Assembly (NCBI GenBank): GCA_021796435.1
Contig: JAJYXM010000016.1
Coordinates: forward strand, 310,625 to 374,624
DNA from: a bacterium
GTDB taxonomy: Bacteria; Patescibacteriota; Patescibacteriia; 2-12-FULL-60-25
Direction: 5' to 3'
DNA length: 64,000 bases
Shown: positions 1 to 64,000 of the stretch, piece after piece
How positions within the stretch are numbered: position 1 is the stretch's first letter
Layout of the letters: the number at the start of each line of letters is the position of its first letter
Position numbers and translations under genes: made by a program
The notes under the pieces: generated by a model
What the model was told of the DNA's origin: nothing
Database searches by the model: none
The model's input: only the letters and a program-made list of their open reading frames with translations

Positions 1-1742
1 TCGTTCGACGGCAGGCCGGAGAGCGTCGCTTCGATGAGCGTCCTGCGATCGTTCTCACAGTCGTCGCCCGAAGGGTTTTTTTCGGCGAGAATGACGTTCG
101 CTGCACCCGAGGGGAATAGTCGCGCCAGCATCTGCATGTAGCTGGCTGAACTCGGACGGTAACCGAGATGTCGCAACAGGTGGTCGGCACGGCCGGTAAA
201 GAGGGCGTGCCGGAAAAACAGATTGCGGAATCCGGAGAACTTGCATGGGTATAAGGGTGAGAACAGCGGGTTGCTGCCAAAGACAGAGCGTATCCGGACG
301 TCGTCTTTTGGGTTGAGTAGGGGTTTTTCCACGCGATGTACCAGTAGGATGCGCGACTTGAGTTCGACATCTTCTACGGGATGCGTTCGTGGATGATGTT
401 TGAGCTTCGATAGTTCCGTAGCTTTACGTTTTGCGGAGCGTGCATCCAACAAGTCCCCGGCATCGTATCCTTCCAGGTCTGGAACTAACAGCTCCATAGG
501 CATGACCGGCGATCTGATTAAGTTGCGTGGCAAAATCATGAAGATACGGGCTTCCTTGTCCTCGTCCCGGGTCAGAACACGGCAGAATTTCTGTGTGGCT
601 TTGACCACCGAAAGCGATGGTGCTAGGTCGATGAGGAGTTTGCAGCTTGGCGCATCCCATCCTTCAACCAGAACGTTCACGGATATCAGGGTATCTATGA
701 CGTTTTTGTCGAAGAACTCCAGAATTCGTTCGCGGTCCGACGTATCCCCTAGGATGAGTTTCGGCGGCGGCGCGTGGCGGGGATGATGGGCATTGAGGTA
801 TTTGCTCAAGTCATATGCCTGCTGGCGTGAGGAGCAGGTGATCAGGCAGGGTGTGTGACGATTCTGTTCGTCATAGCGGAACGTCTCGACCGCTTTGAAA
901 AAAGGTGCGGCAGACATGATCCGCCCCAGTGTTTCCTCGTGGTAGTCTCCTTGCTTGAGAGTGACTACCGAACCGTCGACGTCCACTTCAGCTACCCAGA
1001 CGCGTAGAGGGGCCAGAAGCTCGAGGCTTATGGCTTCTTGCAGCGATAGTTCGTGCACTAGAGCGGGAAAGAACCGGCCCAACGCCTTGTGTGCGTCGTA
1101 ATTCGGTGTCGCAGTCAAAGCGAGGCGTAGGCTTTGCGGGTCAAAGGCTGAGCGCAAATAGTCGAGCCGGCAATCCGTCAAAGCATGGTGCGCTTCATCT
1201 GCGATGACTAGCGCTGAACTTCGGATGGCTTGGGGTATGACGCCTGATTTCCAGCGTCGGTTCATCATCTCGTAGGTCGTGATGTTCACTCCGTACGGTA
1301 CGATCTCTTCACGTTCACCGGTGAAGCGCCCGATCAGGACGTCGGGCAACTGTTCGCGAAGACTGCGATAGGCCTGTTCAACAAGCGTCAGCGTGTTGGT
1401 GATGAACGTAGTGGTCAGGCCAGTTCGTGCGATGAGTTGGCCGGCAATCACCGTCTTGCCGGTTCGGGGCGGTAAGATGATGCGCCCGTATGGAGTCGCA
1501 CCATCTTCGTTAACCAAGGAATTGCGTACGAAATCCGATACATCTTCGAAGACGCATGCTTGGATTGGTCGGAGCTCGCGTGTCGAATGAGGAACATCTT
1601 GGGATACAGAATCGTCCAAGCGCATCACCGCACTGACGAGCCGGCTAGGCATCGGACTATCTATGATGTCCGGCAGAAGCCTGGCATCTCCGATACTTGC
1701 ATTCTTAGTCTGCATATCGAGAGCGACAGGTAAGTTGCTCAT
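1..1742 (-). CDS. Superfamily-2 DEAD/DEAH-box helicase (XPB/Rad25-like or type III res-like); partial, 3' end lies beyond window start
   Basis: Minus-strand frame is open from the ATG (cat at 1740-1742) to the window edge. The translation has a Walker A PPRTGKT motif, a DEAH box (VIADEAHHAL) and helicase motifs TATP / VNVLVEGWD. It is not in the ORF track because it has no stop inside the window. Confidence 0.7.
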   Translation of the reverse strand, partial: MSNLPVALDMQTKNASIGDARLLPDIIDSPMPSRLVSAVMRLDDSVSQDVPHSTRELRPIQACVFEDVSDFVRNSLVNEDGATPYGRIILPPRTGKTVIAGQLIARTGLTTTFITNTLTLVEQAYRSLREQLPDVLIGRFTGEREEIVPYGVNITTYEMMNRRWKSGVIPQAIRSSALVIADEAHHALTDCRLDYLRSAFDPQSLRLALTATPNYDAHKALGRFFPALVHELSLQEAISLELLAPLRVWVAEVDVDGSVVTLKQGDYHEETLGRIMSAAPFFKAVETFRYDEQNRHTPCLITCSSRQQAYDLSKYLNAHHPRHAPPPKLILGDTSDRERILEFFDKNVIDTLISVNVLVEGWDAPSCKLLIDLAPSLSVVKATQKFCRVLTRDEDKEARIFMILPRNLIRSPVMPMELLVPDLEGYDAGDLLDARSAKRKATELSKLKHHPRTHPVEDVELKSRILLVHRVEKPLLNPKDDVRIRSVFGSNPLFSPLYPCKFSGFRNLFFRHALFTGRADHLLRHLGYRPSSASYMQMLARLFPSGAANVILAEKNPSGDDCENDRRTLIEATLSGLPSN

Positions 1743-1868
1743 GTCCTAAACCCCTTGTTTGGAGGAAAAGAGCCGTCGCACCATCAGGGCCGATGCAACG
1801 GGCTATTTAATACAAAATTATAGGTTCTGTCAACCTTAGGGTGTAGGTTGCGCCGGCAAGAAAAGGCT

Positions 1869-2534
1869 TTATTGTAACGGTACTATTTTTTTCCAGACCA
1901 GCTCGTGTATCTCGTCGATCGGTAAAAGTTTTCCGTCGGTTGTGCATTCGATGGTCTGCCAGTTCTCGACTTTGTCGATTTCGGGTAATCGGAGATAGGC
2001 GCGTTCGGCGGCACGGAGATGCTCGATGTCTTTTTGATGGATGTCGGTCTTTTCTCCGTCGCGTGAGCGGGAAAGCTCGAAGCCGATATCGGCCGGCACG
2101 TGGAGCAACAGCGTCAGATCCGGTTTGGGTATATTCAGCCAACCGTATTCGACCTCGTTAAGCCAAGCGACGAAGGTGGCTTGTTCGTCAGGATCCGTGA
2201 TCTTTCCGGTCTGGTGGCCTTTGTTAGCCGAGACGTAGCGGTTGGAGATGATGAAAGCACCTCGCTCCAAAGCCGCACGCAAATCCGCGGAGGCATCGAA
2301 ACGATCCAGAGCGAAGAAGAGGGATGCGGCTTTCGGCCCGACGTCATTCACGCCGCCGTAATCGCCGCGCAGATAGCGCTCCACGAAATAGGCGGAAGGT
2401 TTGGTGTACCGGGGAAAGTCGAGGAGTTGGGTTTCGCGGCCCAGGCTGCGCAGGCGCTCAATCAGGCGATTGGCTTGGACGGTCTTACCGGAACCATCGG
2501 TCCCGTCGATGACGATGAATTTTCCGTTTGGCAT
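1869..2534 (-). CDS. tmk: Thymidylate kinase
   Basis: N-terminus FIVIDGTDGSGKTVQ and overall similarity to dTMP kinases; 221 aa. Confidence 0.9.
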   Translation of the reverse strand: MPNGKFIVIDGTDGSGKTVQANRLIERLRSLGRETQLLDFPRYTKPSAYFVERYLRGDYGGVNDVGPKAASLFFALDRFDASADLRAALERGAFIISNRYVSANKGHQTGKITDPDEQATFVAWLNEVEYGWLNIPKPDLTLLLHVPADIGFELSRSRDGEKTDIHQKDIEHLRAAERAYLRLPEIDKVENWQTIECTTDGKLLPIDEIHELVWKKIVPLQ

Positions 2535-2608
2535 AATGCCATGCTACCAGACAAAAAAGAAAAACGCGATCCGTGGTCAGGCGGATCGCGCTGTTCGTCG
2601 GTAGGGGG

Positions 2609-4171
2609 TCAAAAACCCTTAGGTTTCGCCCCGAGTGTGGAGGTCGTGGCGGCGGACATGTCTACGCGGATGTGTTTGGCGATGAGAGTGTGGGTCTCGT
2701 TCACCGTGCGCCAGACTTCTTGGGCGATGCGACGATATGACGGGTGTCCCTTGGAACCGGAGCGCAACTCGATGAAATGGAACAGTTCGCGCACGTTCCA
2801 GCTTACGATGAGGCGCCGGCGGAACGCCATGGGGATGGCGTATTCGGCTTCGACCTCGAGACCTGCTGCGACCAGCTGCTTGTGCAGCTCCTTGACTCGC
2901 GTCATGAGCGCATGGAAATCGTCAGCCAAGCCGATGTCCGTGATCTCTTGCGGCACGTCATAACCCAATTCCACGCCGAGCGTCTGGTTCAGGGGCGAGC
3001 AGATGCGGTGGCGCTGGATGTCGCGCCAGGCCCCGTAGTCGATGACGATCTCGTGGGTGAAGGTGGAGTCTTCGAAGGGGCGCGGAGCCGGATCGTGCGG
3101 GCCGCGATCGCGCAAAGCCGTGCTGATAACGCGGTCGATGATATCGAGCGAACCCTCGCCTTTGAGCGTTGAGAGGATCTCCGCGTATGGTCTGTCGCTG
3201 TAGCCGGCCAAGAGCGCAGCGGCGATGTGCAGCTCGGCGAACGGATCGTCAGCCAGCAGAACGACAGGATTCAGGTTATCCGCTACAGGTCCGGAGACCG
3301 GTACGTCCTGCAGGAGGTCGTTGGCCAGCTCGTGCAGCGTGTCAGGCAGCGAGGAGCGATATTCGTTCCGTCCCGCATACTTGAGCAGCGTGTGGATCGG
3401 CTTGGTCAGGATCGCGACTTCCGGATCGGCGTCCGGACCGCCGTGCAAAGCCTCGATGAGTTCGCGACCGACTTCGTGCGCTTCATCATGCGGACTCGAC
3501 ATGAGTTTTGTGATGATGGTCGCCCAGTTACGCGCATTAGCCGTCACGCCGAAGGAGGCCATGGCGGCCGAGGGCAAAAGATATCGTGCCACGTCGCAGG
3601 AACGTCCCTTGATCTGCGCGGCGTAGGCCCGGTCGGAAATGCCGGTCTCGTTGGGGAATTTTTCCCGCATGTATCCGTCCAAGCGACGCAGGGCTTCTTC
3701 GTACAGCGAATACAGGCCCTCGACCGTGCCGGTATAAGCGTGTCGTAGATGGCTAGCGGCGATCTTGGCCGGCGTGACGCAACGTACGGCGGAGAAGATC
3801 TGGTAGCGCGAACTCTTTTCGGTGAAAGAGCAGAGCCGGCAGTCCTCGATGATCTTGATGACGACCTGCGAGACGTTCTCGAGCGCGACGCTCGGCACGG
3901 CGTGTTCGGCGACCGAACCGTGGCCATAACCCACGACCCATTTCTCATGGAACTCGCTCGCTTTGGCTTCCGTCGCCTCGTAGACGTTCTGGTCAAAAGG
4001 CGTGTCGGTGCGCGAACATTTCGCCAAGGCTACGGCGATGACCTCTGGCGAGGGCGTCAAGAGGACGGTCGTACCGTCGTCGAGCTGGCGCTCCATACGG
4101 TTCAACCAATAGACCCGACGCTTGTTGGGATCCGCGGGCGGGACGAGTTTGGGTTTTGTGGTTTCTGGCAT
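2609..4171 (-). CDS. thyX: Flavin-dependent thymidylate synthase ThyX, tandem-fused (two ThyX-like domains in one 520-aa chain)
   Basis: N-domain GHGSVAEHAVPSVALENVSQVVIKIIEDCRLCSFTEKSSRY aligns to the ThyX GHETPFEH...RQWFRHRIASYNELSGRY region, but RHR is replaced by CRL. C-domain has an intact RDIQRHR motif and ELFHFIELRSGSKGHPSYRRIAQEV, which resembles the ThyX LR...EI...A region. Length is about twice a canonical ThyX. Confidence 0.6.
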   Translation of the reverse strand: MPETTKPKLVPPADPNKRRVYWLNRMERQLDDGTTVLLTPSPEVIAVALAKCSRTDTPFDQNVYEATEAKASEFHEKWVVGYGHGSVAEHAVPSVALENVSQVVIKIIEDCRLCSFTEKSSRYQIFSAVRCVTPAKIAASHLRHAYTGTVEGLYSLYEEALRRLDGYMREKFPNETGISDRAYAAQIKGRSCDVARYLLPSAAMASFGVTANARNWATIITKLMSSPHDEAHEVGRELIEALHGGPDADPEVAILTKPIHTLLKYAGRNEYRSSLPDTLHELANDLLQDVPVSGPVADNLNPVVLLADDPFAELHIAAALLAGYSDRPYAEILSTLKGEGSLDIIDRVISTALRDRGPHDPAPRPFEDSTFTHEIVIDYGAWRDIQRHRICSPLNQTLGVELGYDVPQEITDIGLADDFHALMTRVKELHKQLVAAGLEVEAEYAIPMAFRRRLIVSWNVRELFHFIELRSGSKGHPSYRRIAQEVWRTVNETHTLIAKHIRVDMSAATTSTLGAKPKGF

Positions 4172-4289
4172 AATTCGTTCTCCGTAAATAAAGACTCTCG
4201 TTTTTACACGAAAGCCTTCTGAATGAACGGCTTAACCTTAGCCAGCGGGAGAAGCAGGGTCAAACAACGGTGTCAAGAGAAAGAGGGGT

Positions 4290-4380
4290 GCACCCGTCAG
4301 ATGGTAATTTGTCAGCTGCGGGGCTCGTCTCATATACCTCGAACACATCCTCGCTCGACAAATCACCCTCTGACGGGTGC
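4290..4380. repeat. Long imperfect inverted repeat (about 24-nt arms, about 43-nt spacer) in the thyX 5' region
   Basis: gcacccgtcagatggtaatttgtc ... gacaaatcaccctctgacgggtgc; arms are reverse complements with 2 mismatches. Lies between the dut stop and the thyX start. Confidence 0.5.
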
Positions 4381-4421
4381 TTGAGGAGATGAAAAAAAGT
4401 TGAGGGGCTTTTGAGTATGTG

Positions 4422-4859
4422 CTAGTCGCGGTAGCCGCCTGTGGAGCCGATGCCGCCGCGGTCAGGAGCGTCGGCTGGACCTTCTTCGAGTTCGGCGCGG
4501 ATATAGGGCATGATGATGGCATTGACCAGGCGTTCGCCTTTTTCGATCGTGATAGGCGTGTCTCCCGGGTTGCGCACGATTATCTTTATTTCGTCGTTAG
4601 GTCCGCGATAGTCGCTGTCGATGGTGCCGATGCCATTGGCCAAGACAAGGCCTTTCTTCAGATAAAGACTTGAACGGGAGGTCAAAAACAATACATAGCC
4701 ATCAGGCATACCGAAACCAAGGCCGGTCGGTACAGGAAGAGCTTGTTTGGGCTGTACGATTACTTGTTCGGCCGCCGCCAGATCAAAACCAGCCGACCCT
4801 GTAGTCTTGTATTCGGGTAAGGCGACATCTCCGCGAAGACGGGTGATCCTCACCTTCAT
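4422..4859 (-). CDS. dut: dUTP diphosphatase
   Basis: Motifs AGFDL, GIGTIDSDYRG and GERLVNAI; 145 aa. Confidence 0.9.
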   Translation of the reverse strand: MKVRITRLRGDVALPEYKTTGSAGFDLAAAEQVIVQPKQALPVPTGLGFGMPDGYVLFLTSRSSLYLKKGLVLANGIGTIDSDYRGPNDEIKIIVRNPGDTPITIEKGERLVNAIIMPYIRAELEEGPADAPDRGGIGSTGGYRD

Positions 4860-5422
4860 ACTTTTGGTTTCGCGCCAAGCTCGACCATCATCGCGTCGAG
4901 CTGTTTGAGTAAGGCATCCAAATCCCCGGAGTTGTCCATTCTATATACTGCGCGTTCCATGACAGGCGGAATTGTCACTTCGGTAGGAGCTCGTTCTTCG
5001 GCCAGGAATTGTTCCCAGGTCATGTCTTTTTCGCCTGCGCGTTCGCCGCGGTTCATCAGGCGTCGATAACGGATTTCGGGAGGTGCATCGATGGCGACGA
5101 GCTTGAATTGCGATAGCGGTTCGAGTCCGGAAAGGTCGTTTATCCGGCGAACGCCGTCGATGACCACGATATCGGCTGCGTCGCTCAAAGCGTCGCTTTC
5201 CACTACATGAGCCAGGATATCCTCACCGAAACCGTGGCGCAGTGTCTCGGAAAGCGTAATCAGGTTTTCCCGGCTGATGGGCAGGGAGAGCCGTTTCAGG
5301 ATATCGCTAAGGACGGTGCTGAAGCGGAACATCGATGCCCCATATTTTTCCTTGATGTACTTCGTGGCGGTACCTTTGCCTGCTCCCGGCATGCCGACGA
5401 AGCCTAAAATTATTTTTGCCAT
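4856..5422 (-). CDS. Nucleoside-monophosphate kinase, adenylate-kinase family (short LID); possibly a dNMP kinase
   Basis: P-loop GMPGAGKGT, a DGVRR motif (compare Adk DGFPR) and a short LID region. The ATGA overlap with dut indicates translational coupling. Confidence 0.55.
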   Translation of the reverse strand: MAKIILGFVGMPGAGKGTATKYIKEKYGASMFRFSTVLSDILKRLSLPISRENLITLSETLRHGFGEDILAHVVESDALSDAADIVVIDGVRRINDLSGLEPLSQFKLVAIDAPPEIRYRRLMNRGERAGEKDMTWEQFLAEERAPTEVTIPPVMERAVYRMDNSGDLDALLKQLDAMMVELGAKPKV

Positions 5423-5550
5423 AACGGAAGGAACGTTAGCGGTTGCGTGTCGCTAGGGCAAGAGGGCGAGGAAATATTCGGCATGAAGCATCTGGCGATT
5501 GAGGGGAGTGACTTGATGATATGCATCCTGCTCGGACGGACGGCTGGTTT

Positions 5551-5586
5551 ATCGGCAATACAAAAGAACGGGGTCAGCCGTTCTTT
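5551..5586 (-). terminator. Bidirectional rho-independent terminator downstream of rplA
   Basis: aaaagaacgg-ctgacc-ccgttctttt: a 10-bp stem flanked by A- and T-tracts. Confidence 0.6.
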
Positions 5587-5602
5587 TGTGGGAAAATCTT
5601 GA

Positions 5603-6292
5603 TTATATGGCGGAGGTATCGAGTTTGATGCCAGGGCCCATGGTCGTGGTCAGTACGACATTCCGGAGGTACATGCCTTTGGCGCTGGCCGGTTTGTTCT
5701 TCTTGACCGTGGCGAGGATCATCTCGAGGTTCTCGAGCAAGGCCTTGGAATCTCCGGAGACTTTGCCGACCGCCTGGTGAAGGTTGCCGGTGGAGTCGTT
5801 CTTCAAGGTGACTTTACCGCGTTTCAGCTCTTCGACCATCTTTTTGACGTTGGTGCCGACGGTTTCCGTCTTGGGATTAGGCATGATGCCTTTCGGGCCG
5901 AGGATTTTCGCTACCTTGGCCAACTTAGGCATCATATCAGGCGTGGCGACCGCTACGTCGAAATCGATCTTGCCGGTCTTGGCGATTTCGTTGATCAGGT
6001 CATCTGCGCCGACGATTTCGGCGCCCGCATCCTTGGCGTCCTTTTCCTTATCGGCAGGCACGAAAGCGGCGACACGTTTGCTCTTGCCCATGTTGTGCGG
6101 CAGGACGATGGTGGCGCGCAATTGTTGGTCGCTTTTCTTGACGTCGATACCCAAACGGATATGGACTTCAATAGCTGAATCAAATTTGGTGGTGGAGGTC
6201 TTCTTGGCGAGCTCTATGGCTTCTGCCGGTGAATAGACCTTCTTGGGGTCGATGAGCTTCTTGAGCTCGGTGTAACGTTTGCTTCGGGGCAT
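5603..6292 (-). CDS. rplA: 50S ribosomal protein L1
   Basis: Full-length similarity to L1 (MPRSKRY...GPKGIMPNPK...); 229 aa. Confidence 0.95.
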   Translation of the reverse strand: MPRSKRYTELKKLIDPKKVYSPAEAIELAKKTSTTKFDSAIEVHIRLGIDVKKSDQQLRATIVLPHNMGKSKRVAAFVPADKEKDAKDAGAEIVGADDLINEIAKTGKIDFDVAVATPDMMPKLAKVAKILGPKGIMPNPKTETVGTNVKKMVEELKRGKVTLKNDSTGNLHQAVGKVSGDSKALLENLEMILATVKKNKPASAKGMYLRNVVLTTTMGPGIKLDTSAI

Positions 6293-6425
6293 ATTTAGTG
6301 GTTTGCGACCCTTGAAAAACGCGATCTGCTTGGGCTTCGCTCCGCTGCTCGTTCGCCGTAGGTTTGACTACGCCTCACTCGCTGCTCGTTCCAGCCCGTC
6401 GCATCTCATCGTTTTTGAAGGCTCG
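6293..6425 (-). promoter_or_regulatory. Conserved 5' leader of rplA (copy A of the duplicated leader); candidate L1-binding autoregulatory element
   Basis: About 80% identical over about 90-130 nt to the rplK leader at 9621-9750. Contains an internal direct repeat cgctgctcgttc x2. A possible promoter (cTTGACt, 15-16 nt spacer, TATAAT) reads on the minus strand at about 6485-6515. Confidence 0.45.
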
Positions 6426-6579
6426 TGGTCGGACGGCTTTAGCGCCCTTCCACATTATTTATTAATGGCGCCACATTATACGAAATCCGCCCCGGAGTCA
6501 AGGCCTCAGCCTCTCACGAGAGGCGGGGTATAGACACGGGGCGGGAATGGGTAGTTGGGGCACATGGCGTGTTGTGCCC

Positions 6580-7224
6580 CTACGAGGAATGGATGTAGGC
6601 GAGGACTTCGTCGTGTTTTTCCGCGGAGATCTTGCCCTGTTCCACGTAGAACGCGAGCAGCTCGGTGAGGGTGAAGACGGCGTGGAGCTGGTAGCCGTAT
6701 TGCGCCAGCTGTTCCCTTCCGCCCTGCTCGCGGTCGACGAGCACGACGACGTCCTTGACCTTCATATCTGCGGCTTCGAGCGCACGGATGCATTCGATCT
6801 TGCTGTCGGCCTGGGTGATCAAGTCGTCGATGACCAGGGTCGTGGCGCCCTTTGGCCAGGTGCCCAGAGCGACTTCCGCGATCCTGCGCTTGCCGTCCTC
6901 CTCGACCTTGTTGAGCATGATGAGTCCGTGCTCGGTTCCTTGCACGAAGCTGTGCGCGAACGGATTCCCCGCTTTGGGGACACCGGCGACGGCTGAGAAT
7001 TCCAGCCCAGCGTCTTCACAGACACGTCGCATGCACTGCGCGACGGCGCTTACGTGGATCGGTTGGAGCGGCCCGTTCTTGTTGTCGGGCGTACGCAGGT
7101 TGAGGTAGATGGGCGAGAGCGGCGCATTAGGGTTCTTCTCGTGCAGCTTGAGCTTGAAGGCGCCGAACTGGGCCGAGCCGATGTCATACAGCGAGAGGGC
7201 GAGCATTTTTGCGAAACTATCCAT
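6580..7224 (-). CDS. pyrE: Orotate phosphoribosyltransferase
   Basis: OPRT family similarity from MDSFAKMLALSLYDIGSAQFGAFKLKL onward, with the PRPP-binding VIDDLITQADS motif. The track ORF carries a spurious Arg-rich 134-aa N-terminal extension. The real ATG overlaps the pyrF TGA (TGATG). Confidence 0.85.
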   Translation of the reverse strand: MDSFAKMLALSLYDIGSAQFGAFKLKLHEKNPNAPLSPIYLNLRTPDNKNGPLQPIHVSAVAQCMRRVCEDAGLEFSAVAGVPKAGNPFAHSFVQGTEHGLIMLNKVEEDGKRRIAEVALGTWPKGATTLVIDDLITQADSKIECIRALEAADMKVKDVVVLVDREQGGREQLAQYGYQLHAVFTLTELLAFYVEQGKISAEKHDEVLAYIHSS

Positions 7225-7997
7225 CACCCCACCTCCATCAGGGCTTCGGCGATTTCGTCGACGATGCGTTCGGTGGCAGCGATCGGATCGGGATCGTCGG
7301 TGATCGGACGGCCGATGACCATCTTGTCGGCGCCGAGCCGGATGGCTTCGCTTGGCGTCAAGATGCGTTTCTGGTCGCCCTGGGCGCTTCCCTCGGGCCT
7401 CACGCCAGGGGTGATCTTGACGAGCTTCTCGAGTTCGGGGCGTTTGCCGATGATCTCGAGTTCCTGAGGCGAGCAGACGATGCCGGCGCAGCCAGCCAGC
7501 ACGGCGTTGCGCGCGAACTGAAGCACCTTGGCTTTGCTGGGCGCGTTGAAGGTCAGGTTGGCCTGCTCTTCGCTCAGGCTGGTCAGGACTGTCACGGCCA
7601 GAATGCCGCAGTCGGTATCCTTGCATGCCTTGACCGCCGCGATCATGCCGTCGATCTCGGCCGAGGCGTGGACGGTCAGATACTTGCTCTTCATGCGCGC
7701 CAGGTTGAGAGCTGCTCTGCCCATGGTGTTGGAGGTGTCGTGCAGCTTCCAGTCGTCCATGATCTTGCCGTTCAGCATCATGAACAGCGCTTTGTAAGCG
7801 CCGTGCAAGCCTGCCAGCTCGGCGCCATCCGTGAGGATGAAGTCCATGGCGATCGACGTCCAGAACTCGAGGCCGAGCTTGACCATGTCCACATGATCGA
7901 TCAAGGGCTGGACCAGGTCGAGCGCTTTTCCTGGATCGCTTACGTCGACGGCGAGGATGATGCGGCTTCGTGCAGTCTTCTTGATATCGGTCAGCAT
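7224..7997 (-). CDS. pyrF: Orotidine-5'-phosphate decarboxylase
   Basis: ILAVDV...VKLG...LHDT motifs of OMP decarboxylase; 257 aa. Confidence 0.85.
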   Translation of the reverse strand: MLTDIKKTARSRIILAVDVSDPGKALDLVQPLIDHVDMVKLGLEFWTSIAMDFILTDGAELAGLHGAYKALFMMLNGKIMDDWKLHDTSNTMGRAALNLARMKSKYLTVHASAEIDGMIAAVKACKDTDCGILAVTVLTSLSEEQANLTFNAPSKAKVLQFARNAVLAGCAGIVCSPQELEIIGKRPELEKLVKITPGVRPEGSAQGDQKRILTPSEAIRLGADKMVIGRPITDDPDPIAATERIVDEIAEALMEVG

Positions 7998-8115
7998 GAC
8001 GTGCGTTCTCCTTGCGAAATGGAAGGACCTGGCCGGACTTTACAGGATGGATTTAAAAAAACAAGAGTGTTGTCACTTTCAAGACTGAAAGTAACCAAAG
8101 GTCCTGTGGCCACGC

Positions 8116-8445
8116 TTAGCGCGAACCCCCAGACCCCTTGTGCCATTTTAAGCCGGGCTTTTCAGAATTCAATAGAAAGATTTTCTTCTTGGTTCCGCGG
8201 TTGTAGCCGCCGGTCGTTCCGTCGGAACGGACGACGCGGTGACAGGGGATAGCCGGGTCGAAATTCTTATGCAAAATGTTGCCGACGGCACGATAAGCGT
8301 TCGGTCGTCCGGCGAGTGTGGCGACTTGTCTGTAAGTCAGTATTTTTCCGCGAGGTATTTTCGCGACAACCGAAAAGACAAGGCGCGTGAAATCAGTCGG
8401 TCTAATCGACTTTGATCTCGGCATAGGTACCGCCCTTCTCGTCAT
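8116..8445 (-). CDS. ogt: Methylated-DNA-protein-cysteine methyltransferase (single-domain MGMT/Ogt)
   Basis: TYRQVATLAGRPNAYRAVGNIL...IPCHRVV active-site region; 109 aa, no N-terminal domain. Confidence 0.75.
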   Translation of the reverse strand: MTRRAVPMPRSKSIRPTDFTRLVFSVVAKIPRGKILTYRQVATLAGRPNAYRAVGNILHKNFDPAIPCHRVVRSDGTTGGYNRGTKKKIFLLNSEKPGLKWHKGSGGSR

Positions 8446-9130
8446 CGACCGTCAGCAGGGTGATGGTGTGGTTTTTTGCGTTTTGGCTCGCGTTGGTCTT
8501 GAGGCGGAGCTTGAGAATGACGGGCAAGGTGTCATCAGTTACCTGTCCACTTACGGTCAGATCAACACCGCGTTCGCCTTCCCAGATACAGACGGCGTTT
8601 TCGGGGCATCGGGAGTCGGTGAAGTCGTCGGCGGTGAGTTTGATGGCGGCGTAGGGGTTGGGATTGCTTTTGTCGCCGAACCAGACTGATTCGCCTTTGA
8701 AGAGCCTGACCGTCGATCCGAAGGCGGCTGTCTTCGTGTTTTCATCAACTGTAGCGGCACTTGCGGCGGTTTCAGTGGTCGTGGTCGGTTTTTCTGGCTC
8801 GCCTGATTCGATATTACCGCTTATGGTCGAGGCTTGGGTGTCGATTTGAGGGACGTTGGTCAGGTCGGTCCCTTGGAGGTAGCTCGAGTTCTTTGCTTGG
8901 CGGTCGGAATAGAGTAATGCACCGACAATCAAGGCGCAGATAAACAGAATCACCAAGAACCAGGGGCAAATAAAGAACTTGCGTTTTGGTTCCATGGTAG
9001 GCGGCAAGGTTTCGGCCGGGGTGACCGGCTTTTGCTCGATTGGAGTCGGAATAGGTGTATCCATATGTACCCAGTTTAGTATGCGGAGGGCTTGGCGCAC
9101 AAGCCACGGCGTTCGCGAACGCCGTGGCAA
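8402..9130 (-). CDS. Hypothetical membrane-anchored protein (single TM helix, Thr-rich linker, C-terminal extracytoplasmic domain)
   Basis: ORF with a hydrophobic segment FFICPWFLVILFICALIVGALLY. Start is uncertain (alternative ATG near 9064). The 3' end overlaps ogt by about 44 nt. Confidence 0.4.
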   Translation of the reverse strand: MPRRSRTPWLVRQALRILNWVHMDTPIPTPIEQKPVTPAETLPPTMEPKRKFFICPWFLVILFICALIVGALLYSDRQAKNSSYLQGTDLTNVPQIDTQASTISGNIESGEPEKPTTTTETAASAATVDENTKTAAFGSTVRLFKGESVWFGDKSNPNPYAAIKLTADDFTDSRCPENAVCIWEGERGVDLTVSGQVTDDTLPVILKLRLKTNASQNAKNHTITLLTVDDEKGGTYAEIKVD

Positions 9131-9153
9131 GCCGCTTATCTTGATTCAGGCGT

Positions 9154-9186
9154 AAAACAAAACACCCGTCCTTGTCGGAGCGGGCG
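9154..9186 (-). terminator. Rho-independent terminator downstream of rplK
   Basis: On the minus strand: cgcccg-loop-cgggtg followed by ttttgtttta. Confidence 0.5.
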
Positions 9187-9194
9187 TCTGTATC

Positions 9195-9620
9195 TTATTC
9201 GACGACGTTCAGGCCCATGTTCTTGGCTGTCCCTTCCACCTGGCGCATAGCTGCTTCCACAGTGTGGCAGTTGAGGTCGGGCATTTTCTTCTCGGCGATT
9301 TCACGGACCTGTTTCTTGTTGACGCTGCCGATCTTCTCCTGCAATGGTTTGGCCGAACCTTTCTGGATGCCGGCAGCCTTCTTGAGCATCTCGGCGACCG
9401 GAGCGGTCTTGAGGATGAAGTCGTAGGTACGATCTTCGTAGACGGTCAGGACGCAAGGCACGACTTCGCCGCGGCGATCGGACGTGGCATCGTTGAATTT
9501 CTTACAGAATTCAGCGATGTTTAAGCCGTGAGGGCCAAGGGCAGTACCGACCGGAGGGGCCGGAGTGGCTGCACCGCCGTTGATTTGGAGTTTGATGAGT
9601 GTCTTTACTTTTTTTGCCAT
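9195..9620 (-). CDS. rplK: 50S ribosomal protein L11
   Basis: [25 protein letters not shown]...; start taken at the internal MAKK (the track ORF has a 10-aa upstream extension). Confidence 0.9.
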
Positions 9621-9750
9621 ATGATTTCGGCTGATAAAATCGCGATTCACTAGGTCTTCACTGCGCTGCTCATTTACCGTAGGTTCTACTACGCTTCACT
9701 CGCAGCTCGCTCCAGACCGTCGCGACTCATCGATTTTCTTCAGCCTCAAA
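9621..9750 (-). promoter_or_regulatory. Conserved 5' leader of rplK (copy B of the duplicated leader)
   Basis: Aligns with 6293-6425 at about 80% identity, including the cgctgctc core and the ccgtaggtt(c/t)(t/g)actacgc(c/t)tcactcgc segment. Confidence 0.45.
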
Positions 9751-9806
9751 GGTAGTTGTTCGTTAGGGTGTACCGGGCAGGCGAGAAGCGCACCGTCCCG
9801 GAGGCC

Positions 9807-9830
9807 CCGACGAGAATCGTCGGTTTTTAT
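9807..9830. terminator. Hairpin (ccgacga-gaa-tcgtcgg) with T-tract on the plus side, overlapping the nusG stop; orientation ambiguous
   Basis: 7-bp perfect stem, 3-nt loop, followed by tttttat. Confidence 0.35.
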
Positions 9831-10375
9831 ACCTTTTTGACCTGCGTAAAGTCAAGTTCCAGAGGGGTTTCGCGGCCGAACATGGAAACAAGGACTTTGA
9901 CCTTACCGCGCGAACCGTCGATTTCGTTGATTTTACCTTCGAATCCTTTGAATGGGCCGTCGCCGATCTTGACCGGCATGCCGATCTGCAGATCGATGGA
10001 GAAAGCGGTCTCTTCATCGGTGGTCATGCGCTTGAGGATGTCTTGGATCTTGGCGTCATCGATAGGCGAAGGCGTGGTGCCGGTGCCGATGAAGCCCGTG
10101 ACGTTGGGCGTATTGCGCACGACGTACCACGATTCATCGTTCACTTCCATCTCCACGAGGACGTAGCCGGGGTATATCTTCTCTTCCACCAGTTTGCGTT
10201 TGCCGTTCTTGATCTTGATCTTCTTCTCGGTCGGGACGAGCACGTTGAAGATGCTGTTCTGCATGCCGAGGGTCTCGATGCGGCGTTTCAGGTTGTCTGC
10301 AACGTTCTCTTCATAGCCGGAGTAGGTATGGATGGCATACCAGCGCTTGCCGAGGTTAAGGGTTTGTTTAGGCAT
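9827..10375 (-). CDS. nusG: Transcription termination/antitermination factor NusG
   Basis: NGN and KOW regions (WYAIHTYSGYE...GMPVKIGDGPFKGFEG). Confidence 0.9.
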   Translation of the reverse strand: MPKQTLNLGKRWYAIHTYSGYEENVADNLKRRIETLGMQNSIFNVLVPTEKKIKIKNGKRKLVEEKIYPGYVLVEMEVNDESWYVVRNTPNVTGFIGTGTTPSPIDDAKIQDILKRMTTDEETAFSIDLQIGMPVKIGDGPFKGFEGKINEIDGSRGKVKVLVSMFGRETPLELDFTQVKKV

Positions 10376-10398
10376 ATCGAAATAAGGATCAAGAGAAT

Positions 10399-10758
10399 TT
10401 ATTGGTTAGCGTTCGGCGTCTCGAGCGGTTTTGCGTTGTTCAGGTCGATCGTACCGGAATCAGACGGGGTAGGCGTGGTCGGGGCTGTCTCTACCTGGAC
10501 ATCGGACGGTGTCGAAGGGAGCGCTTTGACGGCGCCTAAATTGACGTCTGTCGTGGGGACGGTCATCTTGTAGATCGTCGATTCGAAAAGCATGTTCAAA
10601 CCGTAGTCGGTCAAGGCGAAAAACAGGCCGACGGCGACGCCGATGCCGATGACCAAAGAAGAATAGCGTATGGTGTCGCGTTTAGAGGGCCAAGAGACTT
10701 TTTTGACCTCGGCGCGGACAGCATGGAGATATTCGACTGTTTGCTTGATGGGATTCAT
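10399..10758 (-). CDS. secE: Preprotein translocase subunit SecE with about 60-aa Pro/Thr-rich C-terminal extension
   Basis: SecE-like TM segment (VKKVSWPSKRDTIRYSSLVIGIGVAVGLFFAL) in the conserved position upstream of nusG. Confidence 0.75.
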   Translation of the reverse strand: MNPIKQTVEYLHAVRAEVKKVSWPSKRDTIRYSSLVIGIGVAVGLFFALTDYGLNMLFESTIYKMTVPTTDVNLGAVKALPSTPSDVQVETAPTTPTPSDSGTIDLNNAKPLETPNANQ

Positions 10759-10931
10759 ATGATTCAGACCAGGTCCCGAGTCTTCGCTCGGGACGACAGA
10801 TGTTATATTTTGAGTGTAGGTTTGTCGTTTTAAAAAGCCCCTTCCCCAGGGCTAATGGCCAGAATATAGCAGCTTTATGTGGATTTGGCAAGTTTTGATG
10901 CAGAAGCGCGTCTAGGCTATTATGTGGCTAT

Positions 10932-11984
10932 ATGGAGGCCAAAAAACGTTCTTTAGCTATTTTAGGAGGCGCTCTGGGGATCCTGTGCGTAGTTTTCGCC
11001 TCACCGGCGAATGCTGCGGATTTTGACGTCAGCATGTCGTCGGATAACCTGTCTTTCGCGCCAGTTGATATCTTTGTGGGGACGCAGGCAAAAATCTACG
11101 CATCGGTCAGCAATAATGGGGATCAGGATGTCGAGGGCCAGGTCTATTTCTTCGACGGGACCACGCTCGTCGGCACTAAGCCGTTTTCGGCCAAAGCGCA
11201 TGGCAAGGCAGAAGACGTCTGGTTCTCGTGGCGACCGGAGACACAGGGTACGCATGACTTAGGATTCAAGGCCGTGAATGATCCCGGATTTCCGGAAGCG
11301 ACGCCGATGGACAATGCGGCTTTCGAGGACAAGTTCGTGGATCTTGATACCGACGGAGATGGCATAGGAAATGCGGTCGACCCGGATGACGATAACGACG
11401 GCGTGCCGGATAGCCAGGATCAGTTTCCATTGGATCCGTCGCGCTCGATCGATACCGACCATGACGGTCAGGACGATTCGATAGATTCGGATGACGATAA
11501 CGACGGCCTGTATGATTTCCAGGAGCAGGCGATGGGTACGGATCCGTTGAAATATGATACGGATGGCGATGGAGTAGGCGATAAGGAGGATGCCTTTCCG
11601 TTGGATCCGAAGAAGACGAAAGCCGAGACGCCAGCGGCAGAACCGGCAGAGGCCCCGGCTCCAGCACAAGGAGCTGTTCCTGTAGCGCAAGCCGCTGAGA
11701 TCGTGAATCAGCCGTCTGCGGTTGATGCGTCATTGGCTTATGCGAAAGCGCCGACTTCAGGGACCGTCGAAGAGGTGATCGCGACGGCGACAGAGCCAGC
11801 GACGCAGTTTCCGCAAATCACCGGTGCGGCATCAGATCAGCCGAAGCCCGTGGATGCATCGGCCAAGCTGACCAACAGCGGTTTTGCCGTGGACAATAAT
11901 CTGCTTGTGGTCGGATTGCTGGCGGCGGCAGGAGCTTCGTTGTCGGCAGGCGTGTTTTTCCTGATCAAACATTTCAGGGCGTGA
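10932..11984 (+). CDS. Secreted/anchored surface protein with CARDB-like N-domain and thrombospondin type-3-like Ca-binding repeats
   Basis: Signal peptide; repeated DTDGDG / DPDDDNDGVPD motifs; acidic composition; C-terminal hydrophobic anchor. Confidence 0.6.
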   Translation: MEAKKRSLAILGGALGILCVVFASPANAADFDVSMSSDNLSFAPVDIFVGTQAKIYASVSNNGDQDVEGQVYFFDGTTLVGTKPFSAKAHGKAEDVWFSWRPETQGTHDLGFKAVNDPGFPEATPMDNAAFEDKFVDLDTDGDGIGNAVDPDDDNDGVPDSQDQFPLDPSRSIDTDHDGQDDSIDSDDDNDGLYDFQEQAMGTDPLKYDTDGDGVGDKEDAFPLDPKKTKAETPAAEPAEAPAPAQGAVPVAQAAEIVNQPSAVDASLAYAKAPTSGTVEEVIATATEPATQFPQITGAASDQPKPVDASAKLTNSGFAVDNNLLVVGLLAAAGASLSAGVFFLIKHFRA

Positions 11985-12007
11985 AGCAGGACATTCAATA
12001 AACGAGC

Positions 12008-12040
12008 GATCCCTCGGCGAGGTGTGCCGAGGGATTCTGT
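12008..12040. terminator. Hairpin between convergent genes (10-bp stem atccctcggc/gccgagggat)
   Basis: Perfect inverted repeat followed by tctgttc. Confidence 0.4.
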
Positions 12041-12817
12041 TCAGAGGAGGTAGATCTTGTCGCGGTAGTTGTCGAGCTGCTGGTGCCAGAGGCGGAAGAG
12101 GCGTGGCTGGGCGGGCTCGACGACGTACTGCTCCGTGTTGCCTGGGGCGTAGGCGCTGTGCAACGGACTCGGTTGGAAGATGGAGGTCTTGCTCGAGAGC
12201 TCATGGATCGCTTGATTGCCACGAGCGAATTCGCGGAAGAGGTCGCCGATCTCGCGCAACCCGCCCAGGCCGAGGTCAGTCCACGAGATCACGACACGTC
12301 CGAGTTCGTTCGCCGCGATCCGCTTGGCGACGTCAGGCATGTCGGGTGAGAGTTCGACGAGAGCCTTGAACATGCGGAAGTTGGGTAGGTGGTCGCAGGG
12401 CGAAACGAGCGTACCCGAGGCGAGGGGTGTGCAGACGATGCCGCGCTTCGATTGGTCGACGACCAACTGGACCTTGAGTTCGATCTTCAGATCGAACGGA
12501 CCTTTGTCTCTTTCGGTCCGACTGAAATTCCAGTAGTTGCTGAGGGCGAAACCGTGCGGTGGTGGATCTTGAGGGTTCGTGTCGATGAGCGTGAAGACGT
12601 CGCAGTCGGGGCGCTCCTGACGCTTGATGCCGCGTTCTTCCAGCGCCTTGAGCTTGGCCTGGTCGAGTTCGAATGTGGCGAACGCCTTGGTGATGCTGCG
12701 TGTCTTGTCTTCTTGGCCGATCTCGAGTCCGATGAGAGCTGCGGCGCGCTGCATGAGCTCGCTCTGGGTCAGGATGTCTTGGCCGGGGATGAAATCTGGT
12801 TCCACTTGCTTGGGCAT
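12041..12817 (-). CDS. Hypothetical protein
   Basis: 258-aa ORF with no family recognised. Lies in a co-oriented block downstream of gyrB. Confidence 0.45.
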   Translation of the reverse strand: MPKQVEPDFIPGQDILTQSELMQRAAALIGLEIGQEDKTRSITKAFATFELDQAKLKALEERGIKRQERPDCDVFTLIDTNPQDPPPHGFALSNYWNFSRTERDKGPFDLKIELKVQLVVDQSKRGIVCTPLASGTLVSPCDHLPNFRMFKALVELSPDMPDVAKRIAANELGRVVISWTDLGLGGLREIGDLFREFARGNQAIHELSSKTSIFQPSPLHSAYAPGNTEQYVVEPAQPRLFRLWHQQLDNYRDKIYLL

Positions 12818-12946
12818 CGCGAATCCCTCCGTGTATGGGGAATGTACGGGGATATCTAAATACAGTGCGCGTAGGAGGTCAAATGGGTCAGGAGGGAAAG
12901 AAAAAGGCGGGCACTAGGCCCGCCATTCCAATTAAATTTTGATTCG

Positions 12947-15516
<2,570 letters not shown>

Positions 15517-15571
15517 TTATCCATGATTCGCTCAGACATTCCTCGCTGCAAAAACTCTTCTCATTCCGCTC

Positions 15572-17113
15572 TTGAAGGGAGGTGCAGAGACTTGTGTGGC
15601 TCGACTAAAAGATGTTGTGCGGCTAACTGCATTGCTTTATGATGGCCTTATGCAAGACTATTTTTCATCAGAAGAGGGGAAAAAGCTTTCATTGTCCCAT
15701 AAGGAGGTCAATGTCAGCGGATTCACCATCTCGGTCAATATCTGGGGTTGGATCAGTCCGTGGTTGGGGGCCGTCTGCAAAGTCGGTTCTTTCGGGACCA
15801 CGGCGAGCCTTTTCAGGGGCAATGACATGGATTTCTATATCGAGAGAGGCCGGTTGATCATGGCCCATAACGAGGTCTGTCGTCAGGCGGAAAGCGGTGA
15901 TTTGCCCTTGGACTCATCTATCGCTGAATCGCTTAAATTGGGCGAGAGCATCGTCTCTACGGTCCTTTCGAACCATGGAAAAGCGGAAGACCTGAAGCCA
16001 GAAGAGATGGTCGAAATAATCACTGCTTTGTTCGGGTATGCGCGCAAGCTCTGCTCTTTCGGTTACATCGCACCCTTGTCGGATTGGCCCGAGGAATACA
16101 TGACGCCACGCATCGATGCGATCATGCAGGCGAAATGCCCGAGCGACAGGGCGGCGACGCGCTTGTTGTTGACTAGTCCGACGATGGAAAAGTATTCCGA
16201 TATCGCCAGAATCGAACTGTGCCGAGCCGTGATGGGCGGCGAGGATCTTTCCGGATGGTTAAAGAAATGGTTTTGGTTAGACTTCGGCCACATCGGGAAA
16301 GTGCTGACGAAAGAAATGTTGCCAGAGAAATATCCTCAGATATTTCCCACAAAGGAAGAAGCGGAGATTGAGCTGAAAAGAATCCAATCGGCCGCAGCTG
16401 ATACCGCCAAGAGGCAGGATGAGCTATTCGTTGGATTGGGTCTCGACGAAAGCGAGAAGAATGTTTTCATCCTGGCACAGAAATTCGCATTCCTGAAAGG
16501 ATATCGTATGGAAGTGCTTTCTTGCGTCAATGCCTTTTTCGACGAAGTCTTTTCTTGCTATGCGAAAAAATTCGGTTGGGACAAAGACGTGTTCCGTTTC
16601 TCTACGCTAGATGAAGTCTGCGGCTATCTGGTAGGCGGCCATACGGACCAAGATGTTGTCCTTAAAAGAAAGAATGACTCAATCTGGATATTAGATAATG
16701 AGGAGGATGGCTTGATCATCCTGCAAGGTGAAGACGCGGAAAGATTCAGGAAAAACCGTCTGTTGGTCGAAGTCGAGGCCATGAAGTCGGATTTGATCAA
16801 AGGGAATACGGCTTTTCCGGGTGTCGTGAAGGGCAAGGTCAAGATCGTGATTAACGCGTCAGATCTGAATAAGGTCGAGGACGGAGATGTCCTGGTCGCC
16901 GTGCAGACTACGCCGGAATTGTTGCCTGGAATGAAGAAAGCGGCGGCTTTCGTGACGGATATAGGAGGCATCACTTCGCATGCCGCTATCGTATCCCGTG
17001 AGTTGAAGAAGCCTTGCGTCGTAGGAACGAAGAATGCGACCAAAGTGTTGAAGGACGGCGATACGGTCAAAGTCGATGCCGACCACGGCTACATCTTGTT
17101 GCAGGAAAGCTGA
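15572..17113 (+). CDS. PEP-utilising-enzyme mobile (phosphohistidine) domain protein lacking an ATP-grasp domain
   Basis: C-terminal GGITSHAAIVSRELKKPCVVG motif, homologous to the central domain of the ppsA at 59058. N-terminal 350 aa unassigned. Confidence 0.6.
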   Translation: MKGGAETCVARLKDVVRLTALLYDGLMQDYFSSEEGKKLSLSHKEVNVSGFTISVNIWGWISPWLGAVCKVGSFGTTASLFRGNDMDFYIERGRLIMAHNEVCRQAESGDLPLDSSIAESLKLGESIVSTVLSNHGKAEDLKPEEMVEIITALFGYARKLCSFGYIAPLSDWPEEYMTPRIDAIMQAKCPSDRAATRLLLTSPTMEKYSDIARIELCRAVMGGEDLSGWLKKWFWLDFGHIGKVLTKEMLPEKYPQIFPTKEEAEIELKRIQSAAADTAKRQDELFVGLGLDESEKNVFILAQKFAFLKGYRMEVLSCVNAFFDEVFSCYAKKFGWDKDVFRFSTLDEVCGYLVGGHTDQDVVLKRKNDSIWILDNEEDGLIILQGEDAERFRKNRLLVEVEAMKSDLIKGNTAFPGVVKGKVKIVINASDLNKVEDGDVLVAVQTTPELLPGMKKAAAFVTDIGGITSHAAIVSRELKKPCVVGTKNATKVLKDGDTVKVDADHGYILLQES

Positions 17114-17149
17114 CCGAAGGTATCGCACAGGGCCGCGGCGTGATAAACT

Positions 17150-18043
17150 ATGGCCAATATGGCAACCGAAGAAGTACCGATTGGCGGTTTTACCCAGGGC
17201 GAGCTGCAGATGGCGTCTTGGTGGGTGCGTAATCATCTGATGCTGCGCAAACTTGGTTATGGGACGCTGATCGGTCTGGCGGTGTTGCTGTGGGGCTATT
17301 CTTTGTGGGGAGTGTTGGATGCTTATGCGATCTCTTATCCTCGCGAATCAAGGATCACGCACGACATAGCGGTCAACCAGCAACTTTTGGCTGCTTTGGA
17401 GCAGGATATGCCGCAGGGCATCTCTTTGTCCGACGTCACCGTGCTGCAGACGACGGATAACCGATTCGACATGGAAGTCGAGGCGACGAATCCTAACGGG
17501 CAGTGGTGGGCGGAATTCGATTACCGTTTCAACCTTTCGGGAGAAGAGACCCCGTTGAGGCGCGGCTATGTCTTACCAGGCAGCTCGCAGCATCTGACGG
17601 AGTTGGGCTATAAACCGGAGACACGAGGGGGCAAATCCGCGGCCTTGGAAGTCGAGAATATGCACTGGCATCGTCTGGACAGGACGATGGTCCCGGGCGA
17701 TTACCAGGATTTCGCGGCGCAACGCCTCAAACTGAACTTCAACAACATCAGTTATCTACCGGACATTGCGTTGGGGACGAAGAAAGTCGGGGAGACTAAT
17801 TTCGAGCTTGAGAATGCCGGTGCTTATGGTTTCTGGGGTGTCGATCTTTTCATCCGTCTATATCGGGGGACATCGGTCATCGGTCTGCAGCAGATCAGAG
17901 CCACCAACCTATCACCAGGCGAGAAGCGCGATATGCAAGTGATTTGGCCGGAAAGTCCACCTGGCGTGACCAAGACGGAGATAATCCCGCAAGTGAATCT
18001 ATTGGATCCGTCCGTCTTTTTGCCGACGGAATACTTTAAGTAG
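17150..18043 (+). CDS. Hypothetical membrane-anchored protein
   Basis: ORF with one N-terminal TM segment (LIGLAVLLWGYSLWGVL). Confidence 0.4.
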   Translation: MANMATEEVPIGGFTQGELQMASWWVRNHLMLRKLGYGTLIGLAVLLWGYSLWGVLDAYAISYPRESRITHDIAVNQQLLAALEQDMPQGISLSDVTVLQTTDNRFDMEVEATNPNGQWWAEFDYRFNLSGEETPLRRGYVLPGSSQHLTELGYKPETRGGKSAALEVENMHWHRLDRTMVPGDYQDFAAQRLKLNFNNISYLPDIALGTKKVGETNFELENAGAYGFWGVDLFIRLYRGTSVIGLQQIRATNLSPGEKRDMQVIWPESPPGVTKTEIIPQVNLLDPSVFLPTEYFK

Positions 18044-18074
18044 TCAGTGAGTCGATAAGTAAGTGTGTTAGGAT

Positions 18075-18758
18075 TCAGTTTACGTAAGCTTCCATGATTG
18101 TCATTTGGCCATTTGGGTTGAGTTGATGTGTCAATTCAGGAAATTTTTTTCCTGATTGGATGGCATTGGCTAGATAATCAAGCGAGGACATACCGGGATA
18201 GGGAAGCAAGTTGTAGTTCGTGCTATTGTAAGATAAACCGCAAATTAATATCGGCAGTTCGTTTAGGATGTATTGCGCTGCCTGGTTTGTAGTGACCCCG
18301 TCGATCGGGGGTTGGTTTTCGTTGACGATAGAATCAATAATCGAGTGGAAAGTTGAGTTGTGGACGTAGTATCGATTAACGGCTTTGATTTTTTCCAGCA
18401 ACTTTTTGTCCAGAGCTTCATCCCAGCGGATTACGGTGATCCGTTTAAGATTTTTTGAAGGAAATTTATTGATGATTTTATAGATAGAACTGTTTAGGTC
18501 GGTGCCTTTGCGCAACGCAACATTGAGTGCACGAGCAGTCGAATACCCGTTGCGGTAGTGATAATTCAAGGCATGCAGACGGTCAGGAATCAGAATAAGG
18601 ATCCTGCCACAAGTGTATGCCAGTGCCCATTCTAAATAGCATAAGATGTTCTCAAGAGTGAAATATCTGTTTCCCAGGCTTATGCCGATGAGGATATTTT
18701 TTTCGTTAAGGTTTTGCGTTTGATTGAGTATCTTGCAGATGCGCATATTGGAAGCCAT
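18075..18758 (-). CDS. tRNA-dependent cyclodipeptide synthase (CDPS)
   Basis: ILIGISLGNRYFT matches the CDPS catalytic-Ser motif (AlbC ALIGISAGNSYFS, YvmC VLVGISPFNSRFS). QYILNELPIL matches the Y-x-L-x-E-x-P catalytic Tyr/Glu motif. A PYP triplet lies near the C-terminus. 227 aa. The gene sits in a distinctly AT-rich segment. Confidence 0.75.
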   Translation of the reverse strand: MASNMRICKILNQTQNLNEKNILIGISLGNRYFTLENILCYLEWALAYTCGRILILIPDRLHALNYHYRNGYSTARALNVALRKGTDLNSSIYKIINKFPSKNLKRITVIRWDEALDKKLLEKIKAVNRYYVHNSTFHSIIDSIVNENQPPIDGVTTNQAAQYILNELPILICGLSYNSTNYNLLPYPGMSSLDYLANAIQSGKKFPELTHQLNPNGQMTIMEAYVN

Positions 18759-18860
18759 TGTCTTCTGTTGTATGTTAGGAGTACTTGATCTGAAAGTCTA
18801 TAGGATTGATACGTCGGTGCCGACTACCAGCTTTTTGACCGATGTGGCAAGCTGTGGGAC

Positions 18861-19964
18861 ATGGATAGGTGGCTGAAAGTCTTTTCGCGTTACGATTGGC
18901 CTCTGATGTTCACGTCTTTGATGCTCGTGGTCATCGGTTTTTTGTCTATCTACGGCATCAACCTTTCGCAGGCGACGGATTTTTTCCAATTCAAGAAACA
19001 GCTCCTGGCCGTCGGACTGGGGCTCGTCGCCATGGTCGCCATCTCTTATCTCGACTATCGCCATATCATGATGTCGGGTTGGCTGATTTATATCGTCGGT
19101 TTCATCCTGCTCATCTTGGCGCTTGTCGTCGGCAAGAGCGCGCATGGCGGAGGTCGCTGGTTCGTCTTGGGATCGTTGTCGTTCCAGCCGGTGGAATTGG
19201 CGAAGGTCACGATGGCGATTTTTTTAGCTTCTTATTTTTCACGTCACTCACACAAGAGACTGACTTGGATTATTTTTATCGGTAGCGTCTTGGCCTTGTT
19301 GGGCTATCTGATTCCGGTATTGCTGCAGCCGGATTTCGGTTCGGGCATGGTGCTGCTTGCCATCTGGGGCGCGACGGTCGTGTTCTGCGGTTTGCCGAGG
19401 CGAGCTTGGTGGATCCTGCTCATCATCGCGGCGCTAAGCTCGACGTTGCTGTGGAATTTCGGCCTGAAGCCGTATCAGCGCGATAGGCTGATGTCATTCG
19501 TGAACCCGGCGGCTGATCCGCTGGGTGCGGCGTATAACGTGACTCAAGCCAGGATCGCCATCGGTTCCGGAGGATTCTTCGGTAAGGGCATCGGAGAAGG
19601 TTCGCAGGCGCGTCTACGCTTCCTGCCTGAAGCGTCGACTGACTTCATGTTCGCAGTGGTCGGGGAGGAACTTGGTTTCCTTGGACTGTTTTTGGTGCTC
19701 GGACTTTTCGGTTATGTCATGTGGCGGATATTGAGGATAGGGATGCAGAGCTCGGATGCATTCGGCGGTATCCTGGCGGTCGCATTCTGCGCTTTCATCT
19801 CGTTCCATCTGTTGGTCAATGCAGGAATGAATCTGGGATTGATGCCAGTGACCGGAATACCTTTGCCGTTTCTTTCCGCGGCGGCTTCGTCCATCGTGAT
19901 AATGTTCGTCGTCATCGGGTCGGTGCAGTCGGTTGCGGTACATGGACGAAAAAGCGGGGCGTGA
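18861..19964 (+). CDS. ftsW: SEDS-family peptidoglycan glycosyltransferase FtsW/RodA
   Basis: Ten-TM SEDS architecture with conserved GFLGLFLVLGLF and PLPFLS regions. Confidence 0.85.
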   Translation: MDRWLKVFSRYDWPLMFTSLMLVVIGFLSIYGINLSQATDFFQFKKQLLAVGLGLVAMVAISYLDYRHIMMSGWLIYIVGFILLILALVVGKSAHGGGRWFVLGSLSFQPVELAKVTMAIFLASYFSRHSHKRLTWIIFIGSVLALLGYLIPVLLQPDFGSGMVLLAIWGATVVFCGLPRRAWWILLIIAALSSTLLWNFGLKPYQRDRLMSFVNPAADPLGAAYNVTQARIAIGSGGFFGKGIGEGSQARLRFLPEASTDFMFAVVGEELGFLGLFLVLGLFGYVMWRILRIGMQSSDAFGGILAVAFCAFISFHLLVNAGMNLGLMPVTGIPLPFLSAAASSIVIMFVVIGSVQSVAVHGRKSGA

Positions 19965-20076
19965 ATCCAGCTGGCATGTTTCAGCCGCTGCGGGGCGGAC
20001 ACATCCTCGCGACGGAACTTCTCATCGGATACATCGGGAAGTGGAAAGAAAATTGATGGTGAGGTAGGATTGATGA

Positions 20077-20415
20077 ATGGATAATTTGAGCCCAAACAAG
20101 ATCGTCGGACACTGCCCGTTATGCCAAGCGGCTTATGACCAATCGGTCGTGAGATTGTTGGGGCAGAGCGGATCAGCCCGCCTGTTCCATTGCACATGCC
20201 AATCATGCGGACATGCCGTTTTGGCCGTCGTCGTAGAGTCTTTGGGCGCGGTGAGTTCGGTCGGTATGTTGACGGATCTGGAGGCTGGCGACGCCTTACG
20301 TTTCAGCTCGCGTGAGCCGGTTTCGGCCGATGAGTGTCTGGCTATCCATTCAGCTTTAGGCAAAAGCCGTGAATTTTGCGCATTATTGCTTGACAAGAAA
20401 GCGGGTATAAAGTAA
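20077..20415 (+). CDS. Hypothetical small zinc-ribbon protein (CxxC ... CxxC)
   Basis: CPLCQ ... CQSCGH motif pair. Confidence 0.35.
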   Translation: MDNLSPNKIVGHCPLCQAAYDQSVVRLLGQSGSARLFHCTCQSCGHAVLAVVVESLGAVSSVGMLTDLEAGDALRFSSREPVSADECLAIHSALGKSREFCALLLDKKAGIK

Positions 20416-20455
20416 GCTTCGGCCACCATTTTACTTGTCCCAAGAACCAAAGAAT

Positions 20456-21133
20456 ATGCCATATTCACTGACAGCAAGCACACGCAACGCGACAGGAAGG
20501 CGTGCAAAGACGCTATTAGCCGACGGAAAGGTCCCGGCGGTCATGTACGGACACGGTTCCGAGGCTTCGAATTTGGAGCTGAATGCCGGAGAGTTCCGCC
20601 GCATCCTCAAGACAGCAGGTACTTCGTCTTTGATCGACCTCGAACTTGAAGGCAAGCCGTTGCAGAAAGTTTTGATAAAGGACGTGCAGGTAGAGCCGAT
20701 AACCATGGAACCTGTGCACGTGGATCTGTATCAGATCCGCATGGACGAAGAGCTCGAAGTCGAGGTGCCGATCAAACTGGTCGGAGAATCCCCGGCGGTC
20801 AAAGGCCTGGGCGGTACGTTGGTCCAGAGCTTGGACGAAGTCACGGTCAAATGTCTTCCGGGCGATCTGCCGCATGAGATCGAGATAAACTTGGATAAGC
20901 TGGTCACTTTCGAGGATTCCATCGCCGTCAGCGATATCGTGGTCCCGAAGGGCGTAACCATTATGGATGATCCCAACGGCACCATCGCGACGGTCGAAGC
21001 TCCGTTGACCGAGGAACAGCAGAAGAAACTTGAAGAAGGCGAGACGGCCGACGTCAGCGCAATCAAGACCGAAGCCGAAGAGAAGAAGGCTGCGGAGGAA
21101 GCTAAGGCAGCTGAAGAAGCAAAAACCGAATAA
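20456..21133 (+). CDS. rplY: 50S ribosomal protein L25 / general stress protein Ctc
   Basis: L25/Ctc beta-barrel N-domain plus an acidic/Ala-Lys C-terminal tail. Start taken at MPYSL. Confidence 0.85.
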   Translation: MPYSLTASTRNATGRRAKTLLADGKVPAVMYGHGSEASNLELNAGEFRRILKTAGTSSLIDLELEGKPLQKVLIKDVQVEPITMEPVHVDLYQIRMDEELEVEVPIKLVGESPAVKGLGGTLVQSLDEVTVKCLPGDLPHEIEINLDKLVTFEDSIAVSDIVVPKGVTIMDDPNGTIATVEAPLTEEQQKKLEEGETADVSAIKTEAEEKKAAEEAKAAEEAKTE

Positions 21134-21192
21134 GTCCAAGACTTCCATTTTTGGCGCATTACTTTGTCGAAATCTCCGTTTTTCGTTCGTCG

Positions 21193-21212
21193 CCTGCCTG
21201 CCGGCAGGCAGG
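21193..21212. repeat. Perfect 20-nt palindrome cctgcctgccggcaggcagg
   Basis: Exact inverted repeat about 60 nt downstream of rplY with no adjacent T-tract. Confidence 0.5.
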
Positions 21213-21377
21213 TACGCTCAAGTACGTCTCACGAAAATACTCGATTTCTTCGCGTACTGCATCCATAAATGGAAGTCTTTTGTTCAAGCTAGACAGTTTC
21301 GGCATGACTGGTCGAAGAAATGAAATCTAGACCCTTTTAGTTTGGCGCGTTAGGGTTATAATGGGTAATACAACAAC

Positions 21378-22523
21378 ATGGACGAGAACTCACGCAAAAT
21401 AAAGATCCCGATCGAGGTCTTCCTGAAACGCTCCTGGCCCATATTGGCGCTGGGCGCTGTCTTATTGGTCTTCGCCATCAGCGCCTTGGTCTGGTTCGCG
21501 GTCTCGGGCAAGGGCAGACGGACTGCATCGGCGACCTCCACCTCCACAGCGGAAGAGGTCATCGAGATGACGACCACGACGGGTGACCTGATACCGCGTT
21601 CCTTGGACGGCGTCTTGGTGACGCCGGAGGAATCGCGCCTGCAGCCGTTCGCCGTGATGGTCGAGAACCATGTCGATGCCCGTCCCATGTTGGGACCGGC
21701 TAAGGCGAACCTGGCTTTCGAGATCCCGGTCGAAGGGGGGATAACGCGTTATCTGCTGCTGTTCGATGCCACGTCGACTGTCGATGCCATCGGTCCGGTA
21801 CGGAGCGCGCGGCCGTATTTCGTGGATATCGCTGACGCCTTCAACGCGGTTTATGCGCATGTGGGCGGCAGTCCTGACGCGTTGACCAAAGCCGGTGCCC
21901 TCTCCGGTTTCAGGAACCTGGATGAATTCTCCAGCGGAAAATATTTTTGGCGTTCGACCAAACGTGCGGCGCCGCACAACGTATATACCCGCATGGATCT
22001 GTTGCAGTCGGCGGCGGACGCCAAGAAATGGTCAACCGGGCACTTCACAGCTTGGCATTATAAGGACGATCTTCAGGCGGAGTCGACGACAGGGTCAGTA
22101 CGCGGAAGCAGCGACGGACCGACTCTTAAATACGGCGGTTCATATAACGTGGCGTGGAAGTACGATAGGCAGAAGAACGTGTATGTCAGATACGAGGCTG
22201 GAGCGATCCAGAAGGATCAGGATGGAGAAGCTGTGACGGCCCACAACGTGATAGTCATGTCTACGGACGGGTCGGTCTTGGACGATGTCGGCAGGTTGCA
22301 GATCCGCACGACAGGCAAGGGATCGGCGACGTTGTATCGCGACGGTAAAGCGGAAAAGATAGTGTGGCGACGCGCGACGGGCGAGAATTTCAGATGGGAG
22401 ACGGTCGATGGCTCTGACGTGATGTTGAACCGCGGAACTACTTGGGTGGAGGTGACGTTGGATCAGAAAGTCTTCGCGACCGACTCGACCTCGGATACGA
22501 CCGCGACGACTACGACCCAGTAG
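21378..22523 (+). CDS. DUF3048-like (YerB-like) membrane-anchored protein
   Basis: N-terminal TM; AFEIPVEGGITRYLLLF resembles the DUF3048 signature. Confidence 0.5.
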   Translation: MDENSRKIKIPIEVFLKRSWPILALGAVLLVFAISALVWFAVSGKGRRTASATSTSTAEEVIEMTTTTGDLIPRSLDGVLVTPEESRLQPFAVMVENHVDARPMLGPAKANLAFEIPVEGGITRYLLLFDATSTVDAIGPVRSARPYFVDIADAFNAVYAHVGGSPDALTKAGALSGFRNLDEFSSGKYFWRSTKRAAPHNVYTRMDLLQSAADAKKWSTGHFTAWHYKDDLQAESTTGSVRGSSDGPTLKYGGSYNVAWKYDRQKNVYVRYEAGAIQKDQDGEAVTAHNVIVMSTDGSVLDDVGRLQIRTTGKGSATLYRDGKAEKIVWRRATGENFRWETVDGSDVMLNRGTTWVEVTLDQKVFATDSTSDTTATTTTQ

Positions 22524-22877
22524 ATGGGGCGGCTTTTTATGTTGCATGAAATGAGGTTGCATCCGGGGCCTTTCGCAGCAGTCAGGTCGGGCAAGAAGAC
22601 TATCGAAGCCAGGTTATTCGACGGAAAGAGAAAGAAGATAAAGTTAGGCGATGAGATAATTTTTTGGAGTAGAGGGGATGCGAGACGGTCCATTCGCGTC
22701 AAAGTTGTAGGACTTTTGAGATATCCGACTTTTTCCGCCCTGTTCACTGACTTTAGACCGGTGGTTTTCGGCGGCAAGAGCACCAAGGCCCTCGAGAAAC
22801 AAGCCTCTGATTTTTATACCAAGGAGGAAGAAAAGAAGCTTGGCGTCGTGGGGATAAGGATCGCATTGATGGAGTGA
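22524..22877 (+). CDS. ASCH-domain protein
   Basis: TIEARLFDGKR..I..GDEIIFW pattern of the ASCH domain; 117 aa. Confidence 0.5.
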   Translation: MGRLFMLHEMRLHPGPFAAVRSGKKTIEARLFDGKRKKIKLGDEIIFWSRGDARRSIRVKVVGLLRYPTFSALFTDFRPVVFGGKSTKALEKQASDFYTKEEEKKLGVVGIRIALME

Positions 22878-22920
22878 AAAGAAGGTTTGATTGCCACGCA
22901 TACCTCTCTTGGGTTAAGAT

Positions 22921-24240
22921 TTGCTTATGACTAAAAACAAAAAAGAACGTTCATATCTGGTGACCGGCGGCAAACCGCTAAAAGGGACAGTGAGGGTAGC
23001 GGGTGCTAAGAATGCCGCCACCAAAGAGTTGGTCGCCGCTTTGTTGACCGACGAAAAAGTAGTCTTGTCGAACGTACCTGATATCGGTGATGTGGCCGTG
23101 ACGATCGAGATGCTTGAGGATCTGGGCGTAAAGATAAGCCGTAAAGCAGATCAGGTGACCTTGGATGCGAGCAAGCTGAAGAACTCGCGCGTGTCTGAAG
23201 CGTTCAGCGGCAAGAATCGTATACCCATCTTGTTCCTGGGTCCCTTGCTGCATCGTTTCGGCGAAGCAGCGATCCCATCCTTGGGCGGCTGCAGCATCGG
23301 CGGCCGTACTGTCGACTTCCATGTCGAGGCTCTGCAGAAGATGGGCGCCGTGATTTCTTGCGAGGGGAATACTTACATGGCGCGGACGGCTGGATTGAAA
23401 GGCGCAGTCATCGAATTGCCGTATCCTTCCGTCGGAGCCACGGAGAACGTGATCTTGGCTGCCGTATTGGCTAAGGGCACGACCATCATCAAGAATGCGG
23501 CCATCGAACCGGAGATAAAGGATTTGGCCATGCTGCTGCAATCGATGGGCGCCATAATCAATCTTGAGGCGAACCGTACGTGGATAATCGAAGGCGTGGA
23601 GAAATTGGGCGGCGCGAACCATCGCGTAATCCCGGATCGCATCGAGGCCGCATCTTTCGCCGTGGCTGCTGCTTTGACCGGAGGAGATGTTTTGATCGAG
23701 GAGGCAAGCCAAGGCTCGTTGCTGTCTTTCCTGAATGCGATGCGTAAAGTCGGCGTGCCGTATGAGATCACCGAGAAAGGCGTGCGTTTCATGGGCGCGA
23801 AAAAACTCAAACCCATCGTCATCGAGACGGATGTCCATCCGGGATTCATGACCGACTGGCAACAGCCTTTCGTGATGTTGCTGACGCAGGCGGATGGCGT
23901 CTCCATCGTACATGAGACTGTATACGAGAACCGTTTCGGCTATACCGATGCGTTAAGGCAGATGGGAGCGAACATCCAATTGCATAGCGAGTGTCTCGGT
24001 TCGAAACCTTGCCGTTACCAACATCGCGATTATCGGCATAGCGCAGTCATCGTCGGACCGACGCCGCTCAAGGCCGCGGATATCCGCATACCCGATCTGC
24101 GTGCCGGTTTCAGTTATCTGATCGCAGCGCTTGTCGCACAGGGAAAATCACGCATCACCGGCGTCGAGATAATCGAACGCGGATACGAAGACATCATCGG
24201 GAAGCTCAAGAAGCTGGGGGCAAAGATCGAGGTGGAGTAG
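22921..24240 (+). CDS. murA: UDP-N-acetylglucosamine 1-carboxyvinyltransferase
   Basis: EPSP-synthase-fold MurA similarity throughout (VAGAKNAATKELVAALL...). Confidence 0.9.
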   Translation: MLMTKNKKERSYLVTGGKPLKGTVRVAGAKNAATKELVAALLTDEKVVLSNVPDIGDVAVTIEMLEDLGVKISRKADQVTLDASKLKNSRVSEAFSGKNRIPILFLGPLLHRFGEAAIPSLGGCSIGGRTVDFHVEALQKMGAVISCEGNTYMARTAGLKGAVIELPYPSVGATENVILAAVLAKGTTIIKNAAIEPEIKDLAMLLQSMGAIINLEANRTWIIEGVEKLGGANHRVIPDRIEAASFAVAAALTGGDVLIEEASQGSLLSFLNAMRKVGVPYEITEKGVRFMGAKKLKPIVIETDVHPGFMTDWQQPFVMLLTQADGVSIVHETVYENRFGYTDALRQMGANIQLHSECLGSKPCRYQHRDYRHSAVIVGPTPLKAADIRIPDLRAGFSYLIAALVAQGKSRITGVEIIERGYEDIIGKLKKLGAKIEVE

Positions 24241-26515
24241 AGCGACGGCTAATTTTTTCGGTCCGCAGTTTGCCGCGAGATGAGGTGATCGTCTGGTCCA
24301 GATTCAATTGCTCCAGGAATTCGGTGTCGTGGCTGATGACGACGAAAGTCGTCTCGGGATGATTGATTTTTTCTTGGTTCAAGATCCGCGCGATGTCTTT
24401 TTTAGTCGCTGCATCGACCGAGGCCGTCGGTTCATCCAGATAGACGACGCGCGATTTTTCCGTGCGGATCTTAAGCAGCGTGCGGGCTAACCCGATACGC
24501 GAAGTCTCGCCACCTGAAGTACCGCTTTGGTCGCCGCGTCCGCTCGTCAATTTTTCCTGCAGATTAGGGAAGCGTTGCGTCAATCCGACTTCCTGCAGGA
24601 TAGCCTTGAGTTCTTCCTCCGGCACATCTCCTTTGACTCCGAAGAGCAGGTTGTCTTTGATGCTGCCGTCGAAGATGTAAGGGAATTGAGAAAGATAGGC
24701 GATCTTGCGGTAGATGGCATCAGGGCCGGATTTTTTTATGTCTTGGACGGGCACAGGAGAATCGAGCATTTTTCCAGAATCATCAGGCGTCTCACGAGTG
24801 CCGAAAAACGCCTGACCTTTCGTCGGTGTGTAATAACCTGACATGATCTTGAGCAATGTGCTTTTGCCGCCACCTGATTGCCCTTGGATACTGCAGAAGG
24901 AACCGCCCGGGATGCGCGCAGAAGCACGGTCGAGGATTTTTCGGTCTCTATATTGCACCGTGATGTCATCGAGGACGATGTCATTGCCCTGTACTTCATC
25001 CATGCCGACGCGTTCGAGCTCGCGTCCTTTCTCTTCCTTGGCGTGTCCGTTGAACATGAGCTCCATCTCCATGATGCTGCGCAGGTCGCGTTGCAGCCTA
25101 CGTTTCATATCCAACATGGTCCGCATGCCTTCGGAGAAATTCCCCGAATACACCAAGGCAGCGACAAAGCCGCTCGAGCCACCGTTAGTCAGATAGGTGA
25201 CGATGGCTGCGGTGAACGCATTGAAGACACCGAAGAAGCGGGAGATGTTGTCCTGGACCATCTGCAGGACGTTCTCTTGTGCATCGGCAGAGCGTGCTTC
25301 ACGCATGAGTTTCTCCAGGCGTTCCTGCAGCTGGTCCTTTTCGCCGGATAAGACGGTCTCCAGATGGGCGCTCATCTGTTCGCTCAAGGCATGCGAGAGC
25401 TCCTCGGCGCGTCTTTCGACGTCTTTGCGTTTTTTCCAGAATTTTCCCCTTTTCTGCAGCTGGCGGTCGAGCATCAACATAAGTCCGGCTCCGGCAATCG
25501 TGCCGACGGCCAGTTTGGGATCCTTGTATGACAATACCGCAATGCTGGTGAGAAGGGTCGTGATGGTGGGCAAAAGGTTATAGCTCACATTGCGCATGAC
25601 CGACTCGTAGCCCTGTTGTGCATTACCGGCGCGACGTCGGATGGCGTCTTCGCCGAATTCGCGGATACTGCCACCCGGAAAATAGGCGAAATTCTCGGCC
25701 ATGTATTCGTTGAATCCGCCTTCCTTGGATACGTTGCCTTGCATGAATTTCTCGAACCAGGCGTTGATGCCGATGGTCGCTCCTGTGCTCATGATTTCGG
25801 ACAGCCCATATAGCCCGATATGCGTGATGTCGACGTCAGAACCTTTGAAGGCGTCGGCCAAAAGAGCCGGGGCTATGCCGCGCAACAGAGCGGGGATCAT
25901 CAACGCCACCGAGAGCGCGAGATATTTACCGCGTTCACCACCGAGGTAGCGCCGGAACAACTCGTTAGTATGCTTGATCGTCTGAATTTTGTGTAAAGGC
26001 AGGCTTTGGAGATCCTCGATGTCGCAGAGCGTGATCAAATCCTTTATTTCTTCCTCAGTGAAGCCTGCTTTGCCGTATTTTTCCTGTAAACGGCCGAGCA
26101 GCAGCTTTTGCGGGAATTCTTTCTCCACGAATTCTTGACGTTCTTCCTCCGAATAAAAATTGCGTTTGCCGATCTCCGTCTCGTGAATGATCTCTTGCTT
26201 GGTTTCGCGCAGCGTGTCGCGGAAGACGTGGGCATTTTCCGCTTCGCGGAATGCGTCGAAGTAGCGCGTCAGAGTCTCGGTTAATTCGGCTTCCTGGTCG
26301 GGCGGCAAGACGGCTCCTTCGCCTTTGAAGTGCGCGATGTCATGCGCCAAGTTACGGATTCGTCCGGCGTCTTCAGTCGAAAGTTCAGAAACATAACTTT
26401 CTGTTTTGGAACGTGCGGTGATCCCGCGGCGGATGTCGAGCGTCTGTTGCAGAAGCTCTTTGGGCATCTTTTCCGTACCGAAGTATTCCAGCAGTATCTG
26501 TTTGGCGTCATCCAA
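24206..26515 (-). CDS. ABC exporter, fused permease/ATPase with about 200-aa N-terminal cytoplasmic extension
   Basis: Walker A GQSGGGKST, signature SGGETSRIGLARTL, Walker B VVYLDEPTASVD and a type I exporter TMD. The 3' end overlaps murA by 35 nt (convergent). Confidence 0.8.
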   Translation of the reverse strand: MDDAKQILLEYFGTEKMPKELLQQTLDIRRGITARSKTESYVSELSTEDAGRIRNLAHDIAHFKGEGAVLPPDQEAELTETLTRYFDAFREAENAHVFRDTLRETKQEIIHETEIGKRNFYSEEERQEFVEKEFPQKLLLGRLQEKYGKAGFTEEEIKDLITLCDIEDLQSLPLHKIQTIKHTNELFRRYLGGERGKYLALSVALMIPALLRGIAPALLADAFKGSDVDITHIGLYGLSEIMSTGATIGINAWFEKFMQGNVSKEGGFNEYMAENFAYFPGGSIREFGEDAIRRRAGNAQQGYESVMRNVSYNLLPTITTLLTSIAVLSYKDPKLAVGTIAGAGLMLMLDRQLQKRGKFWKKRKDVERRAEELSHALSEQMSAHLETVLSGEKDQLQERLEKLMREARSADAQENVLQMVQDNISRFFGVFNAFTAAIVTYLTNGGSSGFVAALVYSGNFSEGMRTMLDMKRRLQRDLRSIMEMELMFNGHAKEEKGRELERVGMDEVQGNDIVLDDITVQYRDRKILDRASARIPGGSFCSIQGQSGGGKSTLLKIMSGYYTPTKGQAFFGTRETPDDSGKMLDSPVPVQDIKKSGPDAIYRKIAYLSQFPYIFDGSIKDNLLFGVKGDVPEEELKAILQEVGLTQRFPNLQEKLTSGRGDQSGTSGGETSRIGLARTLLKIRTEKSRVVYLDEPTASVDAATKKDIARILNQEKINHPETTFVVISHDTEFLEQLNLDQTITSSRGKLRTEKISRRSTPPRSLPPAS

Positions 26516-26663
26516 AAAAAAGCTGCCTTTCCTGTGCGGCGGCTTTTTTATCCCGCGAAAATTCTTGTTTGCGCGGGCTTGGCGTCTCTTGAGTGGGAGC
26601 GAAGGGATGGGAAAAAGACTCGGCCATATGGACGTAAGAATAACATGAAAAATGCCTCTTAGC

Positions 26664-27641
26664 TCATCGGCTATTCTCGAACATGATCGAAAGCAATCGG
26701 TCCCTTTTCGCCAGGTCTTTCTTGATCTCGATCAGAGCTGAAGGGAATAGGGTCTTGGCGAGTTTTTTCAGCTCTTTGGCCTGAGGCGGATCGAACTCAA
26801 GATAAATCGAGATGTGCTTGAACGGCAGTCGGTTCTTGTGGAATGCGATCTGATCCAAAAGTTTGATGATCAGCTCAAGACCTTCGCGGCCAGTGAAGAG
26901 CGCTTTTGATGGTTCGTATCTGACGACATCGGGATCAAGGATTTTTTTGTCTGACAAAGGAAGATAGGGGAGATTGGCGGCGATGATGAGTGAACCGAAT
27001 TTCCTTGAAAGGGATTTAAGCCTCTTCAGCATCTTGGCATCAAGAAGGCTGGCTTGGACGAATGATACGTCGTCAGCTTTCAGACGTCGTGCGTTACGAC
27101 GAGCCACTTTGAGCGCGGCGGGTGACGAGTCTGTCGCGATGACGGTCGCCTCCCGTAATTCCTTAGCGAGGGTTATGGCTATGGCGCCGGATCCAGTGCC
27201 GATGTCACAGACAAGTAATCCCTCCTTTCCTCCCCTTAGCTTAAGGGGAGGTCGGGTGGGGTTATGGTTCGCAAGAATGGAATCGATCATCAGCTCCGTC
27301 TCCGGTCGTGGGATCAGTACGTCTGGCGTGACGATGAAGTCGCGGCCGTAGAATTCCTTTTCGCCTAGGATATAGGCGATGGGTTCGTGTTTGAGGCGAC
27401 GGGAGACGAGTCTGGAAAATAGATGATAGATGATAGAGGGTAGAGGGTAGAGGGGGTGGGCGAGGAGGAAAACGCGGTCGCGATTCAGGACGTGGGACAG
27501 CAGGATTTCCGCCTCAAGGCGTCCGAGGTTTTTTTCTTCGGCGCACATGATTCGTTTGGGCTGCAGCTTGGTCGCTGCTTCTTTGATGGCTTCAGCTGTG
27601 GTCATGAGTCGTAGGATGAGGTAAGTAGCGTCCCGAGTCAA
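26664..27641 (-). CDS. prmC: Release-factor glutamine N5-methyltransferase PrmC/HemK
   Basis: DIGTGSGAIAI SAM motif and NLPY (NPPY variant). Contains a roughly 12-aa insertion encoded by a DNA palindrome. Confidence 0.8.
   Translation of the reverse strand: MTRDATYLILRLMTTAEAIKEAATKLQPKRIMCAEEKNLGRLEAEILLSHVLNRDRVFLLAHPLYPLPSIIYHLFSRLVSRRLKHEPIAYILGEKEFYGRDFIVTPDVLIPRPETELMIDSILANHNPTRPPLKLRGGKEGLLVCDIGTGSGAIAITLAKELREATVIATDSSPAALKVARRNARRLKADDVSFVQASLLDAKMLKRLKSLSRKFGSLIIAANLPYLPLSDKKILDPDVVRYEPSKALFTGREGLELIIKLLDQIAFHKNRLPFKHISIYLEFDPPQAKELKKLAKTLFPSALIEIKKDLAKRDRLLSIMFENSR
27229..27251. repeat. 10-bp-arm palindrome inside the prmC coding sequence
   Basis: cctcccctta-gct-taaggggagg encodes part of an insertion (NPTRPPLKLRGGKEG) that is absent from canonical HemK. 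Confidence 0.5.
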
Positions 27642-27671
27642 ACCAAAACCCGCCTTGCGGCGGGTTTTATC

Positions 27672-28428
27672 TTAAGGCATCGGAGGTGCCGGCATGGGAC
27701 GCATCATCTGGTTCGGGCGCGGACGTCTGTGCACGGGTGCTTCCCAAGGCCGAATTTCTTCGGCGAAGAAAGAATCCTCATCCAGCATGTGGCCGATGAT
27801 CTTTACGGGCGTGCCTGTGGCATCGCCGATCATCGGAGGCCAGAACGCATTCTCATCCACTACGGTCCAGGTGTTGCCGTCCCAGTCCATGATCAGGAAG
27901 TTGGGTCCGATCGGCGCTTGGATGATCTCGCCGGAGAGCAAGCCGACATCCGGCCGCGACCAGATGGCGCGTTTTTGCGCCAGAGAGCTGGGGAAGCTCG
28001 GCATGCTCAAATCCAGATAGTTGTCGATCGTCGCACCCATCCCGCCGAAGTGGAAGGCGAGGCCCAGGAGCAAGGAGAGCAGCAGGTTGGATCCGATGAT
28101 GTAGATCGGACGGATGCGATAACCGCGATCGGTATGCTTGAAATCGAAGTAGGCTGCGACAAAGAGGATTGCCAGCAAGGCGATCCAGAAGAAAGGCAGG
28201 ACCGTGAATACGGTATCCAGGAAAGTCAGACGCAGACGCGGCAGGAGGCTCCATTCACGGTCGCTCAAGAAGTAGATCGTGCTGGCCGTGGCCAATCCGC
28301 CGAGCAGGATGGAGAAGAAATAGACGAGCCAGAGCGAGGCGCGTTTGAGCAAAAATAACCACCGGCCACGCGGCGTGAGCCGCTTGGTCTCGAGTTCCTG
28401 TAGGACTTTTTCGCTGATGTCTGCCATA
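27672..28428 (-). CDS. Multi-pass membrane protein; candidate anti-sigma factor
   Basis: Start (MADISEK) lies immediately downstream of the ECF sigma gene. Has 3-4 TM segments and a Pro/Met-rich C-terminus. Confidence 0.4.
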
Positions 28429-28431
28429 TGT

Positions 28432-29049
28432 TTAGAATTCCAGGTTGAGTTTCCGTGCTTCCTGCTTGAATTTCCCTTTGGCGCGGCGGAGCAGGGTACC
28501 GATGGTGCCGAGCGGTTTGCGCAACACATCCGAGATCTCGTTATAGTCCAGACCTTCGAGATATTTCAGGATCAGAACTTCGCGGTATTTATCGTCCATC
28601 TTGCCCAAGACGCGATGCAGGTTGGCGACAAGTTCGTGCGTCTCGGCGGTTTTCTTGATGTCGAGGTCTGATGCCAGGTTAAGGAACGCATCGTCTTCGA
28701 GTTCAGCTGATTGGGGACGTGCTTTGACTTTGCGGAAGTGACTCATCGTTTCGTTGTGCGCTATGCGGTAGATCCAGGACGAGAATTTGAGTTTGCGGTC
28801 AAAACCGTTGAGGTTGAGATAGGTCTTGAGGAAGATCTCCTGCAGGATATCCTCGGCGTCCTCTAAAGAGGCGCTGGAGATGCGTCGGATGTAGCGCAAA
28901 AGACGTTCCTCATAACGGCGCATCAAGGGGAGGAAATGCTCTTTATCCTGCAAAGCCAGGGCAACCAGCTCCGTGTCGCTCAGTTCGGAATAGTCCTGCA
29001 TAGGTACAACTCTAACATAAATACGTGAAAAATCACGTTTTTCTTTCAA
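28432..29049 (-). CDS. RNA polymerase sigma factor, ECF (sigma-70 region 2/4) family
   Basis: Region 2 (EDILQEIFLKTYLNLNGF...FSSWIYRIAHN) and region 4 (YREVLILKYLEGLDYNEISDVLRKPLGTIGTLLRRAK). The track start is TTG; an internal ATG (MQDYSEL) near 29001 is an alternative. Confidence 0.8.
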   Translation of the reverse strand: MKEKRDFSRIYVRVVPMQDYSELSDTELVALALQDKEHFLPLMRRYEERLLRYIRRISSASLEDAEDILQEIFLKTYLNLNGFDRKLKFSSWIYRIAHNETMSHFRKVKARPQSAELEDDAFLNLASDLDIKKTAETHELVANLHRVLGKMDDKYREVLILKYLEGLDYNEISDVLRKPLGTIGTLLRRAKGKFKQEARKLNLEF

Positions 29050-29135
29050 AATGCCCGTAAATAATGACTTGATTTAAATGTTTTTATTGGTTAATATCCA
29101 CCCACCTTCGCCGAAGCTGCGATCGGCAGGTCCAC

Positions 29136-29217
29136 GTTCCGGACGTTTAGCTTCACCCTGCGCAAAAGCTACGGGTGACAGGACGCCGAACGTAATCAGT
29201 TCAGGACGTTTAGCTCA
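29136..29217 (+). repeat. Duplicated tRNA-Val 5' end with flank (gttcCggacgtttagctTca at 29136-29155 versus gttcAggacgtttagctca at 29199-29217)
   Basis: About 19/20-nt direct repeat; the upstream copy is not followed by the rest of a tRNA. Confidence 0.6.
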
Positions 29218-29280
29218 GTTGGTTAGAGCGTTCGATTCACATTCGAAAGGTCGCAGGTTCGAATCCTGCAACGTCCACCA
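29204..29280 (+). tRNA. tRNA-Val (anticodon CAC), CCA encoded
   Basis: Hand-folded cloverleaf: acceptor ggacgtt/aacgtcc, D-stem gctc/gagc, anticodon stem ttcga/tcgaa with loop ttCACat, T-stem gcagg/cctgc with T-loop ttcgaat, then a-cca. Confidence 0.9.
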
Positions 29281-29499
29281 GGCAAGATGCACGGTCAAAA
29301 GCCGTGCGTTTTGATTTTAAGAAGCGCGGGTAAGAATTCAGTTGCAGGATGAGGACGGGAAGGGGGTCGGGGAAACGGGAGTTTCCCCTTGGCGGAAGTG
29401 TTGAAACCGCTGGGTTTCAAAGAGACCGGAGGTCGATGTGAGATTCCTGCAACGTCCACCAGCAAGATGCACGGTCAAAAGCCGTGCGTTTTGATTTTT
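29262..29499 (+). repeat. Direct repeat (about 57 nt, 2 differences) comprising the last about 19 nt of tRNA-Val plus its terminator, duplicated 181 nt downstream (29262-29318 and 29443-29499)
   Basis: aatcctgcaacgtccaccaggcaagatgcacggtcaaaagccgtgcgttttgatttt versus attcctgcaacgtccaccagcaagatgcacggtcaaaagccgtgcgttttgattttt. Confidence 0.7.
29287..29318 (+). terminator. Rho-independent terminator after tRNA-Val
   Basis: gcacgg-tcaaaag-ccgtgc followed by gttttgatttt. Confidence 0.7.
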
Positions 29500-29548
29500 G
29501 TCGTAAACGTTTAACGGACCGCGAGGGCGGTCCGTTGGGAGAGGGGGT

Positions 29549-30055
29549 TCACGGCGTCACGAAGAAGCCGTCTTTCTTGGGGTCGAAGCGCTTGACCGCG
29601 ACCTCGACTTTGGCGTCGGTCGTGCGGCGCAGGCGGTTGAGCTCTTTCTTGATCGCGGTCGCGAGCTTCTTGGCGTAGGTGGCGCGCTTCGCGTGTGTCC
29701 GTTCGGGCATGTCGAAAAGGAGTTCGACGATGACGGTGGCAAGCGGATACGGGTCAGTAGGCACGCTTGGATCGTGGGGGAAGGAGCAGGTGATGCCGTC
29801 GGGCGACAGCTTCCAGAATCTGGCCGTCACCTGGATGATCACCATCTCGAGAGCGTTGCGCCAGTCGTCTGGCATGTCGTGGTGCGAATGTTCCTTGGGT
29901 TTCGGCGCGTCAGATTCACCCTCGAACCAGGGCTGAACGTTATCGTCAACCTGTGGACCGTACATCACCGGCGTGTCCATAAGTTCCGCGAGCGAAGCCG
30001 GCGGTGCATGTTCAGGTTGGCGCGGAGAGATGTTTAAGCAGACGATGTGGGGCAT
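29549..30055 (-). CDS. Hypothetical protein, paralog A; possible tautomerase-superfamily member (mature N-terminal Pro)
   Basis: Start MPHIVCLNIS is preceded by GGAGG. Shares FPHDPSVPTDPYP and KELNRLRR blocks with paralog B. The track ORF carries a spurious 107-aa upstream extension. Confidence 0.4.
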   Translation of the reverse strand: MPHIVCLNISPRQPEHAPPASLAELMDTPVMYGPQVDDNVQPWFEGESDAPKPKEHSHHDMPDDWRNALEMVIIQVTARFWKLSPDGITCSFPHDPSVPTDPYPLATVIVELLFDMPERTHAKRATYAKKLATAIKKELNRLRRTTDAKVEVAVKRFDPKKDGFFVTP

Positions 30056-30125
30056 GAGTTCCTCCGGGAAAGGTACGCGGCGATTTAAATATGGTGCAGC
30101 GGATATGTCAAACGCCGATAGATGG

Positions 30126-30154
30126 GAAAGCCGCCCCGGTGAGAGAGGGCGGCT
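30126..30154 (-). repeat. 29-nt hairpin element gaaagccgccccggtgagagagggcggct (copy 1), downstream of paralog B
   Basis: Identical 29-mer also at 30652-30680. Has an 8-bp stem agccgccc/gggcggct. Confidence 0.6.
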
Positions 30155-30170
30155 GGGTGGAGGCGGGACG

Positions 30171-30575
30171 TCAGAGCGAGGAGCGGAATCCCTCGCCGGA
30201 AACGTTGCGGGCCGTGACGCTGACCCGGGAGCCGGTTCTCTGGCGCAATCTGTCCAGTTCCTTCTCCAGGATCCTTGCCAGCGAATCGCAGAGTGCGTGG
30301 CCGTGCTGGAGCTCGGATATGGATTCGAGGTTCTCGACGTAGACTTGAGCGACGGGGTAGGGGTCGCTTGGGACATCTGGGTCGTGCGGAAACGAGACTT
30401 GGATGTCTTCCGGTTTGACCTTAAAGAGATCGGCGACGGCCGTTATGATGGTGGGCCGGAGATCTTTGCGCCAACGCGGGAGCATGTGTTTCAGATCGCC
30501 CCATCCTATGTCGTTCTGGGTCCACTCATCGGTCGGCAGACGGGATGAAATGTTCCAACAGATGACGTGCGGCAT
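30171..30575 (-). CDS. Hypothetical protein, paralog B of 29549-30055
   Basis: Start MPHVICWNIS is preceded by GGAGG. Shares FPHDPDVPSDPYP and KELDRLRQR blocks with paralog A. Confidence 0.4.
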   Translation of the reverse strand: MPHVICWNISSRLPTDEWTQNDIGWGDLKHMLPRWRKDLRPTIITAVADLFKVKPEDIQVSFPHDPDVPSDPYPVAQVYVENLESISELQHGHALCDSLARILEKELDRLRQRTGSRVSVTARNVSGEGFRSSL

Positions 30576-30651
30576 GCGAAGCCTCCTGGTGAATGAACGT
30601 GGCGATTGAAGCATTTTGAGTTGAGCATGTCAATCGCTATGCGCTAGACGA

Positions 30652-30680
30652 GAAAGCCGCCCCGGTGAGAGAGGGCGGCT
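30652..30680 (-). repeat. 29-nt hairpin element (copy 2), downstream of kptA
   Basis: Exact repeat of 30126-30154; terminator-like position. Confidence 0.6.
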
Positions 30681-30713
30681 CGTGGGAGCGCGATGAGTCA
30701 GATGGTGGCGAAG

Positions 30714-31187
30714 TCAGTCGTCCACTTGGCTGTCGATCTGTAGGATGGTCTCCACGTGCTCGCGGGCATCAGGAGAAGCGAGCTCGCTACGGTGTTCATC
30801 AACCTCGACGTCGATGAAGCCGACTATGCCTATCATGAGTGCCTCATCCCAGGCTTCGGGTAATCCCGAGAACGAGAAGACCCAGCCGTCGATAGTACGG
30901 ATGGCCCCGCCCCACCGGTCAAGCGCAGGGTCACGACTTTGCCAGCTGGTACGATGCCCAGGATGAGCATGAAGACGAAGAGCTTTCTCGGCGGAAAGAT
31001 GCTTGTAGCGCTCGTCCTTTTCTGAAGAGGTTTTTCCGATCCGTTGGTGGATGAAAACTTCACCATCGGGGCGGAGGATGCAAAGCCATCCGCCTTTCCT
31101 ATGGCGATCTTTCGTCTCAAGGTGGGAATTGATGAGGTGCAGGAATAAGGTGACCGAATCGCGGATGTCTGCCTGTTCGGGCGTCAT
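30714..31187 (-). CDS. kptA: RNA 2'-phosphotransferase, KptA/Tpt1 family
   Basis: ERYKHLSAEKALRLHAHPGH aligns to the E. coli KptA region [23 protein letters not shown]. GGW and GLPEAW also match KptA (REGW, GLPFW). Start taken at the MTPEQ codon preceded by GGAGG; the track ORF has a 69-aa upstream extension. Confidence 0.55.
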   Translation of the reverse strand: MTPEQADIRDSVTLFLHLINSHLETKDRHRKGGWLCILRPDGEVFIHQRIGKTSSEKDERYKHLSAEKALRLHAHPGHRTSWQSRDPALDRWGGAIRTIDGWVFSFSGLPEAWDEALMIGIVGFIDVEVDEHRSELASPDAREHVETILQIDSQVDD

Positions 31188-31301
31188 GAGTGCCTCCAAG
31201 GTTCGTTTTGCTGCTTCATTCAAGCATATCAAATGGTAAAGGACAATTTTTAACCTTTGGTTAGTTTTGGTTTGGTGCAGAATGTGCAAGAATGTATCCA
31301 T

Positions 31302-32051
31302 ATGATCAAACGCGCCATCATATTGGCCGGAGGGCAGGGGACGAGGTTGCGTCCCGTGACTTTGGAGACGCCCAAGCCGCTCGTGACCGTGCAAGGCACG
31401 CCTATCGCGACGTGGCTTCTGCAGCTATTCGCGAAGCATGGTGTTGAAGATGTGACTGTCATCTATCCGACGGCGTGGAAAAATAAATTTGAGGAGTGGG
31501 GAGAAAGCGTACCGCATACTTCGTACCGCGTACCGCGGATAGAACTTCATGAAGAAAGAGAACCGATGGGGACCATGGGGGCGTTGGTGCATGAGGTGGA
31601 TTTGGGAGACGCGCCGGTGTTCGTCACGAATGGTGACGAACTCAAAGGACTTGATCTGGCGCGCTTATCAGGATTCCATGAGGAGCAGAAGAGAGCTGAT
31701 CCGCAGCATGCTGCGACGATAGCTTTGGTGCGCGTTCCGAATCCGTCGGAATACGGCGTGGCGGAAATGGACGGTCATAGGATCGTACGATTCCATGAGA
31801 AACCGGCGATACCGCCTTCGACCCTGATCTCTTCCGGACTTTACGTCATCGAGCCGGATGTTTTGAAAGAAACCGTAGGGGCGAATAATCATTCGCCACT
31901 ACCTAAGTTCCTGATGTTCGAAAAAGATCTGTTTCCTCAGCTGGCGGAACAGCGCCGTCTTGCAGGTTGTCAACTTGAAGGGCAGTGGTACGACTGCGGG
32001 ACTCTCGAGCGTTGGGAGAAGGCGATCAAGGAGTGGCAGGGCCTCGCCTAA
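31302..32051 (+). CDS. Sugar-phosphate nucleotidyltransferase (NDP-sugar pyrophosphorylase family)
   Basis: AIILAGGQGTRLRPVT NTP-transferase motif; start taken at MIKRAIIL. Confidence 0.7.
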   Translation: MIKRAIILAGGQGTRLRPVTLETPKPLVTVQGTPIATWLLQLFAKHGVEDVTVIYPTAWKNKFEEWGESVPHTSYRVPRIELHEEREPMGTMGALVHEVDLGDAPVFVTNGDELKGLDLARLSGFHEEQKRADPQHAATIALVRVPNPSEYGVAEMDGHRIVRFHEKPAIPPSTLISSGLYVIEPDVLKETVGANNHSPLPKFLMFEKDLFPQLAEQRRLAGCQLEGQWYDCGTLERWEKAIKEWQGLA

Positions 32052-32079
32052 GTGCGGTTTTGTTTGTATCATCTTAGCC

Positions 32080-33309
32080 ATGTCATCGAACCTCGCTCCT
32101 TGGTGGAAAAGGATTTTTTCTGCGCACAGTATCCAGAAGATAGATCGATATAGCTTGGAGATCGTCACGACTCCGGCCGAGTTGGCGTTGCAGGACCAGT
32201 TGCCTTTGGAGATCAGATACGTGTTGGCGCTCAAGCCATCGCGCTTCGAGACTTTAAGGGAGATGTTGGAGGCGGGCTATGGCATCGCTGTAAGATCGAT
32301 GGACTGCACGCCTGAACGTCTGCTCTTGGCTATCGACAGGATATCCCGTTTCACCCAGTACAATACGATAGTGCCTTGGTTGCCTAACCTGCTGCGTAAC
32401 GAAGAACTTCCGGTGTTCAGCGAACGCGAGCTACGCGAAGCGGAGGAGCAGGGGGTGAACCTGTATGAAGAAGCGAAGTCCATCCTGGAGCAACGCTTCG
32501 AGTTCAAGAGGATCGTACTGGTGGATCTGCACAACAGATGCATCAACGAAACGCAGCGGCAGTCGATGTACGAGATCAACCAAGACCTTTTTCCGTTGGC
32601 CATAGATGCCATCGTGCACCGGGTGGTCTTCGACAACGCACACTCCCGGACGGAGATAGCGCAGACTTTGATCAAGGCGTTGATCATCATCGGTCCGATC
32701 GCGCATATCTTGGAACATACGCTGACCGGCTTGGGTAAGATCTTTGCTGCGAGTTCCGACGATCTGTTGGCGGAGTTGGCGGAGCTTTTTGCTTTGCGCG
32801 GTTCGGGATTCACCTGGCGGCAACTGCTCAAGCGTTCGCGTCTGTTGATTCCGGTATTCATCTTGGCGACATATGCCGTCTTCCAGGTCGAGCCCTTGTT
32901 GCACGCAGGAAAGCCGATCACTGCGGGCATCCTGTTCGGATTTTCGGCGGTCGCGCTGTCGCTCGTCACGGCTATCCAGTCGATTTTCATGTTCCGCAGT
33001 TCCTATGTCGCGTTATGCGCAGAAAAGAAGATGGTGCTGAAGACGGGGGAGTCGCTTTTGCGTTGGGCTTTCAGACAGGACTTCTTGAATCCCGCGCGGC
33101 TGGGGTTGTTCATCGGTGCCGCATGCTCTCCTGTGCTTGCCGCTTTGGTCTTCAGTTTTTTCCCCGAGCTGTCGAAAAACGGCTGGATTTTGGCCGGTTT
33201 GGGCTCGGTAGAATCGATTGTCGCAGGTTTGGCGGTATATAACGCAAAATTCGTCGAAAAAGCCTGGTTCAGGCATAAGATACTGGGCAGGATGAGAAGG
33301 ATGGCGTAA
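32080..33309 (+). CDS. Hypothetical membrane protein (cytoplasmic N-domain, multi-TM C-domain)
   Basis: Start taken at MSSNLAPWW. Several C-terminal hydrophobic helices. Confidence 0.45.
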   Translation: MSSNLAPWWKRIFSAHSIQKIDRYSLEIVTTPAELALQDQLPLEIRYVLALKPSRFETLREMLEAGYGIAVRSMDCTPERLLLAIDRISRFTQYNTIVPWLPNLLRNEELPVFSERELREAEEQGVNLYEEAKSILEQRFEFKRIVLVDLHNRCINETQRQSMYEINQDLFPLAIDAIVHRVVFDNAHSRTEIAQTLIKALIIIGPIAHILEHTLTGLGKIFAASSDDLLAELAELFALRGSGFTWRQLLKRSRLLIPVFILATYAVFQVEPLLHAGKPITAGILFGFSAVALSLVTAIQSIFMFRSSYVALCAEKKMVLKTGESLLRWAFRQDFLNPARLGLFIGAACSPVLAALVFSFFPELSKNGWILAGLGSVESIVAGLAVYNAKFVEKAWFRHKILGRMRRMA

Positions 33310-33381
33310 ACCTTAAATTGAACCTATAATATCTTTCACGCCTACTCGACAGACGTCTAAATAAAGGTTAATGTAACCAAC

Positions 33382-33987
33382 ATGAATAATCCATTTTCGC
33401 GTAAAAATGCAGAAACTGGCGACAAGAAGGCAGCTGGTTTTACCGTAGGCCTGGTGATCGAGTTCGTGCAGGTATTGGCCATATCTTTGGCCATCATCAT
33501 TCCGGTGCGCTATTTCCTGATCCAACCGTTTTACGTGAAAGGCGCTTCGATGGAGCCGAGCTTCTGGGATCATGAATATCTGATCATCGACGAACTAAGC
33601 TATCGGTTCACTACCCCTGAACGCGGCGACATAGTCGTCTTCCGTTACCCCAACGATCCGAAGCAGTTCTTCATCAAACGCGTCATCGGATTGCCGGGCG
33701 AGACGGTGGAGATAGCCGGCGGACAGATCAAGATATACAACGACAAGAACCCCAACGGCGCGGTCTTGGACGAGACGTCGTATCTGGATCAGGACTATAC
33801 GACCATGACGCGGACCGTGACCCTGAAAGCGGATGAGTATTACGTCTTGGGCGACAACCGCATCGCAAGTTTGGATTCGCGTCTGTTCGGACCGATCAAG
33901 AAAGACGCGATTGTAGGACGCGTGTGGCTGCGCGGTTGGCCGCCGGAACGCTGGAAGGTGTTCGCCGAGCAGAACTACGCCCTCTAA
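33382..33987 (+). CDS. lepB: Signal peptidase I
   Basis: GASMEPSF catalytic Ser box, GLPGETVEI and GDNRIASLDSR boxes. Confidence 0.85.
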   Translation: MNNPFSRKNAETGDKKAAGFTVGLVIEFVQVLAISLAIIIPVRYFLIQPFYVKGASMEPSFWDHEYLIIDELSYRFTTPERGDIVVFRYPNDPKQFFIKRVIGLPGETVEIAGGQIKIYNDKNPNGAVLDETSYLDQDYTTMTRTVTLKADEYYVLGDNRIASLDSRLFGPIKKDAIVGRVWLRGWPPERWKVFAEQNYAL

Positions 33988-33998
33988 CGAAAAATATT

Positions 33999-35348
33999 AT
34001 GCCAAAAATGAAGAAAACACCTACCAAGGAGAAACCTAAAGAGAACAAGAAGACTGAACCGACGAAAAAAACGGTTTCCCCGATCAACCTGCTGCGAGGC
34101 ATGAGGGATATTTTGCCTGTAGATCAGCCGGTGTGGGACAGGATCCGTGACGGCGCGCGTCAGCTTGCCTCGTCTTATGGTTTCGAACGGATTGATACGC
34201 CGATTATGGAAGAGACGGGGCTGTTCATCCGCGGCATCGGCAAACAGACGGATATCGTGGAAAAGGAAATGTACAGCTTCGAGACACCGGGCGGAGAGAA
34301 AGTCACGTTGCGCCCGGAAGGTACGGCCTCGGTGATGCGCGCCTACATACAGCACGGCATGTTGAACCTGCCGCAGCCGGTGAAACTTTGGTATCTAGGT
34401 CCGATGTTCCGCCACGATCGTCCGCAGCATGGACGCTATCGCCAGCTGCATCAGTTCGGTTGCGAGATACTGGGCGACGCAAATCCGGTGGCGGATGCGC
34501 AGTTGGTGCATTTAGGCTATCAGCAGCTCAAGGATCTGGGCATCGAATCGACGGTGCAGATAAATTCGATCGGTACTCCGGAAGCGCGTAAGAATTATCG
34601 CGATGCGTTGCAGGCATTTTTCCGTTCACGCCGCAGTAAGCTTTCGGATGAAGACAAGAAGCGTCTGCAGAAGAATCCGTTGCGTATCTTGGACTCCAAG
34701 GATCCGGTTGTCGTCGAGATGAAAGCCGAAGCTCCGCAGATCATCGATTGGCTCGACGAGGAGTCCAAAGCGCACTTCATGAAAGTGCTCGAGATGCTGG
34801 ACGAGATGAACGTGCCGTATCAGTTAAATCCTTATCTGGTGCGCGGGTTGGATTATTACACCAAGACAGTCTGGGAATACTATGCGAATTCAGCCGATCA
34901 GGATCTGGCGCAGTCGGCCTTGGGCGGCGGCGGACGATATGACGGTTTGGCCGAGCTGTTGGGCGGTCGTGCGACTCCAGCGGTGGGTCTGGCGATGGGG
35001 ATGGATCGCATGGCTAACTTATTGAAGGAGCAGGGCTCGGGATCAGCTACCGAAGCGGCGGAGATATTCGTGGCCCAATTGGGCGACCAAGGACGCAAGA
35101 AAGCTTTGGCCATCTTCGAGGAATTGAGGAAAGCAGGTATACCGGCGTTCGAGGCTTTCTCCAAGGATTCGATCAAGGCGCAGATGGAGATGGCGAACAA
35201 GAAAGAGGTGAAATTCGCGATCATCATCGGGCAAAAGGAGGTACTGGACGGCACGGCAGTCATCCGCGACATGGAGTCGGGGACCCAGGAAATCGTCGAT
35301 GCGCTCAAGATAGTGCAGGAAATCAAGAAGAAGCTGGGCCGAGCGTAG
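33999..35348 (+). CDS. hisS: Histidyl-tRNA synthetase with Lys-rich N-terminal extension
   Basis: Class II aaRS motifs (MRDILPVD, FRHDRPQHGRYRQLHQFGCEILG, GGGRYDGL). N-terminal about 28-aa KxK-rich segment. Confidence 0.9.
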   Translation: MPKMKKTPTKEKPKENKKTEPTKKTVSPINLLRGMRDILPVDQPVWDRIRDGARQLASSYGFERIDTPIMEETGLFIRGIGKQTDIVEKEMYSFETPGGEKVTLRPEGTASVMRAYIQHGMLNLPQPVKLWYLGPMFRHDRPQHGRYRQLHQFGCEILGDANPVADAQLVHLGYQQLKDLGIESTVQINSIGTPEARKNYRDALQAFFRSRRSKLSDEDKKRLQKNPLRILDSKDPVVVEMKAEAPQIIDWLDEESKAHFMKVLEMLDEMNVPYQLNPYLVRGLDYYTKTVWEYYANSADQDLAQSALGGGGRYDGLAELLGGRATPAVGLAMGMDRMANLLKEQGSGSATEAAEIFVAQLGDQGRKKALAIFEELRKAGIPAFEAFSKDSIKAQMEMANKKEVKFAIIIGQKEVLDGTAVIRDMESGTQEIVDALKIVQEIKKKLGRA

Positions 35349-35364
35349 GGATTTGACGTAACCA

Positions 35365-35393
35365 TTGACTTTTTTAGGGTTTTTGAATAAAAT
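35365..35393 (+). promoter_or_regulatory. Candidate sigma-70 promoter of rpsU-yqeY (TTGACT, 17 nt spacer, TAAAAT)
   Basis: Hexamers at 35365-35370 and 35388-35393 with an exact 17-nt spacer. An aaggaagg SD lies before the rpsU ATG. Confidence 0.5.
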
Positions 35394-35444
35394 CCAACGG
35401 TCGAAATAATCAGTAATCCTATTTAAGAAAGGAAGGTGTTCCCC

Positions 35445-35690
35445 ATGGGTGAAGTCAAAAAGAGAAAAGGCGAGGCTTTTGACGCATTGTTGCGCAGATT
35501 CACGCGTCACTTGCAGTCCAGCGGCAAGATACTGCAAGCCAAGAAGAACAGGTTCAAGACCAAGAAAGCCAGTCGCAACAAACGACGGGAGAGCGCACTA
35601 TATCGCGAAGAAAAACGCGAGACATACGACTACCAAATAAAGACCGGACAGATCAAGGAAGACGCTTTCAAGCGACGTAAGCGTAGATAA
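35445..35690 (+). CDS. rpsU: 30S ribosomal protein S21 with basic C-terminal extension
   Basis: GEVKKRKGEAFDALLRRF resembles the S21 N-terminus (ENEPFDVALRRFKR). Confidence 0.8.
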   Translation: MGEVKKRKGEAFDALLRRFTRHLQSSGKILQAKKNRFKTKKASRNKRRESALYREEKRETYDYQIKTGQIKEDAFKRRKRR

Positions 35691-35697
35691 AAATTCC

Positions 35698-36141
35698 ATG
35701 ACTATACATCAACAGATCGAGGAAGATTTGAAGGCTGCGATGAAAGCCCACGACGAGTTGCGTCTTTCGACGCTGCGTCTGGTTCGTTCGGCCTTCAAGA
35801 ACAAAGAGATCGACAGCGGCAAGGAATTGTCCGACCAAGACGCCGTAGCCGTCATGCGCACCATGCTCAAGCAGTATAAAGACGCATTGAACGATTTCAC
35901 TACTGCCGGGAGGACCGATTTGGCCGAAAGGCAGACCAAGGAAATCGGGATAATCGAAGGCTATCTTCCGCAGCAGATGGGCGAGGCGCAGGTCGAAGAG
36001 GTCTGTAAGTCGGTGATCGGCGAAATGAACGCCACGCTCTCGGATGCAGGAAAGGTCATGGGAGCGGTCATGAAACGTCTGGCTGGCCAAGCCGATGGAG
36101 CCATGGTCAAGCAAGTCGTCGAGAGACTGTTGAAAGGTTGA
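35698..36141 (+). CDS. yqeY: GatB/YqeY-domain protein
   Basis: YqeY family similarity; conserved rpsU-yqeY adjacency. Confidence 0.8.
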   Translation: MTIHQQIEEDLKAAMKAHDELRLSTLRLVRSAFKNKEIDSGKELSDQDAVAVMRTMLKQYKDALNDFTTAGRTDLAERQTKEIGIIEGYLPQQMGEAQVEEVCKSVIGEMNATLSDAGKVMGAVMKRLAGQADGAMVKQVVERLLKG

Positions 36142-36150
36142 TAGAACAAA

Positions 36151-36186
36151 AAAACAAAAAACCCGGTCCGCCGGGTTTTTTGTTTG
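36151..36186 (+). terminator. Bidirectional rho-independent terminator after yqeY
   Basis: aaaaaa-cccgg-tccg-ccggg-tttttt. Confidence 0.8.
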
Positions 36187-36291
36187 TGGATAGGGGTAAA
36201 AGAGGGGATGGAATTTTGACCCGTATGGCCCATTTCGATCCATCTCTAACAGTTCTTGGGTTTGAGATCCTTTCCGTTTATTGCCTTTCTG

Positions 36292-36323
36292 TTTGTTTGT
36301 GCTTTTGTGGTGTATAATTAGCC
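36292..36323 (+). promoter_or_regulatory. Candidate promoter of the giant-protein locus (extended -10 TGgTGTATAAT; 18 nt to ATG)
   Basis: tgtggtgTATAATt at 36306-36319 and a weak -35. The very short leader has no SD. Confidence 0.4.
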
Positions 36324-36336
36324 CATAATACTCGCC

Positions 36337-38214
36337 ATGCAAAAAAATAGAGCGTTCCTCTTTTCATTTTTGAAAACTGCCACCGGACGGGTGCTGTTTT
36401 TCGCCCTCATAAGCGCCGTGGTCGTGACTCTCTTGCCGGTAGAAATCAGGGCACAGACTGACGTCGGGGTCAATAACGTCCAGCAGGTAGCGAATACGGC
36501 CGGCTTGGCTGGAGGGTCGGATTTGATAACCATCATCGGGAGGATAATCAACATCTTCTTAGGCTTCTTAGGGTTGGTGTTCTTGGTGTTGATGCTTTAC
36601 GCCGGATTCACCTGGATGACCGCGGCGGGTGATGCGGATAAGATCAAGAAAGCGCAGGGGACCATCCGTAATGCGATCATCGGTCTGGTCATCATAGCTT
36701 CGGCTTGGGCGATAACATCGTTCATCCTCGGCATTTTCGCAGGACAGGGTTTGGGCGGCATCGGTGGTGGAGGACCTAGCGGGCCGTTGGCGCCATTCTC
36801 TTCAGCGCCAGGTTCGGCTTGCTTGGGCAAGGGGATAATCGAGACGCATCTGCCGGACAGGAACTCTACCGGTATACCGAGGAATTCGCCGATTATCATA
36901 ACGTTCAAGGAGCCGATGAAGCCTGACACGATAATGAAGGGGTGGACGGATGCCACGAGCAATACCCAGATGGAATGGCCCTTGGAGGATAAGAACGTGC
37001 TCATCTATCGGACGGTGCAGGGTCAGGATGCGGCCATGGGATCGGACCAGATAAAGGTCAGATATACCAAGGATCTGAAGACGTTCGTCTTCAAACCGGC
37101 TGATTATTTGGGGAGCCCGACCGAGAAGATCGGCTATACCGTAGTTTTAAAAGGAAGCAAGAACGGTATCCTGAAGGCAGACGGTTCTCCTGCTCTGACT
37201 TGTTCACCGAACAATGAATATTCCTGGCAATTCGAGGTGTCGACAGTGCTTGATCTCACTCCGCCTTATGTGACTGCGGTCATCCCGCCGGCTGAAGGAC
37301 TATACGCGAGGAATATCATAGTGATGTTGAATTTCAATAAAGCCATGGATCCGACCGCGTCACAGGGTACGACGGCTGACGGTTTCCAGAATATCGAGAT
37401 TTTGGCTACGCCTAACGGGCAGACTGTAGGCATCCCGGTAACCGGAGAATTCAAGATCGTCAACCAGTACAGGACAGTCGAATTCGTGAGCGACGCGAAG
37501 TGCGGAACGAATTCATGCGGACGCGACGTCTATTGTTTGCCGGGCAATGCACAGATCCAAGTCAACGCCAAAGCTGGGACGTTGGATGGTCCAGGGCCGC
37601 AAGCCGTATTCACGACCAATGGTTATGACGGCTTGGTAAGCGTCGTCGGGAATTCTTTGGATGGCGACCACAACGACAAGGCGGAAGGTCCGCCGGGAGA
37701 TAATTATCAGTGGTCTTTCGGAACCTCGAATGACATCAAGCTATCACCGCCGGTGATCGTCAGCACGACGCCTGATTCAGACCCGAATACCGGTAAGAAT
37801 TCCAACGTATCATTGGACATGCCGATAACGGCGCTTTTCGATTCTTTCCTTCAGGCATCTACATTGAATTCGGATAACGTATACGTGGATGCCCATGGGA
37901 CTACCGAGCAACCGGATACTTTCTGGTGGACCGTCGGCATGAAGCTGGTCAAGAACGACGGGTCGGACATCGATACTACGACCGTACCGCCGGAAAAGCC
38001 GGAAGTCAGCGCGCTGACCATAGATCATCGGCCGTTCCAGCCGTCAGGAGTATTCCCGAACCTGAATTATTATGATCCATACATCACTTCCGGGGTGCAG
38101 GACGCTTATCAGAACTGTTTCGTACCGGCACGAAAATGCGGTGCAGGGAGCGGCGCCAATTGTTGCAAATTCCAACCCAACTCTGAAGTGTGCAAGAAAA
38201 TATTAAATCCATGA
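36337..38214 (+). CDS. Surface protein with signal peptide + TrbC/VirB2-pilin-like double-TM N-module, Gly linker and Ig-like domains
   Basis: The N-terminal 140 aa are about 55% identical to the N-terminus of the next gene. Hydrophobic helices IINIFLGFLGLVFLVLMLYAGFTWMTAAGD and NAIIGLVIIASAWAIT. TGA overlaps the ATG of the next gene (ATGA). Confidence 0.7.
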   Translation: MQKNRAFLFSFLKTATGRVLFFALISAVVVTLLPVEIRAQTDVGVNNVQQVANTAGLAGGSDLITIIGRIINIFLGFLGLVFLVLMLYAGFTWMTAAGDADKIKKAQGTIRNAIIGLVIIASAWAITSFILGIFAGQGLGGIGGGGPSGPLAPFSSAPGSACLGKGIIETHLPDRNSTGIPRNSPIIITFKEPMKPDTIMKGWTDATSNTQMEWPLEDKNVLIYRTVQGQDAAMGSDQIKVRYTKDLKTFVFKPADYLGSPTEKIGYTVVLKGSKNGILKADGSPALTCSPNNEYSWQFEVSTVLDLTPPYVTAVIPPAEGLYARNIIVMLNFNKAMDPTASQGTTADGFQNIEILATPNGQTVGIPVTGEFKIVNQYRTVEFVSDAKCGTNSCGRDVYCLPGNAQIQVNAKAGTLDGPGPQAVFTTNGYDGLVSVVGNSLDGDHNDKAEGPPGDNYQWSFGTSNDIKLSPPVIVSTTPDSDPNTGKNSNVSLDMPITALFDSFLQASTLNSDNVYVDAHGTTEQPDTFWWTVGMKLVKNDGSDIDTTTVPPEKPEVSALTIDHRPFQPSGVFPNLNYYDPYITSGVQDAYQNCFVPARKCGAGSGANCCKFQPNSEVCKKILNP

Positions 38215-41200
38215 AGGTACGTAACATTTTCGCCATAGCGTCTATCGGACTCGGCCTGGCGGCGGGTACGATGTTTCTGTCGGCCCACGCCGTACGAGCA
38301 CAGGTCGATACGGGGTTGCAGCAGGTGGGGCAGACGGTGAAGCTTTCAGGGACTGACCCGCGCACTATAGCCGCGAACATCATCAATATCGCGTTGGGCT
38401 TGGTGGGTATCGTGCTCGTCGGTCTGATACTTTACGGTGGCTTCCTGTACATGACGTCGGCCGGTGACAGCGCCAAAGTGGATAAAGCCAGGAAAGTCAT
38501 CACCAACGCCATAATCGGTCTGGTCATAGTGTTGTCGGCTTGGGCCATCACCAGATACGTAATAGATAAGTTGTTGCAGGCGACGCAGGAAGGCGGAGGC
38601 GTCGGTGGAGGTGCTAGCTCTGGTTATGTCGGAGGGTTCGGCAGCGGAACGGGCGGCAGCAGCTTCAGGATAGTCTCGATCACTCCGCAAGGCAGCCAGC
38701 CTGGGAAGCCAAGGAATACCGTAGTCAAGATCCTTTTGACCAAGGCCGTGGATGAAGCGACAGCTTCTGCCGTTACCGTGGTCAAAGATGGCGGTACGAC
38801 CGTCGGAGGCACTATTGCGGTTCAAGGGACGCTTGTGACGTTTACGCCGGTACAAGCCTGTCCTTCGCCGAACGAAACACGTAAATGTTTCGACGCCGAT
38901 TCGGCCTTTACGATTAAAGTCGGGACAAGCCTGAAATCAGCTCAAGGACAGCCGATCGCTTGCGGCGGTTTTGCACCAGCATGCGAAGCGCATTTCACTA
39001 CAGGCAATCTGGTCGACGTTTCGGGCCCGAACGTGTCTTTGACCTTCCCGACGGACGGCATGTCGATCCAGCAGAATTATTATTCGGATGTCTTGGCTCA
39101 TGCGACAGACGATAGCGGCGTCGCAATCGTGCAATTTTTGGATGGCGCCGATGAGATCGGCAGCGACGGACCGAGTTCGGCGGATACGCCACTAAGTTTC
39201 GATGCCAAGATTTTTTGGGATACGGCTGGAGCTGCTTTAGGCGTGCATACCTTGACCGCAAAGGCGTTGGATTTGGATACGAACACGACGCAAAGCCAGA
39301 GCGTTTCGGTCGTCGTACGCCCGGAACATTGTTTCAACGGTAAACAGGATCAGGATGAGACTGGCATAGACTGTGGTGGTGATCCGAACAGCACGGATTT
39401 CTGTGGCGTATGCAGCGGTGGTTCGTGTACCAGTAATAGCCAATGTTCTTCGGGTTTTTGCCAAGGCGGGGTGTGTATCGAGAAGCCTGTGATCAAGTCA
39501 GTTTCTCCGTTGAACGGCAAGCCGGGTACTTTCGTCTCCATCGCGGGTACTAATTTCGGAACTAATCCGGGTACGGTCGTTTTCTTAGGTGACCCGAACA
39601 ATCCAGCCGACGATAAAATCGCAGTCGCGCCACAAGCCTGTGTCAATGCAGGAAGCCAAACATGGAGCAATACGCAGGCGATAGTTTCTTTGCCGGACGG
39701 TGCAGCTTCAGGGCCGATAGAAATCAAGAATGCTTCCAGCTCGTTGACCGACAGGACGGATCAAGATCCTGGGCCGGCAGTCGCAGATTTCGTCGTGGAT
39801 AATACGGAACATCCTGGGCTTTGTGCTTTGGATCCAGCGTCCGATAGCGTTGGCAAAAACGTGAAAGCTATAGGACAGGGTTTTGGAAATTCGCAGGGCA
39901 AGGTCATATTCGGTTCCCTGGACCAGCAACTGGCGGGATCACCGTGGTCTGACGCTAACGTCACATTCAAGGTTCCGGTCGTCAACAACGGGCCGTATCA
40001 GGTCTGGGTCCAGACAGGCGCAGGCACAAGTAATCCGGCACAGTTCGTGGTGACGGAAAAGAGCCTCGAAGCGGCTCCTGAATTGGATAGCCTCGATCCG
40101 ACGCAAGGCCCATTGCAGCAATATGTGACGCTGTATGGCAGGAATTTCGGATATAACGTAGGAACGGTGATTTTTTCCGCACAGGATGGTACCGAGGCGA
40201 TCGGTGACACGAGTTTTCCGGCTGCTTGCAGCGCAGGTTTCTGGTTGGATGACACGATCGTAGTCAAAGTCCCTTCGGTCTTCAAGAACGGTCAGGGATT
40301 GATCGACGGCACCTATCAGGTCAGGGTAAAACGTTCCGATAATAAGGAATCGGCCTCGTTGCCTTTCAATGTCAATAAATCCTTACCTCTCAAGCCAGGT
40401 ATCTGTGCCATCAGTCCCGCAGTCGGACCCGTGGGAACGGACGTGAAGATCTACGGTGAACGTTTCGGCTTCGACAAACCGTTGGTGTCTTTCAGCACGA
40501 GCAAGCAGGCTTTGGTGCAATCCAATACGAACCAGGAGGTGCAGACTTCGGTCCCGAATAATTCGATCACCGGTCCGGTGACGGTCACGAGCAATGCCGT
40601 CATCTCTAATGGTTTCAATTTCCAGGTCAGGAATTGCAATGAAGCCCCTGAAATCTGCGGACCGGTCGATAAGTTCCAATGTTGCCAGACTGGGGAGTGT
40701 CGACCAGCGGGACAGTCTTGCGCCGTTGCACCGACCGAATCCGAATATGCCTGGCAACTTTCCACAGGACTGATTCCGTTGGCGCCATACGTCATCGAAG
40801 AATGCCGTCCGGACATCACTCCAGCGCCGACTCCTTCACCATCTCCATGGAGTGGTAGAGCTGGTGGGGACCAGGCGCCGACCGATGCGGCGATAACGAT
40901 GCGTTTTTCGCAGCAGCTCGAAATGAGCACGGTCACCAAACAAGCTTTCCATATATACGCCTGCAAAGGCGCCTCGGCCGATCCTTGCGATACGAAGGAA
41001 GCAATCCAGGATTTCACCATGCACTTGACCCACGAGAACAATCAGCAGGATTTGGTGACGTTGAATCCGAGCGCGAAGTTCGCGACCAATACCACATATC
41101 TGGTGACCATCTCGACAGACATAAAGGGCGCAGGCGAGACAGGGGCCAACATGATCGAGAACAAGGCCTGCGGCAAAGGCCAGAACAATGAGACTTATGG

Positions 41201-44200
41201 CTATTGTTTCAGGTTCAAGACGCGTGCTTCGGAAGAGCCGTCACAAGTCGGTTCGGTCGGCGTCGTTCCATCCAGCTATACCTTCAAGGAGACCGGAGTC
41301 TACATCGGCTACGAAGCCGTACCGACGGATGCACAAGATAAATGCATCGTCCTGGATTGCCAGCAGTTCAACTGGAATTGGCATGCCGGAGATACGCGCG
41401 GGTCGATCACCAACATGACCGGCGGACAATTCAATTACGGCCTGTGCAACCAGCAAGGGACGGGAAATTTCGAGACGGGTAACGTACCGGTGGACATACT
41501 TTCCGATCTGGCCGGCACCAGCCTCACGGGACAAGGCGAGATGTTCGTGAATTTCGTGCCGCCCCGCGTCGAGGAATATGCGCCGAAGTGCGACGAGGCG
41601 TGCAGCAATGCTTTGATCTGGGCCAGGTTCTCGGCCAAGCTCGATGCAGCTTCGGCCTTGACCCCGAACAACATCAAATTGCAGAAGTGTTATAACGAAA
41701 ATTGTTTCGAATCGGAATTGGGCCAGCCTATCGCCATCACGATGAACCTTAAGGACGATACGACGATCGAGATTTCGCATGCACCACTCGAAGCCGGAGG
41801 ATTCTATCGTCTTTTCCTGCGTGGCGGACCTAACGCCATAAATCCTGCCACACTGGAGAATAACGGAATCCAGGGCCTGAACGGCGTGCCGATGACGGGA
41901 ACCAACCATCCGGAAGGGTTTTTCTGGAAATTCCGTGTGTTGCAAGGGACCGCAGCTTTCTGCAAGGCGGAACGCGTAGACCTCAAACCTTTGGAGAAAT
42001 ACGAGACGAACGTCGATGCACGTCAGCTTTTCGAGGCGACGCCGTATAGCCCGCCGGATAAGTGCAGCTCTGATGGCCAGCAGTTGGTGAACCAGGGGGA
42101 TACACAATGGGCATCAGGCGATATCACGGTCGCGGATTTCTACAGACAGGCACAGTCTCTAATCAAGTCCGATAAGACGAAGCTGCCTGCAGGCTGTTCG
42201 TCAAAATGCTTAGCCATGGGAGCTGGCGGGTTGTTCGGCAAGGTCGCGATGTGCGGTAACGGCATCATAGAGACGACTGACGCGAATTATTGCGTAGGTG
42301 GAAAGACTCCCCGAGGTAGCGCATGTAAGCTCATGCCGGCTGGCGCGAAAGCAGGCGAGGAATGTGAGCCGACGATAGACGGTTTGGATAAGTGCGATGT
42401 CGCTACATGCTTGTTCCGTTCCGTGGCAGCTGTCAATCAGGGAGGCACTTGTGGTGACGGTACGGTGCAGGCCGCCGCTGGTGAAGCGTGTGATTACGGC
42501 CCGACATGCGTAGGCGGCAGTACAGCGACCAGCTCTACGCCTGTGCCTGAATATGCTTCATGTCCGGATGCGACGACCAAACAAGCTTGTGAAAACGCCG
42601 GAGGAGTATGCGCGATGCATGATTACCGCGGATGCTCGGCGAATTGTCGGCATACCGGAGCCAAGTCGGGCAAGACGACTTGCGGTAACGGAGATTTCCA
42701 CGGCGACGGAAAAGATTGCGATGACGGCAACGTGGCTAACGGCGATGGATGCAGTTCGGATTGTCTACACGAGCCGTCACAGCCATCTACCGTTTTAGCG
42801 GCGGTGTGCGGTAACGGTATTTTGGAAAAAGGCGAGACATGCGAAGCCACTATGGTGAACGGGAGCCCGGTTTTCGCTCCGGGATGCGACAGCAGTTCGT
42901 GTCTGCATACAGGTACCTTATCCTGCATGCCGGGTCAGAACCTCAGTTGCTGCGGTAATGCGGTGCTTGATCCAGGAGAGGACTGCGACGACGGCAACAC
43001 CGCCTCAAAAGACGGATGCAGCTCGAGTTGTCTGTTGGAAGGTTCATCAGCCTATTATTCCGCCGTACCTTCCGGTATCGCGCCGAGTTTCTGCGGCAAC
43101 GGTTATCTGGAGAAGGGCGAACAGTGCGAGGTGGGCGCTTCATCCGACAGTATCGCTAAATTGGTTTACGCAGGCCTGCCGAAGGACGCTGCCTTGGCAT
43201 GGTCGCCGGTCTTGAACAAGAGTTTCGCTAACATCCAAAGCGGCATCGACCCCATACAGTTGGCCAAAATAATCGGCGAAAAAGAACCCGATCCAGCGAC
43301 CGGAAGATCATCTTCCGAATTGAGCGCGGTGATGCTGGAACAGACGGGTAAAGCGACGTATGGCCTGCAGTGCGGCTATAACGACGAAGCGAATTGCACT
43401 CCGGATGACCTGTCTAACCCGCGCGGTCTGGATGATTTCGGTTGCTGCCGACTGCGTCCGATCGTGGCCAAGGCTTATCCGCCACCGCCGCCATTCGAGG
43501 CTTGCCGTAATGTCCAGATCCAGATCGAATTCAATCAGGCGATGGATACGGTATCGGTGACCAATAATTTCGAGATTTCTGAAGGTCCTGATGCAGCGAA
43601 CAAATGTCCGGACGGTACGCAGGAAGTCGTGTTGAACACTGATAATCAGCCGGGTTTCTGGAATTTCCTGAAACGCATTTGGCGCTCGATCGTCGCTTGG
43701 ATCTTTAAGCAGCCCGCCATAGCCGAGAAGTGGTGCGTAGGCAAAGTCACGGGACAACTCACCGCAGCCGATCAGCAATCGCAGGCGACTAAATTCATCT
43801 ACACTTTGGATCATGCCCTGGATGCCGGAAAGCTTTATCGTATCAGGTTGAAAGGCGACGATGATCTGACCGACAACGCTGACAAGAACGCACGGCATGG
43901 CATCAAGACGGCGGCTGGCGTGGTGCATGATGGCGACATCACATGGAACTTCAAGACGGGCAACCAAATCTGCGCCTTGAACACCGTCACGATATACGAT
44001 GTGACGCAGGATCCGCCGGACGAGAAGCATCCTTTCCTATACGTGAACAAAGGCAACAAGTCTGAAGAGAGGCATTTCGAGGCAGAGGCGCAATCACTGC
44101 AGAACGGCACGGCGATACCGCTTTCGACGACAGCTGAATACCAGTGGGATTGGCACGTCTGGACGACGAGCGATCCGGATTTGGTTAATTATAGCCCGAA

Positions 44201-47200
44201 TTATCCGATCCAACCGCCGACCTACAAAGGACATTTCGTTTCGGTGGTCGAGGGTAGCGCGCAAAAGAACGGGCACGCGATACTGACGGCCGGCATCAAA
44301 GTCGTCCACGACGAAGTTAACGTCCCGTCATCCACGGGTTCGGTAATACAAGGCGTGGCACATGTCGCGGTCTTGGCTTGCGAGAACCCATGGCCATCGC
44401 TGCAGACTTCTCCGTTCAGCGACACCAAGACTTGGTTGAACGACCGTTGGGCCGATCTGCCTGATTCAAGGCCTAACATCTTCATCGGCAACGATCCGTA
44501 TATCGGCAAACCGGTCTTCTACAATTTCTCCACCATGTATTGTCGCGATGCGGGCGTGGAGCATGACCAGACCGACGATCTGCCGGAACTCGTGATAAAC
44601 CAGGTGCCGCGAACCGCAGTGGACAAAGCAAACGGCATCTTGCGTCAATACCTTTTGACCTTCAAGGACGATGCCTTGAAGAAGGATGGTATCGGTATCC
44701 GTGTCGCCGAGAATCCGCAGCATCTGTCGGCTTTGGAGTGGTACTACTCGAAGGGCTTCGCAGGCAAACCGAAAGTGCTTAGCGTAGACGGATATCCGGC
44801 GGTCCAAGACGGCAATACGTTATATGTCGATGCCGCCAACCAACCCGAAACGAACGAATCGATATATTCGAACATCTATGTCTTCTCCTTGAATCCGGAT
44901 GCTCAGCAGGTGACGCAGGACATATTCAAACAGCTGGTCCAATATCTGGCTTTCAACGTCAACATCGTCGGTCAGAGCAATACCTGCCATATAGCAACGG
45001 GCGCGAACCAATACACGAATACCGACATCTACACCGACAGTCAGGGAGTACCGAAACGCTGCACCGCAGATTGGGAGTGTGCACCTTTGGATTCCTCGAG
45101 CAATCTGTTCTGCGATTCCAATAAGGCCAAGATGGCACGTGACACGCAGCGCATGGCTGATTTCCAGGCCATCAACAAACGGTTGCTGGAGACGCGAGAT
45201 GCGCAGGGCAGATATCTGCAGCTCCAGACCGGAACGTACCTTAAAGGATTGACGACCTCATTGTGGCCGTCATGGACGGATGAATTCGGGAAGGCCTTGG
45301 GCACCATGCCGGTTGATCCGATCGATAGGTTCTTGACTTGTGGAGAGTGCACTGACGGGAGTGTGTGCCAGACGGATAAGGACTGCGGGGAAAACGGCAA
45401 GTGCATGGGTAAACGTTTCGAGAACGGCGAATGGGTGGACGCACCGGATCTGGATCCGCAGACCTGTTGGAACTCTAAAGCGTTCACCTATACCTGTCCG
45501 GCTTATAAGACCGGCAATCCGTTCTCGGTCTCGCGTCTGTACCAGTACCGCTCCTTGGCCGGAGGCACACAGTATGAATTGGCTTCGGAGTTCGAAGTCC
45601 AACCAATGACATTGAACCAGAAAGACTGGTGGTACCCGGCATTGCCGAGCACCATGTACCAGTGCGTGAATCCAGGAGCGGTCGGCAGATATTGCAATGA
45701 CGGCAACGGCAATCCATCAGATGCCCTATGCCGTATATGCGCGAATCCAGCCAGCTGCAAACAGTGCAAGACGAGCGGTGCGGATTGCACGACTAACGCG
45801 GCAGTCTGTGCTGCGCCGGATACGTGCGTGGATGTAGCTTCGATCCCCGCGTCCTGTCGGCCTTTCGGGGGTACGTTCAAATATGCCGGAGTCTGCACCA
45901 ATCAAGCTTATGCCGAGAACGGGACTTGCGGAGACAAGGTCCTCAACAATAACGAACTATGTGAATTAGGCGACACAAAGTCCGAAACCTGTACCGTGAA
46001 CGGTAAGCCGGGACATCGCCAGCTGGCATGTAATGCGTGCACCAAGTTCGATGTGGATCCGCAGAGACCGCAGTGCGTGGAGGATTCGGTTTGTGGCAAT
46101 GGCCGTATAGATAAGGTTTGCGCCGGAAGTACGGTTTCGTGTTTAAGTAATGCTGACTGTACGGGAGGCGTGCTCTGCATCAATAATGAAGCATGCGATG
46201 ATGGGGTGGATAACGGTAAATACGGTCATTGCAACGCGACGTGTCAGGGCTATGCGGGGTTCTGTGGAGATGGTCAGCTTTCGCCAGGTGAAGTCTGTGA
46301 TAAGGGTGTGAACAATGGCCAGTGGAGCAACGCTTATAATGCAGCTACCTGTGCGACGAACTGCAAAGGCGTGGGTCCGTATTGCGGCGATGAGGAGATC
46401 AACGGCTCGGAAGAGTGTGACGGCGGTGCCCAGACGACGCAGGCTGCTTTCTGCATAAACGCCAACCCACCGACGCTTTGTGATACGAATGCCGATTGCC
46501 CGCAAGGTAAATTATGCGCGGGTAAAGCGGTCGCTCGTCTAGACGCAAAATCTTCCCGGACGTTAGCGTTCGTCCGTGGGAAGTTGGGTGAGGCTTGGTT
46601 GAATTATGTGTTGGTACCGGCGGTCCAGGCTGCACCTCCGCCACCCCAGCAACAGAATAGTTCCAACATAAATTCGGTCGTCTACACTAAGTTAAATATC
46701 TGGACCACTAACACCATCAAACCCGGTAAACTCAGCGGCGGGTTGCAGTTCATTCCTGCTATCCCTGGCGGTGGAGGCGGAGGACAACAGACGACGCAAT
46801 ATGTCGATGTCAACGGCAATAAGATAAACGTCACAGCGTTCAATTCATGCGAGGGTGTGTATGTCGTGGATTCAAACGGAATCAAGCGCGAGACGCAGCA
46901 CGTGAGGAACTGCAATGCTCCTGGCGCCACCAACTCCTGTAAGTGGAGCGACTGGACCGGTTGTGTCCCGGTCGGCATCTGTGGCGACGGCATCAAGGAC
47001 CTTAACGAAGCTTGCGATAATGGAGCAAATAACGGCGATACAAAAGCGTGCACCTCGCAGTGCAAGGTCAATACTTGCGGCGACGGTCTGTTGAATGTCG
47101 GGGTAGAGGAATGCGATTCAGGTGCGCAGAACGGCCAAGTGACCTGTAACGCCGACTATGATTCGTCCTGCCTATCGTGCAGCAATCTGTGCAAGTTCAT

Positions 47201-48839
47201 GGCTTCGGCTGGAGGATATTGCGGCGACGGGGTAAAGAACGGTCCGGAACAATGCGACGGCACTCAAGGCCTGACTGTAGGGAATTCTCCGGTGACATGT
47301 TCGATGTTGGGCTATGATTACGGAGTGAACGCGAACAATAATGCGACTTGTGCTTCGGATTGCAATTACGGCGGTTGCAAGCGTTGTTCGGACGAGCCAG
47401 GCGACGGAGTGATAGAGGGAAGGGTGTATGATGCGGTTTTCCAGCAGGTCGTCCCGAACGCACGTGTCAGCCTGATGTATAAAGGTGCGAAAGTGGAAGA
47501 GGCTTTCACGGATCAGGACGGCAAATATAAATTCGTCGACCTAAATAAAAATTCCGCCTGTACGAGCTACAGAATCGTCATCGACATGTATCAGGATAAC
47601 GTATGTACAGGCCAAGACCATGCTGGTTTCAATTGCTTCAGCGTCGGTGTCAGTCCATGGGTCTATCCGTATGCTCTGGATGAAGGGGCGAATGGAGGAT
47701 ATTTCTCTTTCACCACAGACCTTTTCAGCTTCAGTACCTATAAGAGCGTGTTGAACGGTGAAGATTTCGACTCGGTGCCTCATATCGACATATTCCCGCG
47801 TCCTGAAAGAGGCCGTGCATATATGGCTATGACATGGAAGCCGACCGGAGGGACCATAGGTTACAAGGCTCATACGATATTGCCTGATGTAAGCGCCTAT
47901 AAGGTCGTAGATTTTGATGGCGGAGATACGACCATGTCGTGCGATTACGCTACGCGTCCGACTGCCGACGGAAAGGCTTGTGCACGAGATATAAACTGGC
48001 GTGCCTGGGGCTCGTGGCAGATCGATACCTTGCCATATACCCGAATGATATGTCTAAGGCGTGTAGGTGAATTGACTTCTGGATGGTCGAGCTCGGCTTC
48101 GAACGGCTGTCCATTCGAAGGCGTGACGAGCTGTCTGCAGAGGGCGGGTAAGACACTCAGCAGCTGCGGGTGTACTGTCGATGCAGATGGCAAGAAAGTG
48201 ACGTGCACAAGCACAAACTCGGCCTGTTTGGCCTGTGGGGCTGACGTGAGCCATTCGTGCAATAAGGATGCCCACTTCGCTGACTGTGCTAACCCTGTGA
48301 CATATGGACCGATCACCGTTTTGACTAACTATACTGCCCTGATGAACCAGAGCGAGGACATCAAGTTCTACTTCAGCGCCGGTCCGGGCGATGCGGCATC
48401 GTTCAAATCAGCGATGTCGAATACCTCAAAGGGCTATAAGGCTTATACGGCCATAACTGATTTGTCTGGCGCATCGGAGCTGCAAGTGATCGAAAAGCCA
48501 TCAGATTCGGGTTGGTTCTGGGAAATCGCTCACTTACAGCCGAAGCAACAAAAGGTCGTCAAGATAGATAAATTAGCCGGTAGCGACAATGACATGGCTA
48601 CGACAATGCAGAATACTCCGACGTCCAATAAACCGAGTTATCTTGATGGTTGGGGAGCTTGGTCGCTGTTCTTCCAAGCCGGTGGGAAAAATTATTGCGT
48701 AAGCACGACCGATAACACGAAACTTCATCCGACCATCGGCCCATGCTATTGGGATACTCCTAAACAGATTTGTGCACAGACGGCGGGCTATCACTGTGCA
48801 GACGTGGATCCCACGACTTATTACAAATATAACTGGTGA
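38211..48839 (+). CDS. Giant (about 3,542 aa) cell-surface protein: pilin-like N-module, Ig-like domains, IPT/TIG domains, about 25 cysteine-rich CGDG/CGNG...CDDGN repeats, carboxypeptidase-regulatory-like domain, Cys/Trp-rich C-terminal domain
   Basis: Single uninterrupted ORF. IPT/TIG signatures (PVIKSVSPLNGKPGTFVSIAGTNFG; PELDSLDPTQGPLQQYVTLYGRNFG; PGICAISPAVGPVGTDVKIYGERFG). Repeats such as CGNGILEKGETCE, CDDGNVANGDGCSSDC and CGDGLLNVGVEECDSG, like the Myxococcus cysteine-rich repeat. CarbopepD-reg-like GRVYDAVFQQVVPNARVSL...TDQDGKYKF. Confidence 0.8.
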   Translation: MKVRNIFAIASIGLGLAAGTMFLSAHAVRAQVDTGLQQVGQTVKLSGTDPRTIAANIINIALGLVGIVLVGLILYGGFLYMTSAGDSAKVDKARKVITNAIIGLVIVLSAWAITRYVIDKLLQATQEGGGVGGGASSGYVGGFGSGTGGSSFRIVSITPQGSQPGKPRNTVVKILLTKAVDEATASAVTVVKDGGTTVGGTIAVQGTLVTFTPVQACPSPNETRKCFDADSAFTIKVGTSLKSAQGQPIACGGFAPACEAHFTTGNLVDVSGPNVSLTFPTDGMSIQQNYYSDVLAHATDDSGVAIVQFLDGADEIGSDGPSSADTPLSFDAKIFWDTAGAALGVHTLTAKALDLDTNTTQSQSVSVVVRPEHCFNGKQDQDETGIDCGGDPNSTDFCGVCSGGSCTSNSQCSSGFCQGGVCIEKPVIKSVSPLNGKPGTFVSIAGTNFGTNPGTVVFLGDPNNPADDKIAVAPQACVNAGSQTWSNTQAIVSLPDGAASGPIEIKNASSSLTDRTDQDPGPAVADFVVDNTEHPGLCALDPASDSVGKNVKAIGQGFGNSQGKVIFGSLDQQLAGSPWSDANVTFKVPVVNNGPYQVWVQTGAGTSNPAQFVVTEKSLEAAPELDSLDPTQGPLQQYVTLYGRNFGYNVGTVIFSAQDGTEAIGDTSFPAACSAGFWLDDTIVVKVPSVFKNGQGLIDGTYQVRVKRSDNKESASLPFNVNKSLPLKPGICAISPAVGPVGTDVKIYGERFGFDKPLVSFSTSKQALVQSNTNQEVQTSVPNNSITGPVTVTSNAVISNGFNFQVRNCNEAPEICGPVDKFQCCQTGECRPAGQSCAVAPTESEYAWQLSTGLIPLAPYVIEECRPDITPAPTPSPSPWSGRAGGDQAPTDAAITMRFSQQLEMSTVTKQAFHIYACKGASADPCDTKEAIQDFTMHLTHENNQQDLVTLNPSAKFATNTTYLVTISTDIKGAGETGANMIENKACGKGQNNETYGYCFRFKTRASEEPSQVGSVGVVPSSYTFKETGVYIGYEAVPTDAQDKCIVLDCQQFNWNWHAGDTRGSITNMTGGQFNYGLCNQQGTGNFETGNVPVDILSDLAGTSLTGQGEMFVNFVPPRVEEYAPKCDEACSNALIWARFSAKLDAASALTPNNIKLQKCYNENCFESELGQPIAITMNLKDDTTIEISHAPLEAGGFYRLFLRGGPNAINPATLENNGIQGLNGVPMTGTNHPEGFFWKFRVLQGTAAFCKAERVDLKPLEKYETNVDARQLFEATPYSPPDKCSSDGQQLVNQGDTQWASGDITVADFYRQAQSLIKSDKTKLPAGCSSKCLAMGAGGLFGKVAMCGNGIIETTDANYCVGGKTPRGSACKLMPAGAKAGEECEPTIDGLDKCDVATCLFRSVAAVNQGGTCGDGTVQAAAGEACDYGPTCVGGSTATSSTPVPEYASCPDATTKQACENAGGVCAMHDYRGCSANCRHTGAKSGKTTCGNGDFHGDGKDCDDGNVANGDGCSSDCLHEPSQPSTVLAAVCGNGILEKGETCEATMVNGSPVFAPGCDSSSCLHTGTLSCMPGQNLSCCGNAVLDPGEDCDDGNTASKDGCSSSCLLEGSSAYYSAVPSGIAPSFCGNGYLEKGEQCEVGASSDSIAKLVYAGLPKDAALAWSPVLNKSFANIQSGIDPIQLAKIIGEKEPDPATGRSSSELSAVMLEQTGKATYGLQCGYNDEANCTPDDLSNPRGLDDFGCCRLRPIVAKAYPPPPPFEACRNVQIQIEFNQAMDTVSVTNNFEISEGPDAANKCPDGTQEVVLNTDNQPGFWNFLKRIWRSIVAWIFKQPAIAEKWCVGKVTGQLTAADQQSQATKFIYTLDHALDAGKLYRIRLKGDDDLTDNADKNARHGIKTAAGVVHDGDITWNFKTGNQICALNTVTIYDVTQDPPDEKHPFLYVNKGNKSEERHFEAEAQSLQNGTAIPLSTTAEYQWDWHVWTTSDPDLVNYSPNYPIQPPTYKGHFVSVVEGSAQKNGHAILTAGIKVVHDEVNVPSSTGSVIQGVAHVAVLACENPWPSLQTSPFSDTKTWLNDRWADLPDSRPNIFIGNDPYIGKPVFYNFSTMYCRDAGVEHDQTDDLPELVINQVPRTAVDKANGILRQYLLTFKDDALKKDGIGIRVAENPQHLSALEWYYSKGFAGKPKVLSVDGYPAVQDGNTLYVDAANQPETNESIYSNIYVFSLNPDAQQVTQDIFKQLVQYLAFNVNIVGQSNTCHIATGANQYTNTDIYTDSQGVPKRCTADWECAPLDSSSNLFCDSNKAKMARDTQRMADFQAINKRLLETRDAQGRYLQLQTGTYLKGLTTSLWPSWTDEFGKALGTMPVDPIDRFLTCGECTDGSVCQTDKDCGENGKCMGKRFENGEWVDAPDLDPQTCWNSKAFTYTCPAYKTGNPFSVSRLYQYRSLAGGTQYELASEFEVQPMTLNQKDWWYPALPSTMYQCVNPGAVGRYCNDGNGNPSDALCRICANPASCKQCKTSGADCTTNAAVCAAPDTCVDVASIPASCRPFGGTFKYAGVCTNQAYAENGTCGDKVLNNNELCELGDTKSETCTVNGKPGHRQLACNACTKFDVDPQRPQCVEDSVCGNGRIDKVCAGSTVSCLSNADCTGGVLCINNEACDDGVDNGKYGHCNATCQGYAGFCGDGQLSPGEVCDKGVNNGQWSNAYNAATCATNCKGVGPYCGDEEINGSEECDGGAQTTQAAFCINANPPTLCDTNADCPQGKLCAGKAVARLDAKSSRTLAFVRGKLGEAWLNYVLVPAVQAAPPPPQQQNSSNINSVVYTKLNIWTTNTIKPGKLSGGLQFIPAIPGGGGGGQQTTQYVDVNGNKINVTAFNSCEGVYVVDSNGIKRETQHVRNCNAPGATNSCKWSDWTGCVPVGICGDGIKDLNEACDNGANNGDTKACTSQCKVNTCGDGLLNVGVEECDSGAQNGQVTCNADYDSSCLSCSNLCKFMASAGGYCGDGVKNGPEQCDGTQGLTVGNSPVTCSMLGYDYGVNANNNATCASDCNYGGCKRCSDEPGDGVIEGRVYDAVFQQVVPNARVSLMYKGAKVEEAFTDQDGKYKFVDLNKNSACTSYRIVIDMYQDNVCTGQDHAGFNCFSVGVSPWVYPYALDEGANGGYFSFTTDLFSFSTYKSVLNGEDFDSVPHIDIFPRPERGRAYMAMTWKPTGGTIGYKAHTILPDVSAYKVVDFDGGDTTMSCDYATRPTADGKACARDINWRAWGSWQIDTLPYTRMICLRRVGELTSGWSSSASNGCPFEGVTSCLQRAGKTLSSCGCTVDADGKKVTCTSTNSACLACGADVSHSCNKDAHFADCANPVTYGPITVLTNYTALMNQSEDIKFYFSAGPGDAASFKSAMSNTSKGYKAYTAITDLSGASELQVIEKPSDSGWFWEIAHLQPKQQKVVKIDKLAGSDNDMATTMQNTPTSNKPSYLDGWGAWSLFFQAGGKNYCVSTTDNTKLHPTIGPCYWDTPKQICAQTAGYHCADVDPTTYYKYNW

Positions 48840-49141
48840 TTATGGAGAAGAAAGCGCTGATATTCTATGTCGCGGTGACTTTGGTCGGTTTGGGGATCAT
48901 GGCTGGTTTGGTGCTGTACTTGAGGAGCCGTAATGCACCTAACGTAATACCGGTAGCAATACAAAGCACGACATCGACTGCGGCAGTACAAAATCTTACA
49001 GGCAATCAGACCAACTCAAAAGTGAGATATGCAGTGCCGTTGGATAAAATCCCTAAGGCTGAATCATACAAACCAGGGGACCCCATAAACGAACAATTAC
49101 CCACACTAACAATTTCGCCAGACGGTCAATTAGATCAATAA
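48836..49141 (+). CDS. Small single-TM membrane protein
   Basis: GTG/ATG start overlapping the giant gene stop; TM FYVAVTLVGLGIMAGLVLYL. Confidence 0.4.
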   Translation: MIMEKKALIFYVAVTLVGLGIMAGLVLYLRSRNAPNVIPVAIQSTTSTAAVQNLTGNQTNSKVRYAVPLDKIPKAESYKPGDPINEQLPTLTISPDGQLDQ

Positions 49142-49146
49142 TCACT

Positions 49147-50205
49147 ATGTTCGACAACGTACCCCCGAATCTGCCGGTAGAACCGGCCAATCAGACGCCG
49201 CCACCTCCGCCACCTACGCCCTCCGGCAATCAACCGAAACCGATCGTCGTCGGGCAACCCAAGAAAGAACCCGAGGATATCTTTTCGGACATCAATGTGG
49301 GCGGTGACGACATACAGACCGCACCATCTAGTCAGGATATCTACAGCGCACCGAAGAAGTCGGCTTTGCCTTTGGCCGCCGTGATAGTCGTTGCGATTAT
49401 CGTGTTAGGGGGAATAGCTTTTGCAGTATGGTATTTCCTGTTGCGGCAGGAGAGCGTCCCGGCTCCTGCCTCGAATACGACGCAGACTACACAGCCTGCG
49501 CCTGTCCAGCAGCAGCCGGAGATCGTCGAACAGCCTCCTGTGACGGCGAATGAGGTGACGACCGTGCCCCCGGCAGGTACGAATATCCCCTTGCCGGAAC
49601 AGACGGAGCAACCTACGACCACCGAAAACATGCCCGCCGAAGCGTCGACGGAACCGGCTGTGCCACCTCCGCCAGCAGCGGTGATTACGGAAGGTGTAGA
49701 TTCCGATAGCGATGGGCTGACTGATGTGGAGGAGGCGTTACTCGGGACAAACCCACAACTTGCCGATACTGATGGTGACGGATACAGCGACGGCAGCGAA
49801 GTGATGAACCTATACAGCCCTTTGGCGGCGAACCAGCCTTTATCCGCAGACCCAAGCTTCAGTCCAGCGACTTGGGAAGCGAAGTCGCCGCTTAACAGCT
49901 ATACTTGGACGTTTTTGCGGCCTAAGGCATGGCTCCTTAACGGAGAGTCGGTGATGCAAGCTGTACTTTCGACCGATACGTCTGCACGATTCGTCTTCAG
50001 CCTAGCTACGAAAGCGGATATCCCGCCTGGCGCCACTTTCAAGACGAAATCCGGTTTGGATGCCGTAAGGACAGAAGATCGTCTGACCACGTATGTCTAT
50101 TCGGGTGACGCCGTCATAGCTGTGACCTATGATCCGAATGGAGCGGCGACTTATGAGTATAGAACGTTATACGACGAACTGGTGAACTCGCTGCATCTGC
50201 AATGA
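49147..50205 (+). CDS. Membrane-anchored surface protein with Pro-rich linker, TSP3/dockerin-like Ca-binding motif and a C-terminal domain shared with the next gene
   Basis: TM LPLAAVIVVAIIVLGGIAFAVWYFLL; DSDSDGLTDVEEALLGTNPQLADTDGDGYSDGSEV; C-terminus ...YEYRTLYDELVNSLHLQ. Confidence 0.5.
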   Translation: MFDNVPPNLPVEPANQTPPPPPPTPSGNQPKPIVVGQPKKEPEDIFSDINVGGDDIQTAPSSQDIYSAPKKSALPLAAVIVVAIIVLGGIAFAVWYFLLRQESVPAPASNTTQTTQPAPVQQQPEIVEQPPVTANEVTTVPPAGTNIPLPEQTEQPTTTENMPAEASTEPAVPPPPAAVITEGVDSDSDGLTDVEEALLGTNPQLADTDGDGYSDGSEVMNLYSPLAANQPLSADPSFSPATWEAKSPLNSYTWTFLRPKAWLLNGESVMQAVLSTDTSARFVFSLATKADIPPGATFKTKSGLDAVRTEDRLTTYVYSGDAVIAVTYDPNGAATYEYRTLYDELVNSLHLQ

Positions 50206-50290
50206 GTGCCTAGGTGAGACCGATCGGAGCACGGACGTATATAGAAAAAATTAGTGCGGCAAGGTAAAATCATGATGACCACATCCTTTT

Positions 50291-51646
50291 ATGCCTGAAG
50301 AACAGATGAAACAAAACACGGCTGCAGCTGCAGAACCGGAAATAGTAGTCATACCGGAGAAGTACTACGGTGCTGCTTTGCGAGCTAAGGCTCCTGAGAT
50401 GGCGCCTATGCCTCAGCAGACATTGGAGAAACCCAAGAAGAGCCATGTTTTGCCTATCGTGATCGTTGTCGTCGTCCTGTTGATAGGTGCCGCCGCCGCT
50501 TTCGTCTATCTCAATCAGGAGTTGTTTTTCCCCAAGCCAGCGCCTACGCCGCAACCCGTCGTCGAGACGCCGGTCGAACCGACACCTGTGCCGCCTCCCG
50601 CCGCTCCGCTCAACCTAGCGGCTACATCGACTAATCCGCAGAGCGTCGCGATATCCTGGACCGATAATTCGGATAACGAATCAGGTTTCCGTCTGGAGCG
50701 TGCTGAAGGCACTGGCCCATTCTTCGCTTTGACCAATCTTCCGCCGAACAGCAGTTCTTTCCTGGATGTTTCGGTCAAAGCAGACACGACATATCGTTAT
50801 CGTGTATTCGCCTCTAACCAGTCTGGAGATTCCGCTCCATCAAACGAGTCCACGGCGCAAGTCCCACCATTACCGCCGGCGCCACCTGAACAGCAGAAGC
50901 TGCCACCGGCAGGTCTGGACAGCGACTCTGATGGTCTGACTGATCTGGAGGAGGACCTATTCAAGACGAACAAGAACAATCCAGACACCGACGGAGACGG
51001 ATTCTTGGACGGCAATGAGGTATTCCATCTGTACAACCCGAATGGTCAGGCGCCAGCCCGTCTGATTGACGCCGGTCTGGTCAAGGAGGTCAAGGGAAGC
51101 GTGGGTTGGACGATGCAGATACCGAGCGTCTGGAACATGAGGTTAGATAAGACTGACGGCACTGCTGCCACGATCGATAGCGGGCATGGCGAGACCTTCA
51201 TCCTCACCATACAGGATAATCCGAACAGGTTACCGATAATCGATTGGTATCTCGAGAAGAATCCTGATGTGCAACGCAGCGAAATATTGGTCTACAGGTC
51301 CAAGCAGGGTTATGACGGAATCATCGGTAAAGACCTATTGACTACGTACATACCCTGGGAAGATAAAGTCTTCGTATTCAAGTACGATATCGACGGCCAG
51401 CAGTACATAAACTATCGGACGACATATTCGATGATGTTGAATTCCCTCATCCTGCAGGGTATGCCGCAGGTTTCTCCGCCGGTAGCAGGGACACCGTTGC
51501 CTTTCGAACCAGCCGCTACGACCACAGGGGTCGTAAACCAGCCACAAGCCGTCGATGTATTCCCTTCGCCCGGAGAACAGACGCCCCTTGAGGGAACAGA
51601 GGGTCTGACGGCTACCACTACAGAGACGGTAAATCCAGCGCCATGA
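50291..51646 (+). CDS. Membrane-anchored surface protein, paralog of 49147-50205, with fibronectin type III domain
   Basis: TM VLPIVIVVVVLLIGAAAAFVYL; FN3-like PLNLAATSTNPQSVAISWTDNS...TTYRYRVFASN; DSDSDGLTDLEEDLFKTNKNNPDTDGDGFLDGNEV; C-terminus ...YINYRTTYSMMLNSLILQ. Confidence 0.55.
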   Translation: MPEEQMKQNTAAAAEPEIVVIPEKYYGAALRAKAPEMAPMPQQTLEKPKKSHVLPIVIVVVVLLIGAAAAFVYLNQELFFPKPAPTPQPVVETPVEPTPVPPPAAPLNLAATSTNPQSVAISWTDNSDNESGFRLERAEGTGPFFALTNLPPNSSSFLDVSVKADTTYRYRVFASNQSGDSAPSNESTAQVPPLPPAPPEQQKLPPAGLDSDSDGLTDLEEDLFKTNKNNPDTDGDGFLDGNEVFHLYNPNGQAPARLIDAGLVKEVKGSVGWTMQIPSVWNMRLDKTDGTAATIDSGHGETFILTIQDNPNRLPIIDWYLEKNPDVQRSEILVYRSKQGYDGIIGKDLLTTYIPWEDKVFVFKYDIDGQQYINYRTTYSMMLNSLILQGMPQVSPPVAGTPLPFEPAATTTGVVNQPQAVDVFPSPGEQTPLEGTEGLTATTTETVNPAP

Positions 51647-52089
51647 TTGAGATAGATTTGATCGAAGACGCCAAGTCAGGGCTCCCGAAGAAACAGCTTT
51701 TGGGGGCAGTGAGGAGCGTTTTGGATAAGAAGGACGCGAAGCAGGACCTTTATCTGAGTATCGTGTTCATCACGGCCGCGAAGATGAAGAGATTGAACAA
51801 AAAATATCGTCATAAGGATAAAGCCACTGATGTATTATCCTTTCCGGCGGATGTGACGCTTCCGGACGGAACGGAGGTCAGGTCTTTAGGTGATATCTTC
51901 ATCTGTCCTAGTTATGTGGCAGATGCGGCGCGTGAGATTGGCGTCGATTTCGATGAACAGGTGTTGCGCGTATTGGTACATGGCGTATTGCATCTTTTGG
52001 GCTATGATCACGAGAAAAAAGATGATGAAGGCAAGATGCTGCGCCTACAGGAACGTATGCTTAAGCGGTATATGAAGGCTTCTTTATGA
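51643..52089 (+). CDS. ybeY: rRNA maturation endoribonuclease YbeY
   Basis: HGVLHLLGYDHE zinc-binding motif; 4-nt overlap with the upstream gene. Confidence 0.9.
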   Translation: MIEIDLIEDAKSGLPKKQLLGAVRSVLDKKDAKQDLYLSIVFITAAKMKRLNKKYRHKDKATDVLSFPADVTLPDGTEVRSLGDIFICPSYVADAAREIGVDFDEQVLRVLVHGVLHLLGYDHEKKDDEGKMLRLQERMLKRYMKASL

Positions 52090-52460
52090 GTTTTATCCGT
52101 GGTTTAGGCGATAGTTTTTCACATGCCTGGAGAGGCCTGCGTTTGGCGTTCGTCAGCGAGAGGAGCTTCCGTATCCAGATCGTAGCAGCCACGGCCGTGT
52201 TGTTCGTAATTTTAGTCTTGCCGTTGAAGGAGCATGAGCGTCTGATACTGATACTGGCCGCAGGGGCGGTTCTTGTGCTAGAATTACTGAACAGCGCAGT
52301 CGAAAGGTTGGTGGATTTGTCGAAACCGAGGTTGCATGCGTTCGCGAAGGATATCAAAGACATCATGGCTGCTGCGGTTTTAGTTGCTTCGGTATTTTCT
52401 TTAGTCATAGGGATAATCGTCTTATGGCCGTATATCGGTGAACTTTTCCGTCTTTTATGA
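52086..52460 (+). CDS. dgkA: Diacylglycerol kinase (prokaryotic DgkA family)
   Basis: Three-TM DAGK_prokar-like sequence; conserved ybeY-dgkA adjacency; 4-nt overlap. Confidence 0.85.
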   Translation: MSFIRGLGDSFSHAWRGLRLAFVSERSFRIQIVAATAVLFVILVLPLKEHERLILILAAGAVLVLELLNSAVERLVDLSKPRLHAFAKDIKDIMAAAVLVASVFSLVIGIIVLWPYIGELFRLL

Positions 52461-53734
52461 AAGAACGCCTCATCATTGGTCTTGACCTAGGTTCATCGCG
52501 GATCCGTATCGCGGTGGGTCAACTTAATGTAGGTGCGGATAAGCAGGTTAAACTGAATCTGATAGGTGCGACGGAAGTGTCCTCGCAGGGTATAGCAAAG
52601 GGCAATATCACCGCGCTGGAAGACGCGGTAAGCGCGATTTCTTCCTGTTTGGAGCAGGCGGAGCGCATGATAGGCATGCCGTTGCCGGAAGCCACCGTGG
52701 GTTTGGGAGGGACTACTATATCGTCGCAAGATGCCAAGGGCGTCATAGGTGTTTCGAGGACGGATGGCGATATCAGGGCCGAAGATGTCGCGCGCGTAGT
52801 CGAGGCAGCTAAAGCTTTGGTGAACCCGGCGAACCAAGATATCTTGCATATCCTGCCGCGCAGTTTCACGGTCGATGGGCAGATCGGCATCAAGGATCCG
52901 ATCGGCATGCAGGGCATCCGTCTCGAAGTCGATGCCGTCATCGTCCAAGGGCTATCTTCGCAAGTCAGGAACATCACAAAAGCCGTTTTCCGTACGGGTT
53001 TGGACATCTCTTATCTCGTATATTCTCCGTTAGCTACGGCTGAAGCCATCTGTACGTCGCGACAAAAGGAGCTGGGCGTATGCGTGTTGAATATCGGTGC
53101 AGCGACCACGGGCGTCGCGGTATATGAGAACGGCGAGCTGTTGAAGGCCGTGACCATACCTTTAGGTGCCGATCACATCACCTCCGATATCGCCATCGGC
53201 TTGAAGATAGCTTTGGAAGCAGCCGAGAACATCAAGGTGATGCACGGCACGGCCAACCCCGAAACATTACCCAAACGCGGTGCGGATATCGACCTGATAG
53301 ATTACGGTTCAGGACAAAGCGAAATAGTTCCGTTACGCTATGTATCCGAGATCATCGAGGCCCGCGTCGAAGAGATTTTCGAGCGTGTCGACGCCGAGCT
53401 CAAGAAGATCGATAGGCAGGGGATGCTTCCGGCAGGCATAATCATGACCGGAGGTGGAGCGAAACTGCCCGGCATGGTCGAAGTAGGGAAGCGTGTATTG
53501 AAGTTGCCCTGCGCCTACGGCGTGACGCAGAACGTATCAAGCTCGATGCCCGAATTGGTCGAGGACCCTGCATACAGTACGGCCGTCGGATTGGTCATGT
53601 GGACGTTCGAGAACGAAAGGCGCGAGCAAGATGGTGTTTTGACGGCTATCGGTGGATTGGGGAGTAAGGGTTCGCAGTTGTTGAGTAAAATAGGCAGCCC
53701 GATAAAAAAGATCTTCAAATCATTCATGCCCTAA
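52457..53734 (+). CDS. ftsA: Cell division protein FtsA
   Basis: Actin-like ATPase motifs (IIGLDLGSSRIRIAVG, GGGTTISS, MTGGGAKLPG). Confidence 0.9.
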   Translation: MKERLIIGLDLGSSRIRIAVGQLNVGADKQVKLNLIGATEVSSQGIAKGNITALEDAVSAISSCLEQAERMIGMPLPEATVGLGGTTISSQDAKGVIGVSRTDGDIRAEDVARVVEAAKALVNPANQDILHILPRSFTVDGQIGIKDPIGMQGIRLEVDAVIVQGLSSQVRNITKAVFRTGLDISYLVYSPLATAEAICTSRQKELGVCVLNIGAATTGVAVYENGELLKAVTIPLGADHITSDIAIGLKIALEAAENIKVMHGTANPETLPKRGADIDLIDYGSGQSEIVPLRYVSEIIEARVEEIFERVDAELKKIDRQGMLPAGIIMTGGGAKLPGMVEVGKRVLKLPCAYGVTQNVSSSMPELVEDPAYSTAVGLVMWTFENERREQDGVLTAIGGLGSKGSQLLSKIGSPIKKIFKSFMP

Positions 53735-53779
53735 AGTCAGTGGCAAAAGAGACGCTCAATCAAGCGTTTTTTATTTGGC

Positions 53780-53808
53780 TTGACGGTGGCACATGGCTTC
53801 TGTATGCT
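53780..53808 (+). promoter_or_regulatory. Candidate internal promoter for ftsZ (TTGACG, 17 nt spacer, TATGCT)
   Basis: Hexamers with a 17-nt spacer in the ftsA-ftsZ intergenic region. Confidence 0.4.
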
Positions 53809-53847
53809 TTCTAAGAAGATTCAAATTTTGGCTCAATAGAGCCACTT

Positions 53848-55224
53848 ATGAGTACTTTTGGTGCTCAATACCATATGCCTGAGATCAAACCTGAAATTGA
53901 AACTTTCGCCAAGATCAAAGTAGTCGGTGTCGGAGGATCCGGAGGTTCGGCTATCAATCGGATGATCGCCTCGAAAATCCGTGGCGTCGAATTCGTCGTC
54001 ATGAATACTGACGTGCAAGCGTTGCATCACAGTGCAGCCTCGGTCAAATTGCATATCGGCAAGACCGTGACACGAGGTTTGGGTGCGGGCATGGATCCCG
54101 AGGTCGGTGCAAGAGCGGCAGAGGAATCACAGAATGAGATCAAAGAAATACTCAAAGGCGCGGACATGGTGTTCATCACCTGCGGTTTGGGTGGAGGTAC
54201 TGGTTCGGGTGCGGCGCCTGTCATTGCGGAAATGGCGAAGGAGATCGGCGCCCTGACCGTGGCCGTGGTGACACGACCATTCACTTTCGAAGGAGCGCAG
54301 CGCAGGGCCATAGCCGACACGGCCCATGAGAAACTTGCGGATGTGGTGGATACGATTATCACCATACCGAATGACCGTGTGCTTCAGATAATCGATCGCA
54401 AGACTTCTCTGTTGGACGCGTTCGAGATCGTTGATGATGTGTTGCGCCAAGGCGTCCAGGGCATATCTGAGCTTATTACCGTCCCCGGTTTGATCAATGT
54501 CGATTTCGCGGACGTCCGTGCCATCATGCATGATCGCGGTTCTGCCTTGATGGGTATCGGTCGTGGGAGCGGAGAGAACCGTGCGGCAGAAGCGGCTAAG
54601 GCAGCCATCGCTTCGCCTTTGCTCGAGGTCTCAATCGATGGAGCTAAAGGCATCCTCTTCACCATCACAGGTGGCTCAAACTTGGCGATGTTCGAAGTAT
54701 CTGAAGCCGCTAAGGTGATCACGCAGTCCACGGATCCGAGCGCTAAAGTCATATTCGGTGCGATTATCGATGAGGTCCTGAAGGATGAAGTCAAAGTCAC
54801 GGTCATCGCTACGGGTTTCGAGGTCAGACAACCATCCGGCAAGAAGAACGTCCTGGGCTCAGGTTCTTTCACGCCTAGGTCATATGGAGAATCGTTAGAG
54901 ACGATATCTTTCGCCGGTAAGCACTCGAGCGCTCCGGCTGCCGCACAACCAACCGCACCTCAACCATCACGTTTCAACCAAGAGCCGCCGACTTATCATC
55001 CGACGCCTGTCGCCGAGGAACAGCCTACAGCACCTTCGGCTCCACAACCGAGACAGCCTAATCCGACGCCTGCAGCAGTGCAGCCGCATGTCCAACCGCC
55101 GAATTATGCTCCGGTACAGTCTGCGCGTCCGCAGACTCCGAGCGCGCCGACGCGCGTGTCACCTCCTAAGACTGAAGAAGAAGAATTGGAGATCCCTGCT
55201 TTCATACGTAAGAAGATGATGTAG
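53848..55224 (+). CDS. ftsZ: Cell division GTPase FtsZ with Pro/Gln-rich C-terminal linker
   Basis: [13 protein letters not shown] and [14 protein letters not shown] tubulin motifs; C-terminal conserved peptide [11 protein letters not shown]. Confidence 0.95.
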
Positions 55225-55323
55225 GTCGAATAGAAAGAATATTTCGTACTTCGTATCCTCGTGTCCTGTGGGCTTGGCCATGCGCCAGACACGGAGTACG
55301 ATGTACGAAGTACGATTTTGTTT

Positions 55324-55836
55324 ATGCATTGCCCCATCTGCAGCCACCAAGAGACGAAAGTCATAGATTCGCGCATCTCAAGCGAAGGTTCCTCCGTACG
55401 TAGGCGCAGGGAATGCGAAAAGTGCGGTTTTCGGTTCACGACCGGCGAGGAAGTAGAGTTGCTGGATCTGGTCGTCGTAAAACGTGATGGCCGGCACGAT
55501 GCGTATTCCCGGGATAAGTTGGCGCAAGGCCTAAGGAAGTCGCTGGAGAAAAGGCCCTACACGGATGCAGCCTTCAGGAACCTATTGAGCGCTATCGAGA
55601 GGGACATACAGAAGAAGAAGACAAACGAGATAACCAGCGCAGAGATGGGCGAGTTGGTGATGGATAGGCTGAAGGGTTTCGATAAAGTCGCGTACATACG
55701 TTTCGCCTCGGTCTACCGGCAGTTCGAGGACGTCGAATCTTTTTCCAAAGAATTGGAGACATTGAAGGCGAAAAGACGTCGGAGGAAAGACAAAACCGGT
55801 GAAAACCGTAGTACGAATACGAGATTAGACTTATAA
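55324..55836 (+). CDS. nrdR: Transcriptional repressor NrdR
   Basis: MHCPICSHQETKVIDSR...CEKCGFRFTT zinc ribbon plus ATP-cone. Start taken at MHCP; the track ORF has a 21-aa upstream extension. Confidence 0.85.
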   Translation: MHCPICSHQETKVIDSRISSEGSSVRRRRECEKCGFRFTTGEEVELLDLVVVKRDGRHDAYSRDKLAQGLRKSLEKRPYTDAAFRNLLSAIERDIQKKKTNEITSAEMGELVMDRLKGFDKVAYIRFASVYRQFEDVESFSKELETLKAKRRRRKDKTGENRSTNTRLDL

Positions 55837-55846
55837 TACAAAAAAT

Positions 55847-57109
55847 ATGGAAGAACGAAAGAAAATCATCGTAAGCTTATTGATATCTGCCGCAAGCGGA
55901 GCGATCGGTGCGATTTTTGTCCTGTCTTTAGCTCCTTTCGTCAGACCGCAGTTGGCTTTCTTGTTTCCGCAGAAAAATGCCATAAAAAGCGAGCAAAAGG
56001 TCATCCAACCTCCTCAGAATCCTTTGTTGGCGTCTGAAAAGCCAGATGAAGAACGTGTAGTACAAGTGGTCAAACAGGCACAGCCTGCTGTCGTGGCAGT
56101 TTTGGTCTCGGCAGATGTGCCGACCCAACAGACACTGCCCCAATTCTATTCGCAAGATCCGTTATTCGAGCAGTTTTTCGGTCAGCAGCCGCAGCAACAG
56201 CAGGCGCCGACAGCAGACGGCCCGCAACGAGTCGCTGGCGGGTCCGGTTTCTTCGTCTCCGCCGATGGCCTGATCGTAACCAATAAACACGTGGTCCAGC
56301 TAAGCGGATTCGCAGCGGACAAACTGTACTACAAGATACAGACAAATGCGGGCAAGACATATGATGCCAAGCTCTTGGCGGCCGATCCGATACTCGATCT
56401 GGCTTTCCTTAAGGTAGAGAACGCAGGCGACGAGAGGTTCACCTATCTGGAGTTGGGTGATTCTTCACAACTCATGCCGGGCCAGTCGGTCATCGCCATC
56501 GGCAACGCTTTGGATGAGTTCAGGAATTCAGTGACTCAAGGAGTCGTTTCCGGTCTGAACCGGCGCATCGTGGCCGGCGACGGTGTCGGGTCAGAGGTCA
56601 TAGAAGAGGCGATACAGACGGATGCTGCGATCAATCCCGGCAATTCAGGCGGACCACTTCTGGATCTGAACGGCAAAGTCGTAGGCGTGAACAGCGCAGT
56701 GTCGGATCAAGGTCAGAACCTGGGTTTCGCCATACCATCGCAGGTGTTGCAGCGCGATTTGGATAGCGTCAACAAAGACGGGAAGATCGCCAGGCCATTC
56801 TTAGGCGTGCGCTATATCATGGTGACGCCGGAACTGATCAAGGCGAACCAGTTGAAAGTCGATCACGGTGCTTTGATCATGCGCGGCGAAAACCGGAATG
56901 AATTGGCCATATCGCCCGGTTCGCCGGCGGATAAGGCTGGGTTGAAGGAAAACGACATCATCCTAGAGGTCGATGGACAGAAAATAGATGAAGAACATTC
57001 ATTGTCATCACTCATCGGTAAGCATGCCGTGGGGGATGAAGTGACGTTAAAGATCTATTCGGCGGGCGAAGAAAAGACGGTCAAGGCGAAACTCGAGGAA
57101 ATGAAATAA
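55847..57109 (+). CDS. htrA: HtrA/DegP-family serine protease (trypsin-like + PDZ)
   Basis: GSGFFVSADGLIVTNKHVV (catalytic His), GNSGGPLLDLNGKVVGVNSA (catalytic Ser), C-terminal PDZ. Confidence 0.85.
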   Translation: MEERKKIIVSLLISAASGAIGAIFVLSLAPFVRPQLAFLFPQKNAIKSEQKVIQPPQNPLLASEKPDEERVVQVVKQAQPAVVAVLVSADVPTQQTLPQFYSQDPLFEQFFGQQPQQQQAPTADGPQRVAGGSGFFVSADGLIVTNKHVVQLSGFAADKLYYKIQTNAGKTYDAKLLAADPILDLAFLKVENAGDERFTYLELGDSSQLMPGQSVIAIGNALDEFRNSVTQGVVSGLNRRIVAGDGVGSEVIEEAIQTDAAINPGNSGGPLLDLNGKVVGVNSAVSDQGQNLGFAIPSQVLQRDLDSVNKDGKIARPFLGVRYIMVTPELIKANQLKVDHGALIMRGENRNELAISPGSPADKAGLKENDIILEVDGQKIDEEHSLSSLIGKHAVGDEVTLKIYSAGEEKTVKAKLEEMK

Positions 57110-57196
57110 TCCTGTCTTTTTTCGGGACTTGACAGCGGTCGCTGCGCGGCATAAGAAAGCCGTGTAGTTTTCGGACTTTCTCCGTGGAGGTATGTT

Positions 57197-57529
57197 ATGG
57201 CTATGCCGCCAGTGACGAGACCGCAAGAAGCCAGGGAATATCTAGACGCGCTTCAGCAGCGGAAGTGGCAGGCTGAGCTTTTTGGACGGGTCGACAACTC
57301 CCGTCTTACGGCCGGTTCGCCAATGCGCTACTACTGCGAAGTATGTGGCTTGCAATCGGACGTGCTGGCGGAGTCTGACTTCGTTACCAGGCCGAAGAAG
57401 CAGTGCGCGGCCTGCAAGGAGATGCTCGATCGCGGTTACTCGCCCAGCTTGGGCAAGTTTCCAGGTGTCGACACTTCCGTCATCGACACGCATGGGGAAA
57501 CCGTCGGACACCGGCGGCTCGGACGCTGA
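57197..57529 (+). CDS. Hypothetical small zinc-ribbon protein
   Basis: CEVCG ... CAACK motif pair; preceded by GGAGG. Confidence 0.35.
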   Translation: MAMPPVTRPQEAREYLDALQQRKWQAELFGRVDNSRLTAGSPMRYYCEVCGLQSDVLAESDFVTRPKKQCAACKEMLDRGYSPSLGKFPGVDTSVIDTHGETVGHRRLGR

Positions 57530-57535
57530 ACTTCT

Positions 57536-57576
57536 GCGCACGCATCCACTCGGATGCGTGCGCTTTCCGTTTTGTC
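57536..57576 (+). terminator. Strong rho-independent terminator upstream of pyk
   Basis: gcgcacgcatcc-actc-ggatgcgtgcgc (12-bp perfect stem) followed by tttccgttttgtcc. Confidence 0.75.
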
Positions 57577-57599
57577 CGAACCGGTAACTGCGGTACAAT
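57572..57599 (+). promoter_or_regulatory. Candidate pyk promoter (TTGTCC, 16 nt spacer, TACAAT), about 10-nt leader
   Basis: Hexamer spacing and position relative to the ATG at 57610. Confidence 0.4.
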
Positions 57600-57609
57600 G
57601 CCATAAAAT

Positions 57610-59061
57610 ATGGCAAAGCAAACCAAGCGTACAAAGATCGTCTGCACGATAGGTCCGGCGACGGCGAGTAAGGAGAAGATCAAAGAGTTGATAAGTTCCG
57701 GGATGAACATGGCGCGATTGAATTTTTCGCACGGTTCGTACGCCGATCACACGAAGCTCATCAAAGCCATCCGCGCTGCGTCAGCTGAACTGGGTGAGAC
57801 GGTCGCTATCCTGCAGGATCTGCAGGGTCCGAAGATCCGTGTCGGAGAACTGCCGGCCAAGGGTGTCGAGTTGAAGGCCGGAAGTACGGTCGTGTTGACG
57901 ACAAGCAACAAGCCGGGGAAAGGCAAGCTGCCTGTGACATATGCGGATCTGCATAAAGACGTCGAACCGGGGCAGAAATTGTTGCTGGACGACGGCTTGA
58001 TGGACATGAAGGTGGTCAAAGTAGTGGGCCGCGACATCACGTGTCTCGTCGGGACCGGCGGACTCCTGACGTCGCATAAGGGCATAAACTTGCCGGAGAC
58101 CAAGGTCAGTGCCTCGGCTTTGTCGGATAAAGATAAACAGGATGCGGAATTCGGTGTGAAGATGGATGTGGACTGGATCGCGTTGTCTTTCGTGCGCACG
58201 GCCAAGGAGATCCTTGATCTGAAATACCTCATAAAGAAATTCGAGAAACAGCAGAAAAAGAAAGTCACGGCGCCTATCCGCATCATCGCCAAGATCGAGA
58301 AACGTGAGGCGGTGGATAATATCCAGAGCATCCTGGAGGTCGTCGACGGCATCATGGTGGCGCGCGGCGATTTGGGCATAGAGATCCCGGCGGAGGATGT
58401 ACCGTTGGTGCAGAAACATCTCGTGGATGCGGCGCGCGAAGCGTCCAAGCCAGTCATAGTAGCGACGCAGATGTTGGATTCCATGATCCGCAATCCACGT
58501 CCGACGAGGGCAGAAGTCTCGGATGTAGCGAATGCGGTGATCGATCATACGGACGCGGTCATGCTGTCGGGCGAGACGGCTGCGGGAAAATATCCGATCG
58601 AGACGGTAGAGACCATGGCGCGTATCGTCCGCCGTACGGAACAATCGCACTATGACGACGTGGCAGCGCCGAAAATCCGCAAGTTCCTGACGGAGGAAGA
58701 GGCCGTGTCCAATGTCGCCGCCATACTGGCGAAGAGCACTGACGCCGCAGCCATCCTGGTAGCGTCACTCTCCGGCTCGGCCGGCAGGATAGTCAGCCGC
58801 TATCGACCTGAATTGCCGATCCTCGTCTCGACGAACGACCCGCGGGTGTGCAGGCAGCTTTCGGTCTCGTGGGGTGTGGTTCCCTTCGTCTTGCCGACTT
58901 GCCGCAGCATCGAAGAGCTTATAGATCGTTCGATGATCTATCTATTGGAGGCGCGTCAGGTCAAGAAAGGCGACGACGTGATAGTCATCGCTGGAGAGCC
59001 GGTCGGAGTCTCCGGACACATCAACTTCGTCGAAATCCGTAGAGTCGGACTAGAGAAATGA
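57610..59061 (+). CDS. pyk: Pyruvate kinase
   Basis: KIVCTIGPAT...MARLNFSHG...MVARGDLGIEIP motifs. Confidence 0.9.
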   Translation: MAKQTKRTKIVCTIGPATASKEKIKELISSGMNMARLNFSHGSYADHTKLIKAIRAASAELGETVAILQDLQGPKIRVGELPAKGVELKAGSTVVLTTSNKPGKGKLPVTYADLHKDVEPGQKLLLDDGLMDMKVVKVVGRDITCLVGTGGLLTSHKGINLPETKVSASALSDKDKQDAEFGVKMDVDWIALSFVRTAKEILDLKYLIKKFEKQQKKKVTAPIRIIAKIEKREAVDNIQSILEVVDGIMVARGDLGIEIPAEDVPLVQKHLVDAAREASKPVIVATQMLDSMIRNPRPTRAEVSDVANAVIDHTDAVMLSGETAAGKYPIETVETMARIVRRTEQSHYDDVAAPKIRKFLTEEEAVSNVAAILAKSTDAAAILVASLSGSAGRIVSRYRPELPILVSTNDPRVCRQLSVSWGVVPFVLPTCRSIEELIDRSMIYLLEARQVKKGDDVIVIAGEPVGVSGHINFVEIRRVGLEK

Positions 59062-61469
59062 AACATATGAAGAAATCAGATTTTTGCGTCCCATTCTCCA
59101 GATTACGCCTGAAAGACATACCGGGCGTGGGAGGAAAAAACGCTTCGTTGGGCGAGATGTTCGTCCGACTGAGATCGAGGGGTATTCCGGTGCCGGATGG
59201 GTTCGCCGTGACGACTCATGCCTATTGGGCTTTCGTCGACGCCAATGGTCTGCGCAAGACCATAAAGGATACGTTGCGTGGCTTGGACGTGGATGATGCC
59301 GACGATCTGGCGCGACGCGGCAAAATCATCAGAGAAGCATTCGTCTCAGGTCAGATGCCGGAGAAGGTAACGCAGGAGATAACAAAAGCCTATGCCGCTT
59401 TATCCAAACGCCTGGATTGTCGTTTCGCGGACGTAGCGGTCCGTTCGTCAGCCACGGCGGAAGATCTGCCGACGGTCTCGTTCGCCGGACAGCAGGAGAC
59501 CTATCTGCATGTCCAGGGACAGGAGATGCTGGTCGATGCGGTGCGTAAGTGTTTCGCGTCATTGTTCACGGATCGGGCCATAGTCTATCGCGTCGCCAAC
59601 GGTTTCGACCATCTCAAAGTCGCTTTGTCGGCCGGGGTGCAACAGATGGTGCGTTCTGATTTGGGTGCGGCCGGCGTGATGTTCACCTTGCACACCGAGA
59701 CGGGTTTCCCTGACGTCATCCTGATAAACGCTTCGTATGGCTTGGGTGAGAGCGTGGTGAAGGGCCTGGTGAATCCTGACCAGTATCTGGTGCATAAGCC
59801 GACTTTGGCTTTAGGTTTCAAGTCAGTCATCGAGCATCGTCTGGGCAATAAGCATAAGAAGATAGTCTATGCACGACCCGAGGCGCATCGGTTGATGAAC
59901 GCTGAAGGCATGACAAGATCCGTCCTGACTGACGCCAAAGACCGTATACGTTGGACATTGAAGGATGAGGAGGTTTTGCAGTTGGCGAAATGGGGCGTAG
60001 AGATAGAGAAATATTTTTCGCACGAATCAAGGATGGAGCGCCCGATGGACATCGAATGGGCCAAGGACGGGAAGAACGGGAAGCTGTACATCGTGCAAGC
60101 CAGGCCGGAGACTGTCGCGTCGCAGAAATCCAAATCATTCATGGAGACGTATAGGCTCAAGGCCAGCGCAAGGCCGATACTGCAAGGCGTGGCTGTTGGG
60201 CAGAAGATCGGGGCAGGCAAGGCGCGCCTGCTCAAGACGGCGAAAGAGATGGATAGGTTCAAGCCGGGCGAGGTCTTGGTGGCGCATATGACCGATCCCG
60301 ATTGGGTACCGGTGATGAAGCAAGCGGCGGCCATCGTGACCGAAGAAGGAGGGCGGACGTGCCATGCCGCGATCGTATCACGTGAACTTGGGGTACCTTG
60401 CGTGGTCGGCGTGCCGAACGCCATGCAGAAACTGAAAGACGGCATGGATGTGACGGTCAGCGCCGAACATGGCGAGGAGGGTTATGTCTATGCCGGCATA
60501 CTACCGTTCGAGATCAAGCGGACTCCGCTCAAACGTCCGGCAAACCTCAAGACCAAGGTGATGATCAATGTCGGTAATCCTGACATCGCTTTCGAGAATG
60601 CGGTCTTGCCGGTCGATGGCGTGGGACTGGCACGTATGGAGTTCATCCTGAACGAACATGTGAAGATCCATCCTTTAGCGGCTTTGTCCCCATCTGAAGT
60701 CGGCAGTAGGGACCGCGAGTTGATACGTAAGTTGTCTTTAGGCTATAAGAACCCAAGGGAATATTTCGTCTCGGTCTTGGCGGAAGGCATAGCTAAGATA
60801 GCGGCGGCATTCTACGACAAACCCGTGATCGTACGTACTTCGGATTTCAAGACTAACGAGTATGCGAATCTGATAGGCGGAAAACTTTTCGAGCCGAAGG
60901 AGGCGAACCCTATGCTAGGTTGGCGCGGCGCATCGCGTTATTACGACCCTGCGTATCGGCCGGCTTTCGCCTTGGAATGCGAGGCGCTGCGGCGCGTGAG
61001 GGAGACGTTCGGCCTGACAAACGTGGTCGTCATGATCCCTTTCTGCAGGACGGTCGAGGAAGCTAAGCAGGTGTTGGGTGTGATGAGGGAAAACGGTCTG
61101 CGCCGAGGCGTAAAGGGTTTGGAGATTTATATGATGGTGGAGATCCCGAGCAACGTAATCTTGGCCGAAGATTTCGCGAAGCATTTCGACGGTTTCTCTA
61201 TTGGTTCGAACGATCTGACTCAGCTGACTTTGGGCGTGGATCGGGATTCCGCTCTAGTCCGCCATCTGTATGATGAGAGGAATCCGGCGGTGAAATCGCT
61301 GATCGCATCGGTCATCCGTTCAGCCAAGAGGAGCAAGACGAAGATAGGGATCTGCGGCCAGGCGCCTTCCGACTATCCGGAATTCGCGAAATTCCTGGTG
61401 CAGCAGGGGATAGACAGCATGTCGCTCAATCCTGACACAGCGATGGCGATAATGAAACGGCTGAAATGA
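59058..61469 (+). CDS. ppsA: Phosphoenolpyruvate synthase (pyruvate, water dikinase)
   Basis: N-terminal PPDK_N/ATP-grasp (GGKNASLGEM), mobile His domain (GGRTCHAAIVSRELGVPCVVG) and C-terminal PEP-utilisers TIM barrel. 4-nt overlap with pyk. Confidence 0.9.
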   Translation: MKHMKKSDFCVPFSRLRLKDIPGVGGKNASLGEMFVRLRSRGIPVPDGFAVTTHAYWAFVDANGLRKTIKDTLRGLDVDDADDLARRGKIIREAFVSGQMPEKVTQEITKAYAALSKRLDCRFADVAVRSSATAEDLPTVSFAGQQETYLHVQGQEMLVDAVRKCFASLFTDRAIVYRVANGFDHLKVALSAGVQQMVRSDLGAAGVMFTLHTETGFPDVILINASYGLGESVVKGLVNPDQYLVHKPTLALGFKSVIEHRLGNKHKKIVYARPEAHRLMNAEGMTRSVLTDAKDRIRWTLKDEEVLQLAKWGVEIEKYFSHESRMERPMDIEWAKDGKNGKLYIVQARPETVASQKSKSFMETYRLKASARPILQGVAVGQKIGAGKARLLKTAKEMDRFKPGEVLVAHMTDPDWVPVMKQAAAIVTEEGGRTCHAAIVSRELGVPCVVGVPNAMQKLKDGMDVTVSAEHGEEGYVYAGILPFEIKRTPLKRPANLKTKVMINVGNPDIAFENAVLPVDGVGLARMEFILNEHVKIHPLAALSPSEVGSRDRELIRKLSLGYKNPREYFVSVLAEGIAKIAAAFYDKPVIVRTSDFKTNEYANLIGGKLFEPKEANPMLGWRGASRYYDPAYRPAFALECEALRRVRETFGLTNVVVMIPFCRTVEEAKQVLGVMRENGLRRGVKGLEIYMMVEIPSNVILAEDFAKHFDGFSIGSNDLTQLTLGVDRDSALVRHLYDERNPAVKSLIASVIRSAKRSKTKIGICGQAPSDYPEFAKFLVQQGIDSMSLNPDTAMAIMKRLK

Positions 61470-61519
61470 ATCCATGAAAGGCGAGTGATTTTCGCCACAT
61501 GATAGAGCAACAGACAGGC

Positions 61520-61545
61520 GAGCGCCTGTCTGTCTGTTTGAGATT
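61520..61545. terminator. Hairpin gacaggc-gagc-gcctgtc between convergent genes
   Basis: 7-bp stem followed by tgtctgtttg. Confidence 0.35.
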
Positions 61546-62378
61546 CAGTCTTCGTCCCAGCCTTCATCGACGTCGTGGCTCGGCTCGGACTCTGCTGTGG
61601 TCGTTGGTTCTTCTTGGGCAGGGACTCCGTAGGCGCGGGTGCGATTGCGGTCATCGTTCCGCGGTTTGGCGTTTTGCGGCTTGATGAGCGGCAAAAGGCT
61701 TTCCGGATTGCGTGGGCTTCGGTCGCTCGTGGCCGGCGCAACGTGTTGGAGCGGACGCTTCTGCAATTCTATCTTGGCGATAGGCGTGCGCGGAGCGGGA
61801 GCGGCTGGCGCTTCTTGCGTCTCACGGAGACGGCGTATCTTTTCGAGCGCGGCGGCGACTTCCGGTTTCAGCCGAGGTATTTGCGGCTGCCGGAGTTTTT
61901 CGGCCAAGCGCGCTTGAGCTGCCTCGAATGCCGGCGGTTTGACCGATTCTCGACGAGCCTGCTCCGGGGCGTCGAGCACCAGGAACATGTCTTTTCCTGT
62001 GAGGCCCGCCGCACTGACGATGAAGGGTTGGATAGCCCTGCTTTCCTTGCAGGCTTCGCGGAATTCCATGAAGCTTACCGAAAGCTCGATGCGTTTTAGC
62101 ACTTCGAACTCGTCTCCGCCGAAGCCGCGCATTAAGATCAGGCGCGTGCGGAACATGCCGCAGAAATCGATGCGTATCCTGACGTCGCCGTCCACCCAAC
62201 GGCTCGTCATTGCCACCCGGGAAAGGAAGCGCAGGATCGCCGTCGAGGTGCCGTCGTGCTGTCGGGAGATCTCCGCGATCCGGAGCAAGAGTTCGTAGGT
62301 GTCTTCGCGGCTCTCGGCCGCTTCGGCGAAATGGTCTTCGGTCAGGTCGTTGCAACTTAGAAGGAACGAAAAATCCAT
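61545..62378 (-). CDS. Hypothetical protein with about 150-aa N-domain and Pro-rich, acidic disordered C-terminal tail
   Basis: ORF only; no family recognised. Confidence 0.4.
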   Translation of the reverse strand: MDFSFLLSCNDLTEDHFAEAAESREDTYELLLRIAEISRQHDGTSTAILRFLSRVAMTSRWVDGDVRIRIDFCGMFRTRLILMRGFGGDEFEVLKRIELSVSFMEFREACKESRAIQPFIVSAAGLTGKDMFLVLDAPEQARRESVKPPAFEAAQARLAEKLRQPQIPRLKPEVAAALEKIRRLRETQEAPAAPAPRTPIAKIELQKRPLQHVAPATSDRSPRNPESLLPLIKPQNAKPRNDDRNRTRAYGVPAQEEPTTTAESEPSHDVDEGWDED

Positions 62379-62420
62379 GGCCTCCTCCGCTCAGGAGGTA
62401 ACAGCAAAAAGACGCTCGTG

Positions 62421-63152
62421 TCAACGTTTACGGATGGCGAGATAATGCTGGCGTGTCTTTTCATCCAATCGTTCGATCGAATAGCGCAACATGGTGCGCG
62501 GCATGTCCGCGGCGTAAGCATCGAGGAATCCGGTCAGGGTCTTCTCCGAACAGCGTTTGCCTACTTCGCGCAACATCCAACCGAGCGATTTGTGCATCAG
62601 GTCATGACGATCCGCCATCAGTCTTTTCGCGAGCGCTAAGATATCAGCGCAGTCTCCTTGTCTGATGAACCAGAAACAGGCGAGCACCGCGATACGTCTG
62701 TCCCATAACAGCTTGGATTCAGCTAAGCGATACAGGACGGTGTGCGGCTTCTCGACCAGATGCCGACCGACTATCTGCGGGGCAGTCAGATCCACCAGAT
62801 CCCAATTGTTGATGTAGCGCGTGTTGCCCAAATAAGCTCGGTAGATCTTTTCTCGTATTCGCGGTTTTCCATGTTCATACGCATCGACCATGATGAGCAG
62901 GGCGCACAGACGTTCTTCGTGGATGGGGGAATGGAGAAGCTTGATGACGGACACGAGGTCGAGGTCGCGAAATCTTTTAGCGACGCGTCGGATGTCAGGG
63001 ACGACGACTCCGATGAATTCGTCGCCTTCGCCATATTCACCTTTGCCGGTCTTGAAGAAACGGCGCAGGAGAATGGCTTTATCCGCATCGGCGAAATCCT
63101 TGAGTTCTTTCTTGAGCGATGCGAGAGATAGCTTCTTGTTTTTCGGTCCTGA
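62421..63152 (-). CDS. DNA alkylation repair protein (AlkD/AlkC-like HEAT-repeat glycosylase)
   Basis: Similarity to the DNA_alkylation family (LLHSPIHEERLCALLIMVDAY...NNWDLVDL...WFIRQG). Start taken at MSGPKNKK. Confidence 0.7.
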   Translation of the reverse strand, partial: SGPKNKKLSLASLKKELKDFADADKAILLRRFFKTGKGEYGEGDEFIGVVVPDIRRVAKRFRDLDLVSVIKLLHSPIHEERLCALLIMVDAYEHGKPRIREKIYRAYLGNTRYINNWDLVDLTAPQIVGRHLVEKPHTVLYRLAESKLLWDRRIAVLACFWFIRQGDCADILALAKRLMADRHDLMHKSLGWMLREVGKRCSEKTLTGFLDAYAADMPRTMLRYSIERLDEKTRQHYLAIRKR

Positions 63153-63505
63153 CATATGTGTGGATATCGTTGACGACATGATACCTGATTATCGGGTTTT
63201 TATAGCAATATCGCGCCTATAATGGGCCTTGAACCCAAGTCTTGCCAATATTCTGTGGCCATGGTATTTTTTTATCACTTCGGAGCAATCCGAAAGTGTG
63301 CAAACGAGGAAAGGCTCCGCTCTTAATAAGTGCGGGGTTTTTCTTTATGCAGGATCGAGGTTTCTGCGCTTTTTCGTCATCGATCCTTTTTGACTCGATT
63401 TTTGCATAAACGAATCGCGCTCGGCCGGAGTCGGGCGAGCGCGTCGGAGCTTAGCTTAAGAGGTCGCTAAGCGAGAGTGTGTTTACTGGTCAGCGGCGCA
63501 GAGGT

Positions 63506-63925
63506 CTAGACCTCGAGGTCTTTCGGCTCGCTGTGCCAGGCGGCAGCGGGAGTCAGGTTCTCCCGGGCGAAGGGGAGCGCGGCCTCCAGCGTCTTGACCA
63601 TCGGGCGGTGATTGATTCCCTGGAGTAGGCCGATCTCCGCAGTCGCCTGCGTGCAGCTTCCGGGCAAACCGTCTTTCGGCAGGTCCCATTTGATGGGGTC
63701 GGTGAATCCGCAACGCGGGATATCGAAGTAGATGTCTACTTCGTCGAACGAGTCGGCGATGGCGATGACGCCGGGGGCGAGTTCGCGCGCCTTCAGTGCC
63801 TTGAATTTGCGCGATTCGATGTACGCAAGGACCTTAGCAAGGAACGGATCGGGTTTGTCGGATTTGGCCACGTCTGCCTCCTTTGATGTTGTCCGAGCAA
63901 GGGCGGAACATGTGCTGGATGGCAT
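63506..63925 (-). CDS. Hypothetical protein
   Basis: ORF only. Confidence 0.3.
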   Translation of the reverse strand: MPSSTCSALARTTSKEADVAKSDKPDPFLAKVLAYIESRKFKALKARELAPGVIAIADSFDEVDIYFDIPRCGFTDPIKWDLPKDGLPGSCTQATAEIGLLQGINHRPMVKTLEAALPFARENLTPAAAWHSEPKDLEV

Positions 63926-64000
63926 TTCATTACGCTACGCCGTAGAAAAAGTCAATTATGTGAGGTGGTGGGGATGGGGTTGACTGTTAGTTTTGGCCTA

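Follow-up and report, generated by a model that had tools for sequence, protein, structure and literature searches.

The window, meaning the whole 64,000-nucleotide stretch of Patescibacteriota DNA that we analysed, carries a thyX gene whose product is confirmed to contain two Thy1/ThyX domains in a single chain. As judged by alignment, the loss of catalytic residues from these domains is reciprocal. Thus, in T. maritima numbering, the N half keeps the dUMP loop and R147, and the C half keeps RHR and R174. Our explanation, which we hold with a probability of roughly 0.7, is a tandem ThyX with a reciprocally split active site, two chains of which would form a dimer-of-fusions pseudo-tetramer with two sites.

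The gene and the parts of its product are as follows.

2609..4171, minus strand: two-domain thyX ORF, 520 amino acids and a stop codon (ORF list)
3452..4057, minus strand: N-terminal Thy1 domain, the 'dUMP-loop' half, residues 39-240 (Pfam, profile, hhalign)
3236..3451, minus strand: inter-domain linker, partly helical in the model, residues 241-312 (AF2 secondary structure)
2693..3235, minus strand: C-terminal Thy1 domain, the 'flavin-holding' half, residues 313-493 (Pfam, profile, hhalign)

An earlier note on this DNA, made from the letters alone, had described a 520-residue ORF at this place with two ThyX-like domains in one polypeptide. The ORF list bears out the former. The start codon is ATG, with GGAG 8 nt upstream, and the product matches database protein P0001 except at a single residue (I446V). 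For the latter, the product was scanned with Pfam Thy1 (PF02511, cut-off 24.8 bits). The whole protein scored 157.4 bits in two stretches. Cut at residue 271/272, each half exceeded the cut-off alone: the N half (residues 1-271) scored 90.8 bits over residues 39-240 (E 1.3e-25) and the C half (residues 272-520) scored 70.5 bits over residues 313-493 (E 2.1e-19). Hence, this HMM check, which the earlier note had proposed, gave two domain matches, and the N half is a ThyX domain rather than an unrelated one.

One profile was made from 13 N halves and another from 13 C halves, and both were searched against solved chains. The N-half profile matched solved ThyX chains, the best being M. tuberculosis ThyX 3gwc (E 2e-11). 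The C-half profile matched ThyX of H. pylori, M. tuberculosis and T. maritima (best E 1.2e-7). With hhalign, both halves aligned to nearly full-length T. maritima ThyX (reference sequence PDB 1KQ4/1O26, residues 1-220), with probabilities of 92% for the N half and 93% for the C half. The two halves share 18% identity over their aligned region, a weakly significant match (hhalign E 2.4e-4). Duplication is therefore supported because both halves match ThyX, not because the halves match each other. At least one domain of the predicted model has the ThyX fold. In the linker, AF2 places helices at residues 250-256 and 270-287, in a block with pLDDT of about 86-93. The NCBIfam thyX equivalog TIGR02170, a model built for single-domain ThyX, scored 82.5 bits in two stretches, below its 87.9 cut-off.

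The fate of each active-site residue was read from the hhalign alignments to T. maritima ThyX. The T. maritima residue is given first in each line.

H53: N half H84; C half H359
T55: N half S86; C half P361 (lost)
E58: N half E89; C half E367
H59: N half H90; C half D368 in the window protein
Q75: N half I107; C half D384
R78: N half D110 (lost); C half R387
H79: N half C111 (variable); C half H388
R80: N half R112; C half R389
E86: N half E118; C half N395 (lost)
S88: N half S120; C half L398 (lost)
R90: N half R122; C half deleted
Y91: N half Y123; C half deleted
R147: N half R196; C half Y444
N163 / R165: N half N212 / R214; C half N459 / R461
R174: N half K222; C half R470

The position of C-half D368 is mostly H in close relatives and is variable in broader sets. 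The motifs that carry the key residues lie at the following positions.

3803..3844, minus strand: N-half D110-C111-R112 ... E118-K-S120-S-R122-Y123 (HMMER and hhalign alignments)
3572..3589, minus strand: N-half ARYLLP, with R196 as the R147 equivalent (hhalign)
3497..3511, minus strand: N-half TKLMS, with K222 at the catalytic R174 position (hhalign, with a one-residue gap)
3005..3013, minus strand: C-half R387-H388-R389, an intact RHR (hhalign)
2831..2845, minus strand: C-half EYAIP, with Y444 replacing R147 (hhalign)
2756..2779, minus strand: C-half HFIELRSG, with R470 as the catalytic R174 equivalent (hhalign)

All strings quoted in the earlier note (GYGHGSVAEH, EDCRLCSFTEKSSRY, WRDIQRHR and ELFHFIELRSG) are present. 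Its claim that the RHR of the first half is replaced by CRL is right in that R78 and H79 are lost. Conversely, the register was off by one residue. In canonical ThyX the spacing from R80 to S88 is 8, as it is from R112 to S120 in the N half, and three gap-free alignments (HMMER, hhalign) set R78-H79-R80 on D110-C111-R112. Hence, the N-half triad is DCR, and the third arginine is kept. The same note had the first half retaining the Ser/Arg/Tyr motif, which the alignments uphold (S120, R122, Y123), and the second half with an intact RHR and ELFHFIELRSG region, as is indeed the case (R387-H388-R389, R470). It did not mention that the second half has lost S-x-R-Y and carries a tyrosine at the R147 position; there, RHR is followed by ICSPLNQTLG, which has no S88, R90 or Y91. 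Thus, the idea of a fused pseudo-dimer with specialised halves is supported, and the specialisation is stronger and more symmetrical than was noted.

An intact R-H-R-x7-S-x-R(-Y) was found within neither domain. The N half reads D-C-R-x7-S-x-R-Y, the C half contains R-H-R without S-x-R-Y, and the full ThyX signature appears only by combining the two. In the hhalign alignments every position of the FAD/dUMP contact set (H53, T/S55, E58, R78, H79, R80, E86, S88, R90, Y91, R147, N163, R165 and R174) is filled by at least one half. For annotation, neither the sub-threshold TIGR02170 score nor the 'broken' RHR indicates a pseudogene.

In M. tuberculosis ThyX, one active site is built from three subunits (PMC6514825). 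Subunit A provides R199 (T. maritima R174) and RHR 95-97; the latter holds the phosphates and ribityl of FAD, and its R95 also touches the isoalloxazine ring and dUMP (PMC6514825). Subunit B provides S71 and R190 (T. maritima T55 and R165), and subunit C provides S105, R107 and the lid residue Y108 (T. maritima S88, R90 and Y91) (PMC6514825). R174 activates dUMP, and S88, R90 and Y91 assist methylene transfer (PMC8316439). As aligned, the 'subunit A' residues are precisely those retained by the C half, and the 'subunit C' residues those retained by the N half. Since RHR/R174 and S88/R90/Y91 reach one canonical site from different subunits, a fused pseudo-heterodimer is likely.

Hence, we propose that the protein is a tandem-domain flavin-dependent thymidylate synthase that would convert dUMP to dTMP with CH2-THF, FAD and NAD(P)H. 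Its origin would lie in an ancient duplication of the ThyX fold within one gene, after which the two copies reciprocally lost active-site residues. The substrate loop (E118, S120, R122, Y123) and R196 would come from the N domain. The C domain would give the flavin-phosphate/isoalloxazine clamp (R387-H388-R389) and the dUMP-activating R470. One N and one C domain would then make one complete site, and the reciprocal site would be incomplete. Two chains would most plausibly bring together four domains in a ThyX-like pseudo-tetramer, in which two sites rather than four would be functional and each 520-residue chain would hold about one FAD. The simplest such assembly would be a homodimer of fused chains that mimics the 222 tetramer, with two sites complete and two incomplete. 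We infer this arrangement of chains, the number of sites and the catalytic activity from the sequence. Which half takes the third ('B') subunit role is ambiguous, because both halves keep the N163/R165 equivalents. Both 'B' residues are also present in the N half. If N domains fill the 'B' role too, every loss from the C half would be explained.

Canonical ThyX, or FDTS, is built differently. Proteins such as T. maritima TM0449 (PDB 1O26/4GT9) and M. tuberculosis Rv2754c (PDB 2AF6/3GWC) have 220-250 residues, and every subunit carries all of the residues. Four equivalent sites result, each from three identical subunits (PMC6514825). In contrast, each chain of the window protein has two diverged copies with complementary residue subsets, and two sites per four domains are predicted. 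Engineered ThyX heterotetramers rest on a principle that the fusion would put to use in nature. When ThyX subunits with different inactivating changes were expressed together, activity was reportedly restored, with sites spanning several subunits. Those heterotetramers were mixed in the laboratory from point mutants of a single gene, whereas the fusion in the window would reflect duplication, fusion and reciprocal loss.

Conservation of the split was measured in three sets of proteins. Set 1 comprised 80 proteins, namely the window protein and 79 translated from GTDB species genomes, drawn from the 80 best among at least 595 loci. These were retrieved with the N-half patterns TEKSSRYQ and WVVGYGHxS, so that invariance at those motifs is partly ascertainment. 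Sets 2 and 3 are free of this bias. They comprised 142 representatives of 50%-identity clusters, from an unfiltered HMMER profile search, and 118 proteins of the Myxococcota/Dependentiae clade. S120 and R122 were found in 100% of all three sets (80, 142 and 118 proteins), as were R387 and R389. Y123 was present in 96-100% of the same proteins. R196 was found in 80/80, 141/142 and 118/118. At the R174 positions, K222 is a lysine in 78/80, 121/142 and 118/118, and R470 is an arginine in 79/80 (the remaining one has a gap), 142/142 and 118/118. Y444 is a tyrosine in 80/80, 137/142 and 118/118. D110 and D384 were conserved at 75-100% and 87-100%, respectively, across the three sets, and N-half R112 was nearly invariant in cellular members. 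Those positions of the contact set that are filled by at least one half were 94-100% conserved.

The two-domain family was defined by a length of ~460-550 residues, an N half with D/x-x-R, E-x-S-x-R-Y and R147, and a C half with RHR, a tyrosine at R147 and R174. The window protein matches the family consensus at all positions. Three phage homologues (Tunturiibacter phage Tunturi_5 gp50, Microcystis phage Ma-LMM01 gp020 and one from a Vibrio jumbo phage) keep the core split at 22-28% identity. Their N halves have no RHR but keep S-T-R-Y and the R147 equivalent; their C halves combine RHR with a tyrosine in place of R147 (3/3) and an equivalent of R174. The phage homologues lack equivalents of N-half R112 and K222 and of R165, which sets Ma-LMM01 gp020 and Tunturi_5 gp50 further apart from the window protein.

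The 'degenerate' positions D110, R112, K222, D384 and Y444 hardly vary among cellular members. A dead site that was simply decaying would not be expected to behave in this way, and the second pocket may thus retain some role. We consider it rather unlikely, though worth stating, that the incomplete second pockets have been repurposed rather than decayed, each now devoted to binding NAD(P)H, folate or a nucleotide with a regulatory role. If so, the enzyme would have separate reductive and methylating stations, or allosteric control, absent from canonical ThyX.

The same conservation bears on a different arrangement, in which only one half is catalytic and forms ordinary homo-oligomeric sites (for example, in a tetramer with eight domains), the other half being catalytically dead and serving a structural or regulatory purpose. 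Fusions of a pseudo-enzyme domain to an active paralogue are common. The ThyX of Chlamydia trachomatis (CT632) has about 529 residues, twice the usual size, and its FAD-dependent thymidylate synthase activity has reportedly been demonstrated. This enzyme may have been reported as a tetramer, which would favour a single catalytic half. C. trachomatis ThyX is active in NADPH-oxidation assays (PMC3498832). However, neither half of the window protein is complete: the C half lacks S88, R90, Y91 and R147, and the N half lacks R78, H79 and, with a lysine in its place, R174. In T. maritima ThyX, the S88A, R90A and Y91A mutants have a greatly reduced rate constant for the step triggered by dUMP (PMC8316439). 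Furthermore, strict conservation of essential residues in each half is not expected of a dead domain. A single catalytic half is hence improbable.

Equally doubtful, in our estimation, is a neofunctionalised ThyX paralogue. Such a protein might methylate or hydroxymethylate UMP/dUMP or dCMP, in the manner of PolB from polyoxin biosynthesis, or modify pyrimidines in some other flavin/folate-dependent way. Against this, all known dUMP/FAD-binding and dUMP-activating residues are present once per N and C pair. The PolB UMP/dUMP methylase (Streptomyces cacaoi, PDB 4P5A) is a single-domain protein from a secondary-metabolite context that accepts UMP, and nothing at the window locus suggests a role of this kind. 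The gene occurs in reduced-genome lineages that would need a thymidylate synthase (Patescibacteria, DPANN, Dependentiae). It is also linked to dut and tmk, and fused to them in some relatives. The genes and elements surrounding thyX in the window are these.

4856..5422, minus strand: AAA_17-family nucleotide kinase (Pfam AAA_17, 52.2 bits)
4422..4859, minus strand: dut (dUTPase), upstream of thyX (Pfam dUTPase, 74.5 bits)
2563..2592, minus strand: terminator-like hairpin between the thyX stop and the tmk start (consensus scan)
1869..2534, minus strand: tmk (dTMP kinase), downstream of thyX (Pfam Thymidylate_kin, 61 bits)

On the minus strand, the order is kinase, dut, thyX, tmk. The location between dut and tmk, given in the earlier note, is therefore correct, with all three genes on the same strand and both neighbours identified by Pfam and NCBIfam; dut scored 115.5 bits with NCBIfam PRK00601, above the 103 cut-off. 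The kinase stop overlaps the dut start by 4 nt, and the gap between dut and thyX is 250 bp. The putative hairpin has an 11-bp stem followed by TTTCTTTTTT; it is a match in a consensus scan, which is no sign that it functions. The Rfam scan found no regulatory RNA near the thyX locus, the only match being a tRNA at 29204, and the promoter scan at thyX gave background level.

Among 80 related loci, 24 have dut and 26 have the AAA_17 kinase upstream of thyX in the same orientation, and the kinase-dut-thyX(-tmk) order is found in about 25. The tmk gene adjoins thyX in about 16 of the 80. Relatives also include dUTPase-ThyX2 fusions (P0021, P0247) and a Tmk-ThyX2 fusion (P0148). The linkage to dut and tmk, together with these fusions, supports the prediction of a genuine thymidylate synthase and speaks against a PolB-like activity. 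In phage Tunturi_5, the two-domain copy adjoins a dCMP deaminase gene.

As an observation on gene order, dut supplies dUMP and tmk consumes dTMP, so that the arrangement in the window traces dUTP to dUMP to dTMP to dTDP.

The earlier note had implied that the fusion was rare and had suggested looking for it in relatives. It occurs in well over a thousand of them, and is a conserved family trait rather than a local oddity. A word-indexed search gave 1,980 proteins at E<=0.001 among 8,000 candidates scored, and the best 120 of these matches were nearly all of 470-550 residues. The genome scan found the two-domain gene in at least 595 GTDB species genomes. An exhaustive profile search gave 8,152 50%-identity clusters at E<=0.001 and at least 1,423 at E<=1e-30, of which the top 150 were two-domain proteins or fragments thereof. 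Unusual length alone could suggest that the long ORF is an artefact, formed when an assembly error or frameshift merged two adjacent thyX genes, but this family-wide distribution rules it out, since the architecture is uninterrupted in those 595 or more genomes and 1,423 or more clusters (E<=1e-30), and recurs in complete genomes of cultured myxobacteria and phage isolates.

Thus, the thyX gene at 2609..4171 is an ordinary orthologue within a very large, already annotated and structurally uncharacterised class. The reciprocal split of a composite site is a trait of this whole class, not of the window locus, and is possibly undescribed. Our full-text literature searches found no open-access description of a two-domain ThyX or of the residue partition, and our PDB searches found no solved structure of the class. 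To our knowledge, all mechanistic and structural work on ThyX has used single-domain homotetramers. The split site may never have been described for ThyX, and the two-domain protein may be the main form of ThyX in CPR bacteria and DPANN archaea. Many reduced-genome organisms have ThyX as their only route to thymidylate, and the enzyme is a target for antibiotics. The two-domain class offers a natural experiment on the part that each subunit plays in ThyX catalysis, and informs the evolution of homo-oligomeric enzymes into obligate pseudo-hetero-oligomers.

Hosts of the two-domain gene include many Patescibacteria classes and, among DPANN archaea, Aenigmarchaeota, Woesearchaeota, Iainarchaeota and Nanoarchaeota. 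Further hosts are Armatimonadota, Anaerolineae, Methylomirabilota, Entotheonella and Dependentiae, the cultured myxobacteria Chondromyces crocatus, Polyangium aurulentum and Minicystis rosea, and phage isolates. The proteins of Patescibacteria, DPANN, Armatimonadota, Dependentiae, Myxococcota and phages share the architecture, length and residue partition of the window protein, and differ from it by sequence divergence, with identities from 65% down to about 22%. In their sources, homologues are named 'FAD-dependent thymidylate synthase' or 'thymidylate synthase ThyX'.

The dut gene of the cluster is preceded by a kinase gene, the two being joined by a stop-start overlap (ATGA).

4856-5422, minus strand: AAA_17/AAA_18 P-loop kinase, 188 aa; its stop overlaps the dut start

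The top NCBIfam match for this protein was PRK08356, a 'hypothetical protein', with a score far under the cut-off. A kinase gene is found on the same strand, 5' of dut-thyX, in 26 of 80 related loci, these being the best 80 of at least 595 GTDB species with a two-domain ThyX. Hence, we consider the protein a candidate for a dTTP-pathway kinase that acts on (deoxy)nucleotides.

Gene fusions occur among the database relatives of the two-domain ThyX. P0021 (671 aa), P0247 (703 aa) and P0148 (741 aa) each have a dUTPase or thymidylate kinase fused N-terminally to the two ThyX domains. Four further relatives (P0226, P0236, P0242 and P0353; 684-782 aa) carry N-terminal extensions of ~240-350 aa, for which comparison with Pfam gave no match. 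Large phages also encode the two-domain protein. Three examples follow.

L081, 238-1794: gp50 of Tunturiibacter phage Tunturi_5, two-domain ThyX
L082, 190-1665: gp020 of Microcystis phage Ma-LMM01, two-domain ThyX
L083, 220-1605: gene of Vibrio phage vB_VmeM-Yong MS32, two-domain ThyX

The phage proteins are 22-28% identical to the query and keep the core division of residues between the halves (S-x-R-Y and the R147 equivalent in the N half, RHR and the R174 equivalent in the C half). Query coverage was at least 80% in 14 phage records. Some of these are labelled only 'hypothetical protein'.

Terminator-like hairpins, identified by a consensus scan only, directly follow both thyX and tmk. The space between dut and thyX is unusually long; the rest of the cluster is tightly packed.

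4172-4421: dut-thyX intergenic gap, 250 bp
2563-2592, minus strand: terminator-like hairpin directly after thyX
1773-1801, minus strand: terminator-like hairpin directly after tmk

The hairpin positions suggest that thyX may end a transcription unit, in which case tmk would be transcribed separately or by read-through. For the gap, an Rfam scan gave no match and a promoter scan scored no σ70 promoter. A TTGACA hexamer is present near 4271-4276 on the minus strand.

Pyrimidine genes adjoin the cluster (6580-7997, minus strand), as do other genes.

Within 6580-7997, minus strand: phosphoribosyltransferase, listed ORF of 348 aa
7224-7997, minus strand: OMP decarboxylase (132 bits)
5603-6292: ribosomal protein L1
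8116-8445: MGMT-type DNA-binding domain protein
3-1745, minus strand: SF2 helicase of the ResIII/DEAD type, at least 581 aa, lying 3' of tmk; the ORF continues past the window start

The phosphoribosyltransferase is probably PyrE-like. The N-terminal extension of its listed ORF is Arg-rich, out of character and overlaps the next gene. Hence, the true start is likely to be near 7200.

The GC content of the window is ~0.49-0.60. All 2-kb bins of the full 64 kb have a positive GC skew and the cumulative curve rises monotonically to 3.23, consistent with the window lying inside a single replichore.

Follow-up and report, generated by a model that had tools for sequence, protein, structure and literature searches.

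A gene with the hallmarks of a tRNA-dependent cyclodipeptide synthase (CDPS) stands by itself in a low-GC islet beside a gene of the FtsW/RodA family, in a 64-kb stretch of patescibacterial DNA that is referred to below, in its entirety, as the window. The locus raises the question of whether this gene encodes a working enzyme, how it came to lie where it does and what it might make. The reading favored here, with a probability of about 0.73, is that the encoded protein is a predicted catalytically competent tRNA-dependent CDPS, that its gene was gained as a single-gene insertion of ~800 bp, and that the enzyme accepts a first substrate other than histidine and makes a product that is likely unmodified. 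The gene is a further member of a known enzyme family and does not represent a new kind of system; since the CDPS family is well studied and one CPR member has already been characterized, the gene itself is unsurprising.

Identity and fold of the encoded protein

The CDPS gene occupies positions 18075..18758 on the minus strand and encodes 227 aa from the ATG at 18758. An alternative start at M5 (ATG at 18746) would give 223 aa, in agreement with the N-termini of homologues and with the database entry P0001, and judging from these sequences the shorter form is the likelier product. The original prediction had named the hallmark motifs of the family in the 227-aa product, and all of them are found in this open reading frame, as G25-I-S27-L-G-N30-R-Y-F33, Y163-I-L-N-E167-L-P169 and P186-Y187-P188.

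The assignment to the CDPS family, made at first without database searches, is borne out by profiles, by sequence matches in the Protein Data Bank (PDB) and by structure prediction. The protein passes both curated profile cut-offs, with 36.9 bits for Pfam PF16715 (CDPS; cut-off 27) and 61.8 bits for NCBIfam TIGR04539 (tRNA-dependent cyclodipeptide synthase; cut-off 45); the NCBIfam cyclodityrosine synthase model gives 15 bits, with a cut-off of 300. The sole strong sequence matches in the PDB are ParcuCDPS in its wild-type and mutant forms, with E-values from 1e-23 to 3e-22 over residues 16-217. An AlphaFold2 model, built from an input of 13 sequences, has a pLDDT of 89.6 and a pTM of 0.87, and all 50 of the 50 PDB matches listed by Foldseek are CDPSs, sharing the Rossmann-type CDPS fold. 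TM-scores are 0.73-0.80 for ParcuCDPS (7QA*/7QB8), 0.75-0.82 for the CDPS of Streptomyces sapporonensis, 0.63-0.72 for YvmC, 0.60-0.64 for AlbC and ~0.7 for Rv2275. The expectation that the protein would align with AlbC and YvmC over its whole length thus holds at the level of the fold (TM 0.60-0.70, 17-20% identity) but not at the level of sequence, where AlbC is matched over 27 residues at E=0.25 and the PDB sequence search returned no match to YvmC. The window gene encodes a true CDPS, which belongs to the XYP subfamily and to a ParcuCDPS-like clade.

Catalytic residues and subfamily

In ParcuCDPS the active site consists of S26, Y167, E171 and Y191, together with D58, which hydrogen-bonds to the catalytic Ser and is needed for activity (PMC7613923); the equivalence of these residues to the AlbC numbering is given in the same work (PMC7613923). 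A phmmer alignment places S26, D58, Y167, E171 and Y191 of ParcuCDPS opposite S27, D59, Y163, E167 and Y187 of the window CDPS, with P188 next. The catalytic Ser, Tyr and Glu, along with the cyclization Tyr, are thus intact on proper alignment, a point on which the original prediction might have failed. All of the codons concerned are on the minus strand. Ser27, within GISLGN, is encoded at 18678..18680 and corresponds to AlbC S37; Asp59, the equivalent of ParcuCDPS D58 in the Ser/Asp dyad, is encoded at 18582..18584; the codons at 18258..18272 specify Y163-I-L-N-E167, whose first and last residues are the catalytic Tyr and Glu (AlbC Y178 and E182); and the Y187-P188 codons (AlbC Y202-P203) are at 18195..18200.

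Conservation extends beyond the active site. A MAFFT alignment of 46 sequences has the signature S-N-D-Y-E-Y-P in the window CDPS and in nearly all clade members, and the D59 column is invariant in a smaller alignment (13 of 13 sequences) and occupied by Asp in 45 of the 46. Twelve homologues agree completely in 33 columns; the window CDPS keeps 30 of these, and its changes in the remaining three are conservative. Given the intact reading frame and the retention of both clade-invariant and catalytic residues, the gene looks like that of an intact enzyme under constraint.

The subfamily had been called from an apparent PYP triplet. The call itself stands, because Y187 is followed by P188 and the nearest solved relative, ParcuCDPS, was classed as XYP by its authors (PMC7613923). 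The reasoning from the triplet does not, because the letters XYP stand for X40, Y202 and P203 in AlbC numbering, as opposed to N40, Y202 and H203 in the NYH subfamily (PMC7613923), so that the X of the name is not the residue preceding the Tyr but AlbC position 40, which is N30 here (N29 in ParcuCDPS). By sequence and by structure, the nearest characterized enzyme is the XYP-type ParcuCDPS; a neighbor-joining (NJ) tree, which is rough, covers members of the clade only.

The insertion site

The CDPS gene is contained in a low-GC insert of 800 bp at 18043..18842, which comprises the open reading frame, 32 bp past its stop codon and ~84 bp before its start. To its left, at 17150..18043 on the plus strand, lies a gene for a conserved 297-aa protein with no Pfam hit, which is found directly upstream of ftsW in related genomes. 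To its right is the FtsW/RodA family gene, at 18861..19964 on the plus strand; the divergent orientation of the CDPS gene and ftsW that had been described is therefore as stated, with 102 bp between the two.

The same junction can be followed in three relatives. The closest is a sister genome (GCA_031082005.1, locus L042), in which FtsW is 93% identical and the flanks are 79-83% identical in DNA. Its gene order is GyrB, a 294-aa gene, FtsW, a 112-aa gene, L25, DUF3048 and MurA, and the CDPS is absent. By blastn, L042 7056-7958 corresponds to window 17139-18042 and L042 7983-10318 to window 18843-21132, so that 24 bp in the sister (7959-7982) stand in the place of the 800-bp insert; other gene-level indels between the two genomes occur in the same region. 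In two more distant relatives (L043/L044 and L045/L046, with FtsW 67% and 65% identical), a 293- or 324-aa orthologue of the left flanking protein is followed directly by ftsW, again with no CDPS. Orthologues of the 297-aa protein in the three relatives are 86%, 62.5% and 61% identical, and searches of their loci revealed no remnant of either the CDPS gene or the inserted DNA. The relatives recognized by FtsW are labelled either Patescibacteria group or Candidatus Uhrbacteria.

Because three relatives lack the gene at this site, parsimony indicates that it was gained in the window lineage after the split from the lineage of L042. Horizontal acquisition, which was originally proposed from composition, is best demonstrated by this synteny, and the deviating composition is in agreement with it. 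Gain of the CDPS as a single-gene insertion of ~800 bp between the 297-aa gene and ftsW is thus supported, and as an instance of horizontal gain it is unusually clean, involving one gene in a reduced CPR genome and boundaries known at the level of individual bases.

The insert contains one gene, and no integrase, transposase, tRNA target, clear target-site duplication or terminal repeats were found in it or next to it. An Rfam scan of the window detected a single tRNA, 10 kb from the insert, and no RNA features in or near the insert itself. A candidate direct repeat of 11 nt was considered, with a left copy (GTGTGTTAGGA) at 18063..18073 on the plus strand, 2 bp beyond the CDPS stop codon, and a right copy (GTATGTTAGGA) at 18770..18780 on the plus strand, 12 bp upstream of the first ATG. 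The copies are imperfect, matching at 10 of 11 positions, and of marginal significance (a match as good arises in 78 of 5000 shuffles of the two flanks), although the motif does not occur elsewhere in the window. Its interpretation as a target-site duplication was rejected, since the motif is missing from the empty site in L042 and the homologue loci have no such repeat. A chimeric assembly was also rejected as the cause of the islet, since an identical locus is present in a second assembly (Logan contig L041), which possibly derives from the same reads.

Base composition

The islet had been judged to be ~40% GC between flanks in the high 50s. The low value is confirmed, with 41.6% for the segment 18060-18800 and 42.1% for the open reading frame, but the flanking genes, at 53.9% and 54.2%, are in the mid-50s and close to the window mean of 54.1%. 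The open reading frame is the lowest-GC stretch of 684 bp in the 64 kb, and 0.19% of sliding windows are as low. Windowed GC and codon-usage calculations, which had been proposed as a check, agree: among the 40 window genes, the CDPS gene is lowest in GC (z -4.4), in GC1 and in GC3 (50%, z -2.6; host mean 66%).

Much of this deficit is a property of the protein. If the CDPS is recoded with host codon preferences, its expected GC is 46.6% (z -3.6 relative to host genes), and amino-acid composition thereby accounts for ~8 of the 12.5 missing GC points, or about two thirds of the deficit. The synonymous-site deficit that is left, -4.4 points, is the most negative among the 40 genes (z -2.0). Low GC is also characteristic of the clade, since in all 40 homologue loci from Genome Taxonomy Database (GTDB) representative genomes the CDPS is lower in GC than its flanks, by a mean of 8 points, and the gap widens to between -19 and -22 points in high-GC hosts, including Halomonas salifodinae. 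Because most of the deficit is amino-acid composition and low GC is clade-wide, the GC argument is by itself only suggestive. The GC3 of 50%, lying between a clade mean of ~28% and the host mean of 66%, fits a gene that came from an AT-rich donor and has since been partly ameliorated, and is similarly suggestive.

Homologues and the ParcuCDPS-like clade

The best matches to the window CDPS among 5.8 billion proteins, other than itself, are 36-42% identical. When 1.84 billion representatives were scanned exhaustively with HMMER, 257 clusters were recovered at E<=1e-3, of which 22 are at E<=1e-30. The genomes that carry homologues belong to Patescibacteria (Paceibacterota, Saccharibacteria, Gracilibacteria and others) and to DPANN archaea (Woesearchaeota and Nanoarchaeota), with a few odd metagenome-assembled genomes and one Halomonas in addition. 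The window CDPS is on a long branch in the rough NJ tree of the clade, and no donor was found, the best non-self match being 42% identical.

No neighboring gene is conserved over 40 homologue loci, the largest neighbor family being present in four of them. A SET-domain gene is adjacent or fused to the CDPS gene in six of the 40 loci, and a GNAT acetyltransferase gene is adjacent in four. Fusions are also seen among the representatives, including CDPS-SET proteins (P0016, P0022 and P0089), CDPS-class I methyltransferase proteins (P0112, P0129 and P0140) and a PRTase-CDPS protein (P0117); P0016 is, at 40% identity, the best non-self match of the window CDPS in the HMMER scan of the representatives. 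Literature searches on CDPSs in Patescibacteria, CPR or DPANN and on CDPS-SET fusions returned nothing relevant beyond the ParcuCDPS papers. The window gene points to an uncharacterized clade that numbers ~250 sequence clusters in Patescibacteria and DPANN and in which partners of the SET, GNAT and methyltransferase kinds occur.

A broader reading of this distribution may be entertained, doubtful as it is. It may be that the clade around ParcuCDPS acts as a mobile, one-gene "accessory metabolite" module that ultra-small episymbionts in the two domains (Patescibacteria and DPANN archaea) have repeatedly exchanged, that in part of the clade this module is coupled to SET-domain or GNAT partners, and that its cyclodipeptides mediate interactions with hosts or competitors. 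If so, the window would hold one freshly caught transfer event with its exact boundaries, and charged tRNAs would be turned into cyclodipeptides in organisms that have hardly any other biosynthetic ability. A signalling or antagonism role for the product of the window CDPS, as suggested in the original prediction, is speculation.

Predicted substrate specificity and mechanism

Gondry et al. describe pocket P1 by eight positions, which in AlbC are 33-35-65-67-119-185-186-200 (PMC5816076). In a MAFFT alignment, these positions read LGLPWILL in the window CDPS and GAYAWELY in ParcuCDPS, and the mapping is validated by the exact return of the published ParcuCDPS motif. The residues that mutagenesis identified as selecting His in ParcuCDPS are absent from the P1 triad here, with Y55, E174 and Y189 replaced by L56, I170 and L185. 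Combining Y55V, E174L and Y189L in ParcuCDPS abolishes the use of His, and cyclo(Leu-Pro) and cyclo(Phe-Pro) are made instead (PMC7613923). Elsewhere in the family, Pro is accepted in P1 by enzymes with the motif LGLPWLFF, Phe/Ile by those with LGLPWFLF and Leu by those with LGFPWLVF (PMC5816076), and a motif of the form xGLPW-hydrophobic-LL is present in nine other clade members. With Leu, Ile and Leu at the His-selecting positions, the enzyme is predicted to take as its first substrate not His but a hydrophobic or prolyl residue (one of Leu, Pro, Phe, Ile and Met), with the proviso that the CDPS specificity code is degenerate and its motifs are unreliable across subfamilies (PMC5816076). It is thus probable, from the pocket residues, that the window CDPS does not use histidine. 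In the P2 region, a deletion of four residues relative to ParcuCDPS prevents the mapping of a P2 motif.

In the established scheme for CDPSs, the aminoacyl group of a first aminoacyl-tRNA occupies P1 and is transferred to the Ser, that of a second one enters P2 and a dipeptidyl-enzyme is formed, and cyclization then sets the diketopiperazine free (PMC5816076). All of the residues that this requires are present by alignment in the window CDPS, and we infer that the family mechanism carries over. The aminoacyl group of the first aminoacyl-tRNA would be accommodated in P1 and transferred onto Ser27, polarized by Asp59. A second aminoacyl-tRNA, with its group in P2, would then give the dipeptidyl-enzyme, assisted by Tyr163 and Glu167, after which Tyr187 would aid intramolecular cyclization and a 2,5-diketopiperazine would be released.

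Gene neighborhood and expression signals

Apart from the CDPS gene, the window holds housekeeping or cell-surface genes that are typical of Patescibacteria. These include genes for Tmk, ThyX, L1, L11, NusG, GyrB, L25, DUF3048, MurA, PrmC, signal peptidase and HisRS, as well as FtsA, FtsZ, NrdR, HtrA, PK, PPDK and giant proteins with pilin domains. That no tailoring genes are adjacent, as noted at the outset, is confirmed by Pfam scans of 39 other open reading frames across the 64-kb window, among which there is no oxidase, P450 or dedicated methyltransferase, nor any 2-OG oxygenase or prenyltransferase adjacent to the CDPS gene, and by the single-gene nature of the insert. The only methyltransferase of the window is PrmC, which is 8 kb off and syntenic in relatives that have no CDPS. 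A combined tblastn and HMM search of the window likewise found no SET, GNAT or methyltransferase partners. Because no tailoring enzyme is encoded in the insert or in the scanned reading frames, the CDPS most likely yields a cyclodipeptide that is left unmodified, a statement for which 64 kb of a ~1.52-Mb genome were scanned.

A scan for promoters and terminators gave nothing interpretable for the CDPS gene or for ftsW, and neither a sigma-70-type promoter nor a clear Shine-Dalgarno sequence was recognized upstream of the CDPS gene. To our knowledge, promoters are poorly described in Patescibacteria, so that such a scan is weak evidence. In the relatives, the gene for the 294-aa protein and ftsW are co-oriented and 41-254 bp apart (41 bp in the sister genome), as compared with 817 bp here. 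Since the CDPS gene now lies between this co-oriented pair on the opposite strand, we infer that ftsW either needs a promoter of its own in 18759-18860 or is reached by read-through transcription antisense to the CDPS gene. Such antisense read-through is possible.

Alternative explanations

The history of the site could be reversed, with a CDPS that was ancestral there and has been deleted in the relatives, and with a low GC that reflects nothing beyond the amino-acid composition of the family. Other gene-level indels do separate the window from L042, the CDPS is lower in GC than its flanks in 40 of 40 homologue loci (mean -8 points), and the make-up of the protein would by itself, at host codon preferences, bring the gene down to 46.6% GC. 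Loss would nevertheless demand at least two independent clean deletions, as the same junction is empty, with no remnant found, in three relatives that represent two phylogenetic depths (FtsW 93% and 65-67% identical). Nor does it explain why synonymous-site GC is the most deviant of 40 genes, and the clade is scattered over two domains with no close relative of the window gene; ancestral presence is the least probable of the alternatives considered here. If gain is accepted, the insert might still be a silent or decaying passenger, with a reading frame that looks intact while being unexpressed or no longer functional. The gene is present in a single lineage, it lies in antisense orientation inside what is, in the relatives, probably a co-transcribed pair of genes, and no promoter-like site or Shine-Dalgarno sequence was recognized, although the last of these observations is weakened by how poorly the promoters of the phylum are described. 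Against decay, however, stand the full-length frame and the retention of all catalytic residues and of 30 of the 33 clade-invariant ones, and a GC3 of 50%, set against ~28% in the clade and 66% in the host, suggests a residence long enough for partial amelioration, during which the frame was not disrupted. A silent passenger is therefore considered unlikely.

The protein might also have the CDPS fold and yet release no free cyclodipeptide, transferring aminoacyl or dipeptidyl groups to another acceptor, or it might work with a distant partner such as a SET-domain or GNAT protein. In 10 of the 40 homologue loci the CDPS gene is next to, or fused with, one for a SET-domain or GNAT protein, CDPS-SET and CDPS-methyltransferase fusions exist among the representatives, and a partner could be encoded outside the 64 kb of the genome in view. 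However, ParcuCDPS, which is of the same clade and has the same catalytic signature, makes cyclodipeptides alone, the cyclization residue Tyr187 is conserved, and the insert is one gene with no partner in the window. Such a function is held to be very unlikely, a little less so than ancestral presence at the site. The preferred reading remains that of a horizontally gained CDPS that is predicted to be competent.

Comparison with characterized CDPSs

The closest known enzyme is ParcuCDPS (CDPS 90, from Parcubacteria bacterium RAAC4_OD1_1; PDB 7QB8), which is the best sequence match, with 29% identity over 202 columns, and is also taken as the best structural match (TM 0.73-0.80). The two share the XYP signature, the Ser/Asp dyad (D58 there, D59 here) and a host phylum. 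ParcuCDPS makes cyclo(His-Pro) and cyclo(His-Glu) by itself, both in E. coli and in vitro (PMC5816076; PMC7613923). Beyond the P1 replacements, Y193, T195 and R196 in the P2 region of ParcuCDPS are G189, S191 and S192 in the window CDPS, which also has the deletion of four residues in the P2 helix. Given these differences in P1 and P2, a different product is expected.

The NYH-type enzymes are more distant. AlbC, from the albonoursin pathway of Streptomyces noursei, has the same fold, and it shares the Ser/Tyr/Glu/Tyr set by transitive alignment through ParcuCDPS. However, it is only ~20% identical, has His at position 203 where Pro is found here, and is clustered with the AlbA/AlbB cyclodipeptide oxidase, whereas the window CDPS has no tailoring gene. 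YvmC of Bacillus, which makes cyclo(Leu-Leu) for pulcherriminic acid, and Rv2275 of M. tuberculosis, which makes cyclo(Tyr-Tyr) for mycocyclosin, also have the same fold (TM 0.68-0.71 for the two) and the same tRNA-dependent chemistry. Both are NYH enzymes that are paired with a P450 (CypX and CYP121, respectively), and the window CDPS differs from them in having no P450 neighbor.

The likeness that bears most directly on specificity is to the engineered ParcuCDPS Y55V/E174L/Y189L (Sutherland et al. 2022). These variants are laboratory constructs on a scaffold of 29% identity, and the rest of the P1 pocket (G22, A24 and A57) differs as well. Nevertheless, they are aliphatic at all three positions, as L56, I170 and L185 are naturally in the window CDPS. 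An enzyme with a natural aliphatic P1 pocket at the same three positions that were engineered in ParcuCDPS thus provides a ready test of that specificity model.

Base composition and surroundings of the CDPS gene

In all 40 loci with cyclodipeptide synthase (CDPS) homologues drawn from GTDB representative genomes (L001-L040), the GC content of the CDPS match is lower than that of its flanks. The difference averages -8 points over the 40 loci; the values for L013 and L036 are -20 and -19, and that for L032, from Halomonas salifodinae, is -22. Such a pattern fits a clade that has been transferred repeatedly out of AT-rich donors, and amino-acid composition is part of its cause.

The two copies of an imperfect 11-nt direct repeat (18063-18073 and 18770-18780, 10/11 identical) flank the window CDPS ORF on both sides, and no further copies occur elsewhere in the 64-kb window. 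The significance of the repeat is marginal, as it is equalled in 78 of 5000 shuffles, and no copy is present at the empty site of L042, the matching locus of the sister genome GCA_031082005.1. A single RNA gene was detected across the 64-kb window, a tRNA-Val(CAC) at 29204-29280 (+), which lies 10 kb away from the CDPS insert and has no apparent link with it.

Gene gains, losses and other genes of the window

Whole-gene indels are common in the region compared between the window and L042. The gene for a 513-aa protein (15572-17113, +), within the block 15476-17138, is missing in its entirety from L042, where GyrB is followed by approximately 200 bp and then by the 294-aa gene, the orthologue of the window 297-aa gene. 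At 50.1%, its GC content is the third-lowest among the 40 window genes, and this lineage may have gained it as a second gene of its own, next to the CDPS. The sole Pfam match of its product is a C-terminal PEP-utilising mobile domain, the N-terminal 430 aa having no Pfam match. Also without a counterpart in L042 is a 2.4-kb block (10894-13367), in which 10932-11984 encodes a protein with CARDB/TSP3 repeats and 12041-12817 is an ORF of 258 aa. The reverse case is a 377-aa gene located behind MurA in L042 (13023-14221) and missing from the window.

The GyrB ORF (13369-15513, -) is 714 aa long when counted from its first ATG, as compared with 683-684 aa in relatives, and the true start is thus probably about 30 codons further downstream. 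The ThyX ORF (2609-4171, -), at 520 aa, is about twice the usual length, and two stretches of it match the Thy1 profile; it may represent a tandem duplication or fusion of ThyX. Two proteins encoded in tandem, of 625 aa (36337-38214, +) and 3549 aa (38190-48839, +), each begin with a domain resembling T4SS pilin at the N-terminus, behind which come Ig-like domains (Big_5, TIG and Big_7).

Partners of the CDPS homologues

In six of the 40 loci, a SET-domain gene directly adjoins the CDPS gene or is fused to it in frame (L002, 10647-11132; L005, 3744-4247; L006, 10654-11064; L007, 2658-3137; L021, 3188-3682; L034, 1938-2897). A full-text literature search found no paper describing this pairing. 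Three of the representative cluster proteins related to the window CDPS (P0016, P0022 and P0089) are CDPS-SET fusions, and P0016 is the top non-self match of the window protein. A GNAT acetyltransferase gene is immediately next to the CDPS gene in four further cases among the 40 (L001, 8732-9196; L017, 9540-10001; L022, 10627-11181; L025, 3855-4334). Other representatives are fusions of CDPS with a class I SAM methyltransferase (P0112, P0129 and P0140) or, in P0117, a phosphoribosyltransferase-CDPS fusion.

Follow-up and report, generated by a model that had tools for sequence, protein, structure and literature searches.

Displaced fragments of tRNA genes are routinely taken as marks of integrase insertion, and the locus described here shows that this signature can also occur at a scale of 60–180 nt with no element or recombinase in view. 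The locus comes from a Patescibacteria genome of tiny size (1.52 Mb), of which a stretch of 64 kb (64,000 nt, hereafter the window) was analysed and surveyed for recombinases. A single intact tRNA-Val(CAC) gene was found, whose 77-nt sequence is invariant in all related loci carrying the whole gene. This gene is flanked by duplicated fragments of itself, as a first-pass annotation had noticed and as repeat search, ARAGORN and Rfam confirmed (Table 1). The best explanation of our results is that the two partial copies have separate origins and that neither of them is an active attachment site; the end-copies of tRNA-Val are a modest, mostly ordinary feature.

Table 1. Features around the tRNA-Val(CAC) gene, with positions counted from the first nucleotide of the window.
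Feature	Position	Strand	Description
Putative promoter of the tRNA unit	29069-29097	+	TTGATT, 17-nt spacer, TAATAT, by sequence reading
5' copy	29136-29152	+	GTTCC + GGACGTTTAGCT, copies tRNA positions -5 to +12; 5' strand of the leader hairpin
Leader insert	29153-29203	+	51 nt: apical hairpin TCACCC...GGGTGA, GCCGAACGT, short tail
tRNA-Val(CAC), intact	29204-29280	+	ARAGORN and Rfam RF00005, 76.6 bits
Repeat copy 1	29261-29318	+	tRNA positions 58-77, extra G, intrinsic terminator (stem 29283-29313, T run)
Spacer between repeat copies	29319-29441	+	123 nt, G-rich, two perfect 8-bp hairpins
Repeat copy 2	29442-29498	+	Displaced tRNA positions 58-77 (T-loop A to T), second identical terminator
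Paralog A	29549-30055	-	168 aa, begins MPHIVC...; both strains; no family match
T1 terminator repeat copy 1	30116-30162	.	29-nt core identical to copy 2
Paralog B	30171-30575	-	134 aa; missing in second strain
T1 terminator repeat copy 2	30642-30688	.	Found by repeat search of the window
Gene C	30714-31190	-	157-158 aa; taken for kptA in the first-pass annotation

The tRNA unit is preceded by a putative promoter, which, judged by its sequence, would be homologous to those found upstream of tRNA-Val in relatives, TTGATT-17-TAAGCT in L002/L005 and TTGCCA-17-TATATT in L001/L015. It is missing from the list of the promoter scan because its score of 8/12 falls just under the threshold of 9/12. An Rfam search of 29050-29560, at the gathering threshold and at E<=10, returned the tRNA and noise only, and likewise nothing beyond them was found in eight related loci.

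The 3' repeat reaches from the T loop of the tRNA to the end of its intrinsic terminator, and repeat search found the last 20 nt of the tRNA plus this terminator again downstream, in a block of 37 nt at 100% identity (29282-29318 and 29462-29498) and a block of 21 nt at 95% (29261-29281 and 29442-29462). The earlier claim of a ~57-nt unit occurring twice with two differences is confirmed, at 58 nt versus 57 nt, the differences being one substitution in the T loop (A29263 versus T29444) and an indel of 1 nt (an additional G at 29281). From start to start, the copies are 181/180 nt apart. The 37-mer has two occurrences in the window (0 in 100 shuffles), as has the 17-mer TCCTGCAACGTCCACCA of the tRNA 3' end, and no third copy of the repeat, such as one bounding the three accessory genes, was found within the 64-kb window. 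The displaced fragment (29442-29461) matches its tRNA counterpart at 19/20 positions, on the same strand and downstream of the gene. Both copies carry a predicted intrinsic (Rho-independent) terminator, recognisable in the sequence as a G+C-rich stem-loop with a T run 3' of the gene; the terminator scan gave a 13-bp stem, a 5-nt loop and the tail ATTTTTGTCG for copy 2 (29463-29493), identical to those of copy 1. Both ends of the duplicated unit lie at hairpins, one in the T loop and the other at the end of the terminator T run, and the microhomology at the junction is minimal (GA). Upstream of copy 2 the 5' strand of the T stem is absent, and only AGGTCG (tRNA positions 44-49) recurs, at 29429-29434, where similarity resumes after an unrelated patch of 8 nt; this similarity is weakly significant. 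Since both the T-stem 5' strand and the entire 5' part of the tRNA are missing from copy 2, no tRNA can be made from it, and a second terminator is at most what it contributes; the displaced copy would otherwise be without function.

The two hairpins that had been reported in the spacer were both found, at 29369-29388 and 29401-29420, and one of them has a GNRA-type loop, GGGA. No credible gene or ORF was found in its 123 nt, no further copy in the window or in the fetched related loci, no Rfam match at E<=10, and no similarity to the tRNA 5' part, the leader or the downstream flank, so that the spacer has no recognisable source. Since it does not derive from adjacent sequence, the arrangement is not a simple tandem duplication, in which more than the repeated unit itself would recur. 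Several candidate sources were rejected: alignment of the spacer to tRNA positions 1-57, as the decayed 5' part of a second tRNA, was no better than that of shuffles, and homology to the DNA after copy 2 gave p = 0.31, despite a common G-rich motif at equal offset. An inverted 10-mer in the spacer, GTTGCAGGAT, is a weak hint of a direct-inverted-direct arrangement and was rejected as part of one, with 9-10-mers of this kind at chance level across all scanned flanks (23 seen versus ~20 expected). A reading of the duplicated hairpins as integron attC or CRISPR-like elements was dropped as well, with no matching motifs and no associated genes.

Comparison with relatives places the 3' copy at the edge of a 2-kb lineage-specific slot. 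In the sister species L001 and L015, the whole of 29319-31250 is missing, the 3' copy is absent, and the module of promoter, leader, tRNA and terminator lies in the opposite orientation with respect to the genes on either side; measured against L001, the inverted segment ends on the right at 29319, directly past repeat copy 1. Each lineage has its own set of genes between tRNA-Val and the signal peptidase gene, so that the variable DNA suggested earlier to lie downstream of the tRNA is borne out. The only two near-perfect non-coding direct repeats in the 64 kb both fall within 29261-30688. One of them is the T1 repeat, inside which lies the junction of a strain-level deletion: L046 (sample SRR13189623, 98.7-99.2% identical) is without ~30176-30641, a loss of 466 nt that takes out paralog B. 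Elsewhere, L027 carries, 145 nt downstream of its tRNA-Val, a second copy that starts at tRNA position 60 and includes a degraded terminator, and in L037 the terminator module is duplicated in tandem. A degenerate copy of tRNA positions 48-59 within the L027 spacer was rejected (p = 0.37). The closest relatives available differ by too many events for the steps to be ordered.

According to these results, the 3' copy is best read as a local duplication without a recombinase, in an unstable slot linked to the tRNA, an interpretation that we hold tentatively and with somewhat less than even confidence. A species-specific local event would have duplicated the stretch that begins in the T loop and ends with the intrinsic terminator, and set it 181 nt downstream. 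With the T arm and the terminator as hairpin-forming DNA, either illegitimate recombination or a template switch during replication would be the likely route. The setting would be a small rearrangement-prone slot adjoining a highly structured and highly transcribed gene. Quasipalindrome-associated template switching is known to give small duplications at hairpin-forming sequences in bacteria, and the locus resembles such events in its scale of 60-180 nt, in its hairpin end points, in the neighbouring inversion and deletion with short repeats, and in the direct-inverted-direct order of the 5' module; it differs from them in that its junction microhomology is minimal. Together, the inversion, the T1 deletion and the recurrent end duplications document small-scale structural change around a single tRNA gene.

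Several observations bear on this interpretation. The instability of the slot is supported by the two non-coding repeats, the deletion at a T1 junction, the inversion of the tRNA module and the gene content that varies among lineages, and a local origin by the recurrence of small duplications at tRNA-Val elsewhere (L027 and L037) and by the breakpoints at hairpins. Against local duplication stand the sourceless spacer, since a simple tandem event predicts A-B-A-B and A-B-A is observed, and the left boundary, which two independent lineages have in the T loop, the place at which recombinases targeting tDNA cross over. The AGGTCG that follows the 8-nt patch is, with its weak significance, also more like an attP arm than a clean junction.

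The main rival for the 3' copy is a decayed integrative element that left an att scar like that of a CIME, which we consider possible yet rather unlikely. In this scenario, an attP with a replacement tRNA 3' end and terminator would have integrated at the T loop via a site-specific recombinase; copy 1 would be the element-derived attL and copy 2 the displaced chromosomal end, attR, and deletions would have left 123 nt between them. The geometry of the first-pass att-site reading indeed stands, in that the repeat is direct, lies downstream in the correct configuration and orientation, and starts at gene position 58, in the T loop. Known tDNA crossover sublocations include the T loop (PMC4383910; PMC3146451), and those listed for Islander are the anticodon loop, the T loop and the T/acceptor junction (PMC4383910). 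The independent fragment of L027 has nearly the same left boundary, and the adjacent DNA is lineage-specific. The difference in a block followed by partial likeness (AGGTCG) upstream of copy 2 recalls the ssrA islands of Dehalococcoides, in which block difference and then partial similarity precede the displaced fragments (PMC3146451). Decayed elements retaining attL and attR but no genes are moreover a recognised class (PMC5704250). Also in favour, blocks of attP-attB identity of 58-182 bp have been reported for pSAM2, SLP1 and HP1. What speaks against an att site is that the present repeat runs 37 nt past the tRNA, through a lineage-specific terminator.

What this scenario lacks is the integrase, the length and the cognate element. 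Among the ~33 large ORFs of the 64-kb window, flanking genes included, none gave a Pfam match to a recombinase or phage domain; no integrase or gene remnant was seen in the interval or the window, and the base composition shows no anomaly. For L027, the 3 kb downstream contain no plausible integrase-sized ORF, as judged by ORF size. A search for elements carrying the att-like unit came back empty, with 0 matches for the terminator 25-mer in viral, genome and metagenome collections, so that the identity takes in a terminator unmatched elsewhere; the two spacer hairpin motifs had 0 matches in viral contigs, and the segment 29281-29560 was unmatched in phage or plasmid records. The 17-mer occurred in five viral contigs, which were rejected as attP candidates and attributed to chance, having no tRNA and no extended similarity. 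Among relatives, no second 3' fragment further out was seen in the DNA fetched for ~40 related tRNA-Val loci, and in metagenomes, a scan for pairs of 3' ends spaced 140-170 nt gave nothing but a tandem repeat, L042, which is unrelated. With intervals of 123 nt here and ~145 nt in L027, decay would further have had to be almost complete on two occasions and on each to spare both att copies. The downstream genes, proposed earlier as accessory cargo, are lineage-specific but lie outside the repeats and not between them, and the 5' copy is left unexplained. To our knowledge, very few mobile elements are known in Patescibacteria, and a search of the literature on Patescibacteria, integrases and tRNA islands found nothing relevant.

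Two known systems are close to the locus in form. Islander criteria for islands in tRNA and tmRNA genes are an intact tDNA with a cognate end fragment, an integrase, a crossover sublocation and a length of 2-200 kb (PMC4383910). Our locus is similar in its intact tDNA, in its same-strand 3' fragment from the T loop downstream and its 5' fragment upstream, and in its lineage-specific neighbouring DNA. It differs in its short intervals, of 123 nt for the 3' copies and 51 nt for the 5' copies, in having no integrase in the interval and no cognate element in the collections searched, in a repeat that extends 37 nt beyond the tRNA, and in accessory genes that lie outside the repeats. CIMEs are decayed ICEs or IMEs that keep attL and attR and have lost the genes for integration and transfer (PMC5704250). 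Like our locus, they have a pair of att-like direct repeats that enclose no genes for recombination. However, the described CIMEs are remnants in tandem with related functional elements, whereas here no related element, gene remnant or evidence of mobilisation was found. The presence of such a signature at this scale calls for caution in island finding, and equally in the annotation of reduced Patescibacteria genomes.

The 5' copy is of a different kind. The first-pass annotation had reported a copy of the tRNA 5' end as part of an att-like arrangement; the copy itself is real, at 17 nt, but it is one strand of a hairpin module and not an att site. Repeat search matched GTTCCGGACGTTTAGCT at 29136-29152 to 29199-29215 at 16/17 positions, 63 nt apart on the + strand. 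On its own, this copy is weak (BLAST E 0.1-0.3 in 64 kb), yet chance does not account for it, since five other, Uhrbacteria-like lineages carry it as well, at -61 or -63, as a copy of tRNA positions 1-13 (L001; L002/L003/L004; L018; L054-57; L058). In the leader insert, GCCGAACGT is an imperfect inverse complement of tRNA positions 3-11, and in the minimum-energy fold the 5' copy pairs with the leader insert (z = -2.8). In all six versions of the module, the copy pairs with the 3' part of the insert in such a fold, and the consensus fold keeps pairs where both sides changed. The module consists of a copy of positions 1-13, an apical hairpin, the imperfect inverse complement of 3-11 and a tail, 61-63 nt in all.

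The presence of the module in five other lineages and its precise absence from close relatives rule it out as an att site; relatives show the same arrangement and spacing with no variable insertion, which the first-pass annotation had named as an argument for a structural or regulatory duplication. Precise absence was seen in L015, L005, L049 and L050, and ~25 other loci are also without the module; L049 and L002, 93% identical, differ by exactly 48 nt and one 13-nt repeat. The D-stem end of the 5' fragment, at position 12-13, matches no known crossover site, and the module moved along with the tRNA through the inversion. It is reasonable to suggest that the module is older than the species, with precise loss or gain between its 13-nt direct repeats. 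Its place between the promoter and the mature 5' end suggests that it would be transcribed as a pre-tRNA leader and removed by RNase P. In this it resembles other 5' leaders that RNase P removes, but the leaders of most relatives are ~10-20 nt, whereas that of tRNA-Val here is ~100 nt and carries a copy of the tRNA 5' end, paired with its complement, that could compete with the acceptor and D stems. We know of no such arrangement in a leader. Several lineages conserve this leader hairpin, a mimic of the tRNA 5' end, and close relatives lack it cleanly; if it affects the folding of the pre-tRNA or its processing by RNase P, it could represent a new type of tRNA leader.

The possibility that the 5' module is a miniature non-autonomous insertion, targeting and duplicating the first 13 nt of tRNA-Val, seems improbable to us; it concerns the 5' copy alone and could stand beside any reading of the 3' copy. 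The precise presence and absence at 93% genome identity, with flanking direct repeats of 13 nt, and the patchy distribution in both clades would agree with it. So would the first 31 nt of the insert, which do not differ among four lineages with genome identities of no more than 80%, one of which, L018, can be aligned to L002 over only 169 nt; such identity points to constraint or transfer and is not explained by a passive scar. Nevertheless, the direct repeat begins exactly at tRNA +1, the module has no terminal inverted repeats, and no copy away from tRNA-Val was seen in the fetched loci, in the window or upstream of the 10 other tRNA genes of those loci. The inserts of the window and L001, ~66% identical in an alignment counted by eye, have diverged about as neutral orthologous DNA does, and recurrent precise loss by slippage between the 13-nt repeats would be a simpler account of the patchiness. 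The module shares with MITEs its short length, its presence or absence among relatives and a direct repeat resembling a target duplication. Unlike MITEs, it lacks terminal inverted repeats and has one site per genome, and its direct repeat, which falls together with the tRNA start, is of unusual length at 13 nt.

It is quite unlikely, in our estimation, that 29353-29498 is a functional RNA, a small tRNA-derived, tRNA-like RNA that would end in ACCA, comprise three hairpins and an acceptor-like stem (GGACG/CGUCC), and be served by a terminator copy of its own, or else that the second terminator is retained as a safeguard insulating the convergent paralogs. The 109-nt segment 29353-29461 gives a closed multibranch fold with z = -2.9 (1 of 200 shuffles as good), a value inflated because the end points were picked after the fold was seen; the spacer folded alone is of ordinary stability (z = -0.4). 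While the GNRA-type loop in one spacer hairpin, the mere two differences over the 57-nt unit and the apparent presence of the repeat in both strains would be in keeping with function, a GGACG 5-mer within 100 nt is expected by chance in about 1 of 10 cases. The scan gave no promoter-like site and Rfam no match, and the T arm is destroyed. In the other genomes searched, 29353-29498 has no homologue.

As a long shot, the 5' and the 3' copies together may be tiny modules that mimic the gene itself and specifically target tRNA-Val(CAC) in Uhrbacteria-like Patescibacteria. These could be a new miniature mobile insertion that regenerates the gene end it interrupts, or cis-regulatory decoy and anti-decoy elements that steer the folding or processing of the pre-tRNA, and 29353-29498 might then be a tRNA-like RNA. 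Finally, that copy 2 comes from a mis-assembled repeat region is extremely improbable: the genome is metagenomic and short contigs break at the locus, but the copies differ at two positions and have unique flanks, and the ends of Logan contigs from two independent samples, at 29311, 29462 and 29469, are the breaks expected of a k=31 graph in which the 37-mer has two real occurrences, each with its own flanks. The repeat is therefore not an artefact of one assembly. From the same contigs, we infer that the 3' copy is present in two strains.

The genes of the slot gave some minor results. The tandem paralogs are real (A versus B, 33% identity, E 7e-24), and paralog B has itself as its sole match among 5.8 billion proteins. 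The repeated 29-nt element reported for these genes also exists, and it is better described as the duplicated terminator of the paralog units; T1 copy 1 lies, on the minus strand, downstream of paralog B and upstream of the promoter of paralog A. The assignment of gene C to kptA found no support, with no Pfam, NCBIfam or PHROG match even at E<=10 and no match of its profile to PDB sequences. Gene C has >1000 homologues of 150-170 aa, and its AlphaFold model reaches pLDDT 96 with an alignment, versus 41 from the single sequence. The top PDB folds in Foldseek were EfgA, HbpS, ORFY (DUF336) and Ybr137w (E ~6e-3, TM 0.4-0.6), so that the modelled fold weakly resembles DUF336/EfgA/HbpS and not Tpt1.

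The repeats at the tRNA-Val locus are genuine. The locus forms a small hotspot for structural change, with no sign of an integrative element and with most of it ordinary. The first-pass annotation had described a duplicated tRNA 3′ end with its terminator, a copy of the tRNA 5′ end upstream and two hairpins in the interval between the 3′ copies, all of which were found. The 3′ unit of 58 nt recurs as 57 nt, the copies differing by one substitution (A29263 versus T29444) and a 1-nt indel (an extra G at 29281). The terminator part is 100% identical over 37 nt (29282-29318 and 29462-29498), and the tRNA part matches at 20 of 21 positions (29261-29281 and 29442-29462); since these two matches adjoin, the unit spans the T loop (tRNA position 58), the CCA end and the entire intrinsic terminator. 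The 37-mer and a 17-mer of the tRNA 3′ end each occur exactly twice in the 64 kb, and no shuffled sequence held either of them twice. The 5′ copy (GTTCCGGACGTTTAGCT, 29136-29152) lies 63 nt upstream of its counterpart at 29199-29215 and matches it at 16 of 17 positions.

Features of the tRNA-Val locus and its surroundings (window positions unless a locus is named)
Feature	Position	Strand or length	Remark
tRNA-Val(CAC)	29204-29280	+	sole tRNA gene of the window
3′ repeat, copies 1 and 2	29261-29318 and 29442-29498	58 and 57 nt	spacer between, 29319-29441 (123 nt)
T1 terminator repeat	30116-30162 and 30642-30688	47 nt	29-nt core identical; from whole-window repeat scan
Paralogs A and B	29549-30055 and 30171-30575		both on minus strand; start MPH(I/V)(V/I)C; both with SFPHDPxVPxDPYP
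Gene C	30714-31190		minus strand; member of a large family without Pfam model
ECF-type sigma factor	28432-29001		minus strand; adjoins tRNA locus; homologues from Patescibacteria
One flank			EPSP synthase (named via synteny with related locus L002), ABC ATPase, PrmC, sigma factor
Opposite flank			nucleotidyl transferase, signal peptidase, HisRS (called on identical contig L043)
Farther out			GyrB, FtsW, FtsA, FtsZ, ThyX, pyruvate kinase
Inverted tRNA module	29141-29319 versus L001 2555-2730, L015 7509-7585		flanked by sigma factor and nucleotidyl transferase

The genes around the locus are housekeeping, no recombinase, transposase or phage domain was detected among about 33 large ORFs scanned in the window, and base composition showed no anomaly at the tRNA-Val locus. 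Elsewhere in the window, at 36337-48839, a 3549-aa ORF comes after the gene of a 625-aa protein containing a T4SS-pilin domain, and the two share 54 nt at 74% identity (36663-36716 and 38498-38551).

The locus was compared with sigma-factor neighbourhoods of related genomes and with 29 species-representative loci in which this tRNA also occurs, which come from Candidatus Uhrbacteria and other Patescibacteria genomes; the 77-nt gene was 100% identical in every compared locus holding it whole. In L001 (whose sigma factor is 91% identical) and L015, the loci of the two closest sister species, the entire promoter-leader-tRNA-terminator module runs in the opposite direction with respect to the genes on either side: blastn aligns the flanks in minus and window 29141-29319 in plus orientation. 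The inverted module ends where repeat copy 1 ends, and the tRNA promoter there directly adjoins the nucleotidyl transferase gene, so that window 29319-31250, comprising the spacer, repeat copy 2, both paralogs and gene C, has no counterpart. The more distant L002 and L005 keep the window's tRNA orientation and carry different genes after the tRNA. When 600-nt flanks of about 35 loci were scanned for 3′-end copies of at least 12 nt, these were found just in the window (+165) and in the representative locus L027 (+145), and none lay farther out within the DNA fetched for any locus.

A whole-window scan found only two near-perfect non-coding direct repeats, the tRNA-end repeat and T1, both inside the 2-kb lineage-specific slot after the tRNA. 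Both paralogs are organized as T1, promoter, ribosome-binding site and gene, and paralog B is flanked by T1 copies. The tandem paralogs recognized earlier are confirmed and are old, with 33% identity and saturated third codon positions. Paralog B matched only itself among 5.8 billion proteins, and a word-indexed search retrieved no homologue of either paralog beyond this genome, so they may represent a fast-evolving or lineage-restricted family. A second strain (L046, 1-3587; sample SRR13189623; 98.7-99.2% identical) has lost paralog B together with one T1 copy, the deletion junction falling within T1, which indicates that short direct repeats of the slot are active rearrangement substrates at strain level. 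Gene C had been named kptA, a name that must be abandoned: it matched no family in Pfam, NCBIfam or PHROG, and its confident model (pLDDT 96) gave only weak fold matches, to other proteins (EfgA, HbpS, a DUF336 protein and Ybr137w). Its more than 1000 homologues of 150-170 aa share a conserved WGGAIR...FSFSGLPE.WDEAL motif, and one was placed in an unrelated gene context.

The leading, though tentative, explanation of the 3′ copy is a local duplication without a recombinase, to which we give somewhat less than an even chance. It is in keeping with the scale of the events, with ends that fall at hairpins, with the inversion and the deletion nearby, with the terminator module that is duplicated in locus L037 and with the way the 5′ module is laid out (direct, complement, direct), but does not explain the origin of the spacer. 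No further copy of the spacer was found in the window or in the related loci compared with it, and its similarity to tRNA positions 1-57 and to the DNA after repeat copy 2 was not significant. Immediately 5′ of copy 2, unrelated bases stand in for the T-stem 5′ strand; AGGTCG (tRNA positions 44-49) reappears upstream of copy 2 at a consistent offset, a suggestive but weak resemblance.

That a decayed integrative element left the repeat as attL and attR, as originally proposed, is less likely and comes second. The repeat geometry is correct, the T-loop boundary, a recognised crossover site (PMC4383910; PMC3146451), recurs in two lineages (the window and L027), and elements that have no genes yet retain both attL and attR form an established class (PMC5704250). 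Nevertheless, the repeats enclose very short intervals (123 nt in the window, about 145 nt in L027), neither a recombinase nor a gene remnant is present, identity runs on through the unique terminator, and no cognate element was found in the collections searched; the accessory genes, once regarded as cargo, lie outside and not between the repeats. The L027 copy aligns from tRNA position 60 to the end of a degraded terminator, and the ORF list contains no integrase-sized ORF within 3 kb downstream of it. Nothing matching 29281-29560 was found among phage or plasmid records, nor the spacer's two hairpin motifs among viral contigs. The window terminator is unrelated to those of L001, L015 and L005, which are mutually homologous, and had no match in viral, genome or metagenome collections. 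A functional RNA or back-up terminator is improbable, and the spacer matched no Rfam family. An assembly artefact can be practically dismissed, because contigs from two independent short-read samples, with one end at 29311 and starts at 29462 and 29469, break as a k=31 graph predicts for a twice-present, differently flanked 37-mer.

The 5′ copy belongs to a module that in every version comprises a 13-nt copy, an apical hairpin, a segment resembling GCTAAACGT, which is complementary to tRNA positions 3-11, and a short tail that is often rich in T. The window, L001, L002/L003/L004, L018, L054-57 and L058 have tRNA positions 1-13 copied 61-63 nt upstream; L015, L005-7, L049, L050-53 and the remaining representative loci do not. 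At this point the difference between L049 and L002, which are 93% identical over 3.5 kb, is exactly one 13-nt repeat and 48 nt more, and the same kind of difference separates L001 from L015. Since the fragment stops within the D stem, and since relatives share the arrangement with nothing variable inside, the module is no att site. Minimum-energy folding of each of the six distinct versions has the 13-nt copy paired with the 3′ portion of the insert; the window and L001 modules are about 66% identical, and their consensus fold retains some pairs despite change on both sides. The module lies downstream of the likely promoter and should thus belong to the pre-tRNA leader. In the predicted whole-precursor fold the upstream copy is also able to pair with the acceptor 3′ strand, so that the module could compete with normal folding of the precursor. 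This leader hairpin mimicking the tRNA 5′ end, whose possible effect is a prediction, is the one element of the locus that can claim some novelty. Within the L002 group, four lineages share an identical stretch of 31 nt at the start of the insert despite overall divergence (L054 is just 80% identical to L002, and L018 aligns to it only across 169 nt). Whether the module is itself mobile is a separate question from the 3′ copy, and mobility is quite unlikely; it was seen at no other site in the fetched loci, including upstream of their 10 other tRNA genes.

The same 77 nt of tRNA-Val(CAC) stand between unrelated flanking genes in the window and the 29 representatives (L013-L041). Downstream of this tRNA, seven loci from other Patescibacteria lineages (L013, L019, L020, L024, L033, L037 and L039) carry a module of about 110 nt without Rfam match, ordered as CGTAAAAA, hairpin, TTTTTACGTG, inner hairpin, inverted terminator-arm copy and TCACGTGGCRCAGCC; L037 has it twice in tandem. 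Between the CCA end and the terminator, L058 and L032 contain an extra small hairpin (TCGCGT-NNN-ACGCGA), and L040 a different small one in the same place. Immediately upstream of tRNA-Val in L022 (3146-3236), ARAGORN reported a 91-nt tRNA-Ala(agc), probably either a spurious call or an unusual tRNA-like leader. In L002 (5895-5925) and L005, the promoter spacer/-10 region (CGTTTAGCTAAGCTGTCGG) resembles tRNA positions 4-19 and is possibly the degraded remnant of an earlier 5′ copy.

Follow-up and report, generated by a model that had tools for sequence, protein, structure and literature searches.

Two adjacent genes in the 64,000-nucleotide stretch of DNA analyzed here (the window) encode putative cell-surface proteins that begin with a common membrane module; ORF1 to ORF5 and their protein features, described below, lie on the + strand. 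ORF1 (S; 36337..38214) encodes 625 aa and comprises a signal peptide, a VirB2-like pilin hairpin, a Gly-rich linker and a beta-sandwich ectodomain, while ORF2 (G; 38211..48839) encodes 3,542 aa with the same order of signal peptide, hairpin and Gly-rich linker, followed by an ectodomain of ~3,380 aa. The pair stands as the original prediction described it, with 625 and about 3,542 residues and the ATG of ORF2 overlapping the TGA of ORF1. The ATGA overlap, read from the sequence at 38211..38214, suggests translational coupling, and we propose that S and G form a co-expressed cell-surface protein pair of a monoderm, ultra-small Patescibacterium of the Uhrbacteria type. A blastp alignment of the N-terminal modules gives 53% identity over 95 aa (E 1e-28), and over 107 aa the identity is 48.6%, close to the roughly 55% over about 110 residues first estimated. 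Outside these modules blastp found no similar region between ORF1 and ORF2, and no third copy of the module was found in the window.

The cassette is embedded among housekeeping genes, with lepB-hisS-yqeY upstream and ybeY, dgkA, ftsA and ftsZ downstream. Directly after yqeY, a palindromic hairpin with a 15-bp stem and A and T runs on either side (36152..36185, no strand assigned) is likely a bidirectional terminator parting the pair from the upstream genes. Read by eye, a perfect TATAAT hexamer at 36313..36318 (+ strand) precedes the ORF1 ATG by 19 nt and is a candidate -10 element; a sigma-70 consensus scan of the 150 nt upstream of ORF1 returned no promoter, and neither a convincing -35 element nor a Shine-Dalgarno sequence was seen upstream of the gene. 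On the downstream side, ORF3 (48842..49141; 99 aa from ATG) encodes a single-pass membrane protein, starts 3 nt past the ORF2 stop and probably belongs to the same operon; no ORF3 homologue was found in related loci. ORF4 (49147..50205; 352 aa) combines a Pro-rich N-terminus and a single TM helix with a bacterial TSP3 repeat of the calcium-binding type and a C-terminal domain, and homologous genes come after the giant gene in at least 10 related loci. Its paralogue ORF5 (50291..51646; 451 aa) shares the C-terminal domain of ORF4 and contains a single TM helix and an fn3 domain; like ORF4, it also has a TSP3-like stretch, DSDSDGLTD, but Pfam reported only fn3 in ORF5.

Both proteins are predicted to enter the Sec pathway through classical signal peptides, which span aa 1-39 in ORF1 (36337..36453; predicted cleavage EIRA/Q, A39-Q40) and aa 1-30 in ORF2 (38211..38300; predicted cleavage AVRA/Q, A30-Q31). 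The A39|Q40 site is at least 90% conserved across the ORF1 family. The pilin module occupies aa 61-133 of ORF1 (36517..36735), where a pre-helix segment DLxTIIGRIINI precedes helix 1, the basic loop WMTAAGD..K.KKA and helix 2. The equivalent region of ORF2 (aa 47-119; 38349..38567) consists of the GTDPRTIAANIINI motif, helix 1, the loop MTSAGDSAKVDKARK and helix 2. Hydropathy analysis identified exactly two hydrophobic segments in each protein besides the signal peptide (ORF1 70-88 and 113-131; ORF2 57-75 and 96-118) and no further TM segment, and the inter-helix loop has a net charge of +2, which bears out the predicted signal peptide, paired hydrophobic helices and charged turn. The AlphaFold2 (AF2) model shows a confident helix-loop-helix (helices 50-81 and 87-128, pLDDT ~90) that continues into a disordered linker. 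This Gly-rich flexible linker covers aa 134-163 of ORF1 (36736..36825), with pLDDT <50 for aa 137-153, and approximately aa 125-160 of ORF2 (38583..38690). Its composition is kept across relatives and its sequence is not, and no conserved protease motif was seen in it.

The original prediction assigned the module to the TrbC/VirB2 type, and this assignment holds for one pilin family but not, by direct match, for the other. The Pfam T4SS_pilin profile PF18895, with a curated gathering threshold of 26.6 bits, matched ORF1 at 37.6 bits (aa 64-130, profile positions 5-71 of 71) and ORF2 at 46.5 bits (aa 51-117), whereas PF04956 (TrbC) gave no match at E<=0.1, whether full-length proteins or isolated modules were searched. 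The NCBIfam model NF045849, 'pilin-like conjugal transfer protein', has a cutoff of 40 and scored ORF1 barely above it (40.7) and ORF2 below it (33.6). The closest relatives of the module are stand-alone PF18895 pilins of 83-235 aa, to which phmmer aligned it over its whole length with E from 1e-12 to 1e-46. The end of the module coincides exactly with the end of these stand-alone pilins, three of which match both PF18895 and PF04956. When the module alignment (A1) was compared by hhalign with six plasmid MPF_T VirB2/TrbC pilins, the probability was 92.8% (E 4e-7, 64 columns), a type of score that hydrophobic profiles can inflate; the two profiles share both helices, the AxA|Q cleavage context and the polar motif GTDPxTxxxNI in register. 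No match emerged when PDB sequences were searched with a profile of the module alignment. Fold searches returned no pilin-specific match; the module is just a helical hairpin, too plain for such searches to discriminate. Taken together, these comparisons support the identification of the module as a VirB2-like T4SS pilin hairpin heading what are, by sequence, very large extracellular proteins. At 625 and 3,542 aa, ORF1 and ORF2 fall outside the ~100-150 aa size of described PF18895 members.

The ectodomains are of the kinds originally predicted, namely Ig-like domains, IPT/TIG domains and Cys-rich repeats behind a Gly-rich linker, and all of these were detected. In ORF1, the ectodomain is a beta-sandwich region including Big_5 Ig-like domains, and its C-terminal end forms a conserved Cys-rich knob. 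ORF2 continues with Big_5 (aa 152-264) and Big_7 (aa 273-350) Ig-like domains (38664..39260) and an array of four IPT/TIG domains (~aa 426-800; 39486..40610). The best-scoring Cys-rich acidic repeat (TIGR02232 myxo_disulf_rpt / DUF4215) is located at 42924..43043, similar Cys-rich stretches occur at ~aa 1400-1650 and 2600-3000, and ORF2 contains 164 Cys in total. A CarboxypepD_reg-like beta-sandwich at aa 3068-3113 (47412..47549) scores under the Pfam cutoff, and the C-terminal 430 aa past this region match no family. Searches with phmmer against the PDB returned nothing significant for ORF2 aa 1751-2650 and aa 3101-3542. The C-termini of both proteins are hydrophilic and have no TM segment. 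A sortase substrate of the LPXTG adhesin type was ruled out, as no C-terminal LPXTG, hydrophobic segment or TM segment is present; only internal IPVTG (aa 366) and VPMTG (aa 1226) matches were found. Type IV pilins or pseudopilins (T4P, T2SS, Com) were likewise rejected, since a regular-expression search found no G|(F/M)xxxE site and the signal peptides are of the classical AxA type.

The gene pair is widely conserved, with ORF1 relatives in at least 583 species-representative genomes. A giant pilin-headed gene lies directly after S in 74 of 80 loci, usually overlapping it or within 20 nt, an arrangement that is far beyond chance because the same layout recurs across these related loci. Among the 64 two-gene loci, a possible G start lies no more than 20 nt from the S stop in 52, and the 4-nt ATGA overlap itself is kept in 27. 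A stand-alone pilin is found between S and G in seven of the 74 loci and at one separate locus (L004), giving a small pilin array. The module is kept in all orthologous loci examined. The genomic site, lepB-hisS-yqeY, is common to related loci, and the position is stable in 64-74 of 82. On account of this conserved synteny, a mobile-element origin of the cassette was rejected; the locus is chromosomal and vertically inherited.

Conservation peaks in the hairpin in both S and G, although the restricted alphabet of TM segments inflates their identity. In the ORF1 family the pilin core has a mean pairwise identity of 0.69, compared with 0.54 in the ectodomain and 0.30 in the signal peptide; the loop residues M94 and G98 and the helix-2 residue G116 are invariant in 120 sequences, T95 of the loop shows at least 90% conservation, and conservation extends to the pre-helix D-L/P-x-T-I motif. 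In the ORF2 family, identity is 0.56 in the core and 0.33 overall; a homologue search with the N-terminal 1,000 aa of ORF2 returned mostly contig-end fragments. The ORF2 ectodomains are conserved orthologues, ~33% identical over 3,000 aa, and are not hypervariable. The modules of S and G also resemble each other more within a genome (identity 0.474) than between genomes (0.410; permutation p <=2e-4), with the partner module from the same genome ranking a median 7th of 67. This likeness could stem from gene conversion or lineage-specific composition instead of physical interaction.

Genes for VirB3, VirB4, VirB6 or a VirD4/coupling protein were not found in the window, whose other large ORFs encode only housekeeping and surface proteins in the Pfam scan. 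The same search for VirB4, VirB6, VirB3 and coupling-protein genes was negative in the flanks of related loci with inspected gene tables and next to the stand-alone relatives that were looked up; the neighbourhoods of the closest stand-alone pilins contain pilin arrays and no recognizable VirB4. Because no T4SS gene is present in the window or the inspected flanks, the T4SS link rests on the family name and the literature. VirB4 occurs in 2,417 of 3,035 Patescibacteria assemblies, and VirB2-like pilin arrays are common in the phylum and essential in Southlakia (PMC12102498, PMC10633639). The array pilins described so far are stand-alone proteins of 100-150 aa with a mean identity of 25% within arrays, often encoded near virB4 (PMC12102498; Wang et al. 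2023 Cell, PMC10633639). S and G share with these PF18895 proteins the Sec signal peptide, the two helices, the loop MT(S/A)(A/G)G(D/N)..K.KA, the phylum and the tandem arrangement of module genes (S-G, or S-pilin-G in 7 of 80 loci and L004). In contrast to the array pilins, their modules head proteins of 625 and 3,542 aa, are 53% identical in the window and 47% on average within genomes, have orthologue cores averaging 69% pairwise identity in the case of ORF1, and are encoded at a housekeeping locus with no T4SS gene in the 64-kb window.

Comparison with other known systems places the pair between pilins and surface adhesins. TrbC/VirB2 pilins of the PF04956 type (Ti VirB2, RP4 TrbC) resemble the module in the AxA cut before Gln, the GTDPxT..NI motif, the hairpin and the mature-module length, whereas S and G have a longer and basic loop, no direct PF04956 match, no virB neighbours and a monoderm host. 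In addition, their giant C-terminal extension would preclude head-to-tail cyclisation unless cleaved off. The mycoplasma ICE proteins Mbov_0395/MMCAP2_0565 (NF045849) are members of this hairpin family from monoderm organisms that lack a wall; however, these proteins are small and ICE-borne and are described by an 80-position model, while the locus in the window is chromosomal. Tip adhesins and bulky minor pilins are found as VirB5/TraC/CagL on T4SS pili and as TcpB, CofB and GspK-type proteins on type IV filaments. By analogy, S and G may likewise be bulky adhesive subunits mounted through a pilin-type or pilus-binding module, but VirB5 is not pilin-like, the fold of type IV minor pilins differs and their class III signal peptide is absent from S and G, and the filament in the present case is hypothetical. 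PrgB/aggregation substance and giant LPXTG adhesins are also large multi-Ig surface proteins of monoderms, and PrgB-type proteins mediate T4SS cell-cell contact; these are sortase-anchored at the C-terminus, whereas S and G would be anchored at the N-terminus by the pilin hairpin. The 2025 phylum-wide survey by Quinonero-Coronel et al. found no PrgB-type adhesin in Patescibacteria and detected no T4SS-type adhesins (PMC12102498). The accession numbers of six family members do not occur in the available portion of the text of the PMC12102498 supplements. The literature search found VirB2-like pilins in Patescibacteria and no paper on their fusion to giant ectodomains, in agreement with the original prediction that the fusion maps to no described system.

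Building on domain anatomy, module homology, conservation, synteny, gene coupling and co-variation, we infer a topology, a processing route, an assembly partner and an adhesive function for the pair. S and G would be exported by the Sec pathway, and signal peptidase I would cleave them at AxA|Q. According to hydrophobicity and the positive-inside rule, the hairpin would then span the cytoplasmic membrane with both termini on the outside and the basic loop on the cytoplasmic side; N-out/C-out with a cytoplasmic loop is the established topology of VirB2/TraA pilins. The C-terminal end of helix 2 would lead through the flexible Gly-rich tether into the extracellular chain of Ig-like, IPT/TIG and disulfide-rich domains, placing ~460 aa of ectodomain on the tether in S and ~3,380 aa in G. 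The best overall explanation, to which we give about an even chance, is that the hairpin is a specific assembly and anchor module, rather than a passive anchor, which docks S and G side by side into a pilin-based assembly; a specific role in assembly is suggested because the hairpin is more conserved than the ectodomains and co-varies between S and G. The assembly may be a membrane platform shared with the stand-alone VirB2-like pilins of the cell, or the distal end of a VirB2-type pilus formed after T4SS extraction, and the ectodomains could act as a long surface fibre or as an adhesin for host-cell contact. The conserved orthologous ectodomains, at ~33% identity over 3,000 aa, would suit a structural coat as well as an adhesin.

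A stronger form of this proposal, which we consider rather unlikely, is that S and G are genuine pilus subunits whose hairpins are extracted by the T4SS and incorporated at the far end of a pilus of the conjugative type, perhaps together with the intercalated stand-alone pilin. A single bulky C-terminal fusion is sterically possible in a pilus because pilin termini face outward in solved conjugative pili. A 3,400-aa fusion cannot fill every position of a helical pilus, and a place at the tip or base is the most that is conceivable. We know of no experiment in which a PF18895 protein formed a pilus. If S and G were such subunits, the filament would carry covalently attached adhesins of 460 and 3,400 aa, the first case of a conjugative-type pilin fused directly to an adhesin, functionally replacing VirB5 and PrgB and explaining how Patescibacterial T4SS pili engage host cells.

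Alternatively, an abundant pilin gene may have been recruited merely as an N-terminal two-helix membrane anchor for an S-layer-like coat or surface fibrils, with no T4SS or pilus involved and the pilin ancestry purely historical, a reading that we regard as possible, if tentative. It agrees with a cassette that keeps a stable position among housekeeping genes in 64-74 of 82 loci with no T4SS neighbour, and with ectodomains that behave as conserved orthologues and not as hypervariable regions. The module is also plastic, as proteins with 6-17 tandem hairpins behind one signal peptide occur, so it can play the part of a plain polytopic membrane element. These 'poly-pilin' proteins have a single signal peptide and continuous linkers, for which reason merged gene calls were rejected as their source. 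However, a generic anchor need not keep M94, G98, T95 and the pre-helix D-L/P-x-T-I motif at a conservation exceeding that of the ectodomain. The within-genome co-variation of the S and G hairpins, the intercalated stand-alone pilin (7 of 80 surveyed loci and L004) and the conserved tight translational coupling likewise argue for a specific module.

The exact correspondence between the end of the module and that of the stand-alone pilins, together with a disordered linker of conserved composition, raises the question of whether S and G are pro-proteins, in which the Gly-rich linker would be a processing site that releases the ectodomain to the wall or medium and leaves an ordinary ~90-aa pilin. 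The C-terminus of RP4 TrbC and Ti VirB2 is processed, and this C-terminal trimming before cyclisation provides a parallel that counts in its favour. We nevertheless find it improbable, as the linker shows no visible protease motif and retains its composition and not its sequence, no dedicated peptidase gene was found in the cassette (lepB, 2.3 kb upstream, is the housekeeping signal peptidase gene), a 3,542-aa precursor would be costly for one pilin, and the released ectodomain would have no other retention signal. Least probable of all, and largely refuted, is the view that the module is unrelated to pilins and its profile matches are artefacts of hydrophobic composition in a generic signal-anchor hairpin. 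The missing direct PF04956 match and the empty PDB profile search fit this view, but the PF18895 scores exceed the curated cutoff by 11-20 bits, similarity to stand-alone PF18895 proteins reaches 1e-46 with conserved polar motifs, and the module profile matches 96,513 clusters. Moreover, in the hhalign alignment to VirB2 the cleavage site, the GTDP motif and the two helices all coincide, and some close relatives match both Pfam families.

Patescibacteria account for a substantial part of bacterial diversity, and the majority are presumed to spend their lives attached to other cells; the T4SS and VirB2-like pilins are essential in the sole genetically tractable member. The conservation of the S-G pair in hundreds of related species suggests that surface or attachment proteins can be mounted in a manner not described so far, and as a conserved, co-translated, pilin-headed pair S and G offer a concrete candidate for the link that is missing between pilins and adhesins. 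Should the hairpin be only an anchor, monoderms would have in it a new device for fixing giant surface proteins by their N-terminus. The VirB2-type hairpin is also shown to be a modular block that is used stand-alone, in tandem up to 17 times, or fused to 3,400-aa ectodomains, which departs from the standard picture of conjugative pilins as necessarily small proteins. Public databases already label some family members automatically as 'pilin', and NCBI gives the NF045849 name to one orthologue.

Two consecutive forward-strand genes, ORF1 (S; 36337..38214, 625 aa) and ORF2 (G; ATG at 38211, end 48839, 3,542 aa), appear translationally coupled, with the ATG of ORF2 overlapping the TGA of ORF1 (ccATGAagg). 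Both N-termini carry a classical signal peptide, whose predicted cleavage site reads IRA↓Q or VRA↓Q, followed by exactly two more hydrophobic segments, and no other membrane segment is present over the remaining length of either protein. The two N-terminal modules share 53% identity over 95 residues (E 1e-28), in line with the approximately 55% over about 110 residues of the original prediction, whose coupled ORFs, signal peptides, paired helices, Gly-rich linker, Ig-like and IPT/TIG domains and Cys-rich repeats are likewise recovered from the sequence, hydrophobicity and domain matches. Outside these modules the proteins show no similarity to each other, and when all frames of the window are searched with an HMM of both modules, no further copy appears.

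Beyond the module, ORF1 carries a Gly-rich linker and Big_5 Ig-like domains, while ORF2 contains a linker, Big_5, Big_7, four IPT/TIG domains, a further Big_5, Cys-rich acidic repeats (TIGR02232/DUF4215; 164 cysteines in total) and a weak CarboxypepD_reg-like sandwich, with no family match in the C-terminal ~430 residues. A Pro-, Gln- and Gly-rich insertion (..AAPPPPQQQNSS..GGGGGGQQ..) at ORF2 aa ~2801-2900 (window 46611-46910) is lineage-specific: of 44 aligned orthologues, two thirds lack it (66% gaps, 9% identity). The predicted model of full-length ORF1 has a mean pLDDT of 86, above 90 in the ectodomain and below 50 in the linker, and its domains are similar to CopC-type Ig sandwiches, SbsC domains of S-layer proteins, MG domains of macroglobulins and L,D-transpeptidase Ig-like domains. 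These similarities mark ORF1 as a surface protein of structural or adhesive type, and nothing points to an enzyme.

Both modules belong to the PF18895 (T4SS_pilin) sequence family, scoring 37.6 (ORF1) and 46.5 bits (ORF2) against a Pfam gathering threshold of 26.6 bits and covering nearly the whole 71-position model. The NCBIfam profile for Mbov_0395/MMCAP2_0565 pilin-like conjugal transfer proteins (NF045849) gives 40.7 for ORF1 and 33.6 for ORF2 at a cutoff of 40. Used as the sole query, the ORF2 module retrieves 45 proteins, nearly all of 100-235 aa; PF18895 is found in all but one, a partial sequence, and three also match TrbC (PF04956). In a multiple alignment the window modules match stand-alone pilins end to end, sharing the order of signal peptide, variable stretch, D-P/L-x-T-I..IIN motif, helix 1, loop ((W/Y)MT(S/A)(A/G)G(D/N)..K(V/I).KAK) and helix 2 (NAIIGLVI..SA(W/Y)AI), and the fusions diverge precisely at the C-terminal end of the stand-alone proteins. 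That the module is a compositional artefact is therefore very improbable. Of the two Pfam families named in the original prediction, PF18895 is borne out and PF04956 is not, its profile matching neither ORF1 nor ORF2; the module was therefore compared profile to profile with six annotated VirB2/TrbC genes of MPF_T conjugative plasmids, each flanked by virB3 on one side and by a VirB1-like or another upstream T4SS gene on the other. This comparison (hhalign) returned 92.8% probability and an E of 4e-7 over 64 columns across both helices, with the AxA↓Q cleavage context and the GTDP(R/A)T(I/M)..NI motif coinciding in register. Together with the PF18895 scores it upholds the predicted VirB2/TrbC-type relatedness, and remote homology of the PF18895 family to canonical VirB2 is well supported at the sequence level. 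S and G are members of PF18895 by sequence, and pilus formation is putative for every member.

The same module is fused to long ORFs elsewhere in the lineage. A search with full-length ORF1 yields more than 500 clusters of proteins of 570-695 aa, all but one carrying PF18895 and Big_5 in precomputed hits; their sources are Patescibacteria, the named ones mostly Uhrbacteria, and NCBI labels them "pilin", "Ig-like domain-containing protein" or "MMCAP2_0565 family pilin-like conjugal transfer protein". With each species represented by a single genome, a scan finds an ORF1 relative in at least 583 genomes, and 80 loci from these (34% to 82% identity to ORF1) were analyzed. S is directly followed by a giant G with its own pilin module in 74 of the 80, the other six being cut by contig ends; the complete G ORFs (n=35) have a median of ~3,300 aa. 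A stand-alone pilin of 125-170 aa lies between S and G in seven of the 80 (L030, L040, L042, L044, L048, L051 and L073) and also in L004, so that these eight loci present a three-member pilin array; in L004 (4123-4560) gene calling truncated the intercalated pilin to 107 aa, the ATG ORF being 145 aa with a signal peptide. Among two-gene loci, the ATGA overlap is retained in 27/64 and a possible G start lies ≤20 nt from the S stop in 52/64. Upstream, lepB, hisS and yqeY occur in 64, 68 and 74 of 82 loci, respectively. Conserved pairing and synteny identify the S-G cassette as a vertically inherited chromosomal trait of the lineage rather than mobile DNA. Many metagenome-assembled records with the cassette (L008, L009, L012, L015 and others) are titled "uncultured Gammaproteobacteria bacterium", evidently a placeholder mislabel for Patescibacteria.

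In the window, a palindrome after yqeY (36152-36185; perfect 15-bp stem, A6 and T6 flanks) separates the cassette from that gene and looks like a bidirectional intrinsic terminator. The lepB gene (signal peptidase I; 33382-33987) lies 2.3 kb upstream of the pair, in the lepB-hisS-S21-like-yqeY-S-G order of related loci; its proximity may be mere synteny or may be tied to processing of the AxA↓Q sites. Downstream, three genes for single-pass membrane proteins are tightly packed: ORF3 (48842-49141) starts 3 nt past the ORF2 stop, ORF4 (49147-50205; bacterial TSP3 repeat) starts 5 nt past the ORF3 stop, and ORF5 (50291-51646) is an ORF4 paralogue sharing its DSDSDGLTD stretch and C-terminal domain, with TSP3 scored only in ORF4. 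Since an ORF4 homologue follows G in at least 10 of the loci with sequence past G, these membrane proteins may be part of the same apparatus as S and G. A secreted-looking protein at 10932-11984 (+), with CARDB/Ig-like and TSP3 repeats, has repeat chemistry like that of ORF4 and ORF5.

By the positive-inside rule, the mature N-terminus is predicted outside, with helix 1 running inward, the loop (net charge +2) in the cytoplasm and helix 2 running outward, which would place the Gly-rich linker and everything downstream outside the cell. VirB2/TraA pilins have the same topology, with both termini exposed on the outside of the assembled pilus in F- and T-pilus structures; a C-terminal fusion thus fits membrane anchoring, and a position at the pilus end is sterically compatible. 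It is highly probable that S and G are surface proteins and that a pilin-derived hairpin holds them in place. The principal alternative to a more specific role, in which the hairpin passively anchors fibrils or a coat of S-layer type, agrees with the location among housekeeping genes, with ectodomains that are conserved and with a plastic module, and we consider it a real but lesser possibility. Against passivity, the hairpin is the most conserved part of both families: mean pairwise identity among ORF1 orthologues is 0.69 in the pilin core, 0.54 in the ectodomain and 0.30 in the signal peptide, the core of 44 ORF2 orthologues is 0.56 identical vs 0.33 overall, and loop residues M94 and G98 are among those invariant across 120 ORF1 sequences. 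S and G modules fall into two distinguishable paralogous lineages (same-type nearest neighbour in 131/154 cases), yet S and G are more alike within a genome (0.474) than between genomes (0.410; permutation p ≤2e-4), which indicates co-adaptation or gene conversion. These patterns, with the maintained tight coupling of S and G and the plain pilin sometimes between them, argue for a hairpin that does more than anchor passively.

Within the surface-protein reading we favour, at evenly balanced confidence, a specific assembly module, the hairpin, through which S and G would dock side by side in an assembly based on pilins. This assembly could be a platform in the membrane or, once a T4SS had extracted the hairpins, the end of a pilus of VirB2 type; the strict version, at the pilus tip, is doubtful. 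Less likely than either the assembly module or the passive anchor are a compositional origin and a cleaved pro-protein, the latter improbable.

The connection of S and G to a T4SS rests on family assignment and the literature. The 64-kb window encodes no VirB4, VirB6, VirB3 or coupling protein; it carries housekeeping genes, including thyX, tmk, genes for ribosomal proteins L1, L11 and L25, nusG, gyrB, ftsW, a murA-like gene, prmC, a sigma factor gene, lepB, hisS, ybeY, dgkA, ftsA, ftsZ, nrdR, htrA and pyk, as well as a PPDK/PEP-synthase-type gene and a few secreted proteins. The closest stand-alone pilins looked up occur in arrays or alone, with no recognisable VirB4 nearby. Across Patescibacteria, VirB4 is present in 2,417 of 3,035 assemblies and VirB2-like pilins in 1,948, near virB4 in 1,135, with 441 arrays of 2-11 pilin genes; the same survey states that "No adhesins, such as the MPF_FATA PrgB, were detected" (PMC12102498). 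In Southlakia, a pilin array and the T4SS are essential (PMC10633639).

The closest known systems, namely patescibacterial VirB2-like pilins that stand alone or in arrays, canonical TrbC/VirB2 and mycoplasma ICE pilin-like proteins, differ from S and G in lacking the very large ectodomain on the hairpin. The functional analogues, VirB5-type tip adhesins, the bulky minor pilins of type IV filaments and PrgB-type LPXTG adhesins, likewise lack the combination of conjugative-type pilin hairpin and very large ectodomain; S and G are further set apart by N-terminal anchoring, without a prepilin or a sortase signal. A non-exhaustive full-text search (PF18895/T4SS_pilin, VirB2 with Patescibacteria, Uhrbacteria pilins and giant proteins) found no paper with this architecture, in keeping with the earlier view that the fusion is not a described system, and some members already receive automatic labels from InterPro or NCBI pipelines. 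The pilin-headed pair, whose function we infer, is therefore rated as a genuine and widespread architecture that has apparently not been described.

Among clusters made at 50% identity, 96,513 match the module profile, and its top-scoring matches (P0166, P0170, P0180, P0222) are "poly-pilin" proteins of 2-17 tandem hairpin modules, for which no description was found; P0170 has 17 modules in 1,775 aa. In P0166 and P0170 the linkers run on without a break behind one signal peptide at the N-terminus, so that neither is a merged gene call and both are genuine tandem fusions. At L092 (1007-5370) and at the JGI 3300072015 locus, two unrelated metagenomic loci, 6-7 PF18895 pilin genes of the stand-alone kind form an array, each array directly preceded by a gene for an extracellular solute-binding protein (SBP_bac_1/SBP_bac_8), which may be a recurrent association. 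Elsewhere in the window, the 520-aa ThyX (Thy1) protein (2609-4171, - strand) has two matched domain stretches, is about twice the usual length and may be a tandem-duplicated flavin-dependent thymidylate synthase. A 227-aa ORF (18075-18758, - strand) matches cyclodipeptide synthases (PF16715, 36.9 bits vs a threshold of 27), an unexpected secondary-metabolite-type enzyme for a reduced genome.
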